Of a stretch of 64,000 bases of DNA, positions 1 to 64,000 are shown in pieces; positions within the stretch are counted from its first letter, which is position 1, and every line of letters starts with the position of its first letter. Both the position numbers and the translations under genes were made by a program. A model generated the notes under the pieces. It did not search any database, was not told the DNA's origin, and saw only the letters and a program-made list of their open reading frames with translations. The DNA is from Acidobacteriota bacterium (GTDB taxonomy: Bacteria > Acidobacteriota > Polarisedimenticolia > JACPZX01). Location: contig JACPZX010000067.1 of the NCBI GenBank assembly GCA_016195325.1, positions 15,559 through 79,558 of the forward strand. The letters run 5' to 3'.

Positions 1-277
1 CGAGGTCCTCAAGGGATGCTACGACCCCGAGATCCCCGTCAACATCCACGAGCTGGGGCTCATCTACCGGGTCGACGTCGACCTGCCGGGCTCCGTCCAC
101 GTCCTCATGACCCTCACCTCCCCCGCCTGCCCCGTCGCGGGATCGCTCCCTCCGGAGGTCGAGCGCAAGATCGCCGGCATCCCGGGAGTGACGGACGTGA
201 AGGTCGAGGTGACGTGGGAGCCGGCGTGGACCCCGGACATGATGTCCGAAGCGGCCAAGCTCCAGCTCAACCTCTGA
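1..277 (+). CDS. DUF59/MIP18-family Fe-S cluster assembly protein (SufT-like), 5'-truncated by window start
   Basis: Frame-2 translation from nt 2 reads EVLKGCYDPEIPVNIHELGLIYRVDVDLPGSVHVLMTLTSPACPVAGS...TWEPAWTPDMMSEAAKLQLNL*. This is the typical DUF59 (FeS_assembly_P) core with the conserved TSPxCP motif. It ends at TGA 275-277. Confidence 0.7.
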   Translation, partial: EVLKGCYDPEIPVNIHELGLIYRVDVDLPGSVHVLMTLTSPACPVAGSLPPEVERKIAGIPGVTDVKVEVTWEPAWTPDMMSEAAKLQLNL

Positions 278-299
278 GGGGCGGGGTGATGCCGGGCTT

Positions 300-866
300 C
301 TACCGGAAGACCTTTTCCCGGTAGAAGCGCAGCTCCTCGATCGACTCCAGGATGTCGTCGAGGGCGCGGTGCGCCTTCCTCTTCTCCGGGGGGATCAGCC
401 CCGGGTACCAGCGCCGGGCCAGCTCCTTGATCGAGGAGACGTCCACGCTCCGGTAGTGAAGGAAGGCCTCGAGCCCGGGCATGTACTTGAAGAGGAACCG
501 CCGATCCTGGCCGATCGAGTTCCCGGCGAGGGGGGACTTCCCCGGCGCGCAGTGCCCCCTCACGAACTCGAGCGTCGCGCGCTCCGCCTCCGCGATCGAG
601 ATCGTCGTCGCGCGCGACGCGGAGATGAGCCCGCTCTCGCCGTGGTGCTTGGTGTTCCACTCGTCCATCGAGTCGAGCACCGCGTCGCTCTGGTGCACGA
701 CCAGGTCGGGCCCCTCCGCGACGACGCCGAGCTGTCCGTCGGTGACGACCGACGCGATCTCGAGGATCGTGGCCGACTCGGGGTGAAGCCCCGTCATCTC
801 CATGTCGATCCAGACGAGCGGATCCACCCCCGCGCCCCCGCCGATCCCGTTCGTCATGACCGCCAT
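300..866 (-). CDS. orn: oligoribonuclease
   Basis: 188 aa. LVWIDMEMTGL...ILEIASVVTD is a DEDDh exonuclease N-terminus with full-length similarity to Orn. TAG stop. Confidence 0.85.
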   Translation of the reverse strand: MAVMTNGIGGGAGVDPLVWIDMEMTGLHPESATILEIASVVTDGQLGVVAEGPDLVVHQSDAVLDSMDEWNTKHHGESGLISASRATTISIAEAERATLEFVRGHCAPGKSPLAGNSIGQDRRFLFKYMPGLEAFLHYRSVDVSSIKELARRWYPGLIPPEKRKAHRALDDILESIEELRFYREKVFR

Positions 867-899
867 GCTATCCGATCGGCGAAGGGAACCAGAAGCGCG

Positions 900-2529
900 T
901 CACCTCCCCGGATCGCGCGGGACGATCCGGTAGAGTTTGTCGCCCGCGGGCACCCTCACGAACGTCCGCTCGAGGGCGCTCCGCTCGGCATCGACGATCG
1001 GGTCGGCCGGAGCGTCGAGAAAGCGGGAGGTGACGTAGACCTCCCTCCCGGAGGCGAGCGCCGCGCGGACCGACGCCACGAGGTCCGAGGGGCCGCCGCC
1101 CCCCGGTGTCTCCGCGCCCGGGGTGGTCCCCCCCGGCGTCACCGCCGCGACCTCCACCCCGGGGGCGTAATACTCGAGGTTGGCTCCGTCCCACGAGGCG
1201 ACGACGAGGCTCCCCTTCGGAATGCGACGCGCCGCCTCCCGCGCGAAGGCGTCGTTCTCGACGGTCAGTTTCCAGCGCTCCCGGTCCACGACGTCCCGCG
1301 AGATCCAGAGCCCGGCGGCGACCGCGGCGGCGAGGGCGAGCGCCCCCACGGCCACCCGACCGCTTCCGGGGGGCCGCGCGCCGAGACGGGCGGCGACGAG
1401 GGCGAGCGGAGGCACGATGAAGACGCTGAACTGACCGTAGAAGTGATCCCACGCCATGAAGAAGAGCAGGTTCGTCGCCAGCCACGGGACGACGAAGGTC
1501 GCGAGCGGATCGAGCCGCGAGGCGCCGTGACGCGTGCGAACGCGTTCGACGCAGAGCAGGGCGAGCGAGAGGCCGGCGACCACGAGCAGCGGGAGCCCCG
1601 CGAGAGCCAGGAACGGAGGGAGATACGGGGCGCGCGTCCACGCGACGATCCCCGTCGCGCCGGCGCCCGCGCCCCAGAGCGCGGGCTCGATCGGCGCCTC
1701 TGGGCTTCCGCGCCGGCGCGCGAGGAACGCGAGCGCCGCCCCCGCGGCGATCAGGGCGAGGATTGCGAGCGCCGCGCGCGGCGCGAGGAGCTGCTCCGGG
1801 CGGAGCTCGTGGAGAAACGCGTACGTGCCGAAGACGGTGTGAAGCACGCCGCGGAGGTACGCCGCCGCGCCGGGGGACGCGGCGACGACCCACGCGTACA
1901 GCGGCGCCGCGACGGCGGCCGCCCTTAGCGCGCCAAGACCCGCCCGGCGGCGATCGCCGCGCCGATCGGGTTCCGCCAGGAGGCTCACGGCGCAGGGAAC
2001 GGCCAGGAGCGCCGCGGTGACGTGGGCGCCGATCGCGAGCCCCCAGAAGATCCCGAACACCGCGTAGCGGCGCTTCAGCCAGAAGAGCGCGGCGATCATC
2101 ACGAGAAGGAGGGCGACGGTGTACTTCTCGACGATCGCGGCCATGAAGAGGAAGATCGGGCTGGAGCCGACGAGCAGGACGCCCCACCACGCGCCGGAGC
2201 GCGAGCCGCCGCCCAGCTCGCGCGCGAGGAGCCACGCCGCGACGAGCATCCCCCACGCGAAGAGGGCGGACCAGAGGGCCAGGAGCCGCATCAGCGCCGC
2301 CCGATCGCCGCCGAGGGCGCCGTTCACCACGGCGACCGCCTGCCCCAGGAAGACGTACGTCGGCTTGCCGTCGAGGAATCCCGGGCGGAAGTCGGCCACG
2401 GAGATGGCGCAGATGAGCGAGTCGATCGTGGCGGCGAACGGAAAGGTTCTCGCGAGGAGGGCGGCGAGGAGGAGGGCGAAGGCCGCCGCCGTGACGAGCC
2501 GCGCCGGCCGGGATCGCGCGGCGTCCATG
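900..2529 (-). CDS. ArnT/PMT (GT39)-like polytopic membrane glycosyltransferase, paralog 1
   Basis: 543 aa starting at MDAARSRPARLVTAAAFALLL. There are multiple TM segments plus a C-terminal soluble domain. The in-frame sequence upstream of this Met is R/G-rich junk. Confidence 0.6.
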
Positions 2530-2530
2530 G

Positions 2531-3739
2531 TCACAGCGCCGGAAGCGAGCTGGCGCTTTCCGGATCCTCTTCGCCCTTCTTCCCGAGGAGCCTCGCCCTC
2601 GTGATGGCGGCCTCTCCGAAGGCGTGGCGCACGGCGTCCTCGGCCGCCGCGGCGCGCTCCCCGAGCGCCCGCTCGGGATCGGGGAAGAGATCCGGCTGAT
2701 CGATCGCGCAGGCGGGCTCGAGATGGGAGACGCCGAGGCCGAGGAGCCTCACCCCTTTCCCTCCCAGGTCGACCCTCTCCCTGAGGAGAGCCGTGGCCAC
2801 CGCGTGGATCTCGCCGGCGAAGCGCGTCGGTCCCCCGAGCGTGACGGAGCGCGTCCAGGTCGTGAAATCCCCCGCTCTCACCTTCAAGCTGACCGTCCAC
2901 CCCTGCAGGCCGTCGTCCCTCAGCTTCCTCGCGACGCCGTCCGCGCGCGCGAGGAGCTGCCGCCCGATCTCGCCCTCGTCGGTGAGGTCCACCGCGTACG
3001 TGCGCTCCTCGCTGATCGACTTCGCCTCGCGAGACGGCTCGACCTTTCGATCGTCGCGGCCGGCGGCGAGGGCGCGTAGGTGATCCGTCAGCCGATCGCC
3101 GAGCCGGGCGCCGAGGCGTGCGCGCGGGGCGCGCAGGATGTCTCCCACCGTCCGGAGACCCAGGCCCTTGAGGGAGTCGGCCGTCTTCGGCCCGACCCCC
3201 CAGAGGGCCCGCACCGGGAGGGGCCAGAGGCGCGACGGGACGTCCTCGATCGGGAGGACGACGAGACCGTCGGGCTTGTCCAGCTCGGAGGCGATCTTCG
3301 CGAGGAACTTGTTCGGCGCGACGCCGACGGACGCGGTGAGCCCCTCCTCCGCTCGAATCCTTTCCTTGAGACGCCGCCCCGCGGCCCCGGCGTCCTGAAG
3401 CGATCGGGAGATGCCGGTCAGGTCGAGAAAGGCCTCGTCGATCGAGAGGGGCTCGACCACGGGGGAGAAGTCGTCGAGGAGGCGCAGGATCCTCCGCGAG
3501 ACCTCGACGTAGAGCTCCATGCGGCCGGGAAGCCACGTCCCCCCGGGGCAGAGGCGTTCCGCCGTGACGCTAGGCATCGCGCTCCGCACGCCGAATTCCC
3601 GCGCCTCGTAGGAGCAGGTGGAGACGACGCCGCGGGGGCCGCGGTGCCCGATGATGAGGGGAAGTCCCGCGAGCTTCGGATTCTCTCGCACCTCGACCGA
3701 GGCGTAGAAGGCGTCCATGTCGAGGTGGAGGACGATCAA
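2531..3739 (-). CDS. dinB: DNA polymerase IV (Y-family translesion polymerase)
   Basis: IVLHLDMDAFYASVEVRENPKL...SIDEAFLDLTG...GVGPKT are canonical DinB motifs. The likely TTG start at 3739 gives MIVLHLDMD. The alternative ATG at 3718 would start at MDAFYAS. Confidence 0.85.
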   Translation of the reverse strand: MIVLHLDMDAFYASVEVRENPKLAGLPLIIGHRGPRGVVSTCSYEAREFGVRSAMPSVTAERLCPGGTWLPGRMELYVEVSRRILRLLDDFSPVVEPLSIDEAFLDLTGISRSLQDAGAAGRRLKERIRAEEGLTASVGVAPNKFLAKIASELDKPDGLVVLPIEDVPSRLWPLPVRALWGVGPKTADSLKGLGLRTVGDILRAPRARLGARLGDRLTDHLRALAAGRDDRKVEPSREAKSISEERTYAVDLTDEGEIGRQLLARADGVARKLRDDGLQGWTVSLKVRAGDFTTWTRSVTLGGPTRFAGEIHAVATALLRERVDLGGKGVRLLGLGVSHLEPACAIDQPDLFPDPERALGERAAAAEDAVRHAFGEAAITRARLLGKKGEEDPESASSLPAL

Positions 3740-4119
3740 AACTTGGTCAGGCGCCTTTTCGCGGCCGCCTCTTCCTCGGCGGTCGGGATGTGGGTCACCG
3801 CCTTCGTCACCGGCGTCATGTAGATGAACCCCTTGCCGGGGAGATCCATCTGCCCCGCCTCGATCATCGCCTCGAAGATGGCGTCGGCCCTCTCCGCGGC
3901 CGCGACGATGTCGATGACCTCCTTCTCCGGGCTGATCGCGACCTTGAGGAGGACCATCAGCCGCTCGCGGATCCCCGAGCCCCGCGCGAAGTGGATCGTC
4001 GCGGCCGGGGCGCCGGCGCGCATCGCGGCCTTCACGACCTCGTCGGCTCGTCCCCGCTCGACGATGCACGTGATGAGCTGAAGGTTCGTGAGGTACTTGC
4101 GCTTGCGCGGCTCCGTCAT
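3736..4119 (-). CDS. P-II (GlnB)-like signal-transduction protein
   Basis: 127 aa. LQLITCIVERGRADEVVKAAMRAGAPAATIHFARGSGIRER fits the GlnB/P-II fold with a T-loop-like RGSGxRER segment. It overlaps the dinB start and the DUF1538 gene stop by 4 nt. Confidence 0.65.
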   Translation of the reverse strand: MTEPRKRKYLTNLQLITCIVERGRADEVVKAAMRAGAPAATIHFARGSGIRERLMVLLKVAISPEKEVIDIVAAAERADAIFEAMIEAGQMDLPGKGFIYMTPVTKAVTHIPTAEEEAAAKRRLTKF

Positions 4120-5774
4120 GCGGCGGCCCCGCGAACGGCCGGCTCATGGCTCGGCGCGGTCCGGAGGAGAAGGCCGACGGTGAGCACCGAGACCACCGGC
4201 CCGGCGCTCGCGAGGCTCAGGATCCCGAAGCCGTCGGCCGCCCCGGGAAGGTTGCCGCTGAGGCCGAGCCCGATGGCGACGACCAGCGGCACGGTGAAGG
4301 GCCCCGTCGTCGTGGCCCCGGCGTCCCACCCGATGCTGACGAACTCCTCCGTCGAGACGAGCGAGAGGACGAGCAGCAGCAGGTACGTCGGGACGAGGAG
4401 CCACGCGAACGGAATCTCGAAGATGATCCGGGCCACGCCGAGCGCCATCCCGGCGCCGACGCCGAAGGCGACCGCCTGCACGAGGAGCGCCTTGCGGAAG
4501 GCGCCGACCGTGATCTGCTCGACCTGCAGGCCCATCGAGTTCAGCGCGGGCTCGGCGAGCGTCGCTCCGTATCCCAGAAGGAGCGCGAAGACGAGGATGA
4601 TCCCCTTCCCCACCGCGCTCCCGTACAGGGGGCCGAACGCGACAGGCGGAGTCCCGAGGAGGACCCGCGCGAAGGCGCCGGGGGCGACCCCCCCGACCTG
4701 ATCGCCGAGGGGGGTCAGCCCGGCGGCGAGCCCCACGTTGAACAGCACCAGCCCGAAGAGGGCGAAGGAGAGGCCGACCGCGACCTCGTCGCCGGCCGCG
4801 ATCCGCTCGCGCAGGAGGAAGACTTGCACCGCGAAGAGGAAGATCGTGAGGGGCAGGATCGCCTGCGACGACGAGATGAGGGCGTCGAGCCATGGGCCGG
4901 CGGGCGCGCCCGCCCCGGGCCCGGCTGCCGCGGCCGCGACCGCCGCGACGCCGTGTCCGGCCGCTCCCGAGTAGTGGATCAAGAAGGCGACGCCGAGCGT
5001 CGCGAGGATCGGGAAAAGCGAGATGAGCGTCACCGCGCCGAACCCCGACATCCCGGTGTCGACGCGCCCGGACGCGTTGCACACGCCGAGGCCGAGGCCG
5101 AGGACGAGCGGCACCGTGATGGGGCCGACGATGACGGCGCCGAAATCCCACGCGAGGCCGATGATCCCGCGGAGCGCCGGGACGGCGTACGCCCACGCGG
5201 TCAGCCCGAGGAGCAGGAGGACGATCGGCACGAGGAGGCGCTTGAGGGGCCAGTTGAGGAGGAAGCGCAGCGTGCCGAGGAGGACCGCGGTCCCGACCGC
5301 GGCGGCGACCGCCGCCGCGAGCGCCCCCGCGTAGCGGTTCAACAGCGCGTGGAGAAGAGGCGCCTGCGCCTCGTCGATCCCGGCGCCGGCCGCCCGCAGC
5401 GCGCCCATCGCGGGCTCCGCGTACGTCGCCCCGACCCCCACGAGGAAGGCGAAGCCGAGGATTGTCGGGAGGGAGGTCCTCTTCGGGAGCGAGTTGCCGA
5501 TCGCCTCGCCGACGGGCATCAGCCAGAGCCTGAGCCCATCCATGAAGAAGAGGAGGCCGATGACCACCGCGAGGACGGCCAGGCAGATCGGAATCGAGTG
5601 GAGGATCGAGGTTCGCAGGATCACGACCTGGAAGAGAAGCAGGTACGCGATCACCGGGAGGACCGAGCGGAGCTGCTCGACGAGGCGGGCGCGGAAATGG
5701 TGACCGAGGATCGTGCAGGCCTCGGCGAAGGAGACGCGGATCCTCCCCTCGCCGTGAAGCTGCTCGTAGGTCAT
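4116..5774 (-). CDS. tandem DUF1538-domain polytopic membrane protein (putative transporter)
   Basis: Starts at MTYEQLHGEG. There are two internal repeats, each with a GATYAEPA / GATLAEPALN signature and many TM helices. It is co-transcribed with the P-II-like gene. Confidence 0.6.
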   Translation of the reverse strand: MTYEQLHGEGRIRVSFAEACTILGHHFRARLVEQLRSVLPVIAYLLLFQVVILRTSILHSIPICLAVLAVVIGLLFFMDGLRLWLMPVGEAIGNSLPKRTSLPTILGFAFLVGVGATYAEPAMGALRAAGAGIDEAQAPLLHALLNRYAGALAAAVAAAVGTAVLLGTLRFLLNWPLKRLLVPIVLLLLGLTAWAYAVPALRGIIGLAWDFGAVIVGPITVPLVLGLGLGVCNASGRVDTGMSGFGAVTLISLFPILATLGVAFLIHYSGAAGHGVAAVAAAAAGPGAGAPAGPWLDALISSSQAILPLTIFLFAVQVFLLRERIAAGDEVAVGLSFALFGLVLFNVGLAAGLTPLGDQVGGVAPGAFARVLLGTPPVAFGPLYGSAVGKGIILVFALLLGYGATLAEPALNSMGLQVEQITVGAFRKALLVQAVAFGVGAGMALGVARIIFEIPFAWLLVPTYLLLLVLSLVSTEEFVSIGWDAGATTTGPFTVPLVVAIGLGLSGNLPGAADGFGILSLASAGPVVSVLTVGLLLRTAPSHEPAVRGAAA

Positions 5775-5917
5775 CTCGATCGACGGGCGACGCGCCAACC
5801 TCGAACCCTCCCCTGGGGCGCGGAAAGCGGGCACCTTACACGAACCGCGGAGGATTCCTCAACCGACCCCGCCGGGTGTTAGTCTGCGGCCATGACGCTC
5901 GCGAGGACCGCCGGTCC

Positions 5918-6565
5918 GTGATCCGCGACATCACGAGGCCGCTGGGGACGGGGTTCCCGTCCTGGCCGGGCGATCCGCCCGTCGAGATCACGCGGATCGC
6001 CTCGATGTCGGCGGGGGGTGCGTGCGACGTCTCCCGCCTCTCTTTCGGCGCGCACGCCGGGACGCACGTCGACGCGCCGTCCCACGTCCGCCCCGGGGGA
6101 GGCGCGATCGACTCGGTCGCGCTCGACTCTCTGATCGGGGACGCGCGCGTCATCCATCTTCCGGGGGACGCCCCCATCGGATGGGATGCGATCTCGCGCC
6201 ACCTCGAGGGGGCCGGGCCGGGGGCGCTCCACGGAGGTCGGCTCCTGATCCGGACAGGAAGCGCCGAGACCGTCCCGTACCTCCCGCCTTCCTTCGCGAG
6301 CCTGACCCCCGAGGCGGCCCGCCGCCTCGTCGAGCGCGGCGTGCGCCTGGTGGGGATCGACACACCCTCCGTCGACGCTCCGGGCGCCGCCGGCCTTCCG
6401 GTGCACCGGGTCTTCGCCGAGGCGGACGTGGCGGTCCTCGAGTGGCTCGACCTTCGCGCGATCGCTCCGGGCCGATACCACCTCGTGGCGCTCCCCCTCA
6501 GGCTCACCGGGGTCGAGGCCTCCCCGATCCGCGCGATCCTGATCGATCCCCCGCCGGCGGGATGA
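5918..6565 (+). CDS. putative cyclase-family protein (kynurenine formamidase-like)
   Basis: IRDITRPLGTGFPSWPGDPP...HAGTHVDAPSH...GIDTPSVD matches cyclase-family (PF04199) motifs. The GTG start at 5918 is preferred over the ORF-track start at 5876. Confidence 0.65.
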   Translation: MIRDITRPLGTGFPSWPGDPPVEITRIASMSAGGACDVSRLSFGAHAGTHVDAPSHVRPGGGAIDSVALDSLIGDARVIHLPGDAPIGWDAISRHLEGAGPGALHGGRLLIRTGSAETVPYLPPSFASLTPEAARRLVERGVRLVGIDTPSVDAPGAAGLPVHRVFAEADVAVLEWLDLRAIAPGRYHLVALPLRLTGVEASPIRAILIDPPPAG

Positions 6566-6577
6566 CGCGGCGGACGT

Positions 6578-7936
6578 CTACGGCTCGAGCAGCAGGTGGA
6601 GGATCGCGTCGTGAAAGGCCGGGCTCTGCGTCAGCCCCTTGTGCGACTCGCAGAGGAACATCGCCGTGGGAGTCGGGACACCCTGAAGGAGGCTCGCGCG
6701 CGTCACCGTGTCGTCCCCCGGCGCGCTCATCACCCCCGAAAGCGCCGGCGTCCCCAGTCCCGGCGGCAGGTCGGCGGGATCGAAGTACGTATGGTAGGCC
6801 GACCCGTCGAACTGAACGACGGCGCGCGACGGCGTGGGGGTGCAGTCCCCCCCGAGCGCGGCGTAGCGCACCCGCCCCTCGAGGTCCCACTCCCCCTCGA
6901 GAGCCTCCCGAAAGCGCCGCGCCCGATCGAGCGCCCACCTGGCGAACCGGCGTGACGCCTCCATCCTCTCGAGGTAGACCTTCTCCGACCCCTCGCGGCC
7001 GATCCTCGCCCGGAGCTTGTCGCGAAGATCCCGCCGGGCGTCCGGGCTGAAGACCGACCAGCCGAGCTTCTCCCAAGTGGCCACGTCGTAGATGTCGTCC
7101 GCGACAGGCGCGCCGTCCACGTCGACGAGGTAGCTCGGCCCCGGCGCCGGGAGGAGCTGGTAGGCCGCGGGCATCGTGAAGATCGCCTCGGGGGGGAGGA
7201 GCCTCGGCACGCGCTCGCCTTCGAGGAGCGACCTCAGGGCGTCGAGGGTCCCTCCGTTCGGTGTCCCCAGGAGGATGACGGTCCCGACGTGCGGCGCCCC
7301 CGCGAAGGTGGGCGCCGACGGCTCCCCCGCGAGGACGTCGCGGCCGCCGTGCCTCACGTAGTAGCGCGCGACGAGGCCGCCGAGGCTGTGCGCGACGAGA
7401 TCGACCTTCCCTCCCGGATCTCCTCGGGCCGAGAGGACGCGATCGATCGCGGCGCCCAGCGCGGCCGCCGTCTCCGGAACGTCCCGGCGCCAGTCGTAGT
7501 CGAACGCGTAGAGATCGGCGCCGGGGCGCGGGTCGTGGATGTCGCCCGGCACGAATCCCCCGGCGTCGCGCAGCGCGCGGATCAGCTTGAGGTAGTACTC
7601 GTGACCCGCCACCTTTTCGATGGGGCCGTCGGGGACGAGCCCGTCCCGATTCCGGAGCGGATCGTCCGCGTCGATCGGGAGATCGAGGAGATCCTTCCCC
7701 GGGTGCGAGGGCCGATAGAGCTTCGCGAGGAACGACACCGCGTTCCCCCAGACGACGCGACCGGTGATCGAGTCCCTCAGGCGCGAGCCGAAGACTCCCG
7801 GAATGAAGACGACCGCGCGCCTGGGCCGGGCCTCGCCGTGATAGATGCCGACCAGATCCGGGTGCATGACCGCGCACGCTGCGACCGCCATCGTCGCCGC
7901 CAGGAGAAGCGGTGCGCGCCGCGCCGCGTCACTCAC
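6578..7936 (-). CDS. secreted alpha/beta hydrolase, LCAT/PGAP1-like lipase family (lipoprotein signal)
   Basis: 452 aa. Signal peptide with AVAAC lipobox. The VDLVAHSLGGLV nucleophile elbow (GHSxG-type) is embedded in a lecithin:cholesterol-acyltransferase-like fold. Confidence 0.55.
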   Translation of the reverse strand: MSDAARRAPLLLAATMAVAACAVMHPDLVGIYHGEARPRRAVVFIPGVFGSRLRDSITGRVVWGNAVSFLAKLYRPSHPGKDLLDLPIDADDPLRNRDGLVPDGPIEKVAGHEYYLKLIRALRDAGGFVPGDIHDPRPGADLYAFDYDWRRDVPETAAALGAAIDRVLSARGDPGGKVDLVAHSLGGLVARYYVRHGGRDVLAGEPSAPTFAGAPHVGTVILLGTPNGGTLDALRSLLEGERVPRLLPPEAIFTMPAAYQLLPAPGPSYLVDVDGAPVADDIYDVATWEKLGWSVFSPDARRDLRDKLRARIGREGSEKVYLERMEASRRFARWALDRARRFREALEGEWDLEGRVRYAALGGDCTPTPSRAVVQFDGSAYHTYFDPADLPPGLGTPALSGVMSAPGDDTVTRASLLQGVPTPTAMFLCESHKGLTQSPAFHDAILHLLLEP

Positions 7937-8531
7937 ACCGCGCCCCCACCTCGACCGTGAAGTCGCGCTCGTCGGGGAAGGTCCCCTTCACGAGCGCTTC
8001 GATCTGGAGGATGCGCGTCGCGCAGGGGCTCGGGACCGCATCGAGGCGGATCCATCGATCCTCCGGCGCCAGCGGGAAGGGCATCGCGATCCAGTTCCGC
8101 GCGCCGGGGAAGTGCGACCCCTCCTTGCGGGTGAAGATCGCCGTGTCGTAGCGCACCTTGAGCCACGCGGCCCCCGCCGGAACCGTCCCCTCGTAGATCG
8201 TCCGCTTCCGTCCCTTGTCCGTGAGAATCAGCGTGGCCGGATCGTCCTCCTTCCGCGCGATCAGCTCCTTCTTGCTGATGTCGATGGCGCGCCCCGGGAG
8301 ATTCTTCCCCTCGATCGGCCGGCCGTAGGTGATCGTCTTGAGCTCCTGGAGCGCGCGATAGTCGGGGCGACCCGAGTTCGGATCGACGGGACCGTCGCCG
8401 CAGAAGACGAGCTTCACGTAGAAGATCCCCGCGTCCTCGTCCTGCACCTTGACGACCGGCAGCGAGTTCTTGAAGACGATGCGCCACGGCGTTTCGGAGG
8501 CGGGGGCCGGGTCCGGGGGGGCCGCGAGCAT
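7929..8531 (-). CDS. hypothetical secreted protein
   Basis: 200 aa from ATG 8531 (or TTG 8552 giving MILGILLMLAAP). The N-terminus is hydrophobic and there are no recognisable motifs. The N-terminal 280 aa of the ORF-track entry is R/G junk. Confidence 0.4.
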   Translation of the reverse strand: MLAAPPDPAPASETPWRIVFKNSLPVVKVQDEDAGIFYVKLVFCGDGPVDPNSGRPDYRALQELKTITYGRPIEGKNLPGRAIDISKKELIARKEDDPATLILTDKGRKRTIYEGTVPAGAAWLKVRYDTAIFTRKEGSHFPGARNWIAMPFPLAPEDRWIRLDAVPSPCATRILQIEALVKGTFPDERDFTVEVGARCE

Positions 8532-8548
8532 CAGCAGGATGCCGAGGA

Positions 8549-9556
8549 TCAACGCGCCCTCGGCCCCGCCGCGAGGATGCGCGCGAGGAGCGCCGGATCG
8601 TCCGGCAGCAGCACCGAGCCCGGCAGGCGCGGGACGAGCGCCAGCCACGCCGCGTTCATGCGGAAGCAGCGGGCGAAGACCGGGATCGACTCGTCCACGC
8701 GCTTCATCGAGACGAGCGCGACCGCGTGCCAGAAGACGAACTCGTCGCTTCCGGGGACGAGCTCCTCCGCCTGCGAGTAGAGCTTCAGCGCGTCCTCCGC
8801 GCGGTTCTCGGTGACGGCGTCGTCCCCCGCGTTCTCGACGCGGTAGGCGCGCGCCAGCCCCACGAGCCGGCGCAGCTCCACGATGGGATCGGGGTGATCG
8901 TCGACGCGGAGATCGAAGAGACGGTCCTTCCACGGAGAGGCCGACCTCTTCGGCCCGACGACGAGGAGCGCGGCCGACTGGCGCCCCCGGATGTCCCCGC
9001 CGGCCTTCTGCGCCGCCTCGAGCGCGGCGAGCATCCGCTCCGCGAGATCCCCCTTCGAGCGCTCGAACGCCTCGGCCATCGCGGGCCAGACCGACGCGTC
9101 GGCCATCAGGTTCGCCTGGGCGGAGAAGCCGGCGCCGGTCTTGTGCCCGGCCGCGGCGATGCAGTGGCTTCCGGTGTGCGCCGCGACCTTCCCCGACGCG
9201 TCGACCATCGCGACCTGCCGCACGTCCTGGTGCTCGTCCTTCGCCAGCAGCGCGGCCAGCGCCTCGGGGGCGCTCTTCCCCTCCTTCATGAGCGCGAGGC
9301 CGAGGGGTCCGTAGCTCGCCTCGACGAAGCTCTGGGTCGCGACCGCGCCGACCCCCGGCTCGGCCCACGGGACGACCGCGCCCACGGAGAACCAGTGCGA
9401 CTGCACGGCGACGCCCATCTCCCCCGTCGCCTCGTCGCGCGCGACGATCGAGAAGGTGTGGACCGGGCGCGCGAAGGAGGACTCCTCCGCGCGGAGGGAG
9501 CCCCCGGTGATGAGCCAGCCGGAGACGAGAGCGACGGTGACGACGCTTCGGCGCAT
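8549..9556 (-). CDS. DUF1028-family Ntn-hydrolase-like protein (secreted)
   Basis: Signal peptide followed by HTFSIVARDEATGEMGVAVQSHWFSVG. This is the hallmark FSIVARD N-terminal nucleophile motif of DUF1028. Confidence 0.6.
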   Translation of the reverse strand: MRRSVVTVALVSGWLITGGSLRAEESSFARPVHTFSIVARDEATGEMGVAVQSHWFSVGAVVPWAEPGVGAVATQSFVEASYGPLGLALMKEGKSAPEALAALLAKDEHQDVRQVAMVDASGKVAAHTGSHCIAAAGHKTGAGFSAQANLMADASVWPAMAEAFERSKGDLAERMLAALEAAQKAGGDIRGRQSAALLVVGPKRSASPWKDRLFDLRVDDHPDPIVELRRLVGLARAYRVENAGDDAVTENRAEDALKLYSQAEELVPGSDEFVFWHAVALVSMKRVDESIPVFARCFRMNAAWLALVPRLPGSVLLPDDPALLARILAAGPRAR

Positions 9557-9584
9557 GGGATCCTCCTTGAAGGAAGGCCTCATT

Positions 9585-11126
9585 CTACCAGCGGGGTCCT
9601 GATCCGCGATCGATCACCGCGAGGCGGCGCCCTCCGGGGAGCGCGGCGGGAAGCGGCCCCGATCGCGCGGCGGCGACGAGCGCCGCGCGGGCGGCGAGCT
9701 CCTCGGGAAGAAAGGCGCCGGGCTCGTAGGCGATGAGCGAGAAGGCCCCGGATTCGATCGCGGCGCGGGCGCCTTCGGGAGGCAGAAGGCGCGCGCGGCT
9801 CGCGAGCCGCCCGCCGTCGCACAGCGCCGCCAGGGTGTCGGCCTCGGCGAGCCCCTCGATCCCCGCCGCCCGGACGTAGATCGGCGGGTAGTTCCGCACC
9901 TCGATCGCCACCTCGCGGTTCGCGGCCTCGCGCATCGCCGCGACGGAGCCGAGGGACGGCCGGTAGACGACCGCGAGAGGCCGCTCCGGCTCGACGCGAT
10001 CGGCGGCGGCGCAGAAGCCGTCGCGCACCGTGCGGTGGATCCTCCCGGCCTCGTCGAGGAACGCCTCGTCGTTGCGGACGCCGACGGCGAAGTAGACGCA
10101 GACGAGCGCGAGGAGGGCGGCCGCCGGCCGGCGCCACGCGGGCGCCCGCGCGATCGCGAGATCGAGCGCGGCGGCGACGACGCACGCGGCCCCGAGAAGG
10201 GGAAAGTACCGGTACCGGGGAGGCTGGAACTCGATCAGCATCGTGGGAGCCGTCCCGACGAGCATGACGAGAAGGCCGAACCGCGCGAGCTTCCCCCCGC
10301 GCCACCAGACGAGCGCCCAGACGACGGCGACCGGGACGATGAGCCACGCCGCCGGGGGATCTCCCGCCGGAACACCGAGCGCCGCGAGGTGCGACGCCGC
10401 GAGCCGGCCCACGAAGCCGAGGTCGGCGCGGTAGTAGTTCTGGTGTTCCCCCCGCACGCCGAGGAGGATCGCGGCGTGGGCGGCGTCGATCGCGGCGAGA
10501 AGCGCCGGCCCGGCCCAGCGCGACGGGCGCGCGCGCGAGAGTCCCTCGGGAGTGAAGAGAATGATCCACGCGGCGGCGACAGGCAGCGCCATGACCCCGC
10601 TCTCCTTCGAGAGGACGGCGAAGATCCCCGCCGCGCCGATCGCGGCGAGCCAGCGGGCGCGCCCGGTCGCGAGCCAGCGCCGCTGCGCGGCGAGCGCCAG
10701 GAGGATCCCGGTGATGACGAGGACGTGCGGGCGCCCGCCGAGCCAGAGCACGGCCTCGTCCAGCCGGTAGTGAAGCCCCCACCACGCCGCCCCCCAGAAG
10801 GGGGCGAACCACTCCCCCGAGAGCGCGGAGCGCAGGAGCGCGAAGAGGAGAGCGACGTTGAGCAGGTGGAACGCGAGCCCCGTGAGGTTGTAGATCCACG
10901 GCGCGGTGCCGGCCACCAGCGCGTCGAATCCCGCGGTCGCGTTCATGACGGGGGTGACGAACCCGCTGAAGAGGGAGAAGGCGAGCGAGGGCTCGGCGCG
11001 CACGCGCAGCGCGAAGCGGACCCACTCGAGATCGTCGCCGACGAAATCGTTGTCGAGACCAGGGGCGTACGCCGCCAGGACGCACGCGAGAAGGAACGCC
11101 GCCGCCAGAGTCCGGCGGGAGTTCAA
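9585..11126 (-). CDS. PMT/GT39-like polytopic membrane protein, paralog 2
   Basis: 513 aa. The N-terminus carries the LDNDFVGDD loop motif seen in protein-O-mannosyltransferase-like enzymes. About 10 TM helices plus a C-terminal soluble domain. It overlaps the upstream gene by 4 nt. Confidence 0.55.
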   Translation of the reverse strand: MNSRRTLAAAFLLACVLAAYAPGLDNDFVGDDLEWVRFALRVRAEPSLAFSLFSGFVTPVMNATAGFDALVAGTAPWIYNLTGLAFHLLNVALLFALLRSALSGEWFAPFWGAAWWGLHYRLDEAVLWLGGRPHVLVITGILLALAAQRRWLATGRARWLAAIGAAGIFAVLSKESGVMALPVAAAWIILFTPEGLSRARPSRWAGPALLAAIDAAHAAILLGVRGEHQNYYRADLGFVGRLAASHLAALGVPAGDPPAAWLIVPVAVVWALVWWRGGKLARFGLLVMLVGTAPTMLIEFQPPRYRYFPLLGAACVVAAALDLAIARAPAWRRPAAALLALVCVYFAVGVRNDEAFLDEAGRIHRTVRDGFCAAADRVEPERPLAVVYRPSLGSVAAMREAANREVAIEVRNYPPIYVRAAGIEGLAEADTLAALCDGGRLASRARLLPPEGARAAIESGAFSLIAYEPGAFLPEELAARAALVAAARSGPLPAALPGGRRLAVIDRGSGPRW

Positions 11127-12418
11127 CGGCCGAGAATCTTGCCGCGCAGGATGAGCATCTGGAGGGCGAGCGACGCCTTCTGGCCGAGCCTCTCGAAGGC
11201 CTGCACGTCGAGCGTCCTGAGGTCGTCCTCGTCGCCGCCATCGCCGTAGAGAACGGAGGCGGTCTTGTCCTTGATCTGGATCGGGAGGAGGAAGGCGGAC
11301 TTCGGCATCGACAGGGCCAGATCCTGGTAGAACCTCCGGATCGACGGGAGGGGGGGGACGGGGCCGAGGTAGTGCGGGCGCCCGTCGTCGATGAGCGAGA
11401 AGAGCGAGTCGCGCACGAGCTCGACGTTCATCCCCTTGATGCGTCCCGGGGAGAGGCCTTCACCCGATCCGTCCCACCCGACCGCGCTGTCGCCGCGGAG
11501 GACGAAGAAGGCCCGGCGCACGAAGAACCGGCCGGCGAACGCGAGGGCCGTCTCCGCGACCTCGTCGGGGGTGGTGCACGCGGCGAGCCGCTTCGCCGCC
11601 TCGACCAGCTCCAGCTCGGGAGAGGCTCCCGGCCCCGTCGAGCGCGGGGGGGGGGCGGGCTCGGGAACGGCGGCGCTGACGGCGGTCCCCGGCGGACCTT
11701 TCTTCTCCATCGCGTCGGCGAACTCCCGCCACGATTTTCCGTAGCCGTACTTCTCCCACGGATCGGCGGGACCCCGGGGGTGCGCTTCGGGGGCCGCGGC
11801 CGCGGGAGAGGACGAGGGAGGCGTGGCGACGGTGGGGGGACGCTCGATCATCACGGCGATCCCGGGGTCCGGCTCATGAGGGTCGGATCCGCCGGGGGGC
11901 GGCGCGGGCGCGCCCGGGGGCCGGATCTTCTCGCCGCGCGAGCGCAGGCGGCTCAGCTCGCGCGCGAGCGTGATGTACCTCTGGCTTCTGGGGATGTTGT
12001 AGTACTTCTCGAGGACCTGGAAGATGCGGATCTCGGGGGCGACCCAGGGATCGATCTTGTACCCGGTGACGAACGAGATCTCGTCGAGCGCCATCAGGTT
12101 CTTCGGATCCATCATCGCGAGCTGCAGGACCTTCCCGTCCATCCGGATCGGGACGACCTTGTATTTTTCGACGAGCTTCGCGGGGATGGCGCGGATGACG
12201 GAGTACGGGACGTTCTGGAGGACGTCGTACGAGGCGTACGGGACGTTGAACGCGTGGGCCAGGGTCTCCCCGAGGGTCTCCTCATCGACGTAGCCCAGCT
12301 CGATCAGGCTCGTCCCGAGATGGCCGCCGAAGATGAGCTGAGCCTTCAGAGCCTTCTCGAGCTGCGCCTCGGTGATGCGGCCGTCGTCGGTGAGGACCTC
12401 GCCGAGTTTCCTGGTCAT
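11123..12418 (-). CDS. MshEN (T2SS-E N-terminal domain) protein with Pro-rich linker and C-terminal GAF-like domain; putative c-di-GMP receptor
   Basis: Starts at MTRKLGEVLTDDGRITEAQLEKALKAQLIFGGHLGTSLIELGYVDEETL, which is a GspE_N/MshEN fold. The linker is PPGAPAPPPGG and the C-terminal domain is uncharacterised. Confidence 0.6.
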   Translation of the reverse strand: MTRKLGEVLTDDGRITEAQLEKALKAQLIFGGHLGTSLIELGYVDEETLGETLAHAFNVPYASYDVLQNVPYSVIRAIPAKLVEKYKVVPIRMDGKVLQLAMMDPKNLMALDEISFVTGYKIDPWVAPEIRIFQVLEKYYNIPRSQRYITLARELSRLRSRGEKIRPPGAPAPPPGGSDPHEPDPGIAVMIERPPTVATPPSSSPAAAAPEAHPRGPADPWEKYGYGKSWREFADAMEKKGPPGTAVSAAVPEPAPPPRSTGPGASPELELVEAAKRLAACTTPDEVAETALAFAGRFFVRRAFFVLRGDSAVGWDGSGEGLSPGRIKGMNVELVRDSLFSLIDDGRPHYLGPVPPLPSIRRFYQDLALSMPKSAFLLPIQIKDKTASVLYGDGGDEDDLRTLDVQAFERLGQKASLALQMLILRGKILGR

Positions 12419-12482
12419 CCGTCTCCGTGCGGCCCTGAGGGCTCGGGCCTCAAGGTTCAATATACGGAAGGGCTTGGCCGCG

Positions 12483-13079
12483 TCAAGAAGCAGCGCCCAC
12501 CCGCGATGCGGCGAGCGACGCGAAGTGGCGGTGGACGCGGCCATCCGGCGTCATCTCGGGGTGGAAGGTGCCGGCCATCACGGCCCCGTGCTGGACCAGG
12601 ACCGGCTCACCGCCGTGGCGCGCGAGCACGTCGATTCCGGCCCCCACGCGGACGATTCGAGGCGCGCGGATGAAGACCATCGGGAGCGGGGCGTCGCCGA
12701 AGACCGCGGCGGGGGCTTCCGCCTCGAACGATTCCCTCTGGCGGCCGTAGGCGTTCCGCTCCACGTCGATATCGAGAAAACCCAGAGACGGCTGCTTCGG
12801 GCCGAAGACCTCCCTCGCGATCAGGATCGCCCCCGCGCACGTGCCGAAGATCGCCCCGCCGCGCGCGCGGAAGGCGCGGAGCGGCGGTTCCAGCCGGAGG
12901 TCCGCGATCAGGCGAAGCAGCGTCGTGCTCTCCCCTCCGGGGAGGATCAGCCCGTCGATCGCGTCGAGCTGCGCCGCGTAGCGGACCTCGATCGACTCGA
13001 TTCCCACGCGCGCGAGGGCGGCGACGTGCGCCGCGAAGTCCCCCTGGAGGGCGAGGACGCCTACCTTCGCCGTCACCAT
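12483..13079 (-). CDS. pdxT: pyridoxal 5'-phosphate synthase glutaminase subunit
   Basis: 198 aa. [10 protein letters not shown]...[10 protein letters not shown]...[10 protein letters not shown] are class-I glutamine amidotransferase motifs with a catalytic Cys. Confidence 0.9.
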
Positions 13080-13954
13080 CCCCTCTTCTGCATGAGCTGA
13101 TCCTCCTTGAGCGTCCCGATCTCGATCCCCGGCATCGCCTCGCCGAGGAGGCCGCTCACCTCGACGAGCACCTTCGGATCGTTGAAGTACGTCGTCGCCT
13201 TCACGATCGCCTCGGCCCGGCGCGCCGGATCCTCTGACTTGAATATCCCCGAGCCAACGAAGATCGCCTCGGCGCCCAGCTGCATCATCAGGGAGGCGTC
13301 CGCGGGGGTCGCGATCCCGCCCGCCGCGAAGTTCGGGACGGGAAGCTTCCCCTCCTTCGCCACGAGGCGAACCAGCTCGCAGGGAGCGGCGAGCTCCTTC
13401 GCCTCGGCCATGAGCTCGTCGTCTCCCAGCGTGCGGAGCCTCCGGACCTGCTCGACGACGCGCCGCATGTGGCGGACCGCCTCGACGATGTTCCCGGAGC
13501 CCGCCTCCCCCTTGGTCCGGATCATGGCGGCCCCTTCCCCGATGCGCCTCAGCGCCTCGCCGAGATCGCGCGCGCCGCACACGAAGGGGACCTTGAACGC
13601 GAACTTGTCGACGTGGTGCTTCTCGTCGGCGGGGGTCAGCACCTCGCTCTCGTCGATGTAGTCGACGCCGAGCTCCGCGAGGATCTGCGCCTCGGCGAAG
13701 TGCCCGATGCGGCACTTGGCCATGACGGGGATCGTGACCGCCTTCATGATCTCCCGGATGATCCTGAGGTTCGCCATGCGGGCGACGCCTCCCTGGGCCC
13801 GGATGTCGGCCGGCACCCGCTCGAGGGCCATCACCGCCGAGGCGCCGGCCTTCTCCGCGATGCGGGCCTGATCGGCGTTGACGACGTCCATGATCACGCC
13901 GCCCTTGAGCATCTCGGCGAGCCCCGTCTTGAGCCTCATCGTCCCTTCAGCCAT
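13073..13954 (-). CDS. pdxS: pyridoxal 5'-phosphate synthase lyase subunit
   Basis: 293 aa. [34 protein letters not shown]...[11 protein letters not shown]...GEAGSGN is near-identical in pattern to PdxS/Pdx1. It overlaps pdxT by 7 nt. Confidence 0.95.
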
Positions 13955-14001
13955 CGTGTTCCTCGCTTCCTCTCCGGGGGCGCGCTGGGCGCGCCCCGAG
14001 G

Positions 14002-15534
14002 TCAGATGATCGGGAGCGCGGCGGTCGCCGCCGACGCGGCGGACGTGCGCCGCTCCCGGACTTTCCTGTGGAGTATCGAACCCAGGATCCTGATTCCCTT
14101 GCGAATCTCGGCCGGCTCGGCCTGCGCGTAGACGAGCCTCAGGTTGTTGTGCGTCCCGCCGTCGACGTAGAAGAGATCGCCGCGCCCGACGAAGATGCCC
14201 CTCCCCTGCGCCTCGGTGGCGATCTCGTCGGCATCGAGGCCCGGCGGGAGCGTCACCCAGACGACGAGGCCTCCGGCCGGCCGCGTGAAGCGGGCGGACT
14301 TCGGGAAGTGCTCCGCCATCGCCTCGACCATGGCGTCGCGCCGCGCGCGGTAGATCGCCGCCGCTTTGCGCAGGTGGCGATCGAGATCCCCGCGGCGGCA
14401 GAACTCGTGCACCGCCGCCTGGAGAAGAAGGCTCGTGTTCCAGTCGGTGATCTGCTTGAGGGCGGCGATCCGCTCCGCGGCCTCGCGGGGGGCGGCGAGC
14501 CAGCCGATGCGGATGCCGGGGAAGAGCTTCTTCGCGAACGACCCGAGGTAGATCACCCCGCCTCCGCCGTCGAGCGCCTTGAGCGCGGGGAGTTCCTCCC
14601 CCTCGAACCTGAGGTCGCCGCCGAAATCGTCCTCGAGGACGGGGAGCCGCTGCCGGTTCGCGACGTCGAGGATCGCCCGGCGGCGCGCGAGGCTCATCGT
14701 CCCCGACGTGGGATTCTGGAAGTTGGGGATGATATAGACGAGCTTCGCGCCGCTGCGCGAGACCGCCTCCTCGAGGCGGGCCGGGACCATCCCCTCCTCG
14801 TCCACCGGAACTCCCAGGACGCGCGCGCCGTGACTCTGGAAGACCTGCACGGCTCCGGTGTAGGTCGGGTTCTCCACCGCGACGCGATCCCCCGGGTCGA
14901 GGAGGGCCCTCGCGACGAGATCGATCCCCTGCTGGGAGCCGTTCGTGATCACGACGTCGCGCTCCTCCGCGTCGATCCCGCGGGCCCGCAGCGTCTCGAC
15001 GATCTGCCGGCGCAGCGGGGCGTACCCGCCCGCCGCGCCGTAGCCGAAGAGGCGGCCCCTCTCGCGCCGGACGACCGCGTCGAGCGCGCGGCGGAAGGCG
15101 TCGACCGGGAAGAGGGTGGAGTCGGGGAAGTGGCTCGAGAGGTTGATGGCGCCGTCGGCGGGCGAGGCGTGCAGCGCCGCGGTCGCGCCGGGGACCATCC
15201 CGGAGGCGCGCGTCGCGAAGGCCGAGGACCAGAGCATCCCGCCGTCCACGACCGCGGCCCCGCGGGAGGCCGCGACCCCGGCGGGACCCCTCGGCGGGGG
15301 GTCGAGGATGAAGCTGCCGCGCCCCACGTGGCGGACGAGCCACCCGGACCCGGCGAGTTCCTCGTAGGCCCGGGCCACGGTCATCCGATCCACGCCCAGC
15401 GTGAGGGCCAGCGCCCGCTCCGCGGGGAGCCGGGCGCCGGCGGCGAGGGTCCCGGAGTGAACGGCGCTCCGCACGGCGTCGGCGATCTGGCGCGACAGCG
15501 GAACCCCCGTGGAACGATCGAGTGCGATGTCCAT
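14002..15534 (-). CDS. MocR-family regulator (GntR wHTH + aminotransferase-like domain), PdxR-like
   Basis: N-terminal GntR HTH ([17 protein letters not shown]...[25 protein letters not shown]) fused to a fold-type-I PLP domain ([14 protein letters not shown]). It lies immediately upstream of pdxST on the same strand. The start is ambiguous among 15534, 15588 and 15648. Confidence 0.8.
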
Positions 15535-15622
15535 CGCGTGACCCCCGCCCGCGCCCCCGTCGCCGGGTGGACGCAGGAATACCTCCATCCTACGGCAGGT
15601 CATGGCCAAGTCAAGGGAAATA

Positions 15623-15644
15623 TTGGATGAGTGGATGCATCCAA
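15623..15644. promoter_or_regulatory. inverted repeat TTGGATG-N8-CATCCAA in AT-richer MocR/TPR divergent intergenic region (candidate operator)
   Basis: The sequence reads ttggatgagtggatgcatccaa. It is a perfect 7-bp inverted repeat that also contains a GGATG direct repeat. It sits in the only AT-rich stretch upstream of the MocR-family regulator. Confidence 0.3.
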
Positions 15645-15782
15645 TCATCCGGGCCCCCGCGATGCCGGGACGGCATGAAGCCGGCGGCCGTCGCGCACCG
15701 CAGGGAGGGATCGGTTATATTTCGATCGGGACCGCAGGCGACCGCCGGCTCGAGACCAATCACCGGACGAACGAGGACCTTG

Positions 15783-16748
15783 ATGGGCGAGAGGGTTCGG
15801 GGAGGGAGATCGGTTTCCCTTGTCGCGCTCCTCGCGATCCTTCTCGCCGTGCCGGCGGCAGGCGCCCTCGCGCAGGACGACGCCCCGCAGCGCATCGCGA
15901 GCTCCCGGGAGTACCTCGCCTCGGGACGCCTCGACAAGGCCGAGAAGGAGGCCGACCGCGCGCTCGAGATCGATCCCAACAGCGCCGAGGTCCACAAGCT
16001 GCTCTGCGAGATCCGCCGCGTGCAGTCGCGGCGCGACGACGCCGTCAACGAGTGCCGCCGGGCGGCCGAGATCGATCCGTCCCGAGCCGATCTGCGCCTC
16101 GAGCTCGGCGACCTCCTCGCGCAGCGCGAGGACGGCCTGGACGAGGCGATGCGCTCGTACCGCATGGCGGCGGCCACCGACCCGAACAACCCCCGCCCCC
16201 ACGTGAGCCTCGGAAGCCTCTACGAGAGGCGGTCCCGGCTGCAGGAGGCCGAGGCGGAGTACCGCGAGGCGATCGCGCTCAACCCCAACCTGGTGCAGCC
16301 GAACGCCGGGCTCGGCGCCGTGCTCTTCATGACCGACAGGCTCTCCGAGGCGCGCACGTTCCTGTCGAGGGCGATCGAGCTGAAGCCGCGCGATCTCCGC
16401 TCCCACATCTTCCTGGGGCTCTCGCTCAACCACGCCGGGCAGTTCGACCTGGCGCTCCAGGAGCTGCGCACGGCGGCCGCAATCGATCCGCACTCGGCGA
16501 ACGCGGTGACGGGGATCGAGGAGGCGCGCCCGGTCTTCGAGCACCTCCGCGGGCAGTTCGTCGATCAGCTCGAGGCGCGGCCGAAGGAGGCGAGCGCGTG
16601 GCACAACGTCGCCATCGTCGCGTACTACCTGAGGGACTACGAGGGGGCGTGGACGCACATCGTCAAGGCGCAGCAGCTCGGGTACCCGGTCGACCAGGAG
16701 CTCAAGGAAGTCATCTACGCGCGGTGGAAGCGCCTCAGCGACCGGTGA
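15783..16748 (+). CDS. secreted TPR-repeat protein
   Basis: Begins MGERVRGGRSVSLVALLAILLAVPAAGALA with a signal peptide. Then come about 7 TPR-like repeats (AEYREAIALNPNLVQPNAGLGAVL and similar). Confidence 0.65.
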   Translation: MGERVRGGRSVSLVALLAILLAVPAAGALAQDDAPQRIASSREYLASGRLDKAEKEADRALEIDPNSAEVHKLLCEIRRVQSRRDDAVNECRRAAEIDPSRADLRLELGDLLAQREDGLDEAMRSYRMAAATDPNNPRPHVSLGSLYERRSRLQEAEAEYREAIALNPNLVQPNAGLGAVLFMTDRLSEARTFLSRAIELKPRDLRSHIFLGLSLNHAGQFDLALQELRTAAAIDPHSANAVTGIEEARPVFEHLRGQFVDQLEARPKEASAWHNVAIVAYYLRDYEGAWTHIVKAQQLGYPVDQELKEVIYARWKRLSDR

Positions 16749-17643
16749 GAGGCGGCCGCGACCAGTAGTCGCGGCGGGCCCGGCTCTTCAGGAGAAGACG
16801 GCGGCCATCGATGGCCTCCATCCGGACGAGGGCCCTCGCTCCCGATCCCTCGACCCAGTACGTCGCGCGCACCGCGGACGCCTCGCGCAGGACGATCCGG
16901 CGCGCATGGAAGACCCCCGCGGGTACCGCGACGTCCTCCTCCCCCTCCACCGACAGCGTCGCCTCGCGGGAGTCGAGGCCGGAGGCCCCGCCCGCCGTGA
17001 TCGGATCGAGGACCCTGACGCGCGCCGGCGCGCCCGGGACGAGGGCGGCGGCGCGGGCGACGACGAGGAGCTGCTCGTCGAGAAGGGCGCCTCCGCCGAG
17101 ATCCAGCGGCCGCTCCCCGTCTCCCTGCCCGTCGAAGTAGGAGTGGTAGTGAAGGCTCGGGGCCCCGCCCCACGTGACGATCTCCTTGAAGGTGTTCCCG
17201 CACCACTCCTGGATGCCGGCGGTGGCCTTCACGAGCCGGGACACGTCCGCGCGCGCGACGTAGACGGACGTCAGGAAGTGGTAGGTGTAGTTCTCGGTCG
17301 GGATGCCGGCCACGAGGTTCAGCTTCAGCACGGTCGTCAGGGCCCGCCCCTCGTACGGGGGGTCGGCCTTCACGTGCGCGGCGTCCGAGAAGTCCTCCTT
17401 CACCAGGATCGCCGTGAGCTCGTGATCGCGCGCGGCGCCGTAGATCGTCCGCTGCGCGGCGTACGTCGCGACCTCCGCCAGGCCGTCGTCCCAGATCGGA
17501 TCGGCCGCGAACGAGGGATCGATCGGCACCCCCGGGGTGCCCCCCGCAGCGGCTGCCGGGAGGCGGACCGTCGCCGCGGCGGCGACGGCGAGGGCCGCGG
17601 CGATCGCCGCGAGAGGATGCGCGCTCCGGCCGGCCCGCCTCAC
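16735..17643 (-). CDS. hypothetical secreted protein
   Basis: 302 aa with a signal peptide (AAIAAALAVAAAATV). No recognisable motif. It overlaps the TPR gene convergently by 14 nt. Confidence 0.45.
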   Translation of the reverse strand: MRRAGRSAHPLAAIAAALAVAAAATVRLPAAAAGGTPGVPIDPSFAADPIWDDGLAEVATYAAQRTIYGAARDHELTAILVKEDFSDAAHVKADPPYEGRALTTVLKLNLVAGIPTENYTYHFLTSVYVARADVSRLVKATAGIQEWCGNTFKEIVTWGGAPSLHYHSYFDGQGDGERPLDLGGGALLDEQLLVVARAAALVPGAPARVRVLDPITAGGASGLDSREATLSVEGEEDVAVPAGVFHARRIVLREASAVRATYWVEGSGARALVRMEAIDGRRLLLKSRARRDYWSRPPLTGR

Positions 17644-17653
17644 CGTCTCCCCT

Positions 17654-18832
17654 TCAATCCACCTGGAGCAGCGCGAATTTGAGGTAGCGCGTCTCCGGCA
17701 TCGCCGGGAGGATCGGGTGATCCGGCGATTGCGAGCGCCATTCGATCAGGCGCAGCGAGCGGTCGACGCCCTGCGCCGATTCCTTCACGCACTCGAGAAA
17801 GGTCTCGTCGGTGACGTGATGCGAGCAGGAGGCCGTCGCGAGGAACCCCTCCCTCGCCAGGAGTCGCATCGCGCGGCGGTTGACGTCGACGTACCCGCGC
17901 TTCGCCTCCGCGACGTTCTTCTTCGAGCGCGTGAAGGACGGAGGATCGACGACCACGACGTCGAACTTCTCGCCGGCGTCGTAGAGCGCCTTCATGGCCT
18001 CCGGGGCATCGGCCGCCTCGAACCGCGAGCTCGCCGCCAGGCCGTTGATCTCCGCGTTGCGCCGCGCGCGGGAGGCGGCTTCCTCGGAGACATCCACGCC
18101 CAGCACCTCGCGGGCGCCGGCGCGCGCGGCGTGGAGCGCGAAGGCCCCGTCGTGGCAGTAGAGGTCGAGGACGCGCGAGCCCTTCGCGACCCGGCGCACC
18201 GCCTGGCGGTTCTCGCGCTGATCGTAGAAGAAGCCCGTCTTGTGCCCCCGGAGGACGTCCACCTCGAACGCGACGTCCCCCTCGTGAATCGTCACCGGCC
18301 CGGGCGGCGTCCCCCGCAGGAGGCCGGCCGAGCGCGGCAGCCCCTCGTAGTCGCGCAGGGCCGATTCGTTGCGCTCGACGATCGCGCGCGCACGGAAGAT
18401 CTCCTCGAGCACGTCGCAGATCGTCTCCTTCACGAGGTCCATCCCCAGCGCGAGCGTCTGGAGCACGAGGGTGTCCGCGTACCTGTCGACGATCAGGCCG
18501 GGGAGCCCGTCCGACTCGCCGTGCACGACCCGGCAGCCGTCGGCGCCTGGGTACAGGCGCTCCCGCAGCGCCTGCGCCTTGCGGATCCGCTCGACGAGGA
18601 AGGGGTGGTCGACGACGCTGCGGCGCCGCGAGAAGATGCGGACGGCGATGAGGCTCTTCGGGTTGAAGAGGCCGTAGCCGACGAGCTTCCCCTCCGCCCG
18701 CGTGACCGCGACGACGCTCCCGGCCAGCGGGTCCCCCTCGATGCGCTCGATCTCGTTGCTGAAGACCCATGCGTGGCCGGCGAGGATCCGCTTCTCCTCG
18801 CGCCGGCGGAGCACGATCTGCCCCTGCGTCAC
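17654..18832 (-). CDS. rlmI: 23S rRNA (cytosine-C5) methyltransferase RlmI-like (PUA + class I SAM MTase)
   Basis: GTG start gives VTQGQIVLRRREEKRILAGHAWVFSNEI, the RlmI N-terminal PUA signature. It also has DLYCHDGAFAL and VVVDPPSF SAM-binding motifs. Confidence 0.8.
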   Translation of the reverse strand: MTQGQIVLRRREEKRILAGHAWVFSNEIERIEGDPLAGSVVAVTRAEGKLVGYGLFNPKSLIAVRIFSRRRSVVDHPFLVERIRKAQALRERLYPGADGCRVVHGESDGLPGLIVDRYADTLVLQTLALGMDLVKETICDVLEEIFRARAIVERNESALRDYEGLPRSAGLLRGTPPGPVTIHEGDVAFEVDVLRGHKTGFFYDQRENRQAVRRVAKGSRVLDLYCHDGAFALHAARAGAREVLGVDVSEEAASRARRNAEINGLAASSRFEAADAPEAMKALYDAGEKFDVVVVDPPSFTRSKKNVAEAKRGYVDVNRRAMRLLAREGFLATASCSHHVTDETFLECVKESAQGVDRSLRLIEWRSQSPDHPILPAMPETRYLKFALLQVD

Positions 18833-18852
18833 GGCCGCGGCCGTCGCGGCGC

Positions 18853-20019
18853 TCAGACGGACCTCTGGGGCGCCGCGGCCCGGCGCCTGAGGTACGCGGG
18901 AACGTAGAGCGCGGCGATCAGCGCCAGGGCGGCCGCCGCGGTGTTGAAGGGCCAGCCCGGGCCGTACGCGTAGACCGCGCCCGCCGCCAGCGGCCCGAGA
19001 ACGCGGCCGAGCGAGTCCATCGAGTCGAGGATTCCCATGGAGGCTCCGTGGCCGTACGGCGTCCTCTTCGAGATGAGCGACGAGTTGGTCGGCCGGATGA
19101 TCTGGTTGCCGACCCCGGCGGCGATGAGAGTGGCCGTCACGGACGTCGCTCCCGAAGCCCGCGCGAGCAGGAGGCAGCCCAGGATGTTGAGGCCGAGACC
19201 GGCGACGAGAATCGTCTCCTCGCCGAAGGCGTTGATGAGCCGGCCGAGCGCGCCCCCCTGCAGCGCGATGAGGATGACTCCGAGAATGGTGAACATGCGC
19301 CCCATCGCCGACGCACCGAGGCCGAGCGTGTCGGCGATGAACTGAGGGAAGGTCGTCTCGATGGCCGCCATGGCGAAGCTGACGAAGAACGCGAGAACGA
19401 AGAACGACCCGAGGGGGCCGAGCATCGCCTCCCTGATGGGGACCGAGACGCGCGCGGCGCGCTTGTGATCGGGCGGCTCCTCGACGAGGAGCGCGGCCAG
19501 CGCGGCGGTCACGAGGGTCAGCGCCCCGGCGACGAGGAACGGGACGTCGTGGCCGAAGCGGCTCAGCTCTCCACCGATCGCCGGCCCGAAGGTGAACCCG
19601 AGGCCGATCGAGGCGCCGACCCACGCCATCCCCGCCCCGCGCGATTTCTCGTCGGTGACGTCGGCGACGTACGCCATCGCCGTCGGCAGCGCCGCCGAGG
19701 CGAGCGCCCCGGACAGGAGGCGCGCCGCGAAGAGAACGGTGAGGCTCCAGGCCAGCCCGAAGAGGACGAACGAGACCCCCGCCCCGGCAAGTCCCAGCAC
19801 GAGGATCGGCTTGCGGCCGAACCGATCGGAGAGCCCACCCCACCAGGGACACAGGAGGAACTGCATGACCGAGTACGAGGCCATGAGCAGCCCCACCTGG
19901 AAGGGGGTGGCGTTGAAGTCCCGGGCGTAGTACGCGAGGTTCGGGATGATGATGCCGAACCCCAGAATCGTCAGGAAGACGGTGAAGTAGAGGACGGCGA
20001 GCGCGCGCTTGCGTGGCAT
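18853..20019 (-). CDS. MFS transporter
   Basis: 388 aa with 12 predicted TM segments. GGLSDRFGRKPIL is the MFS motif A. Confidence 0.8.
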   Translation of the reverse strand: MPRKRALAVLYFTVFLTILGFGIIIPNLAYYARDFNATPFQVGLLMASYSVMQFLLCPWWGGLSDRFGRKPILVLGLAGAGVSFVLFGLAWSLTVLFAARLLSGALASAALPTAMAYVADVTDEKSRGAGMAWVGASIGLGFTFGPAIGGELSRFGHDVPFLVAGALTLVTAALAALLVEEPPDHKRAARVSVPIREAMLGPLGSFFVLAFFVSFAMAAIETTFPQFIADTLGLGASAMGRMFTILGVILIALQGGALGRLINAFGEETILVAGLGLNILGCLLLARASGATSVTATLIAAGVGNQIIRPTNSSLISKRTPYGHGASMGILDSMDSLGRVLGPLAAGAVYAYGPGWPFNTAAAALALIAALYVPAYLRRRAAAPQRSV

Positions 20020-20051
20020 GCGGCGATGTTAGGGACTGCGGTCGGGCGATG

Positions 20052-21176
20052 TCAACGCGGCTCGTCCGCTTCCGCCGGGATCTGCAGGCCCTCGATCTTC
20101 GCGGTGGTCCTCAGGCGGGAAAGGACGGACGCGATCGCGTCGCCCCGCCTCTTGAGACGGAGTTTTTCGCGGGCGGCGTCCCTGACCTTGTCGTACGTCT
20201 CGAGGCGCCCACCTCGTTCCTCGTAGACCTTCACGACGTGGTAGCCGCTCTCGCTCTCGACGATGCCGGTCATCTCCCCGGGCTTGAGGGCGAAGACCGC
20301 GCGATCGAGAGCCTCCGGGAGCCCTCCCCGCCGGACCCAGCCCACCATCCCGCCGCCCGGGCCCGTCCGATCCTCGGAGATGTCGCGCGCGACCGACTCG
20401 AACGATCTCCCCTCGCGAATCCTGTCGTACCCCTGCGTCAGCTTGACCTGCGCCGCGAGACGCTCCTTCTGGGGCTTGCCGAGCGGCGCGTTCACGAAGA
20501 TCTGCCCGATGCGGAGCCAGCGATCCGGGGTGAAGAGCTCGGGATGGTGGTCGTAGAAGGCGCGCGTCTCGTCGTCCGAGACGGTGAACTTCGCCTCGAT
20601 CTCCGCCTTGACGTACCTTTCGAGCGCCAGGGTCTTGGCGTAGGCGTGCCTCACCTCGGCCTTCGAGAGGCCGCGGCTCCGCTGCGTCGCGAGATACTTC
20701 GACTCGGAGCCCGTGGCGTCGCACTTCTGCGCGTAGATGGCGTCGATCTCGGCGCCCTTGGGCTCGTACCCCGTCCGCACCGCCTCCTGGTAGAGGAGCT
20801 CCTCGTCGATGGCCTTGTCGAGCGCAATCTGGCGCGCCCCGACGTACTTCTCGACCGACTCGGGGTCGCCGTCGCGAACCTGATCCCGCAGCGCGGTGAG
20901 GATCTGATCGTAGGTCGACCGGTAGATCGTCTCGCCGTTGACCGTCGCGATCGGCGGGGTGAGGTGCTCGGCGGGGTCCTCCGCGGCCGGAACCGATTTC
21001 CCCGTCGTCGCGGGCTTCGTCCCGGGCGGCACCGCGGGGGCCGGCGCGGCCGCGGCGGCGTTCGAGTCGGCGGGAGCGGGGGCGACGGCTCCGGCGCCGG
21101 GGGCTCCCTGCCCGCAGGCGGCGAGAAGGAGCCACGCGGCGAGCGCGGGCGCGACGCGGACGGCGTGTCGAGTCAT
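20052..21176 (-). CDS. SurA/PrsA-like parvulin peptidyl-prolyl isomerase lipoprotein
   Basis: Starts MTRHAVRVAPALAAWLLLAACGQ with a lipobox. The C-terminal rotamase motif is GGMVGWVRRGGLPEALDRAVFALKPGEMTGIVESESGYHVVKV. Confidence 0.7.
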   Translation of the reverse strand: MTRHAVRVAPALAAWLLLAACGQGAPGAGAVAPAPADSNAAAAAPAPAVPPGTKPATTGKSVPAAEDPAEHLTPPIATVNGETIYRSTYDQILTALRDQVRDGDPESVEKYVGARQIALDKAIDEELLYQEAVRTGYEPKGAEIDAIYAQKCDATGSESKYLATQRSRGLSKAEVRHAYAKTLALERYVKAEIEAKFTVSDDETRAFYDHHPELFTPDRWLRIGQIFVNAPLGKPQKERLAAQVKLTQGYDRIREGRSFESVARDISEDRTGPGGGMVGWVRRGGLPEALDRAVFALKPGEMTGIVESESGYHVVKVYEERGGRLETYDKVRDAAREKLRLKRRGDAIASVLSRLRTTAKIEGLQIPAEADEPR

Positions 21177-21241
21177 GGGCTGAGATCCCGGGCTTGCGTT
21201 CATCGGAAGGCCGCAGATCATAGGGACGGCGCCGGTTTCTT

Positions 21242-22897
21242 TCAAGGAACGGCCGGTTCGGAGGGCGCGAGCCGCTGGACGGCCTCTCTCGACTCGACCG
21301 ACCCTGGCTCCAGGATCAGGGCCGCCTCGAAATTCCTGAGGGCGCCGGCACGATCCCCCTGCTCCTCACGAAGCCGGCCGGCGAAAACGCGCAGGGGGGC
21401 GAACTCCGGAAAGACGGCCACGCCCCGATCGAGCTCCGATGCGGCCCTCCCTCCCTCCCCTCGCGCGGCGTACGCCCGCGACGCGATGACGTAGTCCTGC
21501 GGCCGGACCAGATCGAGATCGGGATAGTTCGTCGCCGTGTTGAGCGCGAGGAGGGCGAGGACGAGGGCGCCGGCCGCGACGAGGCGGCGGGGGCGCCCCG
21601 ACGCCGCGTCCGCCAGCAGCCGATCGATCCCCAGCCCCGCGAAGACCAGCATGAGCGGAACGTACGGGATGCGGAAGCGCGCGATCACGTAGAACGCCAC
21701 CGTCCCGGCGATCCCCGCCGCGAGGAAGAGGTAGTGCGGCATGAAGCGGCGCCAGGATCCGAAGGACACCACCAGGCCGAGAGCCGCCAGGGGCGAGACC
21801 GCGTAGAAGGTCGGGAGGCCGGCCCGGAGGAGGGGCGAGTTGATCCGGAAGTAGGCGTACGACGCGTTGTTCGGCATCTCGAAGGGGGCGAGGAAGTACG
21901 CGAGCTTTCGGAACTGCAGGGCGATCAGCTCGGAGTAGCGCCCGCGCCACGTCGAGAGGACCGTGCCCATCGTGCCGGCGAGCCCGCCACCGGTCCTCGA
22001 GAGCACCTCGCGGGCGTAGCCGGTGACGCGCGCGTCGTCGCCGTCGAACCAGCCGATGCCGATGTGGTACGGGTTGTTGCCGTTGATGAACTCGATCGGC
22101 CCGCGCGTCGTCGTCCGCAGCGCGGGGGCGCCCACGGCGACGTTCCGGGCGATGGCGGGGGCGAGGGCCAGCAGGAATCCGCACGCGAGCGCGCCGACCG
22201 CGGGCGCGGGGCGCTTCAACTCGCGCGAGAGGAAGATCCACGCGGCCAGGCACGGGAGGAAGATCAGCACGTTCGGCTTCGTCAGGTAGATCGCTCCCGC
22301 CAGCGCACCGGCGATCCCCCAGCGCGCCGGGCCCCCCGCGCGGCGCGCCGCCTCGACCGCGATCAGGAAGACGACGGTGAGCGTGACGAGGAGGGTGTCC
22401 CTGAGAAGGAGCGACTCGTAGTAGAGAAACGGGCCGTAGATCGCCGCGAGCCCCCCCGCCAGGAGCGCCGCCCGCTCCGGGGCGAGGCGGCGCGCGAGCA
22501 GGTACACGCCGGCGGCGGTCACGGCCCCGAGAAGGAACTGGAGCAGGACGACGGAGAGGGGCTCGCGCGGCGCCAGCGCGTAGACGAGCGCCACGAAGTA
22601 GGGATAGAGGGGATCCTGGTGGAAGACCTTCGGACCGTACCAGCCGAGCCACGTCGCCTCCGGCGCGATCGCGCGCTGCCACGGGTGATACGGATGGAAG
22701 TCTTGGCGGCCGAGCCAGTCGCCGTCGACGATCCGCAGCGCCCAGCGGTGGAACGTGTCCATGTCGGAGATCGGATCGGCGTTGATCGCCAGGCACCCGG
22801 TGTCGGCGATGGCCGCCCCATACCCGAGGCGCACGACGATCGCCAGAGTGAAGACGAGGAGCGCCCGCGCGCGCGGGGAGGCGAGAGTCGAGGCCAA
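21242..22897 (-). CDS. PMT/GT39-like polytopic membrane protein with C-terminal TPR, paralog 3
   Basis: Putative TTG start gives MASTLASPRARALLVFTLAIVV. There are about 11 TM helices. The C-terminus has a TPR-like ALRNFEAALILEPGS segment. Confidence 0.55.
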   Translation of the reverse strand: MASTLASPRARALLVFTLAIVVRLGYGAAIADTGCLAINADPISDMDTFHRWALRIVDGDWLGRQDFHPYHPWQRAIAPEATWLGWYGPKVFHQDPLYPYFVALVYALAPREPLSVVLLQFLLGAVTAAGVYLLARRLAPERAALLAGGLAAIYGPFLYYESLLLRDTLLVTLTVVFLIAVEAARRAGGPARWGIAGALAGAIYLTKPNVLIFLPCLAAWIFLSRELKRPAPAVGALACGFLLALAPAIARNVAVGAPALRTTTRGPIEFINGNNPYHIGIGWFDGDDARVTGYAREVLSRTGGGLAGTMGTVLSTWRGRYSELIALQFRKLAYFLAPFEMPNNASYAYFRINSPLLRAGLPTFYAVSPLAALGLVVSFGSWRRFMPHYLFLAAGIAGTVAFYVIARFRIPYVPLMLVFAGLGIDRLLADAASGRPRRLVAAGALVLALLALNTATNYPDLDLVRPQDYVIASRAYAARGEGGRAASELDRGVAVFPEFAPLRVFAGRLREEQGDRAGALRNFEAALILEPGSVESREAVQRLAPSEPAVP

Positions 22898-22908
22898 CGC
22901 GGAGGGCC

Positions 22909-23847
22909 TCAGGGCCCCTTGATCTCGATGTGGCGGATGGAGATCGCCTTGCGCGGGCGGAAGGTGGCGGCGCCGCCGACGCCGTCGACCTCGAGGGCGC
23001 TCAGGGCGTCGAGCACCTCCTGGCCGGCGCGGACGTACGCGAAGAAGGTGTGAAGCCCCTTGTACGCCGGCTGGACGTCGAGGAGGATGAAGAACATCGT
23101 CGCGCTCGTCAGCGTGGTCTCGCGGCGCACCGCCCCGACCAGCCCCCGCCCCGGCCGGATCGACTCGTCGATTTCGGGGGCGAGCTGGTTCTGCCACCCG
23201 CCGTTCCCCGTCCCGGTCGCATCGCCGGTGTCGGCCTCGACGCCGGGCATCACGCGGTAGAACGGCAGCCCGTCGTAGAAACCGCCGCGCGCCAGGTCCA
23301 CGAAGTTCCTGACGTGAACGGGCGCCTGCTCCGGCATGAGGACCATCTCGAGCGTCCCGAGATCGGTCGTCACGACGGCGATCCGATCCCGCTCCCTGTC
23401 GTACGGTGGGGCGATGAAGAAGTCGTAGTGCGACGTCTCCCACTCGCCGCACGTCCAGGCGATGCGAAACCTTCCCGCTTTCCGGATCTTCGCCCGCCGG
23501 CTGACCTCGAGATCGAAACGGCGCTCGGTCCGCGGGGGGAGCATCAGGGCCTTCCCGTCGCCGATCGCTCCCGAGTAGCGCACGGCCTTTCCCTCGCCGA
23601 CCGGGAGGATCGACACGGCGCTCCCCTCGAAGCACGCCTCGGGGACCGTCACCGCGACGTTCGAGGGGTTCTTCAGCGTGAGCTGCATCACGATCCCCTC
23701 GTCGAGATCGTAGGTGAGGCGCGCCACGAGGATCGTCGGCTCGACGCGCGCGATCGCCCCGACGTCCACCGCGCCCTGATCCGCCGCGGCCGGGACCGCC
23801 GCGAGCAGGGCCGCGCACGCCGCGACGGCCGCAAGAGCGCGCGTCAC
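22909..23847 (-). CDS. secreted cyclophilin-type peptidyl-prolyl isomerase with N-terminal extra domain
   Basis: GTG start, signal peptide VTRALAAVAACAALLAAVPAAA. The C-terminal half (HVRNFVDLARGGFYDGLPFYRVMPG...) is a cyclophilin fold. Confidence 0.75.
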   Translation of the reverse strand: MTRALAAVAACAALLAAVPAAADQGAVDVGAIARVEPTILVARLTYDLDEGIVMQLTLKNPSNVAVTVPEACFEGSAVSILPVGEGKAVRYSGAIGDGKALMLPPRTERRFDLEVSRRAKIRKAGRFRIAWTCGEWETSHYDFFIAPPYDRERDRIAVVTTDLGTLEMVLMPEQAPVHVRNFVDLARGGFYDGLPFYRVMPGVEADTGDATGTGNGGWQNQLAPEIDESIRPGRGLVGAVRRETTLTSATMFFILLDVQPAYKGLHTFFAYVRAGQEVLDALSALEVDGVGGAATFRPRKAISIRHIEIKGP

Positions 23848-25253
23848 CGGGATCCCCCCGGCTTCGGGGCCGCCGCCGGGGCGGCGGGCTTCGCGCCGGC
23901 CGCCGACGCCGCCTCGGGGGGCGGCGCCCGCAGGGCCGACACGCTCCCCACGAGGTTTCCCGCGAGGGATCCGTCGAGCTGGTAGATCGCCGCCGTCGCG
24001 CTCGAAGCGACGAGGACCTTGCCGGGGGCGATCGCGCCGACCGTCAGCTCGACCGGCGCGGCGACATCCTTCGCCTTGAGCTTCAGCGTCAGCGCGGGCG
24101 TCCCCACGGTCCGGCCGGACGCGTCCGGAGGATCGATGAAGCCTCCGGCGCGGGCCGCGTCGAGCGCGGTCAGGAAATCGTCGACCGCCTTCGAAGGGAC
24201 CGCGGGCCCCGCGGCCCCTCCCGAGTGCCACACGGCCTCGCCGTCCTTCACGAGAGCCGTCTGCCCTTCGGGGGTCGTCGCCCGGATTTCGGTGAGCTGG
24301 TACCGATCGACCGGGGCGATCCTCACGTCGCGATAGTCCGCGACGACGACCGACAGCTTGTCCACCGTCTCGCCCTTCACCCTGAAGACCTCGGGGAGAT
24401 CGGCCCGCTTCGCGCGCACGAGCCCGTTGGGATCCTTCGCCGAGAAGGCGACCTCGATCGCCTTCCCGTCCCGATCCGTCAGGCTCAGCGTCGTCCCGGG
24501 GTGCGCGAGCCCCGCGGCCTCGGCCGTGGTCCCCTCGGGCTCGAACCCCTCCGCGGCGATCGCGGAGGCGTCGAAGAGAAGGTTGCTGACCTTGGCCCGA
24601 TCCGCCGGAAACGCGATCGGCGACTCGAGGCGCCACTCCTCGCCCGTCTTCGCGAAGGCCACGGTCGCGCCGCCGCGGGAGATCTTGAAGCGCGCGATCT
24701 TCCACGAATCGATCCCGACGACCTTCTTGTACCTGAGCTTGTCCGGCGTCGCCTGGAGAAGCCTGTCGATGGACGTGGACGTCGTGACGACGTCGCCCGA
24801 CTCGCCGCGGCGGGCGTAATACGCGGATCCGACCGCCGCCTTGTCGCCCACCAGGAGCGTGACGTCGGGCCGACCGTCCACCCTCTTCACCACGATCTTC
24901 AGCGCGGGCGGCGCGAGCTTGTAGGCGCCGAGGTCGTCCGCCGAGGCCTTGAGGGTCCGGTCGGTCTCGAGCCACGAGAGCGTCGACAGCAGCCCCTGGA
25001 CCTCCTCCTCGTCGGCGCGCGCCAGGACCGGCGACGTCAGGCGCCACCCGCCCGCCTCCTTCGCGATGCGGATCGCGCCGTCCTGCCGGACGAGCTCCAG
25101 ACCCGCCACGCCGTTGGGATCGAACTCGAGGAGCTTCTTCTTCGCCGCCTCCTCCTTCTGGCGCCCCTCCTCCCCGCGGTACTCGTAGAAGTAGATCCAC
25201 GAGGCGAGCGCCGCCAGGACGGCGGCGGCGAGGAACGTGTTCCGGAACCTCAC
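23844..25253 (-). CDS. DUF4340-domain protein (GldG-associated periplasmic component)
   Basis: GTG start overlaps the gldG stop (GTGA). The N-terminal TM (FLAAAVLAALASWIYF) is followed by a repetitive beta-rich region typical of DUF4340. The C-terminus is Ala/Pro-rich. Confidence 0.6.
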   Translation of the reverse strand: MRFRNTFLAAAVLAALASWIYFYEYRGEEGRQKEEAAKKKLLEFDPNGVAGLELVRQDGAIRIAKEAGGWRLTSPVLARADEEEVQGLLSTLSWLETDRTLKASADDLGAYKLAPPALKIVVKRVDGRPDVTLLVGDKAAVGSAYYARRGESGDVVTTSTSIDRLLQATPDKLRYKKVVGIDSWKIARFKISRGGATVAFAKTGEEWRLESPIAFPADRAKVSNLLFDASAIAAEGFEPEGTTAEAAGLAHPGTTLSLTDRDGKAIEVAFSAKDPNGLVRAKRADLPEVFRVKGETVDKLSVVVADYRDVRIAPVDRYQLTEIRATTPEGQTALVKDGEAVWHSGGAAGPAVPSKAVDDFLTALDAARAGGFIDPPDASGRTVGTPALTLKLKAKDVAAPVELTVGAIAPGKVLVASSATAAIYQLDGSLAGNLVGSVSALRAPPPEAASAAGAKPAAPAAAPKPGGSR

Positions 25254-26824
25254 AGCTTCTTCCTCCGCTGCCAGATCACGACCCCGCAGATCACGACGAG
25301 GAGCGGCGAGACGTAGGTCATGAGGGACAGGAGGTTCTGGCGCGACGCGGTCAGCGTGATCGGCTGGGGGCTCTTCTCCTTGGAGCGGATCGAGATCAGA
25401 TCCGACTCCTCGGTCAGCCACGCCACCGAGTTCAGGAAGAGGTCCTTGTTGGCGGACAGGTGCAGGTACGTGTTCGACGCGAAGTCGCTGTCGCCGATGA
25501 CGACGAGCCGCTTTTCCTTCCCGGGGGGCGCGGGCGGCGCGGCGTTCGGATCGGCGGGGGCGTTCGGATCCTTCGCCTCCGCCCCGGCGGTCTTGCCGGA
25601 CGCGACGGCGACGAGGCCGGCGGGGCCCGGGTGATCGACCTTCGGGTCGAACTCGATCCGGTCCCCCGTCTCGCCCCACGCGTCGGCTCCGGTCCTCGCG
25701 ATGATCTGCGAGGTGATCCCCGGTTCGGTGGGCTGCGTCTTCTCGATCGAAGAGGCGACCGGGAAGATGCTCACCACGCGGCTGTCGCGCAGCTCCTTCG
25801 TGACCGGGTGGTCGTCGTAGTCGGCGGCGATCGGCACGGTCTCGTCGCCCACGATCGCCCGCGAGAGCCGGTCCACGACGACATCGCTGTTCTGCTTGAG
25901 GCCGTACTTCTCGAGAAGGGGCGCGAGCCCCGTCTCCTTCGACGGGTCGCGCTTGAGGGCGAAGACGCGCCCCCCGGCGTCGAGGTACTTCGTGATCGAG
26001 TCGACCTCGGGGGGAAGCAGCGCCGTCGTCGGCCCCGCCACGACCACCGCGCTGCATTCGGCGGGGACGGCCGGGGTCTGGAGGAGCAGGACATCCTTGA
26101 GGTCGTAGTTCTCCTTGCGGAGCGCGTCGGCGACGAGCGAGTAGCCTCCCTGCTTGGCGTCGGCTGTTGCGTCCTCCCCGTGCCCGGTCGTGAAGCAGAT
26201 CTGCTTCTTGTCCTTCCGGCTCGACTTGATGATCGCGTTGGTCAGATCTTCCTCGGAGACGTTGGTCGTGCGCGCCTCGCCGGTGTCGGCGAGGACGACG
26301 AGCGTCCCGTCCTGCGAGATCTGGTACTTCCTCGCCTCCGACGGGGACTTGATCGGGTCGACCATCCGGACCTTGAGGTGGTCCGTCTGGTACTTGTACT
26401 CGTCGGCCAGGTCCTCGAGCTTGCGCCGCTGCTCGTTGGTCTCGGTGAAGAAGGCGACCAGCTCCACGTCCTTCTGGAGCGACTTGAGGATCTTCACGGT
26501 CTGCGGCGAGAGGGTGTGCGCCCCTTCCGCCGTCAGATCGAACCTCTTGTGGTGCTGCGCCGCGAGAAAGTTGACCGCGCCGACGATGAGCAGGACGACG
26601 AGCGAGTAGAAGGCGGCGTTCGCGCCGTAGCGGACGGCGCGCCCCTTCAGGATGTTGGCGAGGTCCTCGAGGTTCAGCGCGACCGCGGTGATGGCCAGCA
26701 CGCCGCCGACCGCCATGAGCACGAAGCCCGCGAGCCGCTGCTCGGGGGCGAAGGTGGTGAACCCGCCCCCGGCCAGGAGCAGGACCACGCCCAGCGGGCC
26801 GGAGAAGGCCTTGAGTGAATTCAC
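25250..26824 (-). CDS. gldG: GldG-family ABC-transporter auxiliary protein
   Basis: 524 aa. Has N- and C-terminal TM anchors around a large periplasmic domain, with full-length similarity to GldG / 'ABC-type uncharacterized transport system' proteins. Lys-rich, locally lower GC. Confidence 0.75.
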   Translation of the reverse strand: MNSLKAFSGPLGVVLLLAGGGFTTFAPEQRLAGFVLMAVGGVLAITAVALNLEDLANILKGRAVRYGANAAFYSLVVLLIVGAVNFLAAQHHKRFDLTAEGAHTLSPQTVKILKSLQKDVELVAFFTETNEQRRKLEDLADEYKYQTDHLKVRMVDPIKSPSEARKYQISQDGTLVVLADTGEARTTNVSEEDLTNAIIKSSRKDKKQICFTTGHGEDATADAKQGGYSLVADALRKENYDLKDVLLLQTPAVPAECSAVVVAGPTTALLPPEVDSITKYLDAGGRVFALKRDPSKETGLAPLLEKYGLKQNSDVVVDRLSRAIVGDETVPIAADYDDHPVTKELRDSRVVSIFPVASSIEKTQPTEPGITSQIIARTGADAWGETGDRIEFDPKVDHPGPAGLVAVASGKTAGAEAKDPNAPADPNAAPPAPPGKEKRLVVIGDSDFASNTYLHLSANKDLFLNSVAWLTEESDLISIRSKEKSPQPITLTASRQNLLSLMTYVSPLLVVICGVVIWQRRKKL

Positions 26825-26830
26825 GGCTCT

Positions 26831-27601
26831 CTACCTCCACCTGCGGGATTCGACGGCCCGCTGCGTCAGGAACAGGTTGAATGCGATGAAGGAGAGGAAG
26901 AAGACGACGTTCTTCGTGTCGACGACCCCCTTGGAGAACTCCTCCGTGTTCTCCGTGAGCGAGATCGCCTTGAACAGGGTCTCCACCTTCCCTCCCGCCA
27001 TCTGCCCGGCGAAGCCGATCACCCAGAGCACGAGGAGAAGGACGAAGCAGGTCACCGCCGCGACGATCTGGTTCTCGGTGAGCGACGACATGAAGAGCCC
27101 GACCGAGAGGAACGCCCCGGCGAGAAGGCATGCGCCCCCGAACGCCGACAGGAACGACCCCAGCGGCGGAGCCGAGCCCGAGATCCAGAGGAAGAGCGGG
27201 TACTGGACCGTCAGGAGCATGATGACGATCAGGAACGACAGCGCCCCGAGGAACTTCCCGAGCACCAGCTCCGACGTCTTCACGGGCGCGGTGAGGAGGA
27301 GCTCCGCGGTCCCCTGCTTCTTCTCCTCCGCGAGGAGCCGCATCGACACGAGCGGCACGATGAAGAGGAGGATGACGTGGAAGTTCGAGTACAGCGGCCG
27401 GATGAGCGCGTCGTGGAGGTTGAGCTGCTCCGCCATGTAGGGGTTCATCCCCGCCTGGAGGGTGTACTGCGAGTACGAGCGCACGAAGAGATCGAAGAAG
27501 AGCCCGGTCACGGCGAGGAAGAAGCCGATGACGACGTAGGCGAGCGGTGAGACGAAGTACGCGTACAGCTCGCGCCGCGCGATGGCGAAGGTGGTCCTCA
27601 C
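26831..27601 (-). CDS. ABC-2 type permease (GldF-like)
   Basis: 256 aa with 6 TM helices. ELYAYFVSPLAYVVIGFFL is an ABC-2 family N-terminus. Confidence 0.8.
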   Translation of the reverse strand: MRTTFAIARRELYAYFVSPLAYVVIGFFLAVTGLFFDLFVRSYSQYTLQAGMNPYMAEQLNLHDALIRPLYSNFHVILLFIVPLVSMRLLAEEKKQGTAELLLTAPVKTSELVLGKFLGALSFLIVIMLLTVQYPLFLWISGSAPPLGSFLSAFGGACLLAGAFLSVGLFMSSLTENQIVAAVTCFVLLLVLWVIGFAGQMAGGKVETLFKAISLTENTEEFSKGVVDTKNVVFFLSFIAFNLFLTQRAVESRRWR

Positions 27602-28620
27602 AGGGCACCTCCCTGAGCCGCCGCCAGCGTCTCCCCGGGTGTCCCGACCGGCGCGGCCGGTCGCCCGTTCGAGGGCTCGCCTCTCTCCGCGGCCGGCGCG
27701 ATCCGCCGCGTCGCCTCGAGGTAGATCTCCTCGAGCGTCCGCGTCACCTGCGTCATCTCGACCAGCCCCCAGCCGCCGCGGACCGTCGCGCGCGCGATCT
27801 CCTCGCGCACCGCGTCGCCGGCCCGCGCCTCGACGAGGTAGCCGCCCGGGTCGCCGAGAGGCGCCACCGACGCGACCCCCTCGATCTGGCGGAGCGCCGC
27901 CGACACAGTCTCGCCGTCGCGCGCGACGCGGACGCGGAGCCTCTCGGCCCCGGACCCCGCCCCGGCGAGCCCCTCGAGGCTCCCCTCCTGCACGATCTCA
28001 CCGTAAGAGATGATGGCGACGCGCGAGCAGGTGACCGTGACCTCCGGGAGGATGTGCGTCGAGAGGATGATGGTCCGCTCGCCGCCGAGCGACTTGATGA
28101 GGTTCCGGATCTCGATGATCTGCTCCGGGTCGAGGCCGACCGTCGGCTCGTCGAGGATCAGCACCGGGGGATCGTGGAGGATCGCCTGCGCGAGGCCGAC
28201 GCGCTGCCGGAATCCTTTCGACAGGTTTCCGATCACGCGTGAGGCGACGTGGGCGAGGCCGCACCGCTCGATCGCGCCCGAGACTTTCTGCCGGACCTGC
28301 GACGAGGGGACCTTTCGAATCCTCGCGACGAACTCGAGGTAGGCCCTGACGGACATCTCGGGATACACCGGGGGGTTCTCGGGAAGGTAGCCGATGCGCC
28401 GCTTCACCTCCATCGGGCTCTCAAAGACATCGAATCCGCCGATCGTCGCCGACCCCTCGTCGGGAGGCATGTAGCACGTCAGGATGCGCATCGTGGTGGT
28501 CTTGCCCGCGCCGTTGGGCCCGAGGAAGCCGAGGATCTCTCCCTTCCCGACGTTGAAAGTGACCTTCCTGATGGCGGGCCGCCCGCCGAACGACTTGGTC
28601 AATCCATGCACTTCAATCAC
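27598..28620 (-). CDS. ABC transporter ATP-binding protein (GldA-like)
   Basis: Walker A is GPNGAGKTT, signature is LSKGFRQR, Walker B is ILDEPTVGLD. GTG start is preceded by GGAGGGAG. Confidence 0.9.
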   Translation of the reverse strand: MIEVHGLTKSFGGRPAIRKVTFNVGKGEILGFLGPNGAGKTTTMRILTCYMPPDEGSATIGGFDVFESPMEVKRRIGYLPENPPVYPEMSVRAYLEFVARIRKVPSSQVRQKVSGAIERCGLAHVASRVIGNLSKGFRQRVGLAQAILHDPPVLILDEPTVGLDPEQIIEIRNLIKSLGGERTIILSTHILPEVTVTCSRVAIISYGEIVQEGSLEGLAGAGSGAERLRVRVARDGETVSAALRQIEGVASVAPLGDPGGYLVEARAGDAVREEIARATVRGGWGLVEMTQVTRTLEEIYLEATRRIAPAAERGEPSNGRPAAPVGTPGETLAAAQGGAL

Positions 28621-28729
28621 GGAATGACTCCCTCCATGAACCTGGCTCCTTCGTCATCTTGTGCTCTTCGAATGGGGATTTGGTTGCGACGATAAACCCT
28701 GTTATTGCATGGGATTACAACGGGCCGAA

Positions 28730-28759
28730 ACTATAGCGGAGAGATCTTCGGGATGTCAA
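28730..28759 (-). promoter_or_regulatory. near-consensus sigma70 promoter for the ABC/GldG/DUF4340 operon
   Basis: The minus strand reads cTTGACAt-N18-TATAGT. The -35 is a perfect TTGACA, the -10 matches 5 of 6, and the spacer is 18 nt. It lies about 110 nt upstream of the ATPase GTG in a locally AT-rich island. Confidence 0.45.
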
Positions 28760-29040
28760 GGAGGGATCGCGGCGCGGTGCTGGCCCATGTCGCCGCGGAG
28801 GAGACGGCCTGCGCGCGTGAGGTAATCGCGCTCGGCCTCGGCTTTGCTCGGCCACCCACTCCGGCGGCGCCGGAGCGTTTGATGACAGGAGGCGCCAAGC
28901 GCCTGCGCGGGTACCCTTCGGCCGCAGACCGCAGCGGCCGAATCTCGCGGGCAGCCGCTCGCCGGCTCGCGGCGCTCGTGGCCTCGTCCCAGACGCTCCT
29001 CCGTGGCGACATGGGCCAACACCGCGGCCTCGTTGTTGGT

Positions 29041-29433
29041 TCAGGTGCGTGCGCGCACGGGTCGGGGATCGACGACGCTGTCGATCGAGGCGCCGGCGAC
29101 GCGGGCCGTCGGCGGCGACCGATGGAGCCCCGGGCGCAGGGAGAAGGCGAGGGCGTCGATCGACTCGGGGGCGAGCCACTCGTTGAGGCGACTCAAGATG
29201 ACGGCGCGGAGGTGCTCGAGCTCGCGGAGCCAGACGGCGCTGCCCACGTCGACGATCAGGCACCCGCGCGCGAGCTTCGACGGGCGCGAAACCGCCCCGA
29301 GCGTCGGGCCGACGGCCCGGGACCACGCGCCGACGATCGCCAATCGGCGCATCGGTCCACCCGCTCGGGCGGTGCCGGCGAGTCGGCCGACTTCCTCGAG
29401 ACTGAGGAAGTCATGGGCCTTCCTCCTCCCCAC
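29041..29433 (-). CDS. DUF721-domain protein
   Basis: 130 aa. The pattern L..VG..LA..SRP..L..G.L.V.V.S..W..EL......IL.RLN (AIVGAWSRAVGPTLGAVSRPSKLARGCLIVDVGSAVWLRELEHLRAVILSRLN) matches the DUF721 consensus. Confidence 0.45.
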   Translation of the reverse strand: MGRRKAHDFLSLEEVGRLAGTARAGGPMRRLAIVGAWSRAVGPTLGAVSRPSKLARGCLIVDVGSAVWLRELEHLRAVILSRLNEWLAPESIDALAFSLRPGLHRSPPTARVAGASIDSVVDPRPVRART

Positions 29434-29534
29434 GCTCCACCCCTGTTCTGAATTGTATTGAAGGCGCGCATCCTACCGGATTCGCGAGGAGGGGGTCAAG
29501 AGAGCGAAGTGGGCCGCAGCGCGCCGACCCCTAG

Positions 29535-30560
29535 CTATTGGGGGGGAGTCACCAGGTACAGCCGGTGGATCAGATCGACGCCCATGTGGGTGAGGATGCC
29601 GCCCATGAGGTTGCCGGTCTTGAGGTAGCACCAGGCGTAGCAGAAGCCGGCGTACGTGGCGAGGACGACGTAGCGCATGTCGCCGTACGGAAAGTTGTTC
29701 AGGTGCGACAGGCCGAAGATGACCGATGAGGCGACGAGGGCCGGGTACGGGCCGTAGCGCCCCATCGTCCACTTCTGGAGGAGGTTGAAGATCACGCCGC
29801 GGAAGAGGATCTCCTCGGGGAGGGCGATGAAGAGCCCGATCGCCATCCCGCGAAAGACGATCCCGGTCCACGACACCCCCTTCGGCTCCCACACGACGAA
29901 ACCGGTGGCGATGCCGATGGGTATCGCGACGATCAGGAACGCCGACAGCGCAACGATCGCCGCCCCGAAGTCCTCGAAGCGGAACCTCCACCGATATCCG
30001 AGCCCCTCGAGCGGCCGGATGGCGACGTAACCCATCAGGAGCACCGAGAGGGAGAGGGTCTTGCCGATCAGATAGGAAGGATCCGCCGGGCCGTGCGACC
30101 AGAGGCCGTGGAGGAACCCGAGCTCGACCGGAAGCCACGCGCAGAGGACCGCGAGGACGTCGACCGCGTTCGGGGGCGGGCCGACGCGATCCGCCCATCT
30201 CAGGAATCCGGCGAGCGCCGCGCCGTAGAGGATGAGCCCGACGGCGGCCATCCACGACGCGGAGATGCCGCGGATGGAGACGAGCGCGACGATGGGAGGG
30301 AGGGTGACCGTGGCGAGGAGGAGCGCCGCCCCCACGGGCCCGGCGAGCCCGAGCTTCCGGTACATCGCGCCGATCTCGGGGTAGCCGCACCCCACGTAGG
30401 GGATGAGGAGGAGGATGAACGCGGTGTAGGGGGCCGCGATCTCCCCCGGGGAGATCGACCTCTCGAAGAGGTACCGCGCCGCCGCTCCGGCGACGACGAG
30501 GATGAAGATCCCGAGAGAGAGGATGGACCGCGCGCTCGGCGTGGCCGGCGGCGGCGTCAA
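29535..30560 (-). CDS. CPBP-family (CAAX) intramembrane metalloprotease
   Basis: EEILFRGVIFNLL...FGLSHLNN...H are the conserved CPBP motifs 1-3, in a multi-TM protein. The start is uncertain. TTG at 30560 is chosen, because the ORF-track ATG at 30701 adds an R/G-rich tail. Confidence 0.65.
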   Translation of the reverse strand: MTPPPATPSARSILSLGIFILVVAGAAARYLFERSISPGEIAAPYTAFILLLIPYVGCGYPEIGAMYRKLGLAGPVGAALLLATVTLPPIVALVSIRGISASWMAAVGLILYGAALAGFLRWADRVGPPPNAVDVLAVLCAWLPVELGFLHGLWSHGPADPSYLIGKTLSLSVLLMGYVAIRPLEGLGYRWRFRFEDFGAAIVALSAFLIVAIPIGIATGFVVWEPKGVSWTGIVFRGMAIGLFIALPEEILFRGVIFNLLQKWTMGRYGPYPALVASSVIFGLSHLNNFPYGDMRYVVLATYAGFCYAWCYLKTGNLMGGILTHMGVDLIHRLYLVTPPQ

Positions 30561-31798
30561 CGGAGACGGATCTCCGCGGCCGATCGGGACGCCATCGCGG
30601 CGACACGGTCCGCCGCGTCTCCCCCTTCCGCGAGGAGGACGACCGTCCCCTTCACGCGAAGCTCGGCCGGGCCACGCGCCGTGTTCCTGGCGCCCAGCCA
30701 TCTCCTCGCCGCCGCGGCGAACTCCTCGGCGTCCTCTGCGGTGTCCCAGACGCTCACCCAGTTAAGATGTGCGGCGCCTCCCGCGCGCGCCAGCGCGAAC
30801 CGGTCGCCGTCCCATCCGGCCGCCGCCGCGGACCCGGGCGCCCCCCCTCCGAGGAGGAACCGGATCGCGAACTCCCCCATCGATCCCGACTTCACGACCT
30901 CGGCCCCGCGGGGGAGGCCGGCGCTCGCGAGCGACTCGTCGATCGACGACGGGACGTCGCGCGGCGCGATCGACTTCGCGGGGTGGAGGATCTGCTCGCT
31001 CGATTCGGGAGGCTCCTTGAAGTACGCGTCGAGGGCCCGAAGCCCTCCCCCCTGCTTCATGATCTCGGCGGCCCAGGTCATTCCCGACACGTAAGGGAAC
31101 ATCAGGAGATCGCGGAGGAAGGGGGGCGCCTCGTCCAGACCCTTCGACGAGGCCTTCATCGCCGCCTCGCCGTCCGCCCCGCCGAGGGCGGCGACGTCGG
31201 GGTCTCTGGCGTGCTCCATCGCCCACAGCGTCATGACCATCGTCGCCTCCCCTTCCACCAGGGAGGAGAGGGCGAGCGCGCGATCGTCGTCGTCCCTCAC
31301 CCCCCTCTCGAGGGCGTCCAGATCGAAGGCCTGATCCATCAGGGCGTGCGCCAGCTCGTGCGCGAGGGGAACGGCCCCCGAGAGCGGCCCCTCGACGACG
31401 TAGAGGGTGCGGGTGGGCGGGTCGTAGAGGCCGGCGACCTGCGCCTCCATCAGGTTCAGATAGATCGCCTCGAGGTCCTGGTCCGGCCCGAGGAGCCCGA
31501 AGTACCGGAGCGACTCCTGCTCGTCGACGAGCCGGTGGCCGGGGTACTCGTCGTGCAGAAGATCCCGCACGTACGCCCGCGCCCCTGCGTGGGTCAGCGC
31601 GGCGGTCGTGACGTCGCGCTCGAACGGGATACCGCGAAGCTTCGCGAGAGACGACTCGATCGCGACGAGCGCGCTCCCGAGAGCCGGGTCGAGGGGCCCG
31701 CCACGCCGGGCGGTCTCCCCCCCGCGCGCGACGGGAATCGTCGCCGCGCCCGCCGCGAGAATCGCGAGAATGGCGGCGATTGCCCGGGGCCGCCTCAT
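30557..31798 (-). CDS. secreted putative zinc metallopeptidase (HExxH)
   Basis: 413 aa from MRRPRAIAAILAILAAGAATIPVARG (signal peptide). PLAHELAHALMDQ contains an HExxH motif. It overlaps its neighbours by 4 nt. Confidence 0.5.
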   Translation of the reverse strand: MRRPRAIAAILAILAAGAATIPVARGGETARRGGPLDPALGSALVAIESSLAKLRGIPFERDVTTAALTHAGARAYVRDLLHDEYPGHRLVDEQESLRYFGLLGPDQDLEAIYLNLMEAQVAGLYDPPTRTLYVVEGPLSGAVPLAHELAHALMDQAFDLDALERGVRDDDDRALALSSLVEGEATMVMTLWAMEHARDPDVAALGGADGEAAMKASSKGLDEAPPFLRDLLMFPYVSGMTWAAEIMKQGGGLRALDAYFKEPPESSEQILHPAKSIAPRDVPSSIDESLASAGLPRGAEVVKSGSMGEFAIRFLLGGGAPGSAAAAGWDGDRFALARAGGAAHLNWVSVWDTAEDAEEFAAAARRWLGARNTARGPAELRVKGTVVLLAEGGDAADRVAAMASRSAAEIRLR

Positions 31799-32820
31799 GC
31801 GCCGCGCTTCACGATCCGGCGCCACCGCTCGACCGCGCGCGCGTGCTCCTCGAGGGTTTCCGAGAAGTGGTGGCCGCCGCTCCCGTCCGCGACGAAGTAG
31901 CGGGCGCGCGAGTCGGCCGGATGGAGCGCGGCCTCGAGCGACGCGCGTCCCGGCGATGCGATGGGGCCCGGCGGGAGCCCCGGGGAGACGTAGGTGTTGT
32001 ACGGGGAGGCGAACGAGAGATCGGACGTCGTGAGCGTTCCGCGGTAGCGCCCCGACGAAACGAGGGCGTAGATGACCGTGGGATCGCACTGGAGGAGCAT
32101 CCCGGCGCGAAGCCGGTTGTGGAAGACCGCGGACACGAGCCCGCGCTCCGCCGGGAGCGACGTCTCTTTCTCGATGAGCGAGGCGAGCGTGACGGCCTGT
32201 CTCACCGTCATCCCGAGCTCCCCCGCGCGCGCGCGCATCGACGCGTCGAACGCCCCCTTGAACCGCCCCACCATCTCGGCGACGATGCGCGAGGCCGGCG
32301 TGCCGCGCGCGAACCGGTACGTCTCCGGGAAGAGATACCCCTCGAGGTCCGCGGCCTTCGGATCGAGATCCCGGATCGCCGCCGGGTCGCGGAGCGCGGC
32401 CTCAAGGTCCCGCACCGACGCGAGGCGCGCTTCGGCGACGCGCGCGAGAGCCTCGGCGCCGGTGAGCCCCTCCGGGATCGTCACGCGGTGGAGCAGGACG
32501 TCGCCGCGCACGAGCCGGTCGATCACCTGAGAGGTCGTCTGCGGGCGATCGAAGAGGTACTCGCCGGCCTGGAGCTTCGAGGAGACGCCGTGCCAGCGCG
32601 CGAGCCAGCGGAAGGTCAGCGGGCTGCGGATGACCCGCGCGTCGCCGAGAGCGGAGGCGACGCTCGCGGGGGACGAGCCCGCAGGGATCACGACGATCGC
32701 CGAGCCCCCCTGGTAGCCGGCGTACTGGGTGTCGAACCTCGCGAAGGCGCCGCCCAGCGCCCACGCGGCCACGCCGATGAGGAGGACGAAGAGGAGCTGC
32801 TCGCGGCGGCTGAGCTTCAT
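31795..32820 (-). CDS. mltG: endolytic murein transglycosylase MltG (YceG-like)
   Basis: 341 aa. N-terminal TM, then the YceG fold with LASLIEKET...FHNRL...DPTVIYAL and the catalytic Glu region. Confidence 0.85.
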   Translation of the reverse strand: MKLSRREQLLFVLLIGVAAWALGGAFARFDTQYAGYQGGSAIVVIPAGSSPASVASALGDARVIRSPLTFRWLARWHGVSSKLQAGEYLFDRPQTTSQVIDRLVRGDVLLHRVTIPEGLTGAEALARVAEARLASVRDLEAALRDPAAIRDLDPKAADLEGYLFPETYRFARGTPASRIVAEMVGRFKGAFDASMRARAGELGMTVRQAVTLASLIEKETSLPAERGLVSAVFHNRLRAGMLLQCDPTVIYALVSSGRYRGTLTTSDLSFASPYNTYVSPGLPPGPIASPGRASLEAALHPADSRARYFVADGSGGHHFSETLEEHARAVERWRRIVKRGA

Positions 32821-33293
32821 CCCCCTCCCTCCTCGGGATCGCGCGCGTCCCGGGACGCGACGGGGGGCGCGGGCGAGGGCGGCGCCCCCGCGTCGAGATA
32901 CCCCTGGAGGAGGACGGCCGCCGCCACCTGATCGACGATCTCGCGGCGCCGCTCGCGGCGCACCCCCGACTCGATGAGCGAGCGCTCGGCCGCGGCCGTG
33001 GTCAATCGCTCGTCCCAGGTGATGACGGGAAGCCCCGTCGCGACGCGGATCGCCTCGGCGAGACGGCGCGCGTCGACGCTCGACGCCTGCTCGCCTCCGG
33101 CCATGGAGAGGGGAAGGCCCACGACGATGCGATCGACGCCGGACTCGCGCGCGAGGTCGCGGATCGCCTCGGCCGTCCCGCGATCCCCGCGGCGCGGGAT
33201 GGTGGCGGCGGGGCGCGCCATCACGCCGAGCTCGTCCGAGAGAGCGATCCCGACGCGGACCGTGCCGGCGTCCACGCCCATCAGGCGACCCAT
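32817..33293 (-). CDS. ruvX: Holliday-junction resolvase-like RuvX (YqgF)
   Basis: 158 aa. MGVDAGTVRVGIALSDELGVMARP...DRIVVGLPLSMAGGE is the YqgF/RuvX signature. Confidence 0.85.
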   Translation of the reverse strand: MGRLMGVDAGTVRVGIALSDELGVMARPAATIPRRGDRGTAEAIRDLARESGVDRIVVGLPLSMAGGEQASSVDARRLAEAIRVATGLPVITWDERLTTAAAERSLIESGVRRERRREIVDQVAAAVLLQGYLDAGAPPSPAPPVASRDARDPEEGGG

Positions 33294-33349
33294 GCGGCGC
33301 ACTATAGGCCAGCCGCGCGCGGATGTGGGCGGGATAGTGAAGGGCGATC

Positions 33350-34822
33350 TCAGTGCTTGATCTGCTCCCAGTACTTGTAGAAGGAGAACTCGGGCGAGTT
33401 CTCGCGCGTGTGGCAGGCGTAACAGACGCGCGGGGCGACGCGCCCGTACCCCTGCCTCGAAGTGTCCTGGATGTGCGCGCCGGCGATGCCGTGGCACGCC
33501 TCGCACTGGACGTTGGCGAGGGCGGGGGTGGCCGTGTTCGTCTGGAATCCTTCGGCGGTGCCGTAGCCCGTCACGTGGCACTTCACGCACTCGGGGTTGA
33601 AGTCCTGCGTGGCCTTCACGAGCGTCTGCATGGCGCTCGCGTGACGGCTCTCCGTCCACACTCGATAGGCGTCGTGGTGACAGTCCTTGCAGGCGGCGGT
33701 GCCGAGGTACTTGCGGGCCGCCGTCGGCGACTCGGGGGGCGGAAGCGCCAGCCGCGCCGACGCGGCCGACGGGGCCGGCGCGCTCGCCGCGGCCGCGTTC
33801 CTCATGGCGTCGTTCACGCGCACGAGCGTCGACTGGACCATCTCCTGGAGCTTCGGCTCCTCGGGGAAGCGCTTCGTGAGGTGAATGACGCTCGCCCGGA
33901 GCTGCTTGATCTTCGTGCCGTCGAGGTAGACGCGGATCTCTCCGAGCCGCTTCCCCTCGTTCCCCGGGTAGAAGACCTTGATGCCGCCGATCTCCTCGAT
34001 CTCGGTCATCGTCAGGCGATCGCCGAACCCCGCCGCCGCGATCTGGATGCTCCCCCCCGCGGCCTGGGCCACCCTGAGGAGATCCTGCGGGCTCAGATTG
34101 GCGAGGAGGACGACGAGATCCGCCTTTCCGTTCAGCTCGGCCGTGAAGCGCCGGGCCTGATCGGCCGGGTCGCGGCTGACGACGATCCGGCCGTCCGTCG
34201 CCGTGCGGGCGAGGAGCGAGTTGTACTGCGAGAGGGCGAGGAAGGCGACGCGGATCGATTTCCCGGACGGCAGATCGAAGGACTTCACGACGTACGGAGG
34301 AAGGAATGTCCTCTCGCTCCCGCGCATCGTGTACGTGGCGCTGATCGCCGGGAACGGGGCCTTCCCGAAGAGATCCGCGTAGGCGTCGAGGCCGCCGGCC
34401 AGCTCGCTGTCGCCGATGCCGACGACGTCGTAGTTCATCCGGGTGAGGCCGTCGACGTAGGCTCCCGTCTTGATCTTCCCCGCCTCGTCGAAGGTCGACG
34501 CGAAATCGCCGAGCTCCATCATGACGACGCGCGACTGCGGAAAGGTCTTCTTGAGAAGGTCTATGTAGCCGGCCCGACGGGCCAGTCCCCCCGCGGGGTT
34601 GTGCGGTCACCCACAGGGCTCGATGTACCCGGCGACCTTCGCCGTGAACTCAAGGATGAGGTCGGGGGTGTCCCCGGGAATGACGAGCGGCCCTTCATCG
34701 GCGCCGAGGAGCACGGGCTGCGCGGGCTGTGAGGGCTGGGTCGAGGGGTCCTGGGCCGAGGCGGCGGTCACCGCGAGGAAGAGCGCGACGACGGCGAGCG
34801 TGAGGACGAGTCTGCGCATCAT
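33350..34822 (-). pseudogene. secreted 5'-nucleotidase-like (degenerate metallophosphoesterase) + tetrahaem cytochrome c fusion, interrupted by one in-frame TGA (34607-34609): selenoprotein candidate or pseudogene
   Basis: Signal peptide MMRRLVLTLAVVALFLAVTAASAQ...ILEFTAKVAGYIEPCG-TGA-PHNPAGGLARRAGYIDLLKK...MELGDF...MNYDVVGIGDSELAGG...PFPAISATY aligns with UshA motifs NDHHGH / GGYAAQ / LLSGGD / MNLVGYDAMAIGNHEFD / FPLLSANI. The C-terminal domain has four CxxCH motifs (CKDCHH, CVKCH, CEACH, CYACH). The segments 34607-34822 and 33350-34522 are in the same frame. Confidence 0.55.
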
Positions 34823-34898
34823 GGAGGCGTGATTATAGGAACGCGCCGCCTGGGGCGCAAACGCGGCGGCCGCCGAGGCCTGTGTTAGGCTCGGCGCC

Positions 34899-35486
34899 GT
34901 GCGCCCCGACGCCCGCATCATCCTCGCCTCCCGCTCTCCGCGCCGGAAGGATCTTCTGCGGGTGATCGTCTCCCGCTTCGCCGTCCGCCCCGCGCACGTC
35001 GACGAGACGCCGCTCCCCCACGAGACGCCCGAGTCGCTCGCGACGCGCCTCGCGAAGGACAAGGCCCTCGCCATCGCCCGCGCCCTGAATCCCGGCCTCG
35101 CCCGCTCCCGCGCCGTCGTGATCGGCTCCGACACGATCGTCGCGCTCGGCGACCTCGTCCTGGGAAAGCCCGGGGACGATTCCGAAGCCCGGCGCATGCT
35201 GAGGCTTCTCTCGGGACGGACGCACCGCGTCGTCACCGGCGTGGCGGTGTGGTCCGGCGCGGAGAGGAAGGTCCGGGCCGGACGGCGCGTGACGCGCGTC
35301 GTCTTCCGCAAGCTTTCGGCGGCCGAGATCCGCGACTACGTCGCGACCGGGGAGCCGGCCGACGCCGCCGGCGCCTACCAGATCCAGGGAGGCGCGGCCC
35401 GCTTCGTCCTCCGCGTCGACGGATCGTACTCGAACGTCGTCGGGCTCCCGCTCGATCTCACGGCGCGGCTCCTCGCGCGGTCTTGA
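34899..35486 (+). CDS. maf: Maf-like nucleoside-triphosphate pyrophosphatase
   Basis: GTG start. ILASRSPRRKDLL...VIGSDTIV...YSNVVGLPL are Maf/YhdE motifs. Confidence 0.85.
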   Translation: MRPDARIILASRSPRRKDLLRVIVSRFAVRPAHVDETPLPHETPESLATRLAKDKALAIARALNPGLARSRAVVIGSDTIVALGDLVLGKPGDDSEARRMLRLLSGRTHRVVTGVAVWSGAERKVRAGRRVTRVVFRKLSAAEIRDYVATGEPADAAGAYQIQGGAARFVLRVDGSYSNVVGLPLDLTARLLARS

Positions 35487-35552
35487 CTCGCCCCGGGCCG
35501 AATGCTCTTCTGACCGCGCCTTGAACGCCCTGGGGACCCTGGAGGCCCGCGC

Positions 35553-37055
35553 ATGGCGAAGAGCAACCTGTTCGCGACCAAGCCCCTGAAGATGATCCTC
35601 GCCGAGATGGAGGGGGGCCAGCGCCTCCGCCGCGTCCTCGGGCCCGTCACGCTGACGGCCCTCGGGATCGGCGCCATCATCGGCGCCGGCATCTTCGTGA
35701 CGACCGGCGCGATCGCGAAGGAGACGGCCGGACCCGCGCTGATGCTCTCGTACGTGACCGCCGGATGCGTCTGCATCTTCGCGGCCCTGTGCTACGCCGA
35801 GTTCGCCTCGATGGTGCCCGTCGCGGGATCGGCCTACACCTACGCCTACGCGACGCTCGGCGAGCTCTTCGCCTGGATCATCGGCTGGGACCTCGTCCTC
35901 GAGTACGCGGTCGGCGCCGCCACGGTCGCGAACGGCTGGTCGGGGTATTTCCAATCGGTCCTGGGGATCTTCGGCATCAAGATCCCGCACGCGGTCGCCG
36001 GCCCGATGTGGAACTACGACCCTTCGATCGGGCACTTCGTGTCGACCGGCTCGTGGATCAATTTACCGGCGGTCCTGATCGTCGCCGCGATGACGATCGT
36101 CCTGGTGGTGGGGATCAAGGAGAGCGCGAACTTCAACGCGGTGATGGTCTTCATCAAGCTCTTCTGCGTCCTCTTCGTCATCGGCGTGGGCGCCTTCTTC
36201 GTCAAGCCCGAGAACTGGCATCCCTTCGCCCCCTACGGATTCACGGGCCTCAAGCTCTTCGGCCACGTCTTCGGCCAGGCCGACGCGGGCGGAAAGCCGA
36301 TGGGAATGCTCGCGGGGGCGGCCCTCGCCTTCTTCGCCTACATCGGCTTCGACGCCGTCTCGACGCAGGCCGAAGAAGCCAAGAAGCCCCAGCGCGACGT
36401 GCCGATCGCCATCATCGCGTCGCTCCTCATCTGCACCGTCCTCTACATCGCCGTGGTCGCCGTGATGACGGGGATGGTCAATTACAAAGACCTCGACATC
36501 AGCGCGCCGATCGCCGACGCCTTCGCGAAGGTGAACCTCCCGTGGGCGCAGTTCCTGATCGCGGTCGGGGGGGTCGCGGGGATAAGCTCGGTGCTCCTCG
36601 TCATGATGCTGAGCCAGCCGCGCATCCTCCTCGCGATGTCGCGCGACGGGCTGCTGCCGAAGGGGTTCTTCGCCGCCGTCCACCCGAAGTTCCTCACGCC
36701 GTGGAAATCCTCGATCCTCACAGGGCTCTTCGTCGGGTCTTTGTCGGCGTTCCTTCCGATCGACGTGCTGCTGATGCTCGTCAACATGGGGACGCTCCTC
36801 GCGTTCATGATCGTCTGCGCTGCGGTGCTGATCATGCGGCGGACGCACCCCGAGGCGGAGCGGCCGTTCCGGGCTCCTCTCGTCCCCTTCGTGCCCGTCA
36901 TGGGGATCCTGAGCTGCTTTCTCCTGATGGTCTCGCTGCCGTCCGAGAACTGGCTGCGACTCTTCGTGTGGCTGGGGCTGGGGCTGATGATCTACTTCGG
37001 CTACGGCAGGCACCACAGCGTGCTGGCGGTGGGAAGGGCGGCGGGGAAGAAGTAG
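35553..37055 (+). CDS. APC-superfamily amino-acid permease (cationic amino acid transporter-like)
   Basis: 500 aa. LTALGIGAIIGAGIFVTTG matches the APC signature. 12-14 TM helices. Confidence 0.85.
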   Translation: MAKSNLFATKPLKMILAEMEGGQRLRRVLGPVTLTALGIGAIIGAGIFVTTGAIAKETAGPALMLSYVTAGCVCIFAALCYAEFASMVPVAGSAYTYAYATLGELFAWIIGWDLVLEYAVGAATVANGWSGYFQSVLGIFGIKIPHAVAGPMWNYDPSIGHFVSTGSWINLPAVLIVAAMTIVLVVGIKESANFNAVMVFIKLFCVLFVIGVGAFFVKPENWHPFAPYGFTGLKLFGHVFGQADAGGKPMGMLAGAALAFFAYIGFDAVSTQAEEAKKPQRDVPIAIIASLLICTVLYIAVVAVMTGMVNYKDLDISAPIADAFAKVNLPWAQFLIAVGGVAGISSVLLVMMLSQPRILLAMSRDGLLPKGFFAAVHPKFLTPWKSSILTGLFVGSLSAFLPIDVLLMLVNMGTLLAFMIVCAAVLIMRRTHPEAERPFRAPLVPFVPVMGILSCFLLMVSLPSENWLRLFVWLGLGLMIYFGYGRHHSVLAVGRAAGKK

Positions 37056-37070
37056 ATCGGCCGGACTCTT

Positions 37071-37823
37071 CTACTCCTCGAACGCCTTCCGCAGCTCCCG
37101 CAGCTCGGGTGCGTTGAGGTCGGAGACGGCCGAGTAGAGCATCCCCGCGCGGCTCCAGCGCAGCAGGTTGTAGCCGCGGAGGCTCGTCTCCACACCCCTC
37201 GCCCCTTCCCCGCCGGCCGACGGCCAGATGAAAAGATTGATGACGTGCTTGCGCCGCCCGTAGACGAGGGCCGCCACAGGCCTGCCGTCCAGGTAATCCA
37301 GCCTCCCGCCGATCAGCGTGAACCCCACTCCCGAAAGACCCCGGACATCCGGCGAGAAGTCGATCCGACCGGCGAAGGCCGGCTTGACGGTGTGCTGATC
37401 GGAGGAGGGGAAATCCATCAGGTGGTTCCCCATCAGTGATCGGAGGTGGGCCGAGACGATCTCCTGGTTCAGGAGATCTCCCGGCGAGGGGGTTTTCGAG
37501 AGCGCCACCAGGGCCCAGGTCAGGATCGCCAGCGGCGCGACGGAAGCCGCGACAGCGGCCCACCGCCAGGAAGGAAGCCACCCCGTGGCGCGTCCCTTCG
37601 CCTCCTTCCGCACCGCCGACCGGACGCGCGCGGCGAGGCGTGGGGGGACGTCGTAGTGGAGGGAGGCGCCGGCGAGGGCGGATCGCAGGGCCCGGTGTCT
37701 CTCGAGCACCGCCGCGCACGCCTCGCAGCCGGCGAGGTGCCGCTCGATCTCGAGGCTCGATCCGAGATCGAGCTCGCCGTCCCCGTACGCCTCGATGAGG
37801 TCTTTCGTCTTCGGGCAGGCCAC
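37071..37823 (-). CDS. anti-sigma factor (zf-HC2, single TM, periplasmic domain)
   Basis: The N-terminus has HLAGCEACAAVLERH, an HxxxCxxC zinc finger. TM is WRWAAVAASVAPLAILTWALVAL. It lies directly downstream of the ECF sigma gene. Confidence 0.8.
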   Translation of the reverse strand: MACPKTKDLIEAYGDGELDLGSSLEIERHLAGCEACAAVLERHRALRSALAGASLHYDVPPRLAARVRSAVRKEAKGRATGWLPSWRWAAVAASVAPLAILTWALVALSKTPSPGDLLNQEIVSAHLRSLMGNHLMDFPSSDQHTVKPAFAGRIDFSPDVRGLSGVGFTLIGGRLDYLDGRPVAALVYGRRKHVINLFIWPSAGGEGARGVETSLRGYNLLRWSRAGMLYSAVSDLNAPELRELRKAFEE

Positions 37824-37824
37824 C

Positions 37825-38349
37825 TCAATCCTCCTTCGAACCGCGATCGGTAAGGATCTGCCGCAGCCTCTGCCGGGCGCGGGCCAGGCGCGACATGACG
37901 GTGCCGATCGGCAGGCCGCTGACGTCGGCGATCTCCTTGTAGCTCAGCCCCTCGAGCTCCCGGAGGACCAGCGCCTCGCGGAACTCGACGGGAAGGCTCT
38001 CGAGCGCCGCGAAGAGCTCCTGCCGCGTCGCGCGCCGGAGCAGCTCGAGTTCGGGGCCCGGGCCGGCGTCCTCGACGTCGTGAAGGTTCGCGTCGAAAGC
38101 GGTGGTCAGCTCCTCCCCCCGCGATCTCTCGAGCCAGGAGTACCCGGTGTTCCGGACGATGGTCAGGAACCAGGCCTTGCTGTTGCCGCCCCGGAATCCG
38201 CCGAAGAATCGGACGGCGCGGACGTAGGCCTCCTGGACCACGTCCTCGGCATCCTGATCGCTCCGGGTCAGCCAGCGCGCGAGGTTGTAGGCGGCGCTCA
38301 TGTGGGGCAGGAGCGTGCGCTCGAACCGTTCCAGCTCGGTCGGGTCCAT
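37825..38349 (-). CDS. ECF (sigma-70 group IV) sigma factor
   Basis: 174 aa. Region 2 is DAEDVVQEAYVRAVR. Region 4 is LPVEFREALVLRELEGLSYKEIADVSGLPIGTVMSRLARARQRL. Confidence 0.85.
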   Translation of the reverse strand: MDPTELERFERTLLPHMSAAYNLARWLTRSDQDAEDVVQEAYVRAVRFFGGFRGGNSKAWFLTIVRNTGYSWLERSRGEELTTAFDANLHDVEDAGPGPELELLRRATRQELFAALESLPVEFREALVLRELEGLSYKEIADVSGLPIGTVMSRLARARQRLRQILTDRGSKED

Positions 38350-38607
38350 GGAGCGATGGGACCTCGCATCCGGCTCGGCGTGCGCCTGGGTCCGTGAGGG
38401 ACGCGGCGCCCGTCGGGCGGGCGGAAACGGTATCACACGCCGGGCGGGTCCCATCCTGTCGATTCCTCGCTCCTCTCCTCCAGGTAAGACCGCCGATCGC
38501 GGTTCGTTATTCCCGGAGTTGCGTCGGGAGCGGGCCCGGGATTAAACGCGAGGCGATCCCGGTCCTTGCGGGTGTGTCCCGTAACCACACTCCATGGAGG
38601 TGCTCAG

Positions 38608-39471
38608 ATGAGCCCGAATTCGATGACGCGTCATGGGCCGTTCACGACCCGCATCACCGCCAGCACGGCCCCCCCGGCGACTCTCCTCGTCCGCGCCGTC
38701 GTGGGCGCGGTGTTTCTCCTCGAGGGGATACTGAAATTCATCAACCCCCAGGAGCTGGGCGTCGGGCGGTTCGTCAAGATTGGAATTCCGTTCCCTTCCT
38801 TCTTCGCTCCCTTCGACGGGGTGTTCGAGATCGCGTGCGGGGTCCTCCTGATCCTGGGGCTGATGACGCGCCTCGGCGCAATCTCGATGATCGTCAACAT
38901 GATCGTCGCCATCACCTCGACGAAGATCCCCATGCTCCTCCACGACGGCTTCTTCAAGGCGGCCCACGAGGCGCGTCTTGACGTCTCGATGCTCCTCGCC
39001 TGTATCTTCCTTCTTCGGGTCGGGGCCGGCCCCCTCTCTCTCGACTCCCTCTTCGCCCGCGAGGAGATCGAAGCTCCGTCTCTCGCGAGGCGCTTCGTGC
39101 TCGGCAAGACGGTTGTGTCGATCCTCGCGGCCGGCCTGGTGATCGCGGGCGCTTCCGGTCGAGCCCTCGCCGCGGACACTGCCTCGCAGGGCGGGGCACG
39201 GACGGTCGAGGTCCGGCTGACCGAGTACCGGATCGAGATGCCGCTCGAGTGGAGCGCCGGCCGGACGCTGTTCAAGGTGACCAACGCCGGCACGATGCTC
39301 CATCGCTTCGAGATCGAGGGGAAGGGGATCGAGGAGGAGATCGAGGACGGAGTCGAAGCCGGTCAGTCGACGACCCTGGAGCTCGATCTGAAACCGGGCG
39401 TCTACGAGGTCTACTGCCCGATGCGCGGACACAAGAAGGCCGGCATGTCCCTCAGGGTGAAGGTGACGTAG
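38608..39471 (+). CDS. DoxX-family membrane protein fused to C-terminal cupredoxin-like domain
   Basis: The N-terminal 4-TM DoxX fold (LLVRAVVGAVFLLEGILKF...) is followed by a soluble domain ending in YEVYCPMRGHKKAGM, a Cys/His/Met type-1 copper-like ligand pattern. It is divergent from the ECF sigma gene. Confidence 0.6.
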   Translation: MSPNSMTRHGPFTTRITASTAPPATLLVRAVVGAVFLLEGILKFINPQELGVGRFVKIGIPFPSFFAPFDGVFEIACGVLLILGLMTRLGAISMIVNMIVAITSTKIPMLLHDGFFKAAHEARLDVSMLLACIFLLRVGAGPLSLDSLFAREEIEAPSLARRFVLGKTVVSILAAGLVIAGASGRALAADTASQGGARTVEVRLTEYRIEMPLEWSAGRTLFKVTNAGTMLHRFEIEGKGIEEEIEDGVEAGQSTTLELDLKPGVYEVYCPMRGHKKAGMSLRVKVT

Positions 39472-39477
39472 ATCGCT

Positions 39478-41877
39478 TCACTCGTGCCGGATCGCCCCCC
39501 ACGGGTCCACCCGGGCGGCGCGAAGGGCGGGGACGGCGCTCGCGGCGACGGACACCGCGACGAGCCCGACGGCGATGACCGCGAACGTGAGGGGATCCGC
39601 AGCCCCCACGCCGTAGAGTTGCGCTGAGAGGGTCCGCCCGAGCGCCAAACCCCCCGCCGCCCCGATCGCGACGCCGGCCAGCGTGAGCCTCAGCGCGCTT
39701 CCCACGACAAGGCTCACGATCTCGCGCGGCTCGGCGCCGAGCGCCATGCGGATGCCGATCTCCGATCGCCGACGGCTCACCCAGTACGACGTCACGCTGT
39801 AGATCCCGACACCCGCGAGCGCCGCGGCCAGCGCCGCGAAGCCGGCGACGAGCGTGAGGAGATAGCGACGGCCGGCGACCGAACCCGACACGACGTCGTC
39901 CATCGTGCGGAGGCTCGCGATCGGAAGATCGGGGTCGAGTGCGCGAAGGCGCGCGCGCAGCGTCCCGGCCAGCGCGAGCGGCTCCCCCGCCGTCCTCACG
40001 ATCACCGACATCGACGCGATCGCGCGCTGGTTCGACGAGAGGTAGAAGGCCTCGCGCGCCGGGGCGTCGAGCGATTGATCCCGCATCCCCGACACGACGC
40101 CGACGATCTCGAAGAGGGTCGCCCCCTTCCCGAGCACGGCGTGCCGCCCGACCGCCTCGGTCCCGGGGAAGAACCGGCGCGCGAACTCCTCGGTGACGAC
40201 GATCTTGATCGGCGAGGCGCCGTCGTCGGCGCCGGTGAAGACCCGGCCGCGCGTCACGCGGATCCCCAGCGTCCTGAAGAACCCCGGGCTCACCGTGTCG
40301 AAGGAGACGACCGACCGCTCCCCCGGCGGCGGGATCGCCCCGCCGTCCACCGCGATGAGCGTCTGCGCCCCGGTGCCGGCGAGAGGGAGCGCCTCCGCCG
40401 AGCCGACCGAGACGACGCCCGGCAGAGCAGAGACCTCCTGCTCGACGCGCTGGAAGAGGGCGCGGATCTGCGGCGGGCCCGGATACTTCGACGGGGGCAG
40501 GTGGAGCTCCGCGACGAGGATGTGATGGGGATCGAAACCGGGGTCCGTCCGCAGGACGAAGATGAAGCTCCGCACGAGAAGGCCCGCGCCGATCAGAAGG
40601 ACGATCGAGAGGCCCACCTCGGCGACGACGAGCGCGCTCCGGGTCCGGCGCTCGCGATGTCCCCCGGCCGAAGCCGGCCCCGCCTCGCGCAACGAAGCGT
40701 TCAAGTCCGCCTTTGAAGCATGGACAGCCGGCGCGAGGCCGAAGACGATTCCCGTCAGGAGCGAGAGGGCCGTCGCCGCGAGGAGCACCCTGAGATCGAT
40801 CGTCGCCCCCGCGGCGCGCGGGATCTGCGCGGCGGCCCCCGAGGCGAGAAGGGCGAGGGCGCCCCGGGCGAGCGCGACGCCGACGGCCCCCGCCGCGAGG
40901 GCGAGGACGAGGCTCTCCCCGAGGAACATCGCGATGAGGCGTCCGCGGCTCGCGCCGAGCGCGGCGCGGAGCGCGATCTCGCGCCCGCGGGAGGCGGCGA
41001 GCGCCAGGAGGAGGTTCGCGACATTCGCGCACGCAATGGCGAGGACGAAGGCGACCGCCCCCGCGACGAGGAGAAGCGTCGGGCGCGCGGCCGCGGCCTG
41101 GGGCTCGCCCAGAGGGGCGCTCGCGTAGGAGAGGTTGGCGTCGAGCCCCTCGGGTCGCTTGTCCCGATCCGCGAGAAGGTCGAGCTCGGCCTGCGCCTCC
41201 GGGCGCGAAACTCCGGGGCGGAGGCGGGCGAGGACGTCGAGATATCCGGCGCCGCGATCGACGGCGCCCGCGGTCATGAACCCGGGCTCGAAGACGCGCG
41301 GGATCCAGAGGTCGGCCGCCGTCGCGGGATAGCCGATGTCGGCGGGGAGGACGCCGACGACGGTGTGCGGCGTCCCGTTCAGCGAGATCGATCGGCCGAC
41401 GACGCCCGGATCGGATCCGAAGCGCGACTCGAAGAGGGCGTGGCCGAGGAGGACGGCGTCGGGGCCTCCCTTCATCTCCTCCGCGGCGTTGAAGCCGCGG
41501 CCGATCGCAGGCATCACGCCGAGGACGTCAAAGATCCGCTCGGAGACGCGCAGCGCCCGAAGTTGCTCCGGCTCGGCGACCCCGGTGAGGTTGACGGTGT
41601 CGATCGTGGACGCGGCGACGCTTCCGAACGATCGCCCCTGATCGGCGAGGGCGAGGAACCGCTGGTGCGAGAAGGGGACGCGATCCGCGTCCCGCCCGGC
41701 GGAGCCCCCCCAGATCTGGAGGATGCGCGCAGGCTCGGGGTACGGCAGCGGCCGGATGAGGACGGCGTCGACGACGCTGAGGACAGCCGTCCCCGCGCCG
41801 ATCCCCAGTGCGAGCGTCGCGATCGCGAGGGCCGCCGCCCCCGGATGTCGCGAGAGGGCGCGGAGAGACCGGCTCAG
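39478..41877 (-). CDS. MacB/FtsX-like ABC permease ('ADOP' family), apparent non-AUG (CUG) start
   Basis: The in-frame continuation immediately after the gcvPB TAG encodes LSRSLRALSRHPGAAALAIATLALGIGAGTAVLSVVDAVLIRPLPYPEP..., the conserved N-terminus and TM1 of this family. The first canonical start (GTG/ATG 41517/41514) lies downstream of TM1. There are two FtsX domains, the C-terminal one ending at 39478. Confidence 0.6.
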   Translation of the reverse strand: MSRSLRALSRHPGAAALAIATLALGIGAGTAVLSVVDAVLIRPLPYPEPARILQIWGGSAGRDADRVPFSHQRFLALADQGRSFGSVAASTIDTVNLTGVAEPEQLRALRVSERIFDVLGVMPAIGRGFNAAEEMKGGPDAVLLGHALFESRFGSDPGVVGRSISLNGTPHTVVGVLPADIGYPATAADLWIPRVFEPGFMTAGAVDRGAGYLDVLARLRPGVSRPEAQAELDLLADRDKRPEGLDANLSYASAPLGEPQAAAARPTLLLVAGAVAFVLAIACANVANLLLALAASRGREIALRAALGASRGRLIAMFLGESLVLALAAGAVGVALARGALALLASGAAAQIPRAAGATIDLRVLLAATALSLLTGIVFGLAPAVHASKADLNASLREAGPASAGGHRERRTRSALVVAEVGLSIVLLIGAGLLVRSFIFVLRTDPGFDPHHILVAELHLPPSKYPGPPQIRALFQRVEQEVSALPGVVSVGSAEALPLAGTGAQTLIAVDGGAIPPPGERSVVSFDTVSPGFFRTLGIRVTRGRVFTGADDGASPIKIVVTEEFARRFFPGTEAVGRHAVLGKGATLFEIVGVVSGMRDQSLDAPAREAFYLSSNQRAIASMSVIVRTAGEPLALAGTLRARLRALDPDLPIASLRTMDDVVSGSVAGRRYLLTLVAGFAALAAALAGVGIYSVTSYWVSRRRSEIGIRMALGAEPREIVSLVVGSALRLTLAGVAIGAAGGLALGRTLSAQLYGVGAADPLTFAVIAVGLVAVSVAASAVPALRAARVDPWGAIRHE

Positions 41878-43368
41878 CTACCCCTCGCGCGTGTACCGGA
41901 GCCGGGGGCGCCTCGCCGCCTCGGCTTCGTCGAGCCGGCCGATCGGCGTCGTGTGCGGCGCCTTCCGCACCATCTCAGGGTCTTCGTCCGCCTCGGCGGC
42001 GATGGAGCGCATGGCGGCGATGAAGGCGTCGATCTCGGCCTTCGACTCCGTCTCCGTCGGCTCGATCATGATCGCGCCGTGCACCACGAGGGGGAAGTAG
42101 ATCGTCGGGGGGTGGAAGCCGTAGTCGAGGAGGCGCTTGGCGACGTCGAGGGTGCGGACCCCCTTCGGCTCGAGAAGCCTGTCGCTGAGGATCGCCTCGT
42201 GGAGCGACGGCGTCTCGAAGGCGACGGGGTAGAGGTCCTTGAGCTTCGCCCGTATGTAGTTCGCGTTGAGGACCGCCCGCTCGGCGACCATGCGGAGGCC
42301 GTCGGGGCCGAGCGATCGGATGTAGGCGAGGGCGCGGACGTGCATGCCGAAGTTCCCGAAGAAGGACGAGACGCGCCCGATCGAGTCGGGGCGATTCTCG
42401 GCGAGGACCAGGCGTCCCGACGACTCCTCGACGAGAGGGGTCGGGAGGTACGGCTCGAGGACCTTCGACACGCCCACCGGCCCGGAGCCGGGCCCGCCGC
42501 CGCCGTGCGGCGTCGAGAAGGTCTTGTGGAGGTTCAGGTGCAGGACGTCGATCCCCATGTCGCCGGGGCGCGCGATGCCGACGAGGGCGTTCATGTTCGC
42601 CCCGTCCATGTAGACGAGGCCCCCCTTCTCGTGGACGGCGGCGACGATCCCCTCGATCTCCTCCTCGAAGATGCCGAGGGTGTTCGGATTCGTGAGCATC
42701 AGCCCGGCCACGTCCTCCGTCATCTTCGCGCGGAGCGCGGCGAGATCGATGCACCCCCTGGGGTTCGTCGGGATCTGCTCGACCTTGTAGCCGGCCATCG
42801 CGGCGCTCGCGGGGTTGGTCCCGTGGGCCGAGTCGGGGACGAGGATCGTCGAGCGCGGGCGGCCGCTCTTCACGTGATGGGCGCGGATCATGAGGATGCC
42901 GACCATCTCGCCGTGCGCGCCGGCCGCCGGCTGGAGCGTGAAGCGGGGCATCCCCGTGATCTGGCGGAGCGACTTCTCGAGCTCCCAGATCACGCGGAGA
43001 CATCCCTGCACCGTCTCGGGATCCTGGAGCGGATGCGCGCGCCCGAGACCCTCCACGCGCGCCAGCTCCTCGTTGATCTTCGGGTTGTACTTCATCGTGC
43101 ACGAGCCGAGCGGGTACAGCCCGAGATCGACGGCGTAGTTCAGGCGCGAGATGCGGACGAAGTGGCGGACGACGTCCACCTCGCTGACCTCGGGCATCCC
43201 GTCGATGGGGCCGCGCCTCACGCTGTCGGGGATCTTCGAGAGATCGGCTTCCGGCACGTCGAGGGGGGGTAGGGAGTGCCCCACCCGCCCGCGCGATCCG
43301 ACCTCGAAGATCGTCGGCTCGTCCCTCAGGACCCCGGCTCTGCGGGGGGCTCTCGGGTCGGCGCTCAC
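41878..43368 (-). CDS. gcvPB: glycine dehydrogenase (decarboxylating) subunit 2
   Basis: GTG start gives VSADPRAPRRAGVLRDEPTIFEV...YPLGSCTMKYNPK..., a full GcvPB with the PLP-lysine region. The start overlaps the gcvPA stop (GTGA). Confidence 0.9.
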   Translation of the reverse strand: MSADPRAPRRAGVLRDEPTIFEVGSRGRVGHSLPPLDVPEADLSKIPDSVRRGPIDGMPEVSEVDVVRHFVRISRLNYAVDLGLYPLGSCTMKYNPKINEELARVEGLGRAHPLQDPETVQGCLRVIWELEKSLRQITGMPRFTLQPAAGAHGEMVGILMIRAHHVKSGRPRSTILVPDSAHGTNPASAAMAGYKVEQIPTNPRGCIDLAALRAKMTEDVAGLMLTNPNTLGIFEEEIEGIVAAVHEKGGLVYMDGANMNALVGIARPGDMGIDVLHLNLHKTFSTPHGGGGPGSGPVGVSKVLEPYLPTPLVEESSGRLVLAENRPDSIGRVSSFFGNFGMHVRALAYIRSLGPDGLRMVAERAVLNANYIRAKLKDLYPVAFETPSLHEAILSDRLLEPKGVRTLDVAKRLLDYGFHPPTIYFPLVVHGAIMIEPTETESKAEIDAFIAAMRSIAAEADEDPEMVRKAPHTTPIGRLDEAEAARRPRLRYTREG

Positions 43369-44723
43369 AGCGAACCCTCCAGGGCGTCGGCGAGGCGATC
43401 GATCTCCTCGCGCGTGTTCATCTCGGTGACGGCGACGAGCCACGCCCGCTCGAGGCGGGGCTCGGCCGGGCCGTAGAGCCTGCCGAGAGCGAGACCTCCC
43501 ACGATCCCTCGCTTCAGGAGCGCGCGGTTGACCTCCTGCGGGTCGGCCGCCAACTCGACGACGAACTCGTTGAAGAAGGGGGCCGGGAACGGGAGGCGGC
43601 ATCCCTTGATCGACGCGAGGCGCGACGCCGCGTACGAGGCCTTGTGGTGGTTCTGGAGCGCCAATCGGTGAAGCCCGTCGCGGCCGAGAAGGCTCAGGTG
43701 GATCGTCGCGGCGAGGGCGAGGAGACCCTGGTTGGTGCAGATGTTCGACGTCGCGCGCTCGCGCCGGATGTGCTGCTCGCGCGTCGCGAGCGTGAGGACG
43801 AAGCCGCGCCGGCCTTCGGCGTCCCTCGCCTCCCCGACGATGCGCCCCGGAAGCTGCCGCGTGAGGCTCTCGCGCGCGGCGATGAAGCCGAGGTACGGTC
43901 CCCCGAACGAGAGGGGCACGCCGAACGACTGCCCCTCCCCCAGCACGATGTCGGCGCCGAGGGCGCCGGGGCCCCGGAGAAGCCCGAGGCTCACGGGCTC
44001 GGTGACGACGGCGATCGTGAGCGCCCCCGCCCCCTTCGCCGCCGCCGACGCTCCCTCGACGTCCTCGATCGCGCCGAGGAAGTTCGGGCTCTGCACGACG
44101 GCCGCCGCAGCGCCCGAAGACATCGCGGCCGCGAGGGCGGACGGATCGGTGCGGCCGTCCTGGCCGAACGGGACGACGACGAGCTCGATGTCGAGGTTCT
44201 TCGCGTACGTCCGGATCGCCCTGACATAGTGCGGGTGAACGGCCGAGGAGATGACGACGCGAGACTTGCGGGTGACGCGGTGCGCCATGATCACCGCCTC
44301 GGCGAGGGCCGACGCGCCGTCGTACAGCGACGCGTTCGACACGTCGAGCTCGGTGAGAAGGCAGATCAGGCTCTGATACTCGAAGATCGCCTGCAGCGTC
44401 CCCTGGCTGATCTCGGGCTGGTACGGGGTGTACGAGGTGTAGAACTCGGATCGGTTGAGGAGCTGCGGGACGGCGGCCGGGATGTCGTGGTGGTAGGCCC
44501 CCGCGCCGAGAAAGAAGGCGTGCGAGGCGGCCGACGCGTTGCGCTTCGCGTACCCCGCGAACTCGCGGCGCAGCTCGATCTCGCTCGCGGCGGGCGGCAG
44601 ATCGAGAAGGCCGGCCTTGCGGAACTTCGCGGGGATGGTGGTGAAGAGATCGGCGGGCGAGGCGGCCCCGACGGCGTCGAGCATCGACGCGACGTCCGCG
44701 TCTCCCTGGGGGAAGAATCTCAT
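43365..44723 (-). CDS. gcvPA: glycine dehydrogenase (decarboxylating) subunit 1
   Basis: 452 aa. FLGAGAYHHDIPAAV...YTPYQPEISQGTLQAIFEYQ is the GcvPA signature. Confidence 0.9.
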   Translation of the reverse strand: MRFFPQGDADVASMLDAVGAASPADLFTTIPAKFRKAGLLDLPPAASEIELRREFAGYAKRNASAASHAFFLGAGAYHHDIPAAVPQLLNRSEFYTSYTPYQPEISQGTLQAIFEYQSLICLLTELDVSNASLYDGASALAEAVIMAHRVTRKSRVVISSAVHPHYVRAIRTYAKNLDIELVVVPFGQDGRTDPSALAAAMSSGAAAAVVQSPNFLGAIEDVEGASAAAKGAGALTIAVVTEPVSLGLLRGPGALGADIVLGEGQSFGVPLSFGGPYLGFIAARESLTRQLPGRIVGEARDAEGRRGFVLTLATREQHIRRERATSNICTNQGLLALAATIHLSLLGRDGLHRLALQNHHKASYAASRLASIKGCRLPFPAPFFNEFVVELAADPQEVNRALLKRGIVGGLALGRLYGPAEPRLERAWLVAVTEMNTREEIDRLADALEGSL

Positions 44724-44724
44724 G

Positions 44725-45111
44725 TCAGTGTTTCTGCCCCGCGAGGAACGCCTGGTAGCCCCTCGCGTCCATCAGGGCGGCAGCCTCCGAGGGTGAGTCC
44801 ATGCGGACCTTGAGGATCCACCCGCGGCCGTAGGGGTCCTCGTTGACGATTTCGGGATGATCCACGAGCGCGCCGTTGACCTCGACGACCTCGCCGGTCA
44901 CGGGCGCGTAGACCTCTGAGACGGCCTTCACCGACTCGATCGTGCCGAACTCGTCCCCGGTCTTGAGCTTCTTCCCGACCTCGGGAAGCTCGACGAAGAC
45001 GACGTCGCCGAGCTCTTTCTGGGCGAAGTGCGTGACGCCGATGGTTCCGGTCGCCTCCTTCACCGAGACCCACTCGTGATCCTTCGTGTAACGCAGGTTG
45101 TCCGGATACAT
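44725..45111 (-). CDS. gcvH: glycine cleavage system H protein
   Basis: 128 aa. YTKDHEWV...ESVKAVSEVYAPV is the lipoyl-lysine motif. Confidence 0.95.
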   Translation of the reverse strand: MYPDNLRYTKDHEWVSVKEATGTIGVTHFAQKELGDVVFVELPEVGKKLKTGDEFGTIESVKAVSEVYAPVTGEVVEVNGALVDHPEIVNEDPYGRGWILKVRMDSPSEAAALMDARGYQAFLAGQKH

Positions 45112-46241
45112 CAGGTGCTCCCTCCCGCGGACTTCGCCGGCCGCTTGTAGTGCGGGGACTTGACCACGCGCGCGCGGGTCGGCTTGCCCCGGATGATGAC
45201 GTCGAACTCGCGCCCCTCCCGGGCGGCCGCCGCGGGGAGGTACGCCATGCCGAGATTCTTCTTGAGGAACGGCGTGAAGGTGCCGCTCGTCACGTGCCCG
45301 GCTTCGGCCCCGTCGACCTGCGCGGGGTAGCCGTGACGGGCGATGCCGCGCTCGACCATCTCGAACGCCACCAGCCGGCGCGCCGCCCCGGACGCCTTCT
45401 GCCGCGCCAGCGCGTCGCGGCCGATGAACTCCCCCTTGTCGAGCTTGAGGATGAAGTTCAGCCCGGCCTCGAGGACGGTTGTCGTGTCGTCGATGTCGTT
45501 CCCGTAGAGCATCAGACACGCCTCGAGCCGCAGGGTGTCCCGCGCGCCGAGGCCGCACGGCGTGAGACCGAAGGGCGCGCCGACCCCCATCAGAGTGCCC
45601 CACAGCTCGGCGGCCCGGCTCGACTCGCAGTACAGCTCGAAGCCGTCCTCGCCGGTGTAGCCGGTGCGGGCGACGAGCGCCGGCACGCCGGCCACGCGGC
45701 TCTCGGCGAAGCTGAAGGCCTTGAGGGCGTGGATGTCCGCCTCGGTGAGGCCGCGGAGGATCGCCTCCGCCTCGGGCCCCTGGATGGCGATCTGCGCGAA
45801 CTCGTCGCTGCGGTTCAAGGCCGTCACCCCCTTCGGCAGGTGAGATTCGACCCAGGCGAAATCCTTCGACGCGTTCGAGGCGTTCACGCAGATGAAGTAC
45901 CGGTCGCGGGCCATGCAGTAGACGATGATGTCGTCGACGAAGGTCCCCTTCTCCGTCGTGAAGGCGCTGTACTGCGCGAGGCCCGGGGCGAGGCGCGCGG
46001 CGTCGTTGCACGTGAGGCGCTGCACCGCGGCGAGGGCCTCGGCCCCGCGGATCTCGATCTCACCCATGTGGCTCACGTCGAAGAGGCCGGCGTGCGTGCG
46101 CACCGCGAGATGCTCCTCGACGACTCCGTGATACTGCACGGGCATGTCCCAGCCGGCGAAATCGACCATCCGCGCGCCGAGAGCCCGGTGCGTCTCGTTG
46201 AGGGGCGTCTTGCGGACGGGGGTGGGGGACGTATCGCTCAG
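45111..46241 (-). CDS. gcvT: glycine cleavage system aminomethyltransferase T (probable CUG start; first ATG at 46169)
   Basis: RKTPLNETHRALGARMVDFAGWDMPVQY aligns residue-for-residue with the E. coli GcvT N-terminus [24 protein letters not shown]. These residues lie upstream of the first ATG (46169). The only start-like codon is CTG at 46241-46239, preceded by GGGAGG at a 5-nt spacing. Confidence 0.8.
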   Translation of the reverse strand: MSDTSPTPVRKTPLNETHRALGARMVDFAGWDMPVQYHGVVEEHLAVRTHAGLFDVSHMGEIEIRGAEALAAVQRLTCNDAARLAPGLAQYSAFTTEKGTFVDDIIVYCMARDRYFICVNASNASKDFAWVESHLPKGVTALNRSDEFAQIAIQGPEAEAILRGLTEADIHALKAFSFAESRVAGVPALVARTGYTGEDGFELYCESSRAAELWGTLMGVGAPFGLTPCGLGARDTLRLEACLMLYGNDIDDTTTVLEAGLNFILKLDKGEFIGRDALARQKASGAARRLVAFEMVERGIARHGYPAQVDGAEAGHVTSGTFTPFLKKNLGMAYLPAAAAREGREFDVIIRGKPTRARVVKSPHYKRPAKSAGGST

Positions 46242-46412
46242 GGATGCCTCCCGGTGCCGAGGCGCCGGATCGCGCGCGGGCGCACGAAGCGCTTCGACGA
46301 CGGTCTCACGAGTTTGGAGTTCGGCCTGTCGGGACCTTGGAGGTCGCTCTTCAGGCGGATAACGCGCCCAAGGGAATGCAGAACGGACGCTACCACAGCC
46401 GCCGCGAGGCGA

Positions 46413-47222
46413 TCAACCGCCTCCCCCCCGCCCTGAAGCGTAGTGCGCCGCGATCGCCGCGACGAGCGCCGGCACCGTGAACTCCGCCGGCAGGATCGCG
46501 GGGGACACCCCCCGCGCCAGAAGATCGGCGGCGGTGACGGGGCCGATCGCCGCCGCGATCGAGCCCCTGGCCCCCGCGAGATCGCGCGGCGCCAGGGCGT
46601 CGAGGAAGTTCGACACGGTCGACGACGACGTGAAGGTGATGACGAGGCGATCCCCCGCGCGCTGCCTCAGCGCCGCGAGCGCGACGGCCGACGGCTCGCA
46701 GCGCAGCGTCCGGTAGACGGGCACTACGTCGACGCGCCCCCCCTGCGCGCGGAGCGCGTCGGGCAGCACGTCGCGGGCCTTCGTGGCGCGCGCGAGGAGG
46801 AAGCGCTTCCCCGCGACGGTCTCCCCGCGCAGCGCCTCGAGGATCCCCTCGGCATGAAAACTGTCCGGGACGACGCGGACCTCGACCCCTCTCCCCTCGA
46901 GCGCCCGCGCCGTCGCCGGCCCGATCGCCGCGACGCGCGCGCGGGAGAGAACCTCCCACCCCAGGCTCAGCGCCGCCAGGCGACGACCGACCGCGTCGAC
47001 GCCGTTCGCGCTTGTGAAGATCGCCCAATCGTACGCCGCGGCGTCATGGAGCGCCGTGTCGGCGGGGAGCCAGTCGTCGGGGTCGGCGAAGCGAAGGGCC
47101 GGCGAGAGGAGGATTTCTGCGCCGAGGGCCGCGAGGGGCCGGGCCATCTCGTCGGCGGCCTCGCGGGCGCGCGTGACGACGACGGCGACTCCCCGGAGCG
47201 GCCCGTCAGGCGCCGGCGGCAC
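46413..47222 (-). CDS. hemD: uroporphyrinogen-III synthase
   Basis: 269 aa. VVVTRAREAADEMARPLAALGAEIL fits the HemD fold with two half-domain repeats. Operon context is hemA-hemC-hemD. Confidence 0.8.
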   Translation of the reverse strand: MPPAPDGPLRGVAVVVTRAREAADEMARPLAALGAEILLSPALRFADPDDWLPADTALHDAAAYDWAIFTSANGVDAVGRRLAALSLGWEVLSRARVAAIGPATARALEGRGVEVRVVPDSFHAEGILEALRGETVAGKRFLLARATKARDVLPDALRAQGGRVDVVPVYRTLRCEPSAVALAALRQRAGDRLVITFTSSSTVSNFLDALAPRDLAGARGSIAAAIGPVTAADLLARGVSPAILPAEFTVPALVAAIAAHYASGRGGGG

Positions 47223-48168
47223 GTTCCACCGCGGCGAGTATCAGCGAGGCGCCGCGCTCGACGGCCTCGGCCGCGGCCTCGGCGCCGACGCCGGCGGCGT
47301 CCGCGGCGCGCCCGCGGGCCTCCACCCGGATCATCGTCCCGCCGTCCGGATCACAGACGACCCCCGAGATCGAAAGGGCGTCGCCTCTCACCGTGGCGAA
47401 CGCGGCGACGGGAACCTGGCATCCTCCGCCGAGCCTCGCGAGGAAGGCCCGCTCCGCGAGGACGGCGGCCGCGGTGTCTGGGTCGTCGAGAGTCCCGACC
47501 GCGGTCTGGACCCACCCCTCCTCGTCCCGGGTCTCGATCGCGAGCGCCCCCTGCCCGACGGCGGGGAGGCAGATCTCGAGAGGGAGATGGGTGAACCATG
47601 GCTGCATGAGGCCGAGCCGCCGCAGTCCCGCCGCCGCGAGGACGACGGCGTCGACGTCTCCCTCCCGCATCCGGCGGAGCCGGGTGTCGACGTTGCCGCG
47701 GAGCGGAACGTACGAGAGATCGCCGCGCCGATGGCGGAGCTGCGAGACGCGGCGAGGGCTGCCGGTGCCGACCCGCGCCCCCTGCGGCAGCGCATCGAAC
47801 TCGAGGGGCTCCCGCGCGGCGAGCACGTCCCGGGGGTCCTCGCGCGGCGGCACCGCCGCGATGCGGAGCCCACCGGGGATCTCGGTCGGCAGGTCCTTCA
47901 TCGAGTGGACGGCCGCGTCGATGCGCCCGGCGGCAAGCGCCTCCTCGATCTCCTTGACGAAGATCCCCTTCCCCGCCGTCTGCGCCGACGGGGGCGCCGC
48001 CCACTCCTGCTGGCGGTCCCCGGTCGTCCTGATCAAGGTGATCTCGACCTTCAGCCCAGGATTGCGCGAGGCGATCGCGTCGCGCATCATCCCGCTCTGC
48101 CGCAGCGCGAGCGGGCTCCCGCGGCTCCCGATGACGAGCGTGCGGCCGGACGGACTCTCGCCGGCCAT
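47206..48168 (-). CDS. hemC: hydroxymethylbilane synthase (porphobilinogen deaminase)
   Basis: RTLVIGSRGSPLALRQ...HSMKDLPTE...GTGSPRR...GGGCQVPV are canonical HemC motifs, including the cofactor Cys. Confidence 0.9.
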   Translation of the reverse strand: MAGESPSGRTLVIGSRGSPLALRQSGMMRDAIASRNPGLKVEITLIRTTGDRQQEWAAPPSAQTAGKGIFVKEIEEALAAGRIDAAVHSMKDLPTEIPGGLRIAAVPPREDPRDVLAAREPLEFDALPQGARVGTGSPRRVSQLRHRRGDLSYVPLRGNVDTRLRRMREGDVDAVVLAAAGLRRLGLMQPWFTHLPLEICLPAVGQGALAIETRDEEGWVQTAVGTLDDPDTAAAVLAERAFLARLGGGCQVPVAAFATVRGDALSISGVVCDPDGGTMIRVEARGRAADAAGVGAEAAAEAVERGASLILAAVERAAGA

Positions 48169-49496
48169 CAGGCGTCGTCCTCCGGGGAGGCGTCGAGGGC
48201 CGGCGCCGGGCCGTTTCCGTTCAGCTCGGGGGCCGCCTCGCCCAGCTCGAAGAGCTGGCGCGTGATCTTCACGAGGTCGTGGCCGTCCCGGCTCTCGAGA
48301 GCGTGCTTGAGCTCGACCGTCGGGTGGTGGAGGAGCTTGTTCACGACCGACGAGACGATCTCCTCGATGGCGTGCTCCTGTCTCGGGTCGAGATCCCCGA
48401 GCTTCGCGCGGTGGCGCTTCAGCTCGGCCGACGCGATCTCGCCGAAGCGGCGCCGCAGGTCGACGATCGTCGGCTTCACCTCGAGGGAGCGCAGCCACGC
48501 GGCGTATCCCAGGACCTCCTCGTCGACCATCGCCTCCGCGATCGCCGCCTCGCGCATCCTCTCGGCGAGCCCCGTGTCCACCACGGTCTGCAGATCGTCG
48601 ATGTTGTAGAGGTAGAGGTTGTCGAGATCGTTCAACCGGGGATCGACGTCGCGCGGCACCGCGATGTCCACGACGAACAGGGGCCGGTGGCGCCTCGACT
48701 TCATGATGGCCGGGCCGTCCTCCGCGCGGAGGACGTAGTGCGGGGCCGCCGTCGACGAGATGATGATGTCGACCCTGGAGACGTACTCGAGGTACCGGTC
48801 GAAGTTGATCGCCTCCCCCTGAAACTCGCGCGCGAGCTCGACGGCCTTGTGGTACGTGCGGTTGGCGACGAAGACCCCCTTCACCCCCTGCTTCATGAGA
48901 TGCCGCGCCGCGAGCTCGCTCATCTCCCCCGCGCCCAGGATCATGATCGTCCGCCCCTCGAGCGAGCCGAAGATCTTCGCCGCGAGCTCGGCGGCGGCGT
49001 AGGCGATGGAGACGGGGTTCTTCGCGATCTGCGTCTCGGTCCTCACGCGCTTCGCGCACGAGAAGGCGCGCTGCATGAGCGACGAGAGGGCGGGGCCCAC
49101 CGTCCCGGCCTCGACCGCGACGGCGTACGCCTCCTTCACCTGCCAGAGGATCTGCGGCTCCCCGACGATCATCGAGTCGAGGCTCGACGCCACACGGAAG
49201 ACGTGCCGCGCCGCGTCGAGATCGACCATGCGGTACGCGTGGTCGTCAAGGACGCCGATCTGCCCGGGGCGCCGGGAGCCGATGAAGCTCCGGATCGCCT
49301 CCCCGGCCTCGTCGACGCCTCCCGCGCTCGCGATCACCTCGATGCGGTTGCACGTCGAGAGGATGATCGCCTCCCGCATCGACGGCATCCTCGCGAGCTC
49401 GGGGAGGGCCGCCCCCAGCTCCTGCCGCGGGAAGTGGAGGCGCTCGCGCACGTCGACGGGCGCGCTCCTGTGGTTGAGGCCGACCAGGTACAGCAT
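48168..49496 (-). CDS. hemA: glutamyl-tRNA reductase
   Basis: MLYLVGLNHRSAPVDVRE...STCNRIEV (catalytic Cys)...ILGAGEMSE is a full-length GluTR. Confidence 0.9.
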   Translation of the reverse strand: MLYLVGLNHRSAPVDVRERLHFPRQELGAALPELARMPSMREAIILSTCNRIEVIASAGGVDEAGEAIRSFIGSRRPGQIGVLDDHAYRMVDLDAARHVFRVASSLDSMIVGEPQILWQVKEAYAVAVEAGTVGPALSSLMQRAFSCAKRVRTETQIAKNPVSIAYAAAELAAKIFGSLEGRTIMILGAGEMSELAARHLMKQGVKGVFVANRTYHKAVELAREFQGEAINFDRYLEYVSRVDIIISSTAAPHYVLRAEDGPAIMKSRRHRPLFVVDIAVPRDVDPRLNDLDNLYLYNIDDLQTVVDTGLAERMREAAIAEAMVDEEVLGYAAWLRSLEVKPTIVDLRRRFGEIASAELKRHRAKLGDLDPRQEHAIEEIVSSVVNKLLHHPTVELKHALESRDGHDLVKITRQLFELGEAAPELNGNGPAPALDASPEDDA

Positions 49497-50293
49497 CACG
49501 CGCCGATCCCGATCATCCGGAGGATGATCGCGATTAAGCCGATGATGGACAGGTAGGCCGAGAGCCTGCCGCGCCACCTGCCGGCGAAGACGCGGTCGTA
49601 GATGACGACGGCGAAGAGAACCCACGCGAGGAGAGCCCACCGCTCGCGCGCGACCCACGAGAAATCCCCATGGGTGTAGCGGTTCGTGAGCGCGCCCGTG
49701 AAGACGACGAGGGTCAGGAAGGCGAAGCCCCATCCGAGCGACATGTAGCTGAGCCGATCGCACCGCTCGAGGCTCGGGAGCGCCCCGAAGAACCGCCCCG
49801 GCCTGTGGTTCTTGAGCCCCTTCTCCTGGATGAGGTAGACGATGCTCGTGCCGAACGTGAGGAAGAGGAAAGCGACGCCGAGAACCGCCGGCACGACGTG
49901 CACCGCGCGCAGCGACACCTTCCACCCCTCGGTCACGCGCGACGGCTCGTCGGGGATCAGCGTCGTGATCGCCATCAGCGCGACGACGACCGGCAGGATG
50001 ATGATGCCGAGGAACTCGATGCGGAACTTGAAGTGCGCGAGGAGGTAGACGGAGATCGCGGCGAAGGCGACGAGGAAGAGGATCTCCTTCAGCGTGAGAT
50101 CGGGAACCCCCCCCTCCTCGAGCGTCCGCGCGACGAGCCCGCCGAAGTGGAGGACGAGCCCGGGGATCGCGAGGCGCGGGAGCCACGGGACCATCTCGCG
50201 GCGGGCCGACAGGAGGACCCAGACCGAGAGGACCATCGCGACGGCGTAGAGAACGCCGGCGCCCAGGAAGAACCAGCCGCTGGCGTGGAGCAT
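49496..50293 (-). CDS. hemX: cytochrome c assembly (CcsA-like) membrane protein, HemX-type
   Basis: 265 aa with 8 TM helices. The W-rich motif GWGFAFLTLVVFTGALTNRYTHGDFSW resembles CcsA/ResC. Its position immediately upstream of hemA matches the hemAXCD arrangement. Confidence 0.65.
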   Translation of the reverse strand: MLHASGWFFLGAGVLYAVAMVLSVWVLLSARREMVPWLPRLAIPGLVLHFGGLVARTLEEGGVPDLTLKEILFLVAFAAISVYLLAHFKFRIEFLGIIILPVVVALMAITTLIPDEPSRVTEGWKVSLRAVHVVPAVLGVAFLFLTFGTSIVYLIQEKGLKNHRPGRFFGALPSLERCDRLSYMSLGWGFAFLTLVVFTGALTNRYTHGDFSWVARERWALLAWVLFAVVIYDRVFAGRWRGRLSAYLSIIGLIAIILRMIGIGA

Positions 50294-50489
50294 GTTTCCT
50301 CGCGGGTTTCGACGGTGGACGGGGTCCGGCGAAGACTATCACCGTGGACATTGCCTGTTCCATGCCACGCGGAGACGCGCCCCTTCCGGGCGGCGGCGGG
50401 CGTCGGATCGAGGCAAGCTGCGTCATCTCGCGCACCGCCGGGAGTCCTCCGCGCCTGATCCGCCGCCGCGCGTTACAATCGCCCTCCTC

Positions 50490-52334
50490 ATGAAGCGCCG
50501 CCGCCAGCCCGCCGGGAAAGTCGAGACGCCCGAGATCGTCATCGAGCCGCCGCGCGCGCGCGGCGATCTCCTGGCTCTCGCGATGGCGGTCCCCCTCGTC
50601 GTCCCCTTCCTCCAGCCGGGATGGTTCTTCGGCCACAACAACATGCACCTGATCCGGCTCTTCGAGCAGGACGTCATGATCCGGGCCGGCCAGTTCCCGG
50701 TCCGGTGGTACCCCGACGTCGCCGCCGGGTACGGATCGCCGCACCCGCAGTTCTACGCCCCGCTCTTCTACTGGGTCGCGCAGATCTTCCTCTTCGCCGG
50801 CCTCTCGCTCGCGGGCGCCCTCAAGGCGGCGGTGGCCGCGGTGGTCCTCGCCACCTCGTGGACGACCTACCGGTGGGCGCGCGCCTGGTTCGGCGAGCCG
50901 GCGGCGCTCGTCGCGGCGGCGGCGCTCGACTACGCGCCGTATCACATGCTCGATCTGTTCGTCCGGACGGCTTTCTCGGAGCTGATGGTCTTCATCTTCC
51001 TGCCGCTCACCTTTCTCATGTTCCACCGGCTCGCGGAGCGGACCACGCCCGGGCGTGTCGCGGCGGCGGCCGTCGCTCTCTCGGGGCTCTGCCTCTCGCA
51101 CACCGTCACGACGATGCTGGTCCCGCCTCTCGTCGGCGGCTGCATCGTCCTCGAGGCCTGGGCGCGGGGCTGGAATCGGCGGGTCTGGCTCGGCTCGGCG
51201 GCCGCCCTGGTCGGCGGCGTGCTCCTCGCGGCCTTCTTCCTCGTGCCGCTCGTCGCCGAGAAGGGGGCGATCGACACCGACATCTACGCCGCGGGGTACT
51301 TCGACTACCACAAGCACTTCGCCGCGCCGGGGCAGCTCATCCACTCGCCGTGGGGGTTCGGCCTCAGCCGCGAAGGGGACGACGACGGCGTGTCGTTCCG
51401 GCTCGGCGTTCTCCAGATCGCCGGCGCCGCCCTCTTCCTCTGGCGCCGCCCCTGGCGCTCCGCCTCGCGCGCGGCCCGCGCCGCGATGATCCTGGCGGGC
51501 GGGATCGCGGCCGCGGGGATCGTGATGGCCCTCCCGATCTCCTCGCCGGTGTGGGCGCTCGTCGGCCCGCTGCGCTACGCGCAGTTCCCGTGGCGGTTCC
51601 TGATGCTCTCCGCGATGGGCCTCGCCTTCCTCGGCGGCGCCGCGGTGGACGGAGCCGCGCCCCCCGAGGATTCTCCCGGTCCCGGCGCCGCGCGGCGGCG
51701 CCCCGCGAGCGCGGCCGGGACCGGCATCCCCCTCTGGGGAGCGGGAGTCTTGGCCACCGTGATCCTGGTCTCGAGCTTCGGGATGTTCGGGTTCCGCGAG
51801 CGGATCGCGCTCGATCGCATCGGCTTCGGCGGAGACCACACGGACATGCGGGAGCGCGGCGCCGCGGACGCGACCGCGTCACCGACGGTCTTCACCCGCG
51901 AGTTCGTGCGCGCGGAGACGCTCCACTGGTTCGATCATCTCCCGCCCGGCGGCTACCCCTACCCGCCAAGGGAGGATCTGAGGCGGCCGCGCGCGGAGAT
52001 CGATCGGGGGAAGGCGCGGATCGAGATGATCGAGTCGGGCCCCGTCACGTACCGGATGCGCCTCCAGGCGGACGCTCCGTCTCTCCTGCGGCTCAACGTC
52101 TACCGTTTCCCCGGATGGTCGTGGACGCTCGACGGCGCCGAGGCCGCGGCCGCGACGTTCCCCTCGAAGCGCCCCATCCTGGCGCTCGAGATCCCCGCGG
52201 GGGAGCACGAGGCGGTCGCGAACTACCGGAAGAGCGTTCCCCGCCTGATCGGCGACGTCACGAGCCTCGTCGCGCTCGCGATCGTCGCGGCGCTGGCGCT
52301 CGCGGGCGTCAGATCCCGGCGACCCAGCCCGTGA
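50490..52334 (+). CDS. large polytopic membrane protein, putative glycosyltransferase (YfhO/GT39-like), paralog 4
   Basis: About 614 aa from MKRRRQPAG with 12 or more TM segments. The periplasmic loop reads GHNNMHLIRLFEQDVMIRAGQFPVRWYPDVAAGYGSPHPQFYAPLFY. The C-terminal soluble domain ends with a TM anchor. Confidence 0.5.
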   Translation: MKRRRQPAGKVETPEIVIEPPRARGDLLALAMAVPLVVPFLQPGWFFGHNNMHLIRLFEQDVMIRAGQFPVRWYPDVAAGYGSPHPQFYAPLFYWVAQIFLFAGLSLAGALKAAVAAVVLATSWTTYRWARAWFGEPAALVAAAALDYAPYHMLDLFVRTAFSELMVFIFLPLTFLMFHRLAERTTPGRVAAAAVALSGLCLSHTVTTMLVPPLVGGCIVLEAWARGWNRRVWLGSAAALVGGVLLAAFFLVPLVAEKGAIDTDIYAAGYFDYHKHFAAPGQLIHSPWGFGLSREGDDDGVSFRLGVLQIAGAALFLWRRPWRSASRAARAAMILAGGIAAAGIVMALPISSPVWALVGPLRYAQFPWRFLMLSAMGLAFLGGAAVDGAAPPEDSPGPGAARRRPASAAGTGIPLWGAGVLATVILVSSFGMFGFRERIALDRIGFGGDHTDMRERGAADATASPTVFTREFVRAETLHWFDHLPPGGYPYPPREDLRRPRAEIDRGKARIEMIESGPVTYRMRLQADAPSLLRLNVYRFPGWSWTLDGAEAAAATFPSKRPILALEIPAGEHEAVANYRKSVPRLIGDVTSLVALAIVAALALAGVRSRRPSP

Positions 52335-54210
52335 TCTGGGTCCGCGGAAAGGCGATCTCGGCGGGCGGCCAGGTCCCGTTGTTGAGCCGCTGATCGAAGT
52401 AGATGTCGGGGGAATCCGCCCCCGCGGTGTTCTGCACCACGGCGCTCCCCGCGATCACGCTCCCGTAATGACGGCCCGTCCCCTCCGCCACGACGTTTCC
52501 CGCGTTGAAGAGCACGCCGAAGAGGCTCACCTGCCCCGTGATGGGGATCCCCTGCGCATCGCGTCCCGTGGTCGTTGCGGACGAGTACACCTCGAGATCG
52601 GGGCTCGTCGCGGTGGCCGACTGCGCCGCGAGCGCGCTCTTCACGAGCGAGCTTCCGGGAGCGCCGGCAACGACGGTCGTCGGGTAGGAGAGGTTCACGA
52701 AGGCCTCTCCTGCGTCCCACGCGCCGTTGCCGTTCGCGTCGTCGAAGGGCTCGCCGGGCGGAATCATCACCCGGTTCACCCCCACCACGTTGTTCACCCG
52801 CATCGACTCGGCGTTGACGTAGAGGAGCCCCGAGAAATTCCAGTCGACGTTCTCGATGACGATTGGCGGCGTCAGGTTCGTCTGCGGGTCGCCGGGGCCG
52901 TGGCCGTTCGGTGCCAGGCCGTCGCGCGTGTCGAAGAAGAAGAGCCCTTCCTGGTTGTGCGTCCAGTCGTACAGGCTCCTCGCCGCGCCCACCCCCCACT
53001 CGCGGAAGAGGCCGCTCGCGGCGTCGTAGGTGAAGTACCGCGCCGTCTCGTCCCCCGAGCTCGCCGCCGATTTCATCACGTCGTAACGGAACGGCGCGCA
53101 CGCGACCCCCGCCTGGCGCTGAAAGATGTTCGAGTGGTCGCTGTCGATCGGCGACGCCTGCGAGAAGGGGTACGGCTGCGCGTTCGTCGATCCCGCGCCG
53201 GAGAGATCGCCGGCGGCGGTCACCTCCAGCCACGGGTCCTCGACGGTCGTGTCGGGGTTCGCGGACCAGACGTTGAAATCGTCGCCCGGCGCGTTACCGC
53301 TGAGGCGGCGCGCCGCGCTCTTGAAGGGAAATGCGCTTGGCACTTTCAGGTCGAGGTTCGGCGCGAGCGCGACGTTCCCCGAGACGATCACCCTTCCCCA
53401 GTGGGCGTTCAGGGCTCCGGTCACGGAGAGCGGGCCGCACGACTCGAGCGGGCCGCTCGCGAGCGTCCCGGGCACTTCACCGAGGACCGCCTTGACCGTG
53501 CGCTCGCCCACCTTCAGCGACGACGCGGTCACCACCGGCACGACACCGATGAGTCCCATCCCGCGGTACTTGGCCACCGTGATCTTGATCGTGCAGACGC
53601 CGGCGCGCTTCATGACGCCCCCCACGGGGATCATCGGCGGGGCGAAGATCGCGATCTGGGAGATGCGCCCGGTGCGGCTCTGATCGGTGAAGAGCGCCTG
53701 GTTGATCTTGTCGAGGAAGTCGACGGCGCCGACCGTGTCCGCGATGAGGATGTCGGGGCCCGACTCGCTGCCGCGGAACTCGGTCGTCGCATCGCCCCGA
53801 TACGGCTTGTGGAAGATGTCCATGAACGCGGAGGGGGACCAGAGCGTCCTCCCCTGACGGTAGAAGGGCTTCGTGGCGGTGCCGTCCGCGAGGACGGGGG
53901 GGGTGTTCGGGTCGCCGTCATGGTCGAAGACGCGCTTCGTGCGATCGAAGAGGGCCGGGTTCCTGAGATCGTAGGTCCCGAGGAACTTGTGCAGGACCTG
54001 CGTGGAGATCGAGGGATTCCCCGTCACGGGCTGATCGAACCAGGCCTTCACCATCCGCACGCCGGTGTCGGCCGTGTGCACGAGCTGCTCGCTGTCCCGG
54101 CCCGACGCCGCGATCATCATCTCGGTGTCCGCCATCGAGAGAAACGCGAGCCCGAGTAACGTCAACGTCGCCGAGATGAGAACGGTGACGATGAGTGCCG
54201 ATCCTCGCAT
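52309..54210 (-). CDS. PilX_N-domain large pilus-associated protein (putative tip adhesin / minor pilin-like)
   Basis: Starts MRGSALIVTVLISATLTLLGLAFLSMADTE, the PilX N-terminal hydrophobic segment. The rest is a 600-aa G/N/D/T-rich beta-type domain. Strong SD (GGAGGAG) upstream. Confidence 0.65.
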   Translation of the reverse strand: MRGSALIVTVLISATLTLLGLAFLSMADTEMMIAASGRDSEQLVHTADTGVRMVKAWFDQPVTGNPSISTQVLHKFLGTYDLRNPALFDRTKRVFDHDGDPNTPPVLADGTATKPFYRQGRTLWSPSAFMDIFHKPYRGDATTEFRGSESGPDILIADTVGAVDFLDKINQALFTDQSRTGRISQIAIFAPPMIPVGGVMKRAGVCTIKITVAKYRGMGLIGVVPVVTASSLKVGERTVKAVLGEVPGTLASGPLESCGPLSVTGALNAHWGRVIVSGNVALAPNLDLKVPSAFPFKSAARRLSGNAPGDDFNVWSANPDTTVEDPWLEVTAAGDLSGAGSTNAQPYPFSQASPIDSDHSNIFQRQAGVACAPFRYDVMKSAASSGDETARYFTYDAASGLFREWGVGAARSLYDWTHNQEGLFFFDTRDGLAPNGHGPGDPQTNLTPPIVIENVDWNFSGLLYVNAESMRVNNVVGVNRVMIPPGEPFDDANGNGAWDAGEAFVNLSYPTTVVAGAPGSSLVKSALAAQSATATSPDLEVYSSATTTGRDAQGIPITGQVSLFGVLFNAGNVVAEGTGRHYGSVIAGSAVVQNTAGADSPDIYFDQRLNNGTWPPAEIAFPRTQITGWVAGI

Positions 54211-54358
54211 GATCTCCTCCTGACCCCGACGCATTCCGTGAGCTCCGTCCTGCGGCCCCGCGATGCCGGGCAACCCGGATTCAGCAACGGGGGTGCCACG
54301 TGGCTGACGGTCCGCCCTTGTCCCTCGCCTGCCGCGTCTGATCCCGTCCATCCGCGCG

Positions 54359-54838
54359 CTACTTTCCCGGCCCGGCCGCCTGCACCGCCGGGATACCGGC
54401 CGCTATCTCTTCCGACAACGACTGGAGCGATCCCGAACCCGCGGCCGCGCGAAGCCGGCTGATCACCGAGGACGACATCCGGCGGATCTCGCGGATCTGC
54501 ACGTCCACGCGCCGCATCTCGAGCTCGGTCGCGTACCCGAGCTCGGCGCAAAGGAAGAGATGTGTTTCCAATTCGGAGAGCGCCCCCTGCGCCAGGTAGA
54601 GCCCCCGGAGGAACTCCTTTCCCGAGGCCCTCGACTGGCCGCGCGCGATGTACGAAGGGATTGACAGCGCCGCGATCCTCATTTGCGCGTTCAGGCTGAT
54701 CCCCAGCCCCTGCGGGATCTTGTCGGCGATCTTGAAGATCGCGACGGCGAGCTCGAACGACTTCTCCCAGACGCGCAGATTGCGGTACCCCGAGGGGTCT
54801 TCCGGCGGATCGGTTTTGCCATTCATCTCCGAGCTCAT
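54359..54838 (-). CDS. four-helix-bundle protein (23S rRNA intervening-sequence protein family; Avd-like)
   Basis: 159 aa. YRNLRVWEKSFELAVAIFKIADKIPQG...LNAQMRIAALSIPSYIARGQSR matches TIGR02436/PF05635. GC content and codon use (AAA, GAA, TTT, ATA) are lower than in the flanks. Confidence 0.7.
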   Translation of the reverse strand: MSSEMNGKTDPPEDPSGYRNLRVWEKSFELAVAIFKIADKIPQGLGISLNAQMRIAALSIPSYIARGQSRASGKEFLRGLYLAQGALSELETHLFLCAELGYATELEMRRVDVQIREIRRMSSSVISRLRAAAGSGSLQSLSEEIAAGIPAVQAAGPGK

Positions 54839-54891
54839 GTCGTGCCTCCTGAGTGGGCTCTAGCCATCAGCTGCGTTTGACATATGCAATC

Positions 54892-55545
54892 TCACTGCCG
54901 CCACAAATGCTGAATCCGATCAAACGACCATACGCGAAGGCGTCCCGACCGCCCGAACACCACGACGGCCCGCAGCTCGCTCGCACGTCCCGTCAGATAG
55001 ATCGCCCCGGAGCTCGACTCCCCTGTCGGCGAGAACGAGACGATGTCGCTCCCGCCAAACTGCACCGGATCGTCCCCCGCTTGGAGCACGCCGTGGCTCG
55101 GCGGCACCTTCGGGATCGCTCCCGGGCCCGGGATCGCGAGCCTCACGTCGTCGTTGCCGGCGCGCAGATCGATCGGGCCACGAAGGAGCGCGTCGACTCC
55201 CGACGCGATCTCCGCCGACCTGATCCCCGTCTGGCCGCCGTCGAGGTACACCGCGAAGCGATCGCCCGCCGGCGCGGTCTCGAAGGCGACGCCGACGTAC
55301 CGATGCCGCGCGATCGCCTCCTGGCGCGCCCGCGCCAGCTCGCCCGAGATCGTCGCGGCGGCCGCGTCGACCGACCTCTTGCCGACGAACCCCGAGAGCG
55401 AAGGGATCGCGATCGCGACGAGAAGGGCCGCGATGGCGAGAGCCACGATCGTCTCGACGAGCGTGGCTCCCGCGCCCCGGCGGCTACTTCTTCTGCGGCT
55501 TCGCGGCCGTGAGATATTCGCGAAGGTGCGAGAGTGACTTCTCAC
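54892..55545 (-). CDS. type IV pilin-like pseudopilin (GspH/FimT family)
   Basis: Prepilin N-terminal segment RRGAG|ATLVETIVALAIAALLVAIAIP with Glu at +5. The C-terminus is a GspH-like beta domain. The GTG start gives an unusually long 26-aa leader that overlaps comEA by 62 nt, so the start is uncertain. Confidence 0.55.
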   Translation of the reverse strand: MRSHSRTFANISRPRSRRRSSRRGAGATLVETIVALAIAALLVAIAIPSLSGFVGKRSVDAAAATISGELARARQEAIARHRYVGVAFETAPAGDRFAVYLDGGQTGIRSAEIASGVDALLRGPIDLRAGNDDVRLAIPGPGAIPKVPPSHGVLQAGDDPVQFGGSDIVSFSPTGESSSGAIYLTGRASELRAVVVFGRSGRLRVWSFDRIQHLWRQ

Positions 55546-55822
55546 CGATCCCCTGCACTTTGAGCAGATCGTCCACGGTCGCGTAGGGCCCGTTCTTGTC
55601 CCTGAACTCGACGATGCGCTTCGAGAGGGAGGGGCCGATTCCCGGGACCTTCTCGAGGTCGGGGGCCGACGCCGAGTTGACGTCGACCGGATCGACCTTG
55701 TCCTTCACCGCCGCTCCGGCCGGTGCCGAGCTCGCGGCCGATGCGAGGCTTCCCGGCGCGCCGAGGACGACGACGCCGATTGCGAGCGCCGCGGCGCTCC
55801 GGATCCACAGACTTCTCACCAT
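55484..55822 (-). CDS. comEA: ComEA-like helix-hairpin-helix DNA-binding competence protein
   Basis: 112 aa with a signal/TM segment. DVNSASAPDLEKVPGIGPSLSKRIVEFRDKNGPYATVDDLLKVQGIGEKSL is a tandem HhH. Confidence 0.8.
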   Translation of the reverse strand: MVRSLWIRSAAALAIGVVVLGAPGSLASAASSAPAGAAVKDKVDPVDVNSASAPDLEKVPGIGPSLSKRIVEFRDKNGPYATVDDLLKVQGIGEKSLSHLREYLTAAKPQKK

Positions 55823-55932
55823 GACGTGCTCCTCCGGGCGGAGGCGTCGCGCCTCCGCGGATAATGCGCGGGCCGGGCCTCCGCGACGGATGTCGGGAGG
55901 GGACCCGCGCCGACTAAGAGAGGGAAAGAGGT

Positions 55933-55954
55933 GGGGGGGCCTTTCGGCCCCCCC
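55933..55954 (-). terminator. GC-rich hairpin (8-bp stem, TTTC loop) followed on minus strand by T-rich tract; candidate intrinsic terminator
   Basis: The hairpin is gggggggcc-tttc-ggccccccc. On the minus strand it is followed by ACCTCTTTCCCTCTCTT. It lies about 80 nt downstream of the minus-strand ORF ending at 56036. Confidence 0.35.
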
Positions 55955-56035
55955 GGGGGGGTGCATCGAGGGAGGACCATGAGGAGAGCTGGCCTTGGGA
56001 GGGCATCCCTTGATCACCCGATACGGTCGCGCGCC

Positions 56036-56398
56036 TCAGCCCGAGGGCTCCGGCCGGAAATACCTCCCCTGGCTCCGTCGCCGCGCGTCGCGGAGCAGGT
56101 CGAGGATCTTCCGGAGCAGGCTGACGCTGTCGCCGCAGATGTGCAGAAAGCCCGTGGCCTCGTCGCGAAGGTAAAAGGTGGTGACGGAGGAGAAGATGTA
56201 GATCCGGCCCCCGATATCGACCTTCCCGCGCTCCCCTGCCGAAGCCCGCAAGATCATCAGGGTCGCCGGATCCACCCGCCCTTCTCCTCCGCCGACGAAC
56301 CTTCTCGTCGTTTCACCACCCATCTCGTCATTCTCCTTGGGGCCGTCGTGCCGCCGCCCGCCGCTCGACTTGACGTCCGTCTTCACGGGGGAGTACAA
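56036..56398 (-). CDS. hypothetical small protein
   Basis: 120 aa (or about 95 aa from the internal Met). It contains GKVDIGGRIYIFSSVTTFYLRDEATGFLHICGDSVSLLRKILDLL and has no confident family match. It is followed by a terminator-like hairpin. Confidence 0.35.
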   Translation of the reverse strand: MYSPVKTDVKSSGGRRHDGPKENDEMGGETTRRFVGGGEGRVDPATLMILRASAGERGKVDIGGRIYIFSSVTTFYLRDEATGFLHICGDSVSLLRKILDLLRDARRRSQGRYFRPEPSG

Positions 56399-56595
56399 AG
56401 CAACGGCGGTGCCAGTCGCGGACTTCCATTGGGAATGATTGAGAGAAGGGCGGCAACGCCCATGGGCGGCGCGACTTGGAGAGTGGCCGCGGAGCGGCGC
56501 GGGGACACGAAGAGCGCCGCCGGGGCACCGGCAGCCGGTCGCCGGCGGACACGCGCGTGGAACGCGTGTCGCGCCGCGTTACGGAGTCCGGGGGA

Positions 56596-57702
56596 TCAGC
56601 CCTTCGCGGGCTTCGGGAGCGTCGGCGGATCCTTCTTCTTGAAGCCGGCGGGAGGCTCGAAGGCGTCGGCGGGGGCCGGCGAGGTGGTGATCGACGTGAC
56701 CTCCGTCGTCGTGCCGAAGACCTTCTTCATTCCGTCCGCGGCCCCCTCGGATCCCTTCGCGGCGCCCGACGGCTTGTCGGACGAGTCGTCCGACTTCTTC
56801 TTGCCGAAGAGCCCCTTGAACGCCTGCTTCATCGCCGCGCCGGGGTTCCCCTGCTCGCCCCCTTCACCGGAGTCCATGAGGCCGCAGTCCCCCCCCTTTT
56901 CGATCTGGAGGCGCGATCGCACGGGATACCCCTGGGCCTTCGCGAGCTCCTTCCCCACCCCCTCGAGCCCCTCGGCGAACTGGGACATCAGTCCCTTCGC
57001 CGCCTGGGCCATCTGCTTCGCGCTCTCGGGGTCGATCCCCATCGCCGCGGCCTGCCGGATCATGTAGTCGCGCGCTTCCTTCATGGGGGCGGTCAGCGGC
57101 GTCTGCCAGTAGTCGGCGGTGTAGACGACATGGCACGTCTTCTTCTCGTCCTGCGTGTTGTGGCACTGCTGGTCGCCGGTCACGACGACGTGTGTCGCAT
57201 CGAACCCGTTGATCGCCTGCTTCTCACCGGTGGTCTTCGCGGAAAACTTCACGGGATCGCACGTCACCGGAGGCGGCCCCGCCTGGCCAGACTTCGCCCC
57301 GTCCTGCGTCGCCTGCATCTGGGCCATCGCGTCGGCGGCCGCCTGCTGGCTCTGCTTGAAGAGATCGAACGGGAGCTCCTGGTACGACTTGTCGTTGTAC
57401 GAGACGGCGTAGATGACCTTTCGATCGAGGCGGAAGATCTGCGCGGACTTGAACCCCTCCTCGCCGCCGAAGTGCTTCATGAACTTTCCGGTGGCCTTGC
57501 TCGTCCCCTCCATCCGGCTCTTGTCTCCCGAGATGACGAGGACGCTGGTCCCCTCGCTCCCCATCATCCCGCTCTCCCCGAACCCGTCGAACTTCGTCGT
57601 CTCCTGAATCGTGACGTCCGCGCGCGGCGCGGAGAGCGTGGCGGCGAGGGCGAGCGCGGCGACGGCGGCGGCGCGCGAACTGCGGGTTCGAATCGTCAGC
57701 AT
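56596..57702 (-). CDS. hypothetical secreted protein, K/Q/M/G-rich, lower GC
   Basis: Signal peptide AAVAALALAATLSAPRA. The central region is Q/A/M-rich (QQAAADAMAQMQATQ), there is a CxxxxxxxxC pair, and the C-terminal tail is Lys/Gly/Ser-rich (GKKKSDDSSDKPSGAAKGSEG). Confidence 0.5.
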   Translation of the reverse strand: MLTIRTRSSRAAAVAALALAATLSAPRADVTIQETTKFDGFGESGMMGSEGTSVLVISGDKSRMEGTSKATGKFMKHFGGEEGFKSAQIFRLDRKVIYAVSYNDKSYQELPFDLFKQSQQAAADAMAQMQATQDGAKSGQAGPPPVTCDPVKFSAKTTGEKQAINGFDATHVVVTGDQQCHNTQDEKKTCHVVYTADYWQTPLTAPMKEARDYMIRQAAAMGIDPESAKQMAQAAKGLMSQFAEGLEGVGKELAKAQGYPVRSRLQIEKGGDCGLMDSGEGGEQGNPGAAMKQAFKGLFGKKKSDDSSDKPSGAAKGSEGAADGMKKVFGTTTEVTSITTSPAPADAFEPPAGFKKKDPPTLPKPAKG

Positions 57703-57736
57703 GGCTCCTCCAGGGGGTCAAGGGCGGTGCGGCGGT

Positions 57737-59032
57737 TCACTGGATGAAGTTCTTGTACACGTCGAGAGAGATGACCGTGCCCATCAGGAGCAGCAGGAGC
57801 ACCAGGCCGACCTGCATCACGCGCTCCTTCACCATGGTGCTCAGGTTCCGGCGCATCACCCCCTCGAGCCCGAGGATGAAGATGTGCCCCCCGTCGAGAA
57901 TCGGGATGGGCAGCAGGTTGATGACGCCGAGCTGCAGGCTGATGATCGCCATGAACTGGAAATACGCGATCACGCCCCCCTTCCACGCCTCTCCGGTGAA
58001 CTTGTAGATGTCGATGGGCCCCGAGAGCGTCCTCGGCGAGAGCTGTCCGGTGAAGAGCTTGCGGAGCGTCGCGAAGAGAACGCCGGCCGAGCGCCAGTTC
58101 AACTTCACGCTCTCGCCCACAGCCTGGGCCGGACCGAACTTCTTGAGCACGGATTCGGGGACGAGCGCGAGCCCGGGATCGCTCCGGCCGCCGTCGAGCC
58201 CCTTCGGCACGACCGACTTCACGACATCCTCCGCCCCCCGTCGGACGACGATGGCGACCGGCGCCCCGTGGTTCTCGAAGAGCGCCTTCGAGACCGCCTC
58301 GAGGTGCGATCCCACGTCGAGCCCCGCCACCGTGACGACCAGGTCACCCTCCAGGAGGCCCGCGTGCGCCGCGGGGCCGACGGGATCGACGGAGGCGAGC
58401 TTCACTCCCGAGAAGTACGGCTGAACCCCGACGCGCCCCATCGCCTCCCGCTCGGTCTCGCCGATCGTGACCGTGAGCGTCGTCTCGGCCCCGCCGCGCA
58501 TCACGCGGATGGGCAGCCGCTTGCCGGGGTTGAGCGCCACGGCGAGCTGGAGATCGTTCCACGTGCGCGTCTCGCGGTCCCCCACGGAGAGAACGCGATC
58601 CATGACCTCGAGTCCGCCCTTCTCCGCCGGCGACCCCTTCTCGACCGCGCCGACGACGGGAGGGTCCTCGATGTACTTCGCGACCGGGACGCCGTGCATG
58701 TAGATGCCCGCGATGATGGCGACGGCGAGGACGATGTTGAGCGAGGCCCCCATCACGAGCACGGCGAATCGCTCGAGCCGCGACCGGCTCTGGAACTCCT
58801 CGGGGCTCCCCTGCAGCTCGTCGTCCGGATTCTCCCCCATCATCTTGACGTAGCCGCCGAGGGGGAGCGCCGAGATCCGGTAGTCGGTGTGGCCCCGGCG
58901 GCGGCCGAAGAGCCGCGGGCCGAAGCCCAGCGAGAAGACCTCGAAGCGGATGCCGACGAGCTTGGCGACGACGAAGTGCCCGAACTCATGGATGAAGATA
59001 AGCACGCCGAGGATGAAGACCGTGGCGAGCAT
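57737..59032 (-). CDS. rseP: RIP zinc metalloprotease RseP (site-2 protease, M50)
   Basis: MLATVFILGVLIFIHEFGHF contains the HExxH in TM1. There is a PDZ domain and the LDG motif NLLPIPILDGGH. Confidence 0.9.
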   Translation of the reverse strand: MLATVFILGVLIFIHEFGHFVVAKLVGIRFEVFSLGFGPRLFGRRRGHTDYRISALPLGGYVKMMGENPDDELQGSPEEFQSRSRLERFAVLVMGASLNIVLAVAIIAGIYMHGVPVAKYIEDPPVVGAVEKGSPAEKGGLEVMDRVLSVGDRETRTWNDLQLAVALNPGKRLPIRVMRGGAETTLTVTIGETEREAMGRVGVQPYFSGVKLASVDPVGPAAHAGLLEGDLVVTVAGLDVGSHLEAVSKALFENHGAPVAIVVRRGAEDVVKSVVPKGLDGGRSDPGLALVPESVLKKFGPAQAVGESVKLNWRSAGVLFATLRKLFTGQLSPRTLSGPIDIYKFTGEAWKGGVIAYFQFMAIISLQLGVINLLPIPILDGGHIFILGLEGVMRRNLSTMVKERVMQVGLVLLLLLMGTVISLDVYKNFIQ

Positions 59033-59055
59033 GTTGGTGATGCTGAATGTCAGGC

Positions 59056-60285
59056 TCACGAATGCACGCTCCTGCCGGCGCCCCGGCCGCGGAGGACCGC
59101 CGCCGACGCCGCCTCCCGGGCCCACGCGTCGGCTCGCACGACGGTGGCGAGGTCCCTCGCCTCCTCGACGCGGTGCCGGTCCATGGCCCCCTCGATAATC
59201 GCGGGAATATCGAGGAAGCCCAGCCGCGTGTCAAGAAAAGCCTGCACGGCGATCTCGTTCGCGGCGTTGAGAACGGCGGGCATCGTGCCGCCCGACTCCA
59301 GGGCGCGGTACCCCAGGTCGAGACAGCGGAACGTCCCCCTGTCCGGCATCGCGAAGGTCAGCGGCCCCAGCGTCCTCAGGTCGAGGCCCTGGATCGGCGA
59401 GACCCACCGGTCGGGCCACGTCAGCGCGTACTGAATCGGGTGCCGCATGTCCGTGCGGGACATCTGGCTGATGATCGCGCCGTCCGCGTACTCCACCATC
59501 GAGTGGACGATCGACTGAGGGTGGACGACGACCTCGATCCGATCGAGCGGCACGCCGAACAGATGGTGGGCCTCGATCACCTCGAGCCCCTTGTTCATCA
59601 GCGTCGCCGAGTCGATGGAGATCTTCCTCCCCATCTGCCACGTGGGGTGCTTGAGCGCCTGCTCCGGGGTCACGTCGGCGAGATCCCTCGCGCTCTTCCC
59701 GAGGAAAGGCCCCCCCGACGCCGTCAGGATCAGCCGCGCGACTTCCGGCGCCGCGCCGGCGCGGAGACACTGGTGCAGGGCGTTGTGCTCCGAGTCGACC
59801 GGAAGAAGCGTCGCGCCGCTCCTCGCCGCCATCGAGATCATGACCGGGCCGGCGACGACAAGGGCCTCCTTGTTGGCGAGCGCGACCACGCGCCCCGCTC
59901 GGACGGCCTCGAACGTCGGAGCGAGCCCGGCGGCGCCGACGATTCCGGCGACGACCACCTCGACGTCCGCGTGCGCCGCACACCTCACCGCCCCGTCCTC
60001 GCCGTGGACCACCTGCGTCGCGCCGCGCCCCCAGGCGCTCGCCGCGGCAGTCCCCCACTGCGCCGGGTCTCCGAGAGCCGCGCGGAGCCTAGCCGCCGAC
60101 TCCGCCGTCGCGACGGAGGCGAGCGCGGGCCGGAACCGCTTCACCTGTTCCGCCAGCCGATCGACGTTTCCCCCCGCCGCGAGGGTGACGACGCGGAAGC
60201 TCCCGGGAAACCGCTCGATCAGATCGAGCGTGCTCACGCCGATGGAGCCCGTCGAGCCGAGAAGCGCGATGTTCCTGGGTGTCAT
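59056..60285 (-). CDS. dxr: 1-deoxy-D-xylulose 5-phosphate reductoisomerase
   Basis: IALLGSTGSIGVSTLDL (NADPH fold)...LANKEALV...LPVDSEHNAL...ASGGPF is a full-length Dxr. Confidence 0.95.
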   Translation of the reverse strand: MTPRNIALLGSTGSIGVSTLDLIERFPGSFRVVTLAAGGNVDRLAEQVKRFRPALASVATAESAARLRAALGDPAQWGTAAASAWGRGATQVVHGEDGAVRCAAHADVEVVVAGIVGAAGLAPTFEAVRAGRVVALANKEALVVAGPVMISMAARSGATLLPVDSEHNALHQCLRAGAAPEVARLILTASGGPFLGKSARDLADVTPEQALKHPTWQMGRKISIDSATLMNKGLEVIEAHHLFGVPLDRIEVVVHPQSIVHSMVEYADGAIISQMSRTDMRHPIQYALTWPDRWVSPIQGLDLRTLGPLTFAMPDRGTFRCLDLGYRALESGGTMPAVLNAANEIAVQAFLDTRLGFLDIPAIIEGAMDRHRVEEARDLATVVRADAWAREAASAAVLRGRGAGRSVHS

Positions 60286-60302
60286 CGAGGTCTCCGGTTC
60301 CG

Positions 60303-61100
60303 TCAGACCATGAACGCGCGATAGTAGAAGAAGAGGACGGGAGCGCCGAAGAGGAGCGAGTCCGCCCGGTCGAGCATTCCGCCGTGCCCCGGGAAGAGCG
60401 CGCCGGTGTCCTTGAGGCTCGCGGATCGCTTGAGGAGCGATTCGCACAGGTCCCCGGCGAGTCCGGCGATCCACAGCAGCACCGCGAGGGCGATCGCGTC
60501 GCGCGCCCCCAGCTTCTGGAAGAACCACAGCTTCGCGACCCACGCGGCGAGAACGCTCGCGACGAGCCCGGCGCACGCCCCCTCGATCGTCTTCTTCGGA
60601 GAGATGGTCGGCGCCAGGGGGTGCCGCCCGATCCAGGAGCCGAAGCCGTAGGCCCCGGCGTCCGCGATCCAGACGACGAGCAGCAGGAAGATCGTGAGAT
60701 CCCTTCCCATCTCGTCCCCCGAGCCCATCAGGCCGGCGACGTACCCGAAGGTGACGCCCAGGAAGAGGACGCCGGCGAGGGTCGCGCTCATCGACTCGAA
60801 CGCCCCCTGCACGGCGGCGCGCGAGACGAGGAGCCTTCCCGGCACGAGGATCGCGGCGGCCGCCAGCGCAGCCCCGAGGCCGATCCGCGGCTCGACGAAG
60901 CTCGCGATGACGGCGAGCGTGAGCGCGGCGCCGAGGACGGGATCGGCGTGAATGCCCCTCTGCTTCGCCATGAGATGGAACTCCCACGTGGCGATGATCG
61001 CCGCGACGCCGACGAGGGCGAAGAAGTACCTGGGGTCGAGGTATCGGACGATGACGAAGAGGACGGGCAGCCCGATCGCGGCCGTGGCGAGCCTTTTCAA
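60303..61100 (-). CDS. cdsA: phosphatidate cytidylyltransferase
   Basis: TTG start overlaps the uppS stop. The C-terminal signature is SPKKTIEGACAGLVASV...KRSASLKDTGALFPGHGGMLDRADSLLF. Confidence 0.85.
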   Translation of the reverse strand: MKRLATAAIGLPVLFVIVRYLDPRYFFALVGVAAIIATWEFHLMAKQRGIHADPVLGAALTLAVIASFVEPRIGLGAALAAAAILVPGRLLVSRAAVQGAFESMSATLAGVLFLGVTFGYVAGLMGSGDEMGRDLTIFLLLVVWIADAGAYGFGSWIGRHPLAPTISPKKTIEGACAGLVASVLAAWVAKLWFFQKLGARDAIALAVLLWIAGLAGDLCESLLKRSASLKDTGALFPGHGGMLDRADSLLFGAPVLFFYYRAFMV

Positions 61101-61906
61101 ACGACGCGCCTCTTGACCGCGTCCACGCCTCCGTACCGCCGCTCGCGCTTCTGGTAGTCGACGATCGCCTGGAGGAGCTCCTGCGCCCGGAAGTCGGGCC
61201 AGAGCGTGGGCGTCACCCAGATCTCCGCGTACGCGATCTGCCAGAGGAGGAAGTTGCTGATCCGCAGCTCGCCGCTGGTCCGGATGAGAAGATCGGGGTC
61301 GGGCTGCCCCGCCGTGTACAGGTGGGACGCGAAGTCCTCCTCCGTGATGTTCGCGGGGTCCACGTTGCCGGCGCGGGCCGCCTCGAGGAGGCCCCGGCAG
61401 GCGTCGAGGATTTCCGAGCGACCCCCGTACGAGAGCGCGATGTTGAACAGGAGGCCGGTGCAGTGGCGCGTCGCCTCCATCCCGCGCTCGAGGTGCGCGC
61501 GCACCGACGGATCGAGCTCGTGGAACCGGCCGATGACCTGGAATCGGATGTTGTTCCTGAGGAGAGTCTGGAGCTCGCGCCTCACGTACTCCTTGAGGAG
61601 CGCCATGAGCGTGCTGATCTCGGTCCGCGGGCGCTTCCAGTTCTCCTGCGAGAAGGCGTAGAGGGTCAGCACCTTCAGGCCGAGTCGCGCCGACGATTCG
61701 ACGACATCCCGCACGGCGTCGATCCCCGCGCGATGCCCCGCGACGCGCGGGAGCCTTCGGGACGTCGCCCACCGGCCGTTCCCGTCCATGATGATTGCGA
61801 CGTGCGCGGGCAGGCGCTCGAAGTCGATCGAGAGGGCGAGCGCCTCCTCCGGCGAATCCGAACGAAGGAACTCCCTGAGGTCTCGTGGAAGCTTGTCGCT
61901 GGTCAT
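61097..61906 (-). CDS. uppS: undecaprenyl diphosphate synthase
   Basis: HVAIIMDGNGRWA...AFSQENWKRP...ELRISNFLLWQIAYAE are canonical cis-prenyltransferase motifs. Confidence 0.95.
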   Translation of the reverse strand: MTSDKLPRDLREFLRSDSPEEALALSIDFERLPAHVAIIMDGNGRWATSRRLPRVAGHRAGIDAVRDVVESSARLGLKVLTLYAFSQENWKRPRTEISTLMALLKEYVRRELQTLLRNNIRFQVIGRFHELDPSVRAHLERGMEATRHCTGLLFNIALSYGGRSEILDACRGLLEAARAGNVDPANITEEDFASHLYTAGQPDPDLLIRTSGELRISNFLLWQIAYAEIWVTPTLWPDFRAQELLQAIVDYQKRERRYGGVDAVKRRVV

Positions 61907-61966
61907 GATGAACCCCGGGGGCGGGGTGCCGGAACGGGCTGCAAAGCCGTCAAAGGGCGCATCTTA

Positions 61967-62746
61967 TCACCGTGTCGGCGGCGCCGCCAACGGAGCCGGA
62001 GGCGCCCCGTCATAGAGGACGCGCTCGAGGGTGAGGCCGCGCGCGGGGAGGTTCGGGCCGGAGCGCGCCCTGTCCCGCGACCCCAGGACTTCGGTCACCC
62101 ACGCCTCGCTTCGATGCCCGCGTCCCACGTCGAGCAGCGTGCCCGCGATCGTGCGGACCATGTGCTGGAGGAACGAATTCCCCTCCACCGTGTAGGCCAC
62201 GACGTCTCCCTCCGCGGAGATCTCGCTTCGACGCAGATTCTTGATCGGGGTCGACGAGACGTCGCCGGCGGCCTTGAAGGCCGAGAAGTCGTGCTCCCCG
62301 AGGAGCCGCGCCGCGCCCCGTCTCATCGCGTCGATGTCGAGGGGCCCGCGGTGGTGGTGTGCGAAGGGCGCCAGGAAGGGCGAGAGGCGCGCGCCCACCG
62401 CGATCTGGTAGCGGTAGATCCGTGAGGTCGCGCACCTTCGGGCGTGGAACCCCGGGGGCGCCGCCTCGGCCTCACGGGCGGAGATATCCGAGGGGAGGAG
62501 CCCGTTCAGCGCCCGGCGCAACCGCGCCGGCTCCCAGGCGCGCTCCGCATCGAAGCTCGCCACCTGCCCGCGCGCATGCACGCCCGCGTCGGTCCGCGCC
62601 GCCCCCGCCACCAGGAGATCCCGGGAGTCGAAGAGGCTGCGGAGCCGGGCGAGGATCTCCCCCTGAACCGTGGGGAGTCCGGGCTGGACCTGCCAGCCGG
62701 CGAACCTGGTGCCGACGTACTCGAGCGTCAGCTTGTACGTGGGCAT
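61967..62746 (-). CDS. truA: tRNA pseudouridine(38-40) synthase
   Basis: MPTYKLTLEYVGTRFAGWQVQ...AARTDAGVHARGQV contains the catalytic Asp in the RTDAGVHA motif. Confidence 0.9.
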   Translation of the reverse strand: MPTYKLTLEYVGTRFAGWQVQPGLPTVQGEILARLRSLFDSRDLLVAGAARTDAGVHARGQVASFDAERAWEPARLRRALNGLLPSDISAREAEAAPPGFHARRCATSRIYRYQIAVGARLSPFLAPFAHHHRGPLDIDAMRRGAARLLGEHDFSAFKAAGDVSSTPIKNLRRSEISAEGDVVAYTVEGNSFLQHMVRTIAGTLLDVGRGHRSEAWVTEVLGSRDRARSGPNLPARGLTLERVLYDGAPPAPLAAPPTR

Positions 62747-62768
62747 CGCGCGTTCCGCGGAGCGGCGG

Positions 62769-63188
62769 TCAACCCTTCGCCTTCGCCCGCGACATCCGCA
62801 GAATCTCGCGACGGTGCGCCTCACCGACCGGGACGATCGACAGGCGCGAGATGCGCAAGAGATCGAATCCGGCGAGCTTCGGATTCCCCCTCATCTCGGC
62901 GAGGGAGACGCTTCTGACGAGGCGCGAGATCGGCTTCACCCGCACGACGACGCGCTTCGGATCCCCCGCATCCGGATCGGGGTACGGCTCGCTCGCGATC
63001 TTGGCGAGACCGACGACGGACTTCTCGCCGCCCGTGTGATAGAAGAAAGCGTCGTCACCCTTCCGCATGCCGCGGATGTGAATGAGCGCGAGCGCATTGG
63101 TCACGCCGGACCAGACGGTGCCGCCCTCGCGCGTGAGGTCGTCGAAGCTGTAGTGCGTCGGCTCTTCCTTGATCAGCCAGCAGGCCAT
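62769..63188 (-). CDS. EVE (PUA-like) domain protein
   Basis: MACWLIKEEPTHYSFDDL...GMRKGDDAFFYHTGGEKSVVGLAKIASEPYPD is the EVE/Thy28-like signature. Confidence 0.7.
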   Translation of the reverse strand: MACWLIKEEPTHYSFDDLTREGGTVWSGVTNALALIHIRGMRKGDDAFFYHTGGEKSVVGLAKIASEPYPDPDAGDPKRVVVRVKPISRLVRSVSLAEMRGNPKLAGFDLLRISRLSIVPVGEAHRREILRMSRAKAKG

Positions 63189-63205
63189 CGCTCGCTCCCC
63201 ATCCT

Positions 63206-64000
63206 TCATGCGCCTCCCCGCTCGACCGCTCCCTCGGCGGCCGGCGTCTTCCCGGCGTGCCGCCGGTACGCGTACGCGAAGTATGCCGTCACCAGGACCA
63301 TTCCGGGGATCCACCAGGCGAGCCCGACGCCGAGCCCGTACGAGGGCGCGGCCGCGTTCTCGATCGTCAGGTTGTAGGCCCGATCGATCTGCGACGGGAG
63401 AAGGTTTGGGTAGACCCCGGCGGCGGTGCTCGCGAGCCACGAGGCCAGCAAGGTCGCCGAGGCGAAGAACGCCGCCATCTCGCGCCGGCGCACCGTGAAG
63501 TGGCGGCTGAGGACGAGAGCGGCGACCCCCATCGCGGGAAAGAGCCACATCCAGGGGCGCCGTGCGTACCCTTCGGCCACCAGCGGCTGCACGCGAAACG
63601 TGGCGGCCCCGCACAGGGCGCTGAGAAGAGCGAGGGGCCACCAGGCCCGGAGCGCCAGGCCCCGAGAGCGCTCGCGCACGGCGCCCTCGCTCTTGAGGAC
63701 GACCCAATGGGCCCCGTGAAACGCCAGCGCGACGAACGCGGTGGCCCCCGTCAGGAGAGTGTAGAGATCGAGAATCCCCGTTCTCGCGCCCGGACCGGCG
63801 TCGGACCACAGGGGCTCGAAGAAGTACCGGGAGGCGTCCAGCGGCACGCCGCGGATGACGTTTCCCAGGGCGGCGCCGAACGTGAACGCCAGAAGCGCGC
63901 TGGCGAACGAGAAGACGGCATCCCAGAAAGGGATCCAGACGGGGTGATCGACGTGGTTCCGGAACTCGATCGCGATCCCGCGGAGCATCAGGAGCCACAG
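63206..64000 (-). CDS. cydB: cytochrome d ubiquinol oxidase subunit II, 5' end beyond window
   Basis: IAIEFRNH...FGAALGNVIRGVPLD...NAAAPSYGLGVGLAWWIPGMVLVTAYFAYAYR matches CydB. The first Met in the window is internal, and the gene continues past 64000. Confidence 0.8.
   Translation of the reverse strand: MWLLMLRGIAIEFRNHVDHPVWIPFWDAVFSFASALLAFTFGAALGNVIRGVPLDASRYFFEPLWSDAGPGARTGILDLYTLLTGATAFVALAFHGAHWVVLKSEGAVRERSRGLALRAWWPLALLSALCGAATFRVQPLVAEGYARRPWMWLFPAMGVAALVLSRHFTVRRREMAAFFASATLLASWLASTAAGVYPNLLPSQIDRAYNLTIENAAAPSYGLGVGLAWWIPGMVLVTAYFAYAYRRHAGKTPAAEGAVERGGA

Follow-up and report, generated by a model that had tools for sequence, protein, structure and literature searches.

Two adjacent genes in a 64,000-nt stretch of an Acidobacteriota genome (hereafter the window) raise the question of whether a c-di-GMP receptor is encoded next to a membrane glycosyltransferase that it controls. 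Gene A (11123-12418; NCBI HY049_12750) encodes a 431-aa soluble protein, gene B (9585-11126; NCBI HY049_12745) encodes a 513-aa membrane protein, and both are annotated as 'hypothetical protein'. A preliminary description of this sequence proposed that the product of gene A, which carries an MshEN domain, is a stand-alone c-di-GMP receptor that controls the glycosyltransferase encoded by gene B. MshEN belongs to the small number of c-di-GMP receptor modules with high affinity, and to our knowledge most MshEN proteins that are not ATPases are uncharacterised. All of the features described below lie on the minus strand, and their coordinates are those of the window.

The reading frame of gene A begins with an ATG at 12418, yielding 431 aa. 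An alternative, longer ORF of 473 aa starts from 12544; the Met of the 431-aa protein is the start in 37 of 56 homologs, and a GGAG lies 5′ of it. PF05157, phmmer, and Foldseek analyses assigned residues 1-150 (11969-12418) to an MshEN domain consisting of a four-helix N-subdomain and an alpha/beta C-subdomain. PF05157 matched residues 70-144 at 56.1 bits (cutoff 23.1; E 3.7e-15), the NCBIfam profile NF053729 ('c-di-GMP_motif') matched residues 4-55 at 52.8 bits (cutoff 38), and phmmer comparison of the MshEN region with PDB sequences returned PilF, PilB, and MshE with E values between 1e-14 and 3.5e-35. In the AlphaFold model, pLDDT exceeded 90 over residues 1-150, and the top Foldseek match of the domain was 5htl, the structure of MshE with c-di-GMP (TM 0.75, E 1e-9). 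The T2SSE ATPase domain (PF00437) was absent from the protein in the Pfam/NCBIfam profile search, and the PilB profile TIGR02538 was matched over positions 1-143 of 564 only, with a score of 66 bits (cutoff 676). These results, together with a check of the coordinates against the sequence, bear out the initial assignment: the protein has 431 aa, an MshEN domain at its N-terminus, and no ATPase domain.

The MshEN domain is followed by a Pro-rich linker (residues ~158-266; 11624-11947), recognised in the preliminary description, in which 26 of 109 residues are Pro. The linker is disordered in the AlphaFold model, where most of residues 177-250 have pLDDT <50. Alignment of the homologs also revealed a conserved island within it, YGYGxSWR(E/D)hA (residues 224-234; ~11717-11749), that is kept in ~40 of the 56 proteins. 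The C-terminal domain (residues 267-430; 11129-11620) had been called uncharacterised; its predicted structure (AlphaFold pLDDT >90) is a GAF fold, and it thus need no longer be treated as unknown. Foldseek matched it to the GAF structures 3oov (TM 0.74), 3trc (0.75), 5w10 (0.73), and 4g3v (0.65), with target-normalised TM values of 0.65-0.75 and a probability of 1.0. At the sequence level, none of the Pfam GAF, GAF_2, and GAF_3 families scored above its gathering score; GAF_2 was sub-threshold (18.5 bits vs 28.6), yet the match spanned profile positions 2-136 of 136, and a few homologs carry a precomputed PF13185 assignment.

The MshEN fold of gene A is shared with MshE (V. cholerae, 5HTL), PilB (M. 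xanthus), and PilF's domains GSPII-B and GSPII-C (T. thermophilus), and identity to MshE-N is 30%. In contrast to these proteins, gene A has no T2SSE ATPase; a GAF domain at the end of a long disordered linker is its predicted output. A secretion ATPase of the MshE/PilB/GspE type was accordingly rejected, given the lack of PF00437 and the GAF fold predicted for the C-terminal domain. GAF domains also occur in c-di-GMP effectors, as proposed for gene A: PelD combines a GAF domain with a degenerate GGDEF domain and controls a polysaccharide machine, and PdtaS has a c-di-GMP-binding GAF domain. Gene A differs from both in that its candidate nucleotide-binding module is MshEN rather than a GGDEF I-site, and its GAF similarity to known GAF families is sub-threshold by sequence. 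At least 176 homologs of gene A were found. The MshEN–GAF arrangement was present at 80 or more species-representative loci, nearly all of them labelled Acidobacteriota (Polarisedimenticolia and Thermoanaerobaculia), and matches to both MshEN and the family GAF profile were found on 117 ORFs, spread over 85 loci. At least twice, a single MAG contributed two MshEN–GAF loci. We therefore annotate gene A as MshEN, a disordered linker, and a predicted GAF domain, in a family labelled almost exclusively Acidobacteriota.

The candidate c-di-GMP site, located by NF053729, comprises 53 residues (12251-12409): motif I (K4-Q27), the spacer LIFGG (28-32), and motif II (H33-A56). MshE, PilB, and PilF likewise have two 24-residue motifs set 5 residues apart, and they share the conserved Leu/Gly cage and the motif I Gln. 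L5, G6, L20, L24, Q27, L34, G35, L49, and L53, which correspond to MshE L10, G11, L25, L29, Q32, L39, G40, L54, and L58, are all retained and are 90-100% conserved in 56 homologs. However, neither copy matched the relaxed motif of Wang et al. 2016, [RKPN]hGxxhhxx[GAS]hhxxxxhxxxhxx[QNKRYWST], and four positions deviated in all. Motif I of the window protein departs at positions 7 (T10) and 11 (R14), where Thr and Arg occupy hydrophobic positions; motif II departs at positions 1 (H33), with His in place of Arg, and 24 (A56), where the terminal Gln is missing. Position 1 of motif II is His in 55 of the 56 homologs, and position 24 is non-polar in 47. Conservation of the c-di-GMP contacts thus holds for the guanine-contacting Leu/Gly positions and not for these four residues.

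The four deviations would be expected if the MshEN domain were degenerate and non-binding, like XpsE-N and PilF GSPII-A, and served as an interaction module in a GAF-based sensor or scaffold. R14 occupies the position of I19, and I19R is one of eight changes listed for XpsE, in which c-di-GMP binding was lost through changes that include I19R, R38G, and Q61V. PilF GSPII-A, which has a degenerate motif II (45% match), does not bind c-di-GMP (PMC11731258). Motif II of gene A, on the other hand, fits 8 of 11 defined positions, every guanine-contacting Leu/Gly position and Q27 are conserved, and NF053729 was matched well above its cutoff. Moreover, Lys, Leu, and Pro at motif position 1 are tolerated in high-affinity binders, and PilF GSPII-B and GSPII-C bind c-di-GMP with nM affinity despite a non-Arg residue at that position (PMC11731258). 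The affinity of MshEN for c-di-GMP is dominated by hydrophobic contacts, and changes of charged residues cost less than fivefold (PMC5013675). The invariance of H33 also suggests function rather than decay. A non-binding MshEN domain is therefore a credible but rather unlikely explanation. Judged from its residues, c-di-GMP binding by gene A is plausible but unproven, because motif II has an invariant His and no terminal Gln.

Gene B was examined in a similar manner. The 31 best Foldseek matches of its AlphaFold model (pLDDT 86, pTM 0.89), and 34 of the first 35, were GT-C enzymes; ArnT (TM 0.51-0.53), STT3, and Pmt were the top structural matches. The model and topology prediction place an 11-TM GT-C membrane domain in residues 1-352 (10071-11126), with the N-terminus in the cytoplasm, the first loop in the periplasm, and cytoplasmic loops of at most ~12 residues. 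The polytopic protein with an LDNDFVGDD loop that had been described was thus recovered, with the motif (residues 24-32; 11031-11057) in the first periplasmic loop just after TM1. The motif is invariant in six gene B orthologs except at F28 (Leu in three), and D31/D32, which reach ≥90% conservation across 60 distant relatives, are a candidate catalytic or metal-binding acidic pair. E124, K174, and R304/Y305/Y307 are also conserved and lie on the predicted periplasmic side. The model and the subfamily alignment further delimit a periplasmic alpha/beta C-terminal domain (residues 353-513; 9588-10070), specific to a subfamily of ~520-aa proteins in which R419 is invariant.

When gene B was examined by sequence, no Pfam family was found at E≤10, no NCBIfam match at E≤0.01, and no match of its profile to PDB sequences at E≤1; a MIR domain was not found either. 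PMT_2 matched the ortholog P0123 at 19.7 bits, short of the 26.1-bit cutoff. With the gene B profile, 7,556 cluster representatives were retrieved at E≤1e-3, TPR-tailed PMT_2 proteins being numerous among them, and the TM domain was homologous at the HMM level to TPR-tailed 'protein O-mannosyl-transferase' proteins (E 1e-31 to 1e-11). The TPR tail of most relatives is replaced in gene B, however, by the 160-residue alpha/beta domain. A TPR-tailed PMT_2/TMTC-like protein was thus rejected for want of a TPR array despite the homologous TM domain, and a PMT/GT39 enzyme (PF02366, PF13231) was ruled out at the sequence level, there being no PMT, PMT_2, or MIR match. The earlier label 'PMT/GT39-like' is consequently apt at the level of the GT-C fold, but no PMT/GT39 sequence threshold was passed. 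On the basis of the model, we identify gene B as a GT-C fold membrane glycosyltransferase. It has this fold in common with ArnT (GT83), Pmt1/2/4 (GT39), and STT3/PglB/AglB (GT66), as well as an acidic pair in the first extracytoplasmic loop and Lys, Arg, and Tyr on the periplasmic side; it differs from PMT in having no MIR domains and from its GT-C relatives in its subfamily-specific periplasmic domain.

As had been described, the two genes overlap by 4 nt: the TGA stop of gene A (11123-11125) and the TTG start of gene B (11124-11126) share TTGA (11123-11126). The same TTGA junction was found in three other genomes (L001, L002, and L007/L008). Since the overlap is present wherever gene B fills this slot, genes A and B are probably co-transcribed and translationally coupled in this lineage. 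The retention of the overlap in four loci also favours the model of the preliminary description, in which a dedicated c-di-GMP receptor binds and switches the GT-C protein as a split, two-protein analogue of NfrB. In E. coli NfrB, as here, MshEN is genetically linked to a membrane glycosyltransferase, which is activated by binding of c-di-GMP to MshEN (PMC8669469), and the N-terminal domain of gene A aligns to the NfrB MshEN region (NF008411 positions 482-624, E 4e-17). However, NfrB carries its C-terminal MshEN domain on the same polypeptide as a cytoplasmic, family-2 (processive synthase) glycosyltransferase domain bearing DxD/TED/QxxRW (PMC8669469), whereas here the glycosyltransferase is encoded separately, as a GT-C fold protein whose active site is predicted to be periplasmic. 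An NfrB-type glycosyltransferase was itself rejected, given that NF008411 covers the MshEN region only (61.8 bits vs a cutoff of 1170). The catalytic domains of BcsA and PgaCD are likewise cytoplasmic, and none of NfrB, BcsA, and PgaCD is a GT-C enzyme. Moreover, because the active site and C-terminal domain of gene B are predicted to be periplasmic and its cytoplasmic loops are short, little surface would be available to a cytoplasmic regulator. That MshEN–GAF relays c-di-GMP to the GT-C protein via these short, Arg-rich loops, or through its insertion or stability, is highly unlikely.

The conservation of the gene pair was then assessed, with a GT-C relative within ±6 kb of an MshEN–GAF locus counted as synteny. 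A GT-C gene was found at 1 of 80 MshEN–GAF species-representative loci and was missing from the other 79. Within the close clade (59-77% identity), a GT-C gene was adjacent in four genomes (the window, L001, L002, and L007), MshEN–GAF ran directly to DUF1028 in three (L006, L103, and L104), and the slot was filled by an unrelated gene in L102. The pair is thus missing from about half of the closest relatives, and the slot of gene B is a variable one, situated between a conserved pdxRST–MshEN–GAF block and DUF1028. Distant MshEN–GAF members had unrelated gene contexts, and the sister GT-C subfamily had an MshEN–GAF neighbour at 0 of 10 loci. In favour of a partnership, the GT-C gene, where it occurs, is always immediately downstream of gene A, with its start overlapping the gene A stop; the conserved TTGA overlap shows that tight co-expression has been selected for, and a functional partnership would produce the same pattern. 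The expectation that the pair would be syntenic in relatives has nevertheless largely failed, and the MshEN–glycosyltransferase linkage is not conserved in relatives, a further difference from NfrB. These comparisons argue against control of a GT-C enzyme as a general function of the MshEN–GAF family. Of the proposal that a stand-alone c-di-GMP receptor controls the glycosyltransferase, the MshEN domain without an ATPase, the GT-C fold, and the TTGA overlap stand; synteny and topology speak against the control itself, and a dedicated switch appears improbable. Because the pairing is limited to a few close relatives, genes A and B are probably co-expressed here without being an obligate regulator–enzyme pair.

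Upstream of gene A, a pdxR-pdxS-pdxT block (12483-15648) consists of a MocR-type pdxR (~14002-15534/15648), pdxS (13073-13954), and pdxT (12483-13079), the last being the nearest neighbour. At all orthologous loci examined (41-77% identity), the block lay immediately upstream of gene A on the same strand, the gaps being 28-110 nt. This arrangement would be in keeping with a tie between MshEN–GAF and vitamin B6 (PLP) synthesis, with the GT-C adjacency incidental; for example, the GAF domain might sense a B6 vitamer, or c-di-GMP might be linked to PdxST or PdxR. However, pdxT and gene A have between them a promoter-like site as well as a weak hairpin that resembles a terminator. The former is a sigma-70-like candidate, TTGACG-16-TATATT (12459-12486), defined by consensus match only (10/12; two such sites in 10 kb vs 0.2 expected). 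It shares sequence with the stop codon of pdxT and precedes the start of gene A by ~40 nt. Furthermore, pdx genes were not found near the more distant gene A paralogs, and gene order could persist by descent alone within one class. We know of no biochemical precedent for an MshEN–GAF link to B6 synthesis and consider this explanation extremely improbable. Downstream on the same strand, the three genes noted previously were all found: a DUF1028 (Ntn-hydrolase-like) protein with a TPR-like tail (8549-9583; E 3e-77), whose true start is likely the Met at 9556, ahead of a signal-peptide-like segment; a ~200-aa protein with an N-terminal hydrophobic segment and no family match in the profile search (~7929-8531); and an LCAT-like alpha/beta hydrolase (6578-7936; 30.8 bits, cutoff 21).

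The explanation that best accommodates these findings, to which we assign a probability of roughly 0.55, is that gene A encodes a stand-alone c-di-GMP adaptor and that the GT-C gene is a lineage-specific, translationally coupled insertion. Gene A would then be a cytoplasmic, non-enzymatic second-messenger adaptor, in which the four-helix subdomain of MshEN would bind one c-di-GMP through the conserved hydrophobic Leu/Gly cage. As the protein has neither an ATPase nor another catalytic output, it would relay the signal by protein-protein contacts of its GAF domain, its linker island, or both. A further role of the GAF domain may be to bind a second small ligand or to bring about dimerisation. 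The fold and the periplasm-facing DD/E/K/R-Y residues of gene B suggest that it would use a polyprenyl-phosphate-linked sugar donor, and it may glycosylate an acceptor in the envelope, which its own periplasmic C-terminal domain would recognise. MshEN–GAF would perform its core function independently of the glycosyltransferase, and any regulatory link between the two would be at most a lineage-specific addition.

If the GT-C link were true, it would be unprecedented, because c-di-GMP would control a GT-C enzyme: a polyprenyl-phosphate-dependent GT-C enzyme would for the first time be under c-di-GMP control, and MshEN would for the first time act as a two-protein, in-trans switch for envelope glycosylation. 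As the comparative evidence argues against such control in general, the practical value of this analysis lies mainly in a corrected and sharper annotation. An MshEN–linker–GAF family emerges from the analysis; it is widespread among Acidobacteriota, is represented by paralogs in the same genome, and is marked by a distinctive second motif that contains His. If gene A binds c-di-GMP, it would reveal the extent to which the MshEN motif can diverge without loss of binding, and the family would constitute a new class of stand-alone adaptor in a poorly studied and mostly uncultured phylum.

The genes HY049_12750 (gene A) and HY049_12745 (gene B), both deposited as 'hypothetical protein', lie on a contig of 71% GC from an Acidobacteria MAG. 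Read in minus-strand order, the locus comprises pdxR (MocR type; about 14002-15648), pdxS (13073-13954), pdxT (12483-13079), gene A (11123-12418, 431 aa), gene B (9585-11126, 513 aa), a DUF1028 gene (8549-9583), a gene for a protein of ~200 aa without a family match, and an LCAT-like hydrolase gene (6578-7936). A sequence check located the features that the preliminary description had claimed for both proteins; the same-strand DUF1028, small-protein and LCAT-like genes downstream were present as described, as was the 4-nt overlap, in which the TGA stop of gene A and the TTG start of gene B share TTGA. A promoter-like TTGACG-16-TATATT was found upstream of gene A. In addition, a GC-rich hairpin (11099-11118, minus strand; a stem of six G-C pairs and a loop of 8 nt) starts 6 nt past the TTG of gene B and could tie initiation at gene B to ribosomes completing gene A; its sequence is not kept in the relatives' loci L002 or L007.

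The start of gene A was assigned to the ATG at 12418, which has GGAG 4 nt upstream and is shared by 37 of 56 homologs; a longer, 473-aa reading from 12544 was rejected because the alignments of the homologs, of NF053729 and of the PilB profiles all agree with a start at the Met at 12418. The N-terminal MshEN domain that had been proposed was borne out by profile searches, in which NCBIfam NF053729 (MshE-related c-di-GMP-binding motif) matched residues 4-55 with 52.8 bits (cutoff 38) and Pfam MshEN matched residues 70-144 with 56.1 bits (cutoff 23.1). Moreover, the N-domains of PilF, PilB and MshE were matched at E values of 1e-14 to 3.5e-35 (phmmer against PDB), and the PilB and NfrB equivalog models aligned to the protein through their MshEN parts only. 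The Pfam and NCBIfam profiles detected no T2SSE ATPase domain, in agreement with the earlier claim, and the predicted Pro-rich linker was also found (26 Pro in 109 residues, 158-266). An AlphaFold model built on the 56 homologs had a mean pLDDT of 85, exceeding 90 at residues 1-160 and 267-430 and falling below 50 over most of 177-250. When the model was compared with the PDB by Foldseek, the top match of the N-terminal domain was 5htl, MshE with c-di-GMP (TM 0.75). The C-terminal domain, previously called uncharacterised, was assigned a GAF fold, with many GAFs among its matches (3oov 0.74, 3trc 0.75, Lcd1 5w10 0.73 and Nlh2 4g3v 0.65), phytochrome GAFs included. Pfam GAF_2 spanned its entire profile on this domain at a below-threshold score (18.5 bits vs 28.6), and a precomputed GAF_2 match is present on some homologs. 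In the model, the near-invariant residues W315, P372, P379, Y391 and D393 line a pocket of this domain. Taken together, the profile matches, the AlphaFold model and the Foldseek matches argue for a predicted architecture of MshEN, disordered linker and GAF. Within the linker, an island, YGYGxSWR(E/D)hA (residues 224-234; about 11717-11749, minus strand), is kept in about 40 of the 56 homologs and is a candidate docking motif.

The putative c-di-GMP site has the canonical layout of two motifs and a spacer, namely motif I (K4-Q27, KLGEVLTDDGRITEAQLEKALKAQ), LIFGG, and motif II (H33-A56, HLGTSLIELGYVDEETLGETLAHA). Equivalents of MshE L10, G11, L25, L29, Q32, L39, G40, L54 and L58 are all kept and are 90-100% conserved in the family. 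In MshE, hydrophobic contacts provide the main part of c-di-GMP binding, and changes of charged residues cost at most about fivefold (Wang et al., PMC5013675). In motif I, Lys replaces Arg at position 1, where the family is about evenly divided between K and R, and two of the hydrophobic positions carry T10 and R14. In motif II, H33 replaces Arg at position 1 (His in 55/56 family members), and the terminal Gln is exchanged for a non-polar residue in 47/56. The c-di-GMP motifs, which the preliminary description had named as a check, were upheld in part: the hydrophobic and Gly positions were kept, but both motifs failed the relaxed regular expression of Wang et al. Among the domains of PilF, GSPII-B has a Kd of 6 nM although its motifs open with Lys and Leu, GSPII-C, with Pro at motif II position 1, binds at ~0.5 µM, and GSPII-A, in which only 45% of motif II follows the consensus, shows no binding (PMC11731258); motif II of gene A matches 8 of 11 defined positions. 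Judged from sequence, the gene A protein is predicted to bind c-di-GMP, with a probability that we place at roughly 0.6.

The 513-aa polytopic protein encoded by gene B had been termed PMT/GT39-like. A GT-C fold and the LDNDFVGDD loop (residues 24-32) were confirmed; identity as a GT39 PMT was rejected, with no Pfam family matched at E<=10, no NCBIfam family at E<=0.01, and zero matches at E<=1 when the GT-C family profile was searched against PDB sequences. A word-indexed search returned only five close homologs. The profile of the six orthologs reached 7,556 cluster representatives (E<=1e-3), many of them TPR-tailed proteins that are named 'protein O-mannosyl-transferase' by their source or carry PMT_2. 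For the AlphaFold model (pLDDT 86, pTM 0.89), GT-C enzymes made up the 31 best Foldseek matches and 34 of the first 35, including STT3, ArnT (TM 0.51-0.53), Pmt4, Pmt1/2, PglB, AglB, EmbB/C, AftD, PimE and ALG3. Because no PDB sequence was matched, the assignment is based on the fold together with distant HMM similarity to PMT_2/TPR proteins. The description that fits the protein best is a glycosyltransferase with a GT-C fold, from an unclassified subfamily that is akin to the bacterial PMT_2/TPR proteins. Helix positions and the positive-inside rule placed the N-terminus in the cytoplasm, ahead of 11 TM helices; the cytoplasmic loops (residues 99-106, 149-157, 192-203, 276-282 and 327-333) are short (at most about 12 residues) and Arg-rich. 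Residues D31, D32, H87, E124, K174, R304, Y307, P309 and G312 are near-invariant in 60 distant relatives; by the model and the same rule, the conserved polar residues all lie on the periplasmic side. The alpha/beta domain made up of residues 353-513 must lie in the periplasm; it marks a subfamily of ~520 aa and stands where most relatives have the TPR tail. A second, canonical GT-C gene (21242-23818, minus strand; PMT_2, 57.9 bits) lies ~10 kb away and adjoins a SurA-like PPIase gene (20052-21245, minus strand); this PMT_2–rotamase arrangement also occurs in the relatives' loci L001 and L006.

A conserved pairing of an MshEN gene with a membrane glycosyltransferase gene was not borne out across relatives. 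Among close loci (59-77% identity), the window, L001 (GCA_975957375), L002 (GCA_964400605) and L007/L008 carry the gene pair with its TTGA junction. The MshEN–GAF gene is followed directly by DUF1028 in L006 (homolog P0013; source assembly GCA_964568735.1), L103 (P0024) and L104 (P0025), and in L102 (P0008) an unrelated 378-aa gene with a weak Peptidase_MA-like match (L102:5527-6663) lies between the two; L102-L104 are single metagenome contigs. This slot is variable: in four genomes it is occupied by the GT-C gene, in one by the unrelated gene, and in three it is empty. P0019, with the GT-C gene, and P0025, without it, are mutual closest relatives among 14 sequences compared, and its presence is therefore patchy. 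Relocation of the GT-C gene to a nearby position was not seen in L006 or L102: neither a 532-aa protein of L006 without a Pfam match nor the 378-aa slot protein of L102 is homologous to it. Polarisedimenticolia orthologs at 41-47% identity have other downstream genes (GHL15, SnoaL, RNase R) and keep pdxR-pdxS-pdxT upstream; more distant paralogs occur in unrelated contexts. A scan of GTDB species representatives yielded 80 MshEN–GAF loci, nearly all labelled Acidobacteriota (Polarisedimenticolia, Thermoanaerobaculia), the few other-phylum labels being probably misbinned; one MAG contributed two loci in at least two cases. When six-frame ORFs were searched with hmmsearch, a GT-C profile match lay within 6 kb in 1 of the 80 loci, that of the L002 genome, and pdxRST lay upstream in 8. 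MshEN and the family GAF profile occurred together on 117 ORFs in 85 loci, and the architecture is thus stable. None of 10 metagenomic loci that carry the sister GT-C subfamily has an MshEN–GAF neighbour. At one of those 10 loci (L092:4001-8109, plus strand), a PilB-type ATPase gene (MshEN + T2SSE) lies 285 nt downstream of the subfamily member; this adjacency may be fortuitous or may hint that pilins are glycosylated.

At all orthologous loci between 41% and 77% identity (window 12483-15648, minus strand; L001-L004, L006, L007, L012-L019, L102-L104), the pdxRST genes lie immediately upstream of the MshEN–GAF gene in the same orientation, with intervals of 28-110 nt, an adjacency far better kept than the GT-C pairing. 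All-against-all clustering of six-frame ORFs around the 80 loci was too noisy at this high GC, and no recurrent MshEN–GAF partner came out of it; Pfam analysis of one representative locus, L052, gave SSB and BNR proteins only. A Y-family polymerase gene (2531-4147) is collinear across close relatives with pairs of DUF1538 membrane protein and P-II genes (4116-5834, minus strand, and downstream; L001, L002, L007); synteny across the entire region reflects common descent. A motif scan of the window ORFs found no GGDEF/GGEEF or HD-GYP signature. A response-regulator–PilZ gene (L009:8575-9300, minus strand) lies 1.3 kb from the MshEN–GAF paralog P0119, so c-di-GMP effectors exist in these lineages. 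In a Terriglobia MAG, two PF27840 'ScmC' genes with weak P-loop-like matches (L005:5083-6906, plus strand) directly precede the distant paralog P0068; no literature on this family was found, the acronym retrieving unrelated uses only.

Wherever gene B is present, its start is joined to the stop of gene A, and the two genes in this lineage are therefore very probably co-transcribed and translationally coupled. The preliminary description had further proposed a stand-alone c-di-GMP receptor controlling the membrane glycosyltransferase. Direct regulation of the GT-C protein by the gene A protein is possible, but the patchy synteny of the pair argues against it, as does the fact that whatever is conserved in the GT-C protein faces the periplasm. 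BcsA and PgaCD have a cytoplasmic family-2 GT domain. NfrB, the one described MshEN-controlled glycosyltransferase, likewise has its family-2 GT domain in the cytoplasm (PMC8669469), which is a third point against direct regulation, whereas the gene B protein is a GT-C enzyme with periplasmic conserved residues.

Fusions of MshEN to varied outputs are already established (PMC5013675); the MshEN–GAF fusion is not described in PMC12943098 or in the receptor review PMC10519070, and the family has a His-type second motif of its own. Control of a GT-C enzyme by c-di-GMP was the striking part of the hypothesis, and the comparative evidence does not back it. The MshEN–GAF proteins make up a family that stands alone and cannot in general need the gene B glycosyltransferase to function. 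In the likeliest mechanism for the gene A protein, the four-helix subdomain of MshEN would take up c-di-GMP, and the output would consist of protein-protein contacts made via the GAF domain, the conserved island in the linker, or both.

Follow-up and report, generated by a model that had tools for sequence, protein, structure and literature searches.

Described proteins related to the one considered here include two groups of enzymes that share a fold. UshA, CD73 and YfkN are 5'-nucleotidases/2',3'-cyclic phosphodiesterases of the calcineurin-like dimetal phosphoesterase type, and SoxB, which is part of a periplasmic, haem-rich sulfur pathway, is a dimanganese thiosulfohydrolase acting on protein-bound sulfur species. 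A family listed as the selenoprotein 'UshA-like protein, CxU' has been known since 2008 (PMC2398784; PMC9312934; PMC13188914). It corresponds to NCBIfam model NF041198, 'UshA-like (seleno)protein' (UshA_like_PCGU), for which P-C-G-U is the name-giving motif; we found no functional characterization of this family in the literature searched. A selenoprotein of a different kind, the multihaem cytochrome c MccSep/ExtKL, is a polysulfide reductase (PDB 9wt8) whose selenocysteine (Sec) lies in the cytochrome domain, adjoining a Cys-ligated haem (PMC13510729).

We analysed a 64-kb stretch of acidobacterial DNA (hereafter, the window) containing a reading frame that is interrupted once by TGA, and conclude, with a probability of roughly 0.9, that the whole frame is a single, intact gene encoding a secreted selenoprotein, which belongs to the 'UshA-like (seleno)protein, PCGU' family as a divergent member from Acidobacteriota. 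The gene occupies positions 33350–34822 of the minus strand, on which all features described below lie, and consists of a single frame of 490 codons, from the ATG at 34822–34820 to a terminal TGA at 33352–33350. The only internal stop is the TGA at 34607–34609, with FTAKVAGYIEPCG immediately before it and PHNPAGGLARRAGYIDLL after it (local context GYIEPCG-TGA-PHNPAGGLARR). A first-pass annotation, made from the sequence of the window, had described an N-terminal and a C-terminal segment sharing one frame and parted only by this TGA, and the translation agrees. The start and the architecture are the same in four relatives (L081, L083, L084 and L086). In GenBank, just 33350–34522 is annotated, as the 390-aa hypothetical protein HY049_12850.

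The TGA is codon 72, predicted to encode Sec in the motif E68-P-C70-G71-U72. The prediction comes from the corresponding column among homologues: Cys occupies it in all 24 full-length homologues of alignment A1, and among 75 orthologous positions that could be read across 80 genome loci, the codon is TGA at 45, TGC at 21 and TGT at nine. Stops at this column are TGA without exception. The family is widespread in this sample, the 80 loci spanning Acidobacteriota, Krumholzibacteriota, Planctomycetota, Nitrospirota, Gemmatimonadota, Zixibacteria and Desulfobacterota. An alignment of orthologues with attention to Cys at this position had been proposed with the first-pass annotation, and the 30 TGC or TGT sites give the expected answer. 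On this comparative basis the internal TGA is almost certainly a genuine Sec codon.

A candidate bacterial SECIS element (bSECIS), the hairpin CUGGCCC-GUC-GGGCCGG at 34569–34585, lies 22–38 nt 3' of the UGA and covers the codons for L-A-R-R-A. It has a 7-bp stem (CUGGCCC/GGGCCGG) and the apical loop GUC, with 28 nt between UGA and loop, and when folded alone reaches -11.9 kcal/mol (z = -2.6). The published bSECIS rules specify an apical loop of 3–9 nt with G within the first two positions, an upper stem of 4–16 bp, a distance of 16–37 nt from UGA to loop and a minimum free energy of -7.5 kcal/mol or lower (PMC13188914, Fig. 2). The window hairpin agrees with all four, and so bears out the earlier judgement that its size and position suit a SECIS. 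The 48-nt stretch folded singly did no better than shuffled sequences (z = -0.39); because the DNA is 70% GC, the comparative test alone is meaningful. A search of Rfam gave no match, either in the whole window at gathering thresholds or in 34480–34680 at E <= 10. To our knowledge, Rfam holds no general bacterial SECIS model, and this null result is therefore uninformative.

In the comparative test, 86.2% of cells in the 45 TGA forms pair, with 38 double-change cells, and the score was reached by none of 500 shuffles. In the Cys forms (n = 21), which encode a similar peptide, 57.7% pair and the score was reached by 488 of 500 shuffles; the difference in pairing between TGA and Cys forms is significant (Mann–Whitney p = 9e-7). 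The apical loop reads G-G/U-N in 43 of the 45 TGA forms. The hairpin overlaps a conserved peptide, and when the comparison was confined to sequences with an identical peptide (GG[LV]ARRA), Sec and Cys forms differed at p = 0.04, with only five Cys sequences in the subset. As judged from these alignments, the pairing is maintained by compensatory synonymous changes, and in TGA forms only.

We considered whether the UGA might be decoded as something other than Sec, through near-cognate read-through (Trp or Cys) or a reassigned code. No selA, selB, selD or tRNA-Sec, and indeed no tRNA at all, was found within the 64-kb window; a six-frame regex search across it for the SelD motif G-C/U-G-C-K, the SelA motif S-G-D-K-L-L-G-G-P and the GTPase motif G-H-V-D-H-G-K-T had no hits, and an NCBIfam scan placed none of the 30 window gene models in a Sel family. 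This lack of Sec machinery in the window would suit non-Sec decoding. However, the same gene terminates at TGA, and among window stops with open frame on both sides, only the internal TGA shows the codon-position GC signature of the sense strand to either side of it. Because the gene ends in TGA and no second TGA in the window has this two-sided coding signature, we take the code to be standard. Moreover, a column that alternates between Cys and TGA, when accompanied by a hairpin obeying the SECIS rules, is accepted as the mark of Sec (PMC13188914), and non-Sec decoding is in our view very improbable.

The flanks of the 80 loci were compared by all-against-all BLAST of their ORFs. No conserved partner gene was found, only clade-specific housekeeping synteny (Maf, RuvX, YceG, HU and an exonuclease), and the absence of a shared partner therefore leaves no operon clue to function. 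As a separate observation on the window, the gaps left by GC3-based gene calls proved to be real genes inside over-long stop-to-stop ORFs, with nothing unusual about them.

The domain organization bears on whether the locus makes one product or two. The N-terminus, MMRRLVLTLAVVALFLAVTAASA followed by QD, resembles a Sec-type signal peptide when read from the sequence, and the AF2 model has a helix at residues 2–21 and then a disordered linker. We infer that residues 1–23 (34754–34822) form the predicted signal peptide, with likely cleavage between A-S-A and Q, as the first-pass annotation had supposed. Residues ~54–346 (33785–34663) form a metallophosphoesterase-fold domain of the UshA/5'-nucleotidase/SoxB type, recognized by profile search of PDB sequences (5'-nucleotidases, E = 2e-26; SoxB, 4e-6), by the AF2 model (pLDDT 85.4) and by Foldseek against the PDB, in which UshA (1ush), 2z1a, CD73, YfkN, 3gve and SoxB gave E values of ~1e-18 to 1e-16. 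This upholds the fold assignment made at the outset. Residues 372–490 (33353–33709) form a cytochrome c554-like tetrahaem domain (Pfam PF13435, 65.2 bits against a cutoff of 20.8; profile match to PDB cytochrome c554, 1bvb, E = 4e-22). Its four CxxCH sites, already noted from the sequence, lie at C378 (33677–33691), C412 (33575–33589), C440 (33491–33505) and C467 (33410–33424), and the Cys and His of all four are invariant in alignment A1. Attachment of haem to CxxCH by cytochrome c maturation needs protein export.

If the locus had two products, they would be a secreted peptide of 71 residues that stops at the TGA and a protein of 390 residues whose start is ATG 34522, and automatic callers make this split in every TGA-form locus, in GenBank and metagenomes alike. 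Yet the 390-aa product would be without a signal peptide despite four CxxCH sites that require export, and its first residue would lie within the phosphoesterase fold, of which strand 1 and helix 1 would be missing. The 84 nt from the TGA to ATG 34522 encode the most conserved motif of the family, GGLARRAGY. Furthermore, the Cys forms are all single polypeptides of 470–510 aa. We consider two separate products extremely improbable.

One gene inactivated by a recent nonsense mutation of TGC or TGT to TGA, or one miscalled by the sequencer, had both been raised as alternatives by the first-pass annotation. The gene's own acidobacterial clade does include Cys forms (L001 and P0005–P0030), and one transversion suffices to create the TGA. 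A recent pseudogene is nevertheless hard to reconcile with the close relatives, at 89% and 67% identity, which come from independent assemblies (JGI soil metagenomes 3300012930, 3300015264 and 3300019789; ENA assembly ERZ27253149) and keep both the TGA and the synteny despite many nearby synonymous differences. Upstream of the TGA, synonymous changes outnumber non-synonymous ones by 9:2 and 11:7, and between the window gene, L081 and L084 the first 31 nt 3' of the TGA are identical, with several synonymous changes in the 36 nt upstream. By this measure both flanks of the TGA are under purifying selection, and apart from the TGA the gene carries no further lesion. The presence of TGA at 45 of 75 orthologue sites, across phyla, and the selection of the downstream hairpin specifically in TGA forms also argue against inactivation, which we find scarcely credible. 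Taken together with the single-polypeptide Cys forms, the retention of the TGA in close relatives and the selection on both sides of it bear out the earlier proposal that the two segments are one gene. A sequencing or assembly error for a true TGC, TGT or TGG has negligible probability, for although the window derives from a metagenome-assembled genome, a separately built Logan assembly of SRR12113409 (a 3.9-kb contig from a single run, possibly of the same reads) is identical, TGA included, and the TGA is present in related populations from the other JGI and ENA samples.

The preferred reading, a single selenoprotein gene, leads to the question of which family it belongs to. Sequence comparison places the window gene in the known PCGU selenoprotein family, of which it is a divergent representative from Acidobacteriota. 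Its protein matches NF041198 with 232.9 bits (E = 6.5e-69), short of the curated cutoff of 275; for comparison, L024, a bona fide deltaproteobacterial member, scores 348, and L014, L002 and L001 score 275.7, 269.5 and 208.6 respectively. The match falls in two stretches, the better one aligning protein residues 304–481 with profile positions 346–518. The window protein contains P-C-G-U/C followed by x5-GG-x-x-RR, in the same register as 75 of 75 aligned family sequences, with P-C-G-U in the loop after strand 1. It also has the NF041198 architecture, a 5'-nucleotidase (UshA)-type N-terminal domain followed by a multihaem c554-like C-terminal domain, and shares with the family the alternation of Sec and Cys at one column and the putative SECIS over the GGLARRA codons. 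The site, at first described as one that would be unusual, is no novelty: P-C-G-U already names NF041198, and the CxU selenoprotein appears in reviews. Many NF041198 members still have D-x-H-G, G-D, H and G-H; at the corresponding places the window protein reads K-V-A-G, G-D, N and G-F, so that one of the five scored ligands is left.

The N-terminal domain is like E. coli UshA, CD73 and YfkN in fold (Foldseek E ~1e-18 over ~320 columns) and in having the segment H-x-x-L-E-P ... GG(V/L)ARR and the G-D motif. It differs in having Asp-Ser for the catalytic Asn-His and in the loss of the motif I, IV and V histidines, and the protein carries a tetrahaem cytochrome as its C-terminal domain and an added Cys-Gly-Sec. 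The motifs D-x-H, G-D, G-N-H-E, H and G-H read K62-V-A64, G-D106, G-D138-S139-E, N242 and G265-F266, the replacements being D by K62, H by A64, N by D138, H by S139, H by N242 and H by F266, with D106 kept. Five of the six canonical metal-ligand or catalytic residues of the dimetal site are lost. The protein has no match to Pfam Metallophos (PF00149), and none to the C-terminal nucleotide-binding domain PF02872, in whose place the cytochrome domain stands.

The first-pass annotation had put the TGA inside the first metal-ligand motif and read Cys-Gly-Sec-Pro-His as a replacement for the usual Asp/His ligands. Neither point survives alignment. Sec72 lies eight residues downstream of the position of the motif-I His, in the following loop E-P-C-G-U, and the N-D-H-H-G motif aligns to K62-V-A64-G65. 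In other family members an intact D-x-H-G occurs alongside PCGU, for example GDVHGKFEPCGU in L056. Across the family, phosphoesterase ligands are retained far more often in TGA forms than in Cys forms.

Three other assignments were tried and rejected. SoxB has the same fold (Foldseek E ~1e-16; profile E = 4e-6); however, the window protein is without the dimanganese ligands and matches TIGR04486 only at E = 0.15, and no sox genes lie near the gene. NF049981, 'UshA-like (seleno)protein family 2', likewise combines an UshA-like fold with a Sec near the N-terminus, but its motif is CxxU rather than CxU, its model of 262 positions has no cytochrome domain, and the window protein scores 34.8 bits against a cutoff of 140. 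MccSep/ExtKL resembles the window protein, as predicted from sequence, in being periplasmic, in binding several c-type haems and in having a single Sec that works together with a Cys; its homologues likewise include Sec and Cys types, and its SECIS lies no more than ~30 nt from the UGA. In contrast to MccSep, the window Sec lies in a separate phosphoesterase-fold domain, and there is no homology beyond the haem motifs (NF040886, 13.7 bits against a cutoff of 250; PDB 9wt8, E = 0.009). MccSep/ExtKL is a possible functional analogue.

We propose that during translation UGA codon 72 would be bypassed as a stop. The hairpin 22–38 nt downstream, within the conserved Leu-Ala-Arg-Arg-Ala codons, would serve as the bacterial SECIS, recruiting SelB with Sec-tRNA(Sec), so that Sec would be inserted near Cys70 in C-G-U; at the TGA that ends the gene, which has no such hairpin, translation would terminate. 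The product would then be exported by way of its Sec signal peptide and receive four c-type haems.

The window protein has lost most of the phosphoesterase metal site, whereas all family members keep C-G-U/C and the haems; on these grounds it is probably a periplasmic redox enzyme, and probably not a nucleotidase. In such an enzyme the Cys70/Sec72 pair would be the reactive centre, wired to the four haems. By analogy with SoxB and with the haem selenoenzyme MccSep, inorganic chalcogen species are a plausible substrate class. That C-G-U/C and haems are invariant and the phosphoesterase ligands dispensable, with the ligands kept far more often in TGA forms, offers biochemistry a concrete hypothesis. 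For the family as a whole we put forward a wider reading, tentatively and as rather unlikely: its members may form a class of haem-wired periplasmic Cys-Gly-Sec oxidoreductases on a 5'-nucleotidase/SoxB scaffold, rather than phosphoesterases. The acidobacterial proteins would then stand at the far end of this class, with the ancestral dimetal site discarded and only a selenenylsulfide-type centre and four haems left. If this is true, these proteins might reduce or oxidise inorganic sulfur or selenium species, and would be a second type of haem-dependent selenoenzyme beside MccSep.

Knowledge of Sec decoding itself is unchanged by this gene. Its practical significance lies in how such genes are recorded. 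In public databases this gene and its TGA-type relatives are cut down to proteins of 385–400 aa that look cytoplasmic and are named 'hypothetical' or 'multiheme cytochrome', and the cutoff of NF041198 makes the curated model miss the acidobacterial clade. As a consequence of both, the use of selenium is under-counted in soil Acidobacteriota and in several candidate phyla.

The minus-strand stretch from 34822 to 33350 forms a single 490-codon frame with one internal stop. It begins with an ATG (34822–34820) and ends with a TGA (33352–33350); the internal TGA, at 34609–34607, lies in the context FTAKVAGYIEPCG-TGA-PHNPAGGLARRAGY. When codon-position GC was scanned around every stop codon in the window with an open frame on both sides, this TGA was the sole stop with a sense-strand signature on both flanks, in agreement with the first-pass proposal of one gene interrupted only by TGA. 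By inspection, the N-terminus, MMRRLVLTLAVVALFLAVTAASA|QD, is a predicted Sec-type signal peptide, and the C-terminal part carries four CxxCH sites (C378, C412, C440 and C467) and matches Pfam Cytochrome_C554 at 65.2 bits (cutoff 20.8). Boxes of the -10-like form CCTATA[A/G]T occur on the minus strand at 34832–34839 and 33301–33308, 9 nt upstream of this gene's ATG and 7 nt upstream of that of the downstream ruvX, respectively, with no Shine–Dalgarno sequence between box and ATG at either gene. No other gene start in the 64-kb, ~70% GC window matches CTATART-N6-12-RTG: the hits, three that overlap, fall at these two starts alone (0.02 expected). This arrangement suggests that the two genes may have separate promoters and leaderless or near-leaderless transcripts.

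The gene belongs to an already catalogued selenoprotein family. NCBIfam model NF041198 (UshA_like_PCGU, 'UshA-like (seleno)protein') is named for exactly its motif, and the joined protein matches the model with E = 6.5e-69, the cytochrome part aligning to profile positions 346–518 of 519. PMC2398784, PMC9312934 and PMC13188914 include 'UshA-like protein (COG0737 / NF041198), motif CxU' in their lists of prokaryotic selenoprotein families, with the 2008 Global Ocean Sampling analysis as its origin. At 232.9 bits the score falls short of the curated cutoff (275); orthologues scored identically gave 348 (deltaproteobacterial), 275.7 (Krumholzibacteriota) and 197–270 bits (others). The window gene is thus homologous to these proteins, shares their architecture and motif, and falls outside the model's narrow equivalog threshold. 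That accounts for its GenBank entry, a 390-aa 'hypothetical protein HY049_12850' from an Acidobacteria MAG. An ADOP-family permease encoded in the window fits Acidobacteria. Many database homologues (protein hits P0001–P0004, P0012, P0015–P0020, P0023, P0026 and P0031–P0041) likewise measure 345–410 aa and match just the last 71–80% of the query; some, from Candidatus Polarisedimenticolia, are named just 'multiheme c-type cytochrome'. The four loci examined (P0001–P0003) proved to be TGA forms that gene callers had truncated at the Sec codon. The short entries point to systematic mis-annotation of the family.

We then considered whether the TGA is a defect. A protein search returned Cys at this column in 24 of 24 full-length homologues, within E-P-C-G-C-P-x-N-P-A-G-G. 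In one-genome-per-species contigs we collected 80 loci spanning Acidobacteriota, Krumholzibacteriota, Planctomycetota, Nitrospirota, Gemmatimonadota, Zixibacteria, deltaproteobacteria and others; the 75 readable sites comprised 45 TGA, 21 TGC and 9 TGT, with no stop codon other than TGA. Cys is thus encoded at 30 of 75 sites. A recent pseudogene is excluded by this alternation of Cys and TGA, by the closest relatives (89% and 67% protein identity), which retain both the TGA and the gene order amino-acid permease, Maf, selenoprotein gene, RuvX, YceG, and by the 32 codons 5' of the TGA. There, synonymous to non-synonymous changes between the window and two close relatives number 9:2 and 11:7, meaning that the short N-terminal piece is translated and evolves under purifying selection. 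A sequencing error is excluded because those relatives were assembled from soil metagenomes of their own (JGI 3300012930, 3300015264 and 3300019789; ENA ERZ27253149) and the Logan assembly of SRR12113409, a single run that may share its reads with the window assembly, is identical to the window, TGA included.

The proposed SECIS, CUGGCCC-GUC-GGGCCGG (34585–34569, minus strand), lies exactly 22–38 nt after the UGA. Its geometry and stability agree with the four limits published for bacterial SECIS elements (PMC13188914, Fig. 2), with an upper stem of 7 bp, a 3-nt apical loop starting G-U, a UGA-to-loop distance of 28 nt and an energy of -11.9 kcal/mol. The GC-rich 48-nt stretch alone folds no better than shuffles (z = -0.39). 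A complication is that codons for G-G-L-A-R-R-A, the best-conserved peptide of the family, make up the stem of the hairpin, and Cys forms also encode it; the same nine-pair register was therefore compared in 45 TGA and 21 Cys forms. Standard pairs filled 86.2% of cells in TGA forms versus 57.7% in Cys forms, and 38 versus 11 cells had changed on both sides. The observed pairing was attained by 0/500 shuffles of TGA forms and 488/500 of Cys forms; slid registers paired 33–51% and 28–46% of cells, respectively. Mean pairs were 7.76 of 9 against 5.19 (Mann–Whitney p = 9e-7), and 7.8 (n = 32) against 6.4 (n = 5; p = 0.04) in the exact GG[LV]ARRA subset. Compensatory changes in TGA forms are synonymous, as where Ala GCC/GCA/GCU/GCG pairs with Arg NGG/CGU/CGA/CGC, and 43 of the 45 have a GGC, GGA or GUC loop. 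Between the window and two close relatives the 31 nt directly 3' of the TGA are invariant, and the 36 nt on its 5' side show several synonymous changes. On evidence that is comparative rather than thermodynamic, we take the hairpin to be a SECIS, not a by-product of the peptide. The closest species-representative relative, an Acidobacteriota MAG, carries a TGC form whose SECIS register still pairs perfectly as a 9-bp hairpin (L001:3187–3255); among the remaining Cys forms that encode the same peptide, only 5–7 of 9 pairs form. This may be a fossil SECIS left by recent Sec-to-Cys replacement.

The UshA/SoxB-type fold put forward earlier is borne out. Among PDB sequences the family profile matches 5'-nucleotidases, YfkN-type cyclic phosphodiesterases and SoxB (E 2e-26 to 4e-6), and the C-terminus matches cytochrome c554 (E = 4e-22). 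An AlphaFold2 model (mean pLDDT 85.4, pTM 0.82) retrieves UshA, CD73, Thermus 5'-nucleotidase, YfkN and SoxB in Foldseek (E ~1e-18 to 1e-16, ~320 columns). The position of Sec72 has to be revised. A Gemmatimonas family member with canonical motifs (L056, ...VYIGDVHGKFEPCGU...) can be matched position for position to Thermus 5'-nucleotidase, ...VHTNDTHAHLEPVEL..., which puts motif I (D-x-H-G) at K62-V63-A64-G65 of the window protein. Sec72 lies eight residues past the motif I His position, in the loop that comes next, not inside the first metal-ligand motif; the 'unusual metal site' reading depended on the misplaced alignment. Of the canonical metal-ligand and catalytic residues, both in motif I are lost (D to K62, H to A64), as are those of motifs III (G-N-H-E; N to D138, H to S139), IV (H to N242) and V (G-H; H to F266); only motif II (G-D) keeps its Asp, D106. 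Pfam gave no Metallophos or 5'-nucleotidase C-terminal domain match on the window protein. C70, G71, the Sec/Cys column and the haem sites show no variation within the family, unlike the phosphoesterase ligands. Unexpectedly, in the family alignment (loci L001–L080) at least three of five D/H/D/H/H ligands (window residues 62, 64, 106, 242 and 266) are kept in 30/46 TGA forms versus only 3/29 Cys forms. The window protein, itself a Sec form, breaks this pattern by retaining a single ligand.

No tRNA genes, Rfam matches or SelA, SelB or SelD signature motifs were found in the 64-kb window, and no Sel families among the 30 gene models scanned. Sec insertion would require selABCD elsewhere in the genome. 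The models scanned are housekeeping genes: a GldAFG-like ABC transporter, an ECF sigma/anti-sigma pair, the glycine cleavage system, HemD, a CcsB-like protein, RseP, UppS, TruA and CydB. Uroporphyrinogen-III synthase (HemD) and a CcsB/HemX-like cytochrome c assembly protein (97.7 bits, below its cutoff of 187.6) are encoded on the minus strand at 46413–47240 and 49496–50335, ~12–15 kb from the selenoprotein gene; they are consistent with a capacity for haem synthesis and cytochrome maturation, with no operon link to that gene evident.

In bacterial Sec decoding, SelB-GTP brings in Sec-tRNA(Sec) by binding the hairpin when the ribosome arrives at UGA, and Sec is inserted. The same would occur here at codon 72, and translation would end at the terminal TGA, which lacks a hairpin; one mRNA thus has two UGAs, a recoded one and a terminator (33350–33352), with a hairpin only after the former. 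Because the dimetal site is largely abolished while C-G-U and four haems are conserved, the Cys70/Sec72 pair is probably the reactive centre, and would exchange electrons with the haems in the periplasm. Of the two nearest functional analogues, SoxB shares the fold and acts in sulfur-compound chemistry. The other, MccSep, is not homologous (NF040886, 13.7 bits); it is a pentahaem selenoenzyme whose Sec and Cys reduce polysulfide (PMC13510729). We found no conserved neighbouring genes hinting at a substrate, and no functional characterisation of the family in the literature searched.

We conclude that the window TGA is almost certainly a true selenocysteine codon. The analysis contributes a divergent acidobacterial member of the family, truncated in current annotation, the demonstration of SECIS covariation within the GGLARRA codons, and the dispensability of the phosphoesterase ligands in UshA-like PCGU proteins.

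Follow-up and report, generated by a model that had tools for sequence, protein, structure and literature searches.

Gene content of the locus

The window, the whole 64-kb stretch of DNA analysed from an uncultured acidobacterium, carries on its minus strand a module with the gene order orf95, ComEA, FimT-like prepilin, four-helix-bundle (4HB) protein and ComZ-like PilX_N prepilin. A preliminary description had placed the last four of these genes on the minus strand in this order, and all four were found there. The 95-aa gene (56036-56323), three sigma-54-type promoters and a 62-nt overlap between the ComEA and FimT-like genes were absent from that description. Modules of this kind are labelled type B and the canonical cassette type A; the relatives used for comparison are metagenomic assemblies throughout.

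The first gene, orf95 (56036..56323, minus strand), encodes a conserved 95-aa cytoplasmic protein, and its ATG is preceded by an AAGGAG ribosome-binding site. Nearly all of its 31 homologues are exactly 95 aa long, and no Pfam domain was detected in the protein or in these homologues. The AF2 model predicts an alpha-beta4-alpha arrangement (pLDDT 73) that has no match in the PDB. In type B loci the gene precedes ComEA. The ComEA-like periplasmic DNA-binding protein (55484..55822, minus strand, start checked by translation) has 112 aa with a signal peptide and a helix-hairpin-helix, matching HHH_3 at 82 bits (E 2.9e-23) and TIGR00426 at 55.6 bits (cut-off 53.1). The full-length ComEA model TIGR01259 stays below threshold (67.5 vs 152 bits). 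As proposed earlier, this gene lies directly upstream of the FimT-like gene, and the sole available start of the latter, a GTG at 55545, makes the two overlap by 62 nt. ComEA was found in every type B locus that extends upstream of FimT, and type A cassettes lack it.

The FimT-like gene (54892..55545, minus strand) encodes a GspH/FimT-type prepilin, as had been suggested, with 30.9 bits to PF12019 (cut-off 21) and the prepilin cleavage motif RRGAG/ATLVE (slash, cleavage site). Its C-terminal region contains GRLR, an instance of the GRxR motif defined for FimT (PMC8897410). The form GR[ILM]R is present in 9/9 type B FimT-like orthologues and in 0/16 type A paralogues, and it lies 13-16 residues from the C-terminus in type B pilins, not at the very end. 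It is a motif of four residues that is also partly found in non-DNA-binding FimU proteins (PMC8897410). Past the N-terminal helix, no sequence similarity to solved FimT or FimU was detected.

The 4HB gene (54359..54838, minus strand), reported earlier between the pseudopilin and the PilX_N protein, encodes a cytoplasmic protein of 159 aa. Its family is clear, with 88.8 bits to PF05635 (cut-off 33.8) and 84.2 bits to TIGR02436 (cut-off 24), and a profile of type B 4HBs retrieves XCC0516 (2GSC) from the PDB at 1.5e-20. The protein has an extra, conserved C-terminal helix, a conserved tail (SLQALSEEIA), and the motif SIPSYIARG where the PF05635 family has SIPSNIAEG.

The last gene (52309..54210, minus strand) starts at 54210 behind an AGGAGG site and encodes a protein of 633 aa with 53 homologues. 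It consists of a PilX_N/GspK-type N-terminal helix (MRG/SALIV), a pilin-like sheet and a large beta-solenoid. In the window protein itself, the PilX_N anchor previously ascribed to it does not reach the threshold (PF14341, 12.2 vs 25.5 bits, E 0.19), but it is upheld through homologues at 33-49% identity, which carry PF14341. The AF2 model (pLDDT 86, pTM 0.83) gave ComZ of Thermus thermophilus (6QVI chains) as the best Foldseek match in the PDB (E 3.6e-7, prob 0.96), with ice-binding-protein solenoids next, the same second-tier matches as reported for ComZ (PMC6561018). ComZ is a DNA-binding tip pilin with a GspK-like domain and an ice-binding-protein-like solenoid (PMC6561018). The predicted fold of the 633-aa protein is that of a ComZ-like tip pilin, although global TM-scores are low (0.15-0.17), identity is only about 10%, and the sequence-profile search found no match among PDB chains.

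Sigma-54-type promoters

Three promoter-like elements accompany the module on the minus strand. P1 (TGGCACCGCCGTTGCT, 56399..56414) precedes the orf95-ComEA-FimT genes and P3 (TGGCACCCCCGTTGCT, 54283..54298) lies 73 nt upstream of the 633-aa gene. Both match TGGCAC-N5-TTGCW exactly, no other exact match occurs in the 64 kb (0.00 expected), and the two sites flank or lie within the islet. L001 and L003 have a conserved P1 in front of their orf95 orthologue; P1 is also conserved in L099/L100, and weaker forms occur in L016, L019 and L023. In L027 it is conserved upstream of ComEA, and orf95 was not detected there. P3 is conserved within an otherwise variable spacer in L001, L003, L014, L015, L017 and L029. 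The sigma-54-like P2 (CGGCAGTGAGATTGCA, 54885..54900) overlaps the FimT stop codon, 47 nt upstream of the 4HB ATG; its two mismatches to the consensus are at chance level taken alone. In an alignment of L001, L003, L015 and L017, the spacer is variable apart from the non-coding TTGCATA of P2, which is conserved, and a motif scan also found P2 in L014 and L029.

Conservation and origin of the 4HB gene

In the type A relatives the order is GspH-like protein, small prepilin, very large prepilin and PilX_N protein, with genes for a histidine kinase, a prepilin peptidase and a sigma-54 activator alongside. Compared with this cassette, type B is a reduced paralogue: its two central pilins are gone, and ComEA and 4HB have been added. 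Both forms occur together in the assembly GCA_036505635.1, as L010 (type A) and L100 (type B).

According to the preliminary description, the GC content and codon usage of the 4HB gene are visibly lower than in its flanks, suggesting horizontal insertion or mobility, and its family includes the Avd accessory proteins of diversity-generating retroelements (DGRs). Taken further, this reading would make it the Avd protein of a DGR acting on the pilin or adhesin genes. PF05635 is indeed the Avd family, the type A cassette has no 4HB gene, and relatives of the 4HB subfamily are scattered over unrelated contexts, including tandem copies. The gene's total GC of 0.654 also ranks third from the bottom among 44 genes (window gene mean 0.701, z -1.66). 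However, its GC3 (0.869, z -0.85) exceeds that of FimT (0.839) and ComEA (0.809), and its length-corrected codon-usage deviation (zB 2.7) is no larger than that of FimT (zB 3.4) or the 633-aa gene (zB 2.8). In relatives, 4HB composition follows each host genome. The low total GC thus stands, while the mild atypicality belongs to the whole islet and not to 4HB alone. Moreover, no reverse transcriptase was found in the 64-kb window by an RT motif search and by Pfam on 20 further window genes, and the same window holds no near-repeats (TR/VR) of either pilin gene.

The relatives weigh further against insertion. In every type B locus with a pilin identity of at least 56% (L001-5, L009, L014-18 and L029), a 4HB gene immediately precedes the pilin gene. 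Divergent copies are present in L019 and L027, and apart from one loss (L023) all recovered relatives, to a pilin identity of about 42%, have the gene at this position. The gene also diverges in step with its flanks. In L001, identity to the window is 78% for 4HB, 65% for the pilin and 60% for rseP; the corresponding values for 4HB and pilin are 54% and 56% in L016 and 43% and 49% in P0109. 4HB ranks with the best conserved genes of the locus in the close clade, and its dN/dS of about 0.16-0.25 indicates purifying selection. The neighbor-joining tree groups the type B pilins together, with 100% support each for the clades (L019, L023) and (L019, L023, L027); since the sole locus without 4HB is nested inside these clades, the gene is ancestral. 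Together with a conserved promoter of its own and its fusion to the pilin in sister lineages, these observations led to the rejection of a recent mobile insertion, and a mobile or DGR-related origin is now extremely improbable. With moderate confidence, 4HB is regarded instead as a conserved partner of the large tip protein.

Fusions of 4HB and pilin

In two groups of relatives, 4HB is in frame with the pilin N-terminus: P0046 (749 aa; three contigs and the L019 variant) and P0109 (764 aa; three contigs). P0109 scores above the Pfam threshold for PF05635 (46.5 bits) and also for PilX_N (30.2 bits). As no start codon lies near its junction, its pilin must be made with 4HB attached, whereas the P0046 junction retains an ATG, so that separate pilin synthesis is still possible. 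The fusions belong to different sub-branches, with the split form L027 interleaved between them; their 4HB parts are 34% identical. Most likely, 4HB is dedicated to the tip pilin, as its cytoplasmic partner or as a pro-domain, and would be in contact with it. In the sister lineages it forms the N-terminal domain ahead of the prepilin cleavage site, where it would lie on the cytoplasmic side of the membrane and be freed by prepilin peptidase. The window 4HB would act in trans, for instance at the assembly platform, where it could hold, target or gate the N-terminus of the prepilin; alternatively, it may signal that the prepilin has been processed.

Comparison with known systems

The window module resembles the Thermus ComZ-PilA2 pair (6QVI; PMC6561018) in combining a large tip-type pilin, built of a GspK-like domain and an ice-binding-protein-like beta-solenoid, with an adjoining gene for a small pseudopilin-type partner. 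This partner is GspH/FimT-like in the window and GspI-like (PilA2) in Thermus, where, unlike in the window, a full comZ-pilA1-4 cluster is present. To our knowledge, that cluster includes neither ComEA nor a four-helix-bundle gene. The FimT-like protein shares with FimT, a minor pilin that serves as DNA receptor in Legionella pneumophila and other Gammaproteobacteria (PMC8897410), the family assignment, the prepilin N-terminus, a C-terminal GRxR with hydrophobic x, and a gene often apart from the core minor-pilin operon. Unlike them, it comes from a different phylum, has about 13 residues after the motif, and is linked to ComEA and a ComZ-like pilin, a linkage unreported for FimT.

Resemblance to the Verru_Chthon cassette (TIGR02596-TIGR02600) is seen in the FimT-like protein, which matches cassette protein D (2.9e-8), and the N-terminus of the 633-aa protein, which matches protein A (2e-4); scores are far under the family cut-offs throughout. 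The type A relatives follow the four-gene H/I/J/K-like order of GspH-I-J-K and FimU-PilVWX sets, whereas the window retains the H-like and K-like members only and adds ComEA, orf95 and 4HB. The 4HB protein belongs to the same Pfam/TIGRFAM family as Avd and XCC0516-type bundles (4DWL, 2GSC). It differs from them in having no nearby RT, TR or VR, in its SIPSYIARG motif, in its extra C-terminal helix, and in its linkage, or in some lineages fusion, to a prepilin. A functional parallel, with no homology claimed, is offered by another small cytoplasmic helical bundle encoded beside and co-regulated with a filament subunit. FliS is a four-helix-bundle export chaperone for flagellin that binds the C-terminal segment of a type III substrate. 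Unlike FliS, the window 4HB is linked to the N-terminus of a Sec/SRP-inserted prepilin.

Proposed function and alternatives

On balance, the region is probably an old accessory module for the pilus tip in an Acidobacteriota lineage, inherited vertically and controlled by sigma-54, with 4HB dedicated to the ComZ-like prepilin. In the working model, a type IV pilus would be capped by the ComZ-like pilin with the GRxR-bearing FimT-like pilin beneath, both would bind extracellular DNA jointly, and pilus retraction would bring the DNA to periplasmic ComEA. The absent I/J-type pilins and the pilus machinery would be supplied from other parts of the genome. Pfam searches of the window genes detected no type IV pilus machinery genes in the 64 kb.

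Two other readings were weighed. In the first, the module is real but may serve adhesion, biofilm eDNA binding or secretion, with the ComEA-like protein and GRxR being undiagnostic. The sub-threshold full-length ComEA model fits this reading, as do the lack of comEC, dprA (Pfam on window genes) and pilus machinery genes in the 64-kb window and the common occurrence of beta-solenoid tip proteins as adhesins. Furthermore, we know of no demonstration of competence in Acidobacteriota. This first reading is nevertheless considered rather unlikely, because the best structural match is specifically a competence pilin, the ComEA and FimT genes are tightly coupled, and both ComEA and GRxR are confined to the type B paralogue. 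The earlier proposal of a pilus/DNA-uptake islet with a tip-adhesin candidate is supported and is sharpened by the ComZ match, GRxR and the gene overlap, unlike the retroelement-related part of the same interpretation.

The other reading takes 4HB for an ancient PF05635 passenger between pilin genes, kept for a pilus-unrelated function such as generic nucleic-acid binding, with the fusions as incidental read-throughs. The family is multi-copy and promiscuous in context; close 4HB relatives (48-61% identity) are also found away from pilin genes, which means that the subfamily is not specific to pili. Additionally, the literature search gave no paper tying non-DGR PF05635 members to pili, L023 lost 4HB and kept the module, and the P0046 junction ATG would allow a separate pilin. 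Two diverged fusions on different sub-branches, one of them without a usable internal start, are hard to reconcile with a passenger, as are the gene's retention at one site through deep divergence, the accompanying co-regulating sigma-54 signals and the strong conservation in the close clade. A passenger is therefore judged distinctly unlikely, and dedication of 4HB to the tip pilin is preferred.

Convergent neighbour

A gene for a GT-C-like membrane glycosyltransferase (PTPS_related/PMT_2; 50292..52334, plus strand, start uncertain) is convergent with the pilin gene and overlaps it by 26 nt. Its own Pfam score is weak (23 bits, below the cut-off), and PF10131 is carried by orthologues. Not seen in L099/L100, it accompanies type B modules in L019, L023, L027 and L097 and is a frequent companion of the type B module.

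Gene content of the islet

The islet consists of five minus-strand genes between rseP (57737-59125), which bounds it on one side, and a convergent gene for a GT-C-like membrane glycosyltransferase of the PTPS_related/PMT_2 type (50292-52334, plus strand), which overlaps the tip-pilin gene by 26 nt. They encode orf95 (56036-56323), ComEA (55484-55822), a GspH/FimT-type prepilin (54892-55545), a four-helix-bundle (4HB) protein of PF05635/TIGR02436 (54359-54838) and a 633-aa protein (52309-54210), in a window with a GC content of about 70%. The preliminary description had read the region as pilus and DNA-uptake genes on the minus strand, and this was largely right, with ComEA, the pseudopilin and the 4HB passing curated thresholds. 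It had missed orf95, which encodes a 95-aa protein without a family: no Pfam or NCBIfam match was obtained, and its modest AF2 model found no structural neighbour. The core DPATLMILRA.AGE.GKV is invariant, and in the type B loci described below orf95 invariably comes first, directly behind a predicted sigma-54 promoter.

The 4HB protein lies well above its curated cut-offs (PF05635, 88.8 vs 33.8 bits; TIGR02436, 84.2 vs 24) and matches PDB 2GSC at 1.5e-20. It is identical to an NCBI entry of an uncultured Acidobacteria MAG, and the 37 residues that follow its Pfam domain include a conserved helix, SLQALSEEIA. The neighbouring glycosyltransferase (50292-52334) may be a pilin-modifying enzyme of the module. 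Its orthologue in the relatives' loci L019, L023, L027, and L097 is found upstream of orf95 on the same strand. Additionally, a second large PMT_2-type membrane glycosyltransferase of 858 aa is encoded 30 kb from the islet (21242-23818, minus strand).

FimT-like pilin, ComEA and the putative tip pilin

The FimT-like prepilin passes the GspH/FimT profile proposed as a check (PF12019, 30.9 vs 21 bits), and its N_methyl score of 19.1 is just under the cut-off of 21.2. The classical prepilin site G/ATLVE is present, and the sole possible start codon, a GTG at 55545, lies 62 nt inside ComEA. Its C-terminal region reads ...GRSGRLRVW..., and all nine type B orthologues have GR[ILM]R, against 0 of 16 GspH-like paralogues from type A loci. 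GRxR is the conserved DNA-binding signature of FimT (PMC8897410). Having the domain, the prepilin N-terminus and the GRxR motif of the FimT type, this pilin is predicted to bind DNA. In a comparison with PDB sequences, the alignment covered just the generic pilin helix at the N-terminus and did not extend to the GRxR motif of Legionella FimT. ComEA is recognized by HHH_3 (82.2 vs 27 bits) and TIGR00426 (55.6 vs 53.1) and has an N-terminal hydrophobic signal in its sequence; the full-length model TIGR01259 is below its cut-off (67.5 vs 152).

The PilX_N assignment of the 633-aa protein (52309-54210) is secured by its homologues. The window copy itself scores 12.2 bits against a PF14341 cut-off of 25.5, but its homologue P0109, a database protein, passes at 30.2 and many other relatives carry precomputed PF14341, so that the protein is, by transitivity, a divergent PilX_N member. 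Its AF2 model (pLDDT 86, pTM 0.83) shows an N-terminal helix at residues 4-59 followed by a strand-rich remainder. The best PDB matches in Foldseek are three chains of ComZ, the competence tip pilin of Thermus (E 3.6e-7, probability 0.96), but with a TM score of only 0.15-0.17 and 10% identity; ice-binding-protein beta-solenoids follow at non-significant E-values. A BFVD structure search returned no match, and no sequence-level link to solved structures was found. ComZ combines a GspK-like pilin domain with an ice-binding-protein-like solenoid, binds DNA and has been proposed to be located at the tip together with a partner pilin (PMC6561018). The pattern of matches obtained with the 633-aa model mirrors this architecture. 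Owing to the low global TM score and the missing sequence link, it is treated here as ComZ-like and not as a member of the ComZ family. The ComZ-like model, the GRxR motif and the coupling to ComEA strengthen the original suggestion of a DNA-uptake or tip-adhesin islet.

Predicted sigma-54-type promoters

Exact matches to TGGCAC-N5-TTGCW occur twice in the window against 0.00 expected, and both are in the islet on the minus strand. One lies in front of orf95 (56399-56414) and the other 73 nt upstream of the 633-aa gene (54283-54298). A weaker sigma-54-like site, CGGCAG-N5-TTGCA (54885-54900, minus strand), runs across the stop codon of FimT and precedes the start of the 4HB gene by 47 nt. Each of the three is kept in otherwise variable orthologous spacers, and the site before orf95 is perfect even in the fusion-bearing loci L099 and L100. 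More distant type B loci retain only the first site, consistent with a single operon there. With GG at -24, GC at -12 and fixed spacing, the islet promoters are predicted to depend on RpoN and an enhancer-binding protein. No rpoN or bEBP gene occurs within the window, and a scan of the islet for sigma-70 promoters and terminators gave nothing above chance.

Distribution and conservation of the module

Contigs carrying 4HB homologues at 72-83% identity share one gene order with the window: truA, uppS, cdsA, dxr, rseP, a 364-aa gene, orf95, ComEA, pilin, 4HB, the 633-aa gene, glycosyltransferase, ccsA, and hemA. A scan of genome contigs with the 633-aa protein yielded one species representative only, on the same contig as the relative's locus L001. 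The wider survey therefore rested on metagenomes, which were scanned with a 633-aa family profile (79 loci), followed by an HMM survey of these loci; all data come from MAGs, which counts against the model proposed below. Two contexts were distinguished. Type A, comprising most loci, has a pilin identity of about 40% or less and the canonical order of a GspH-like pilin, a prepilin of ~165 aa, a prepilin of 900-1060 aa and PilX_N; its neighbours in annotated examples are a histidine kinase, a sigma-54 activator or a prepilin peptidase. Type B lacks both middle pilins of type A and consists of orf95, ComEA, FimT-like pilin, 4HB, and PilX_N. The MAG GCA_036505635.1 has a complete type A cassette on one contig and a type B locus with P0109 on another, so type B is additional to type A and not a replacement for it. 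In several genomes (L065, L066, L072, L074, and L082; about 2000-7900 and 10100-13000), two complete type A cassettes follow one another in tandem, with a PilX_N protein of this family as the last gene of each, and L012 has three PilX_N paralogues within a single locus.

In every type B locus except L023, the 4HB gene is directly upstream of the pilin gene. L023 has no 4HB, which is a point against a partnership of 4HB and pilin, and just 44 nt separate its two pilin genes. The neighbor-joining tree groups the type B pilins together and nests L023 beside the 4HB-bearing L019 and L027; the (L019, L023) clade and the (L019, L023, L027) clade each receive 100% support. Since the 4HB-less locus lies among 4HB-bearing ones, this tree makes the 4HB ancestral to the type B module, with a single loss. 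Related 4HBs at 48-61% identity are also found in non-pilin contexts, once as a tandem pair, and this likewise argues against the partnership. The distant relatives P0020 and P0022 are in unrelated contexts with no pilin link, and no pilin gene was seen on the short contig of P0019. A Verrucomicrobiae-labelled MAG encodes tandem 4HBs of the SIPSYIARG-type subfamily, 161 and 162 aa long (L093, 5070-6200; L095, 1195-2325), near a NACHT-domain gene and far from any pilin gene.

Origin of the four-helix-bundle gene

Other origins were weighed for the 4HB gene, among them that of a horizontally inserted or mobile small gene of atypical composition, as the preliminary description had suggested. Composition was computed for 44 window genes from a crude gene caller as GC, GC3 and codon-bias z-scores, the latter length-corrected by resampling codons given each protein's sequence. 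The total GC of the 4HB gene is indeed low (0.654, z -1.66), but the remainder of the compositional claim did not hold. Its GC3 of 0.869 (z -0.85) exceeds that of FimT (0.839) and ComEA (0.809), and its codon deviation (zB 2.7, zGC3 -2.0) is no greater than that of FimT (3.4, -3.2) or the 633-aa gene (zB 2.8). As these neighbours are at least as deviant, and the composition of the 4HB in orthologous loci follows that of each host, there is no compositional sign of a foreign gene. Conservation at this position in relatives, named beforehand as speaking against an insertion, was checked and found. Moreover, across relatives the identities of the individual genes to the window vary in parallel, the 4HB moving with its flanking genes; it is the best conserved gene of the locus in the close clade, and its dN/dS of about 0.16-0.25 is similar to that of the pilin gene.

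A link to a diversity-generating retroelement, to which Avd proteins of the PF05635 family belong, fared no better. Six-frame translations of the 64-kb window contained no reverse-transcriptase motif combination by regular expression, and no RVT/RT domain was found by Pfam among 27 window proteins. A repeat finder, and sensitive blastn with each of the two pilin genes as query against the window, revealed no TR/VR-like repeat, the blastn matches being only short and GC-rich (65-85% identity). A literal location within a 23S intervening sequence is also rejected, as the gene is flanked by protein-coding genes and an Rfam scan of the window detected neither rRNA nor any other family. Taken over repeats, reverse transcriptase, composition and position, the mobile or retroelement reading is refuted within the window.

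Fusions of the four-helix bundle to the pilin

In L019, the 4HB frame continues without a stop into the pilin start MRGSAL. The database protein P0046 shares this junction; it is 749 aa long, and its cluster of 10 members is found on three contigs. When the 4HB part of P0046 was used as query in an exhaustive search, P0109 (764 aa) was retrieved, which is encoded on three contigs, one of them from MAG GCA_036505635.1. It passes both Pfam thresholds, PF05635 at residues 20-123 and PilX_N at 147-194, and its 4HB part is 43% identical to the window 4HB (E 1e-27). At its junction, ...APGVPAQGG/SALVMAIL, no start codon is in frame ahead of the transmembrane helix, so the pilin can only be made joined to the 4HB. 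Because the leaders of type IV prepilins face the cytoplasm, the fused 4HB would be a pro-domain on the cytoplasmic side, ahead of the peptidase site. The P0046 and P0109 fusions belong to separate sub-branches, with L027, whose form is split and overlapping, interspersed between them. The resemblance of the window 4HB C-terminus (AAGIPAVQAAG) to the P0109 linker (APGVPAQGG) is no more than suggestive.

Where the tip pilin stands alone, as in the window clade, its leader has just three residues, MRG/SAL (window 54210-54218), and is far shorter than typical prepilin leaders, and the cleavage site at the P0046 junction is preceded by the same MRG. In fusion-bearing lineages, a convergent gene for a 707-722-aa subtilase (Peptidase_S8) with FG-GAP repeats comes right after the 4HB::pilin gene (L097, 8271-10439; L099, 7298-9421, minus strand), in the position held by the glycosyltransferase in the window.

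Proposed role and significance

The picture supported by these results is that of an accessory set of tip proteins, under predicted sigma-54 control and coupled to ComEA in the periplasm, for a pilus that binds DNA, with the 4HB functionally tied to the cytoplasmic N-terminus of the ComZ-like prepilin. We infer that the set would bind DNA, that the ComZ-like protein would be placed at the tip, that 4HB and pilin would be in contact, and that the prepilin would be cleaved. It is further proposed, tentatively and at somewhat less than an even chance, that an Avd-family 4HB was taken over by a competence tip pilin as its dedicated partner in the cytoplasm, either fused or in trans depending on the lineage. 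In some lineages it would form a folded N-terminal domain of about 125-145 residues where prepilins usually have a short leader, and prepilin peptidase would presumably release it; in the window lineage it would be a separate, sigma-54-co-regulated protein acting in trans.

No published link between PF05635 and pili was found in the literature searched, against which the 4HB-pilin partnership, including natural fusions, appears new. Non-retroelement PF05635 genes are abundant in many bacteria, and to our knowledge no function has been assigned to them since their discovery in 23S rRNA intervening sequences. Partnership with one specific pilin, conserved, co-regulated and fused more than once, would offer a concrete testable function for one PF05635 subfamily. 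If true, the proposal would define a new class of type IV pilus accessory factor and the first functional context for thousands of non-retroelement PF05635 genes. Furthermore, a prepilin with a folded cytoplasmic domain before its cleavage site would be an unusual means of controlling the entry of a tip subunit into the fibre. Acidobacteriota are abundant soil bacteria, and we know of no established competence system among them. The module of ComEA, FimT-like and ComZ-like proteins under predicted sigma-54 control would be a specific candidate DNA receptor for natural transformation in this phylum.

Other features of the window

A tRNA scan of the window was empty. The only other pilus-related signal is a 473-aa protein (11123-12544, minus strand) with a c-di-GMP-binding MshEN domain, in which no T2SSE ATPase domain was detected. 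By far the best inverted repeat of the window has 31-nt arms (28773-28803 and 28996-29026) that are 94% complementary and 192 nt apart, and it occupies the gap that separates an ABC-transporter ATPase gene (27598-28620) from a small ORF (29041-29433).
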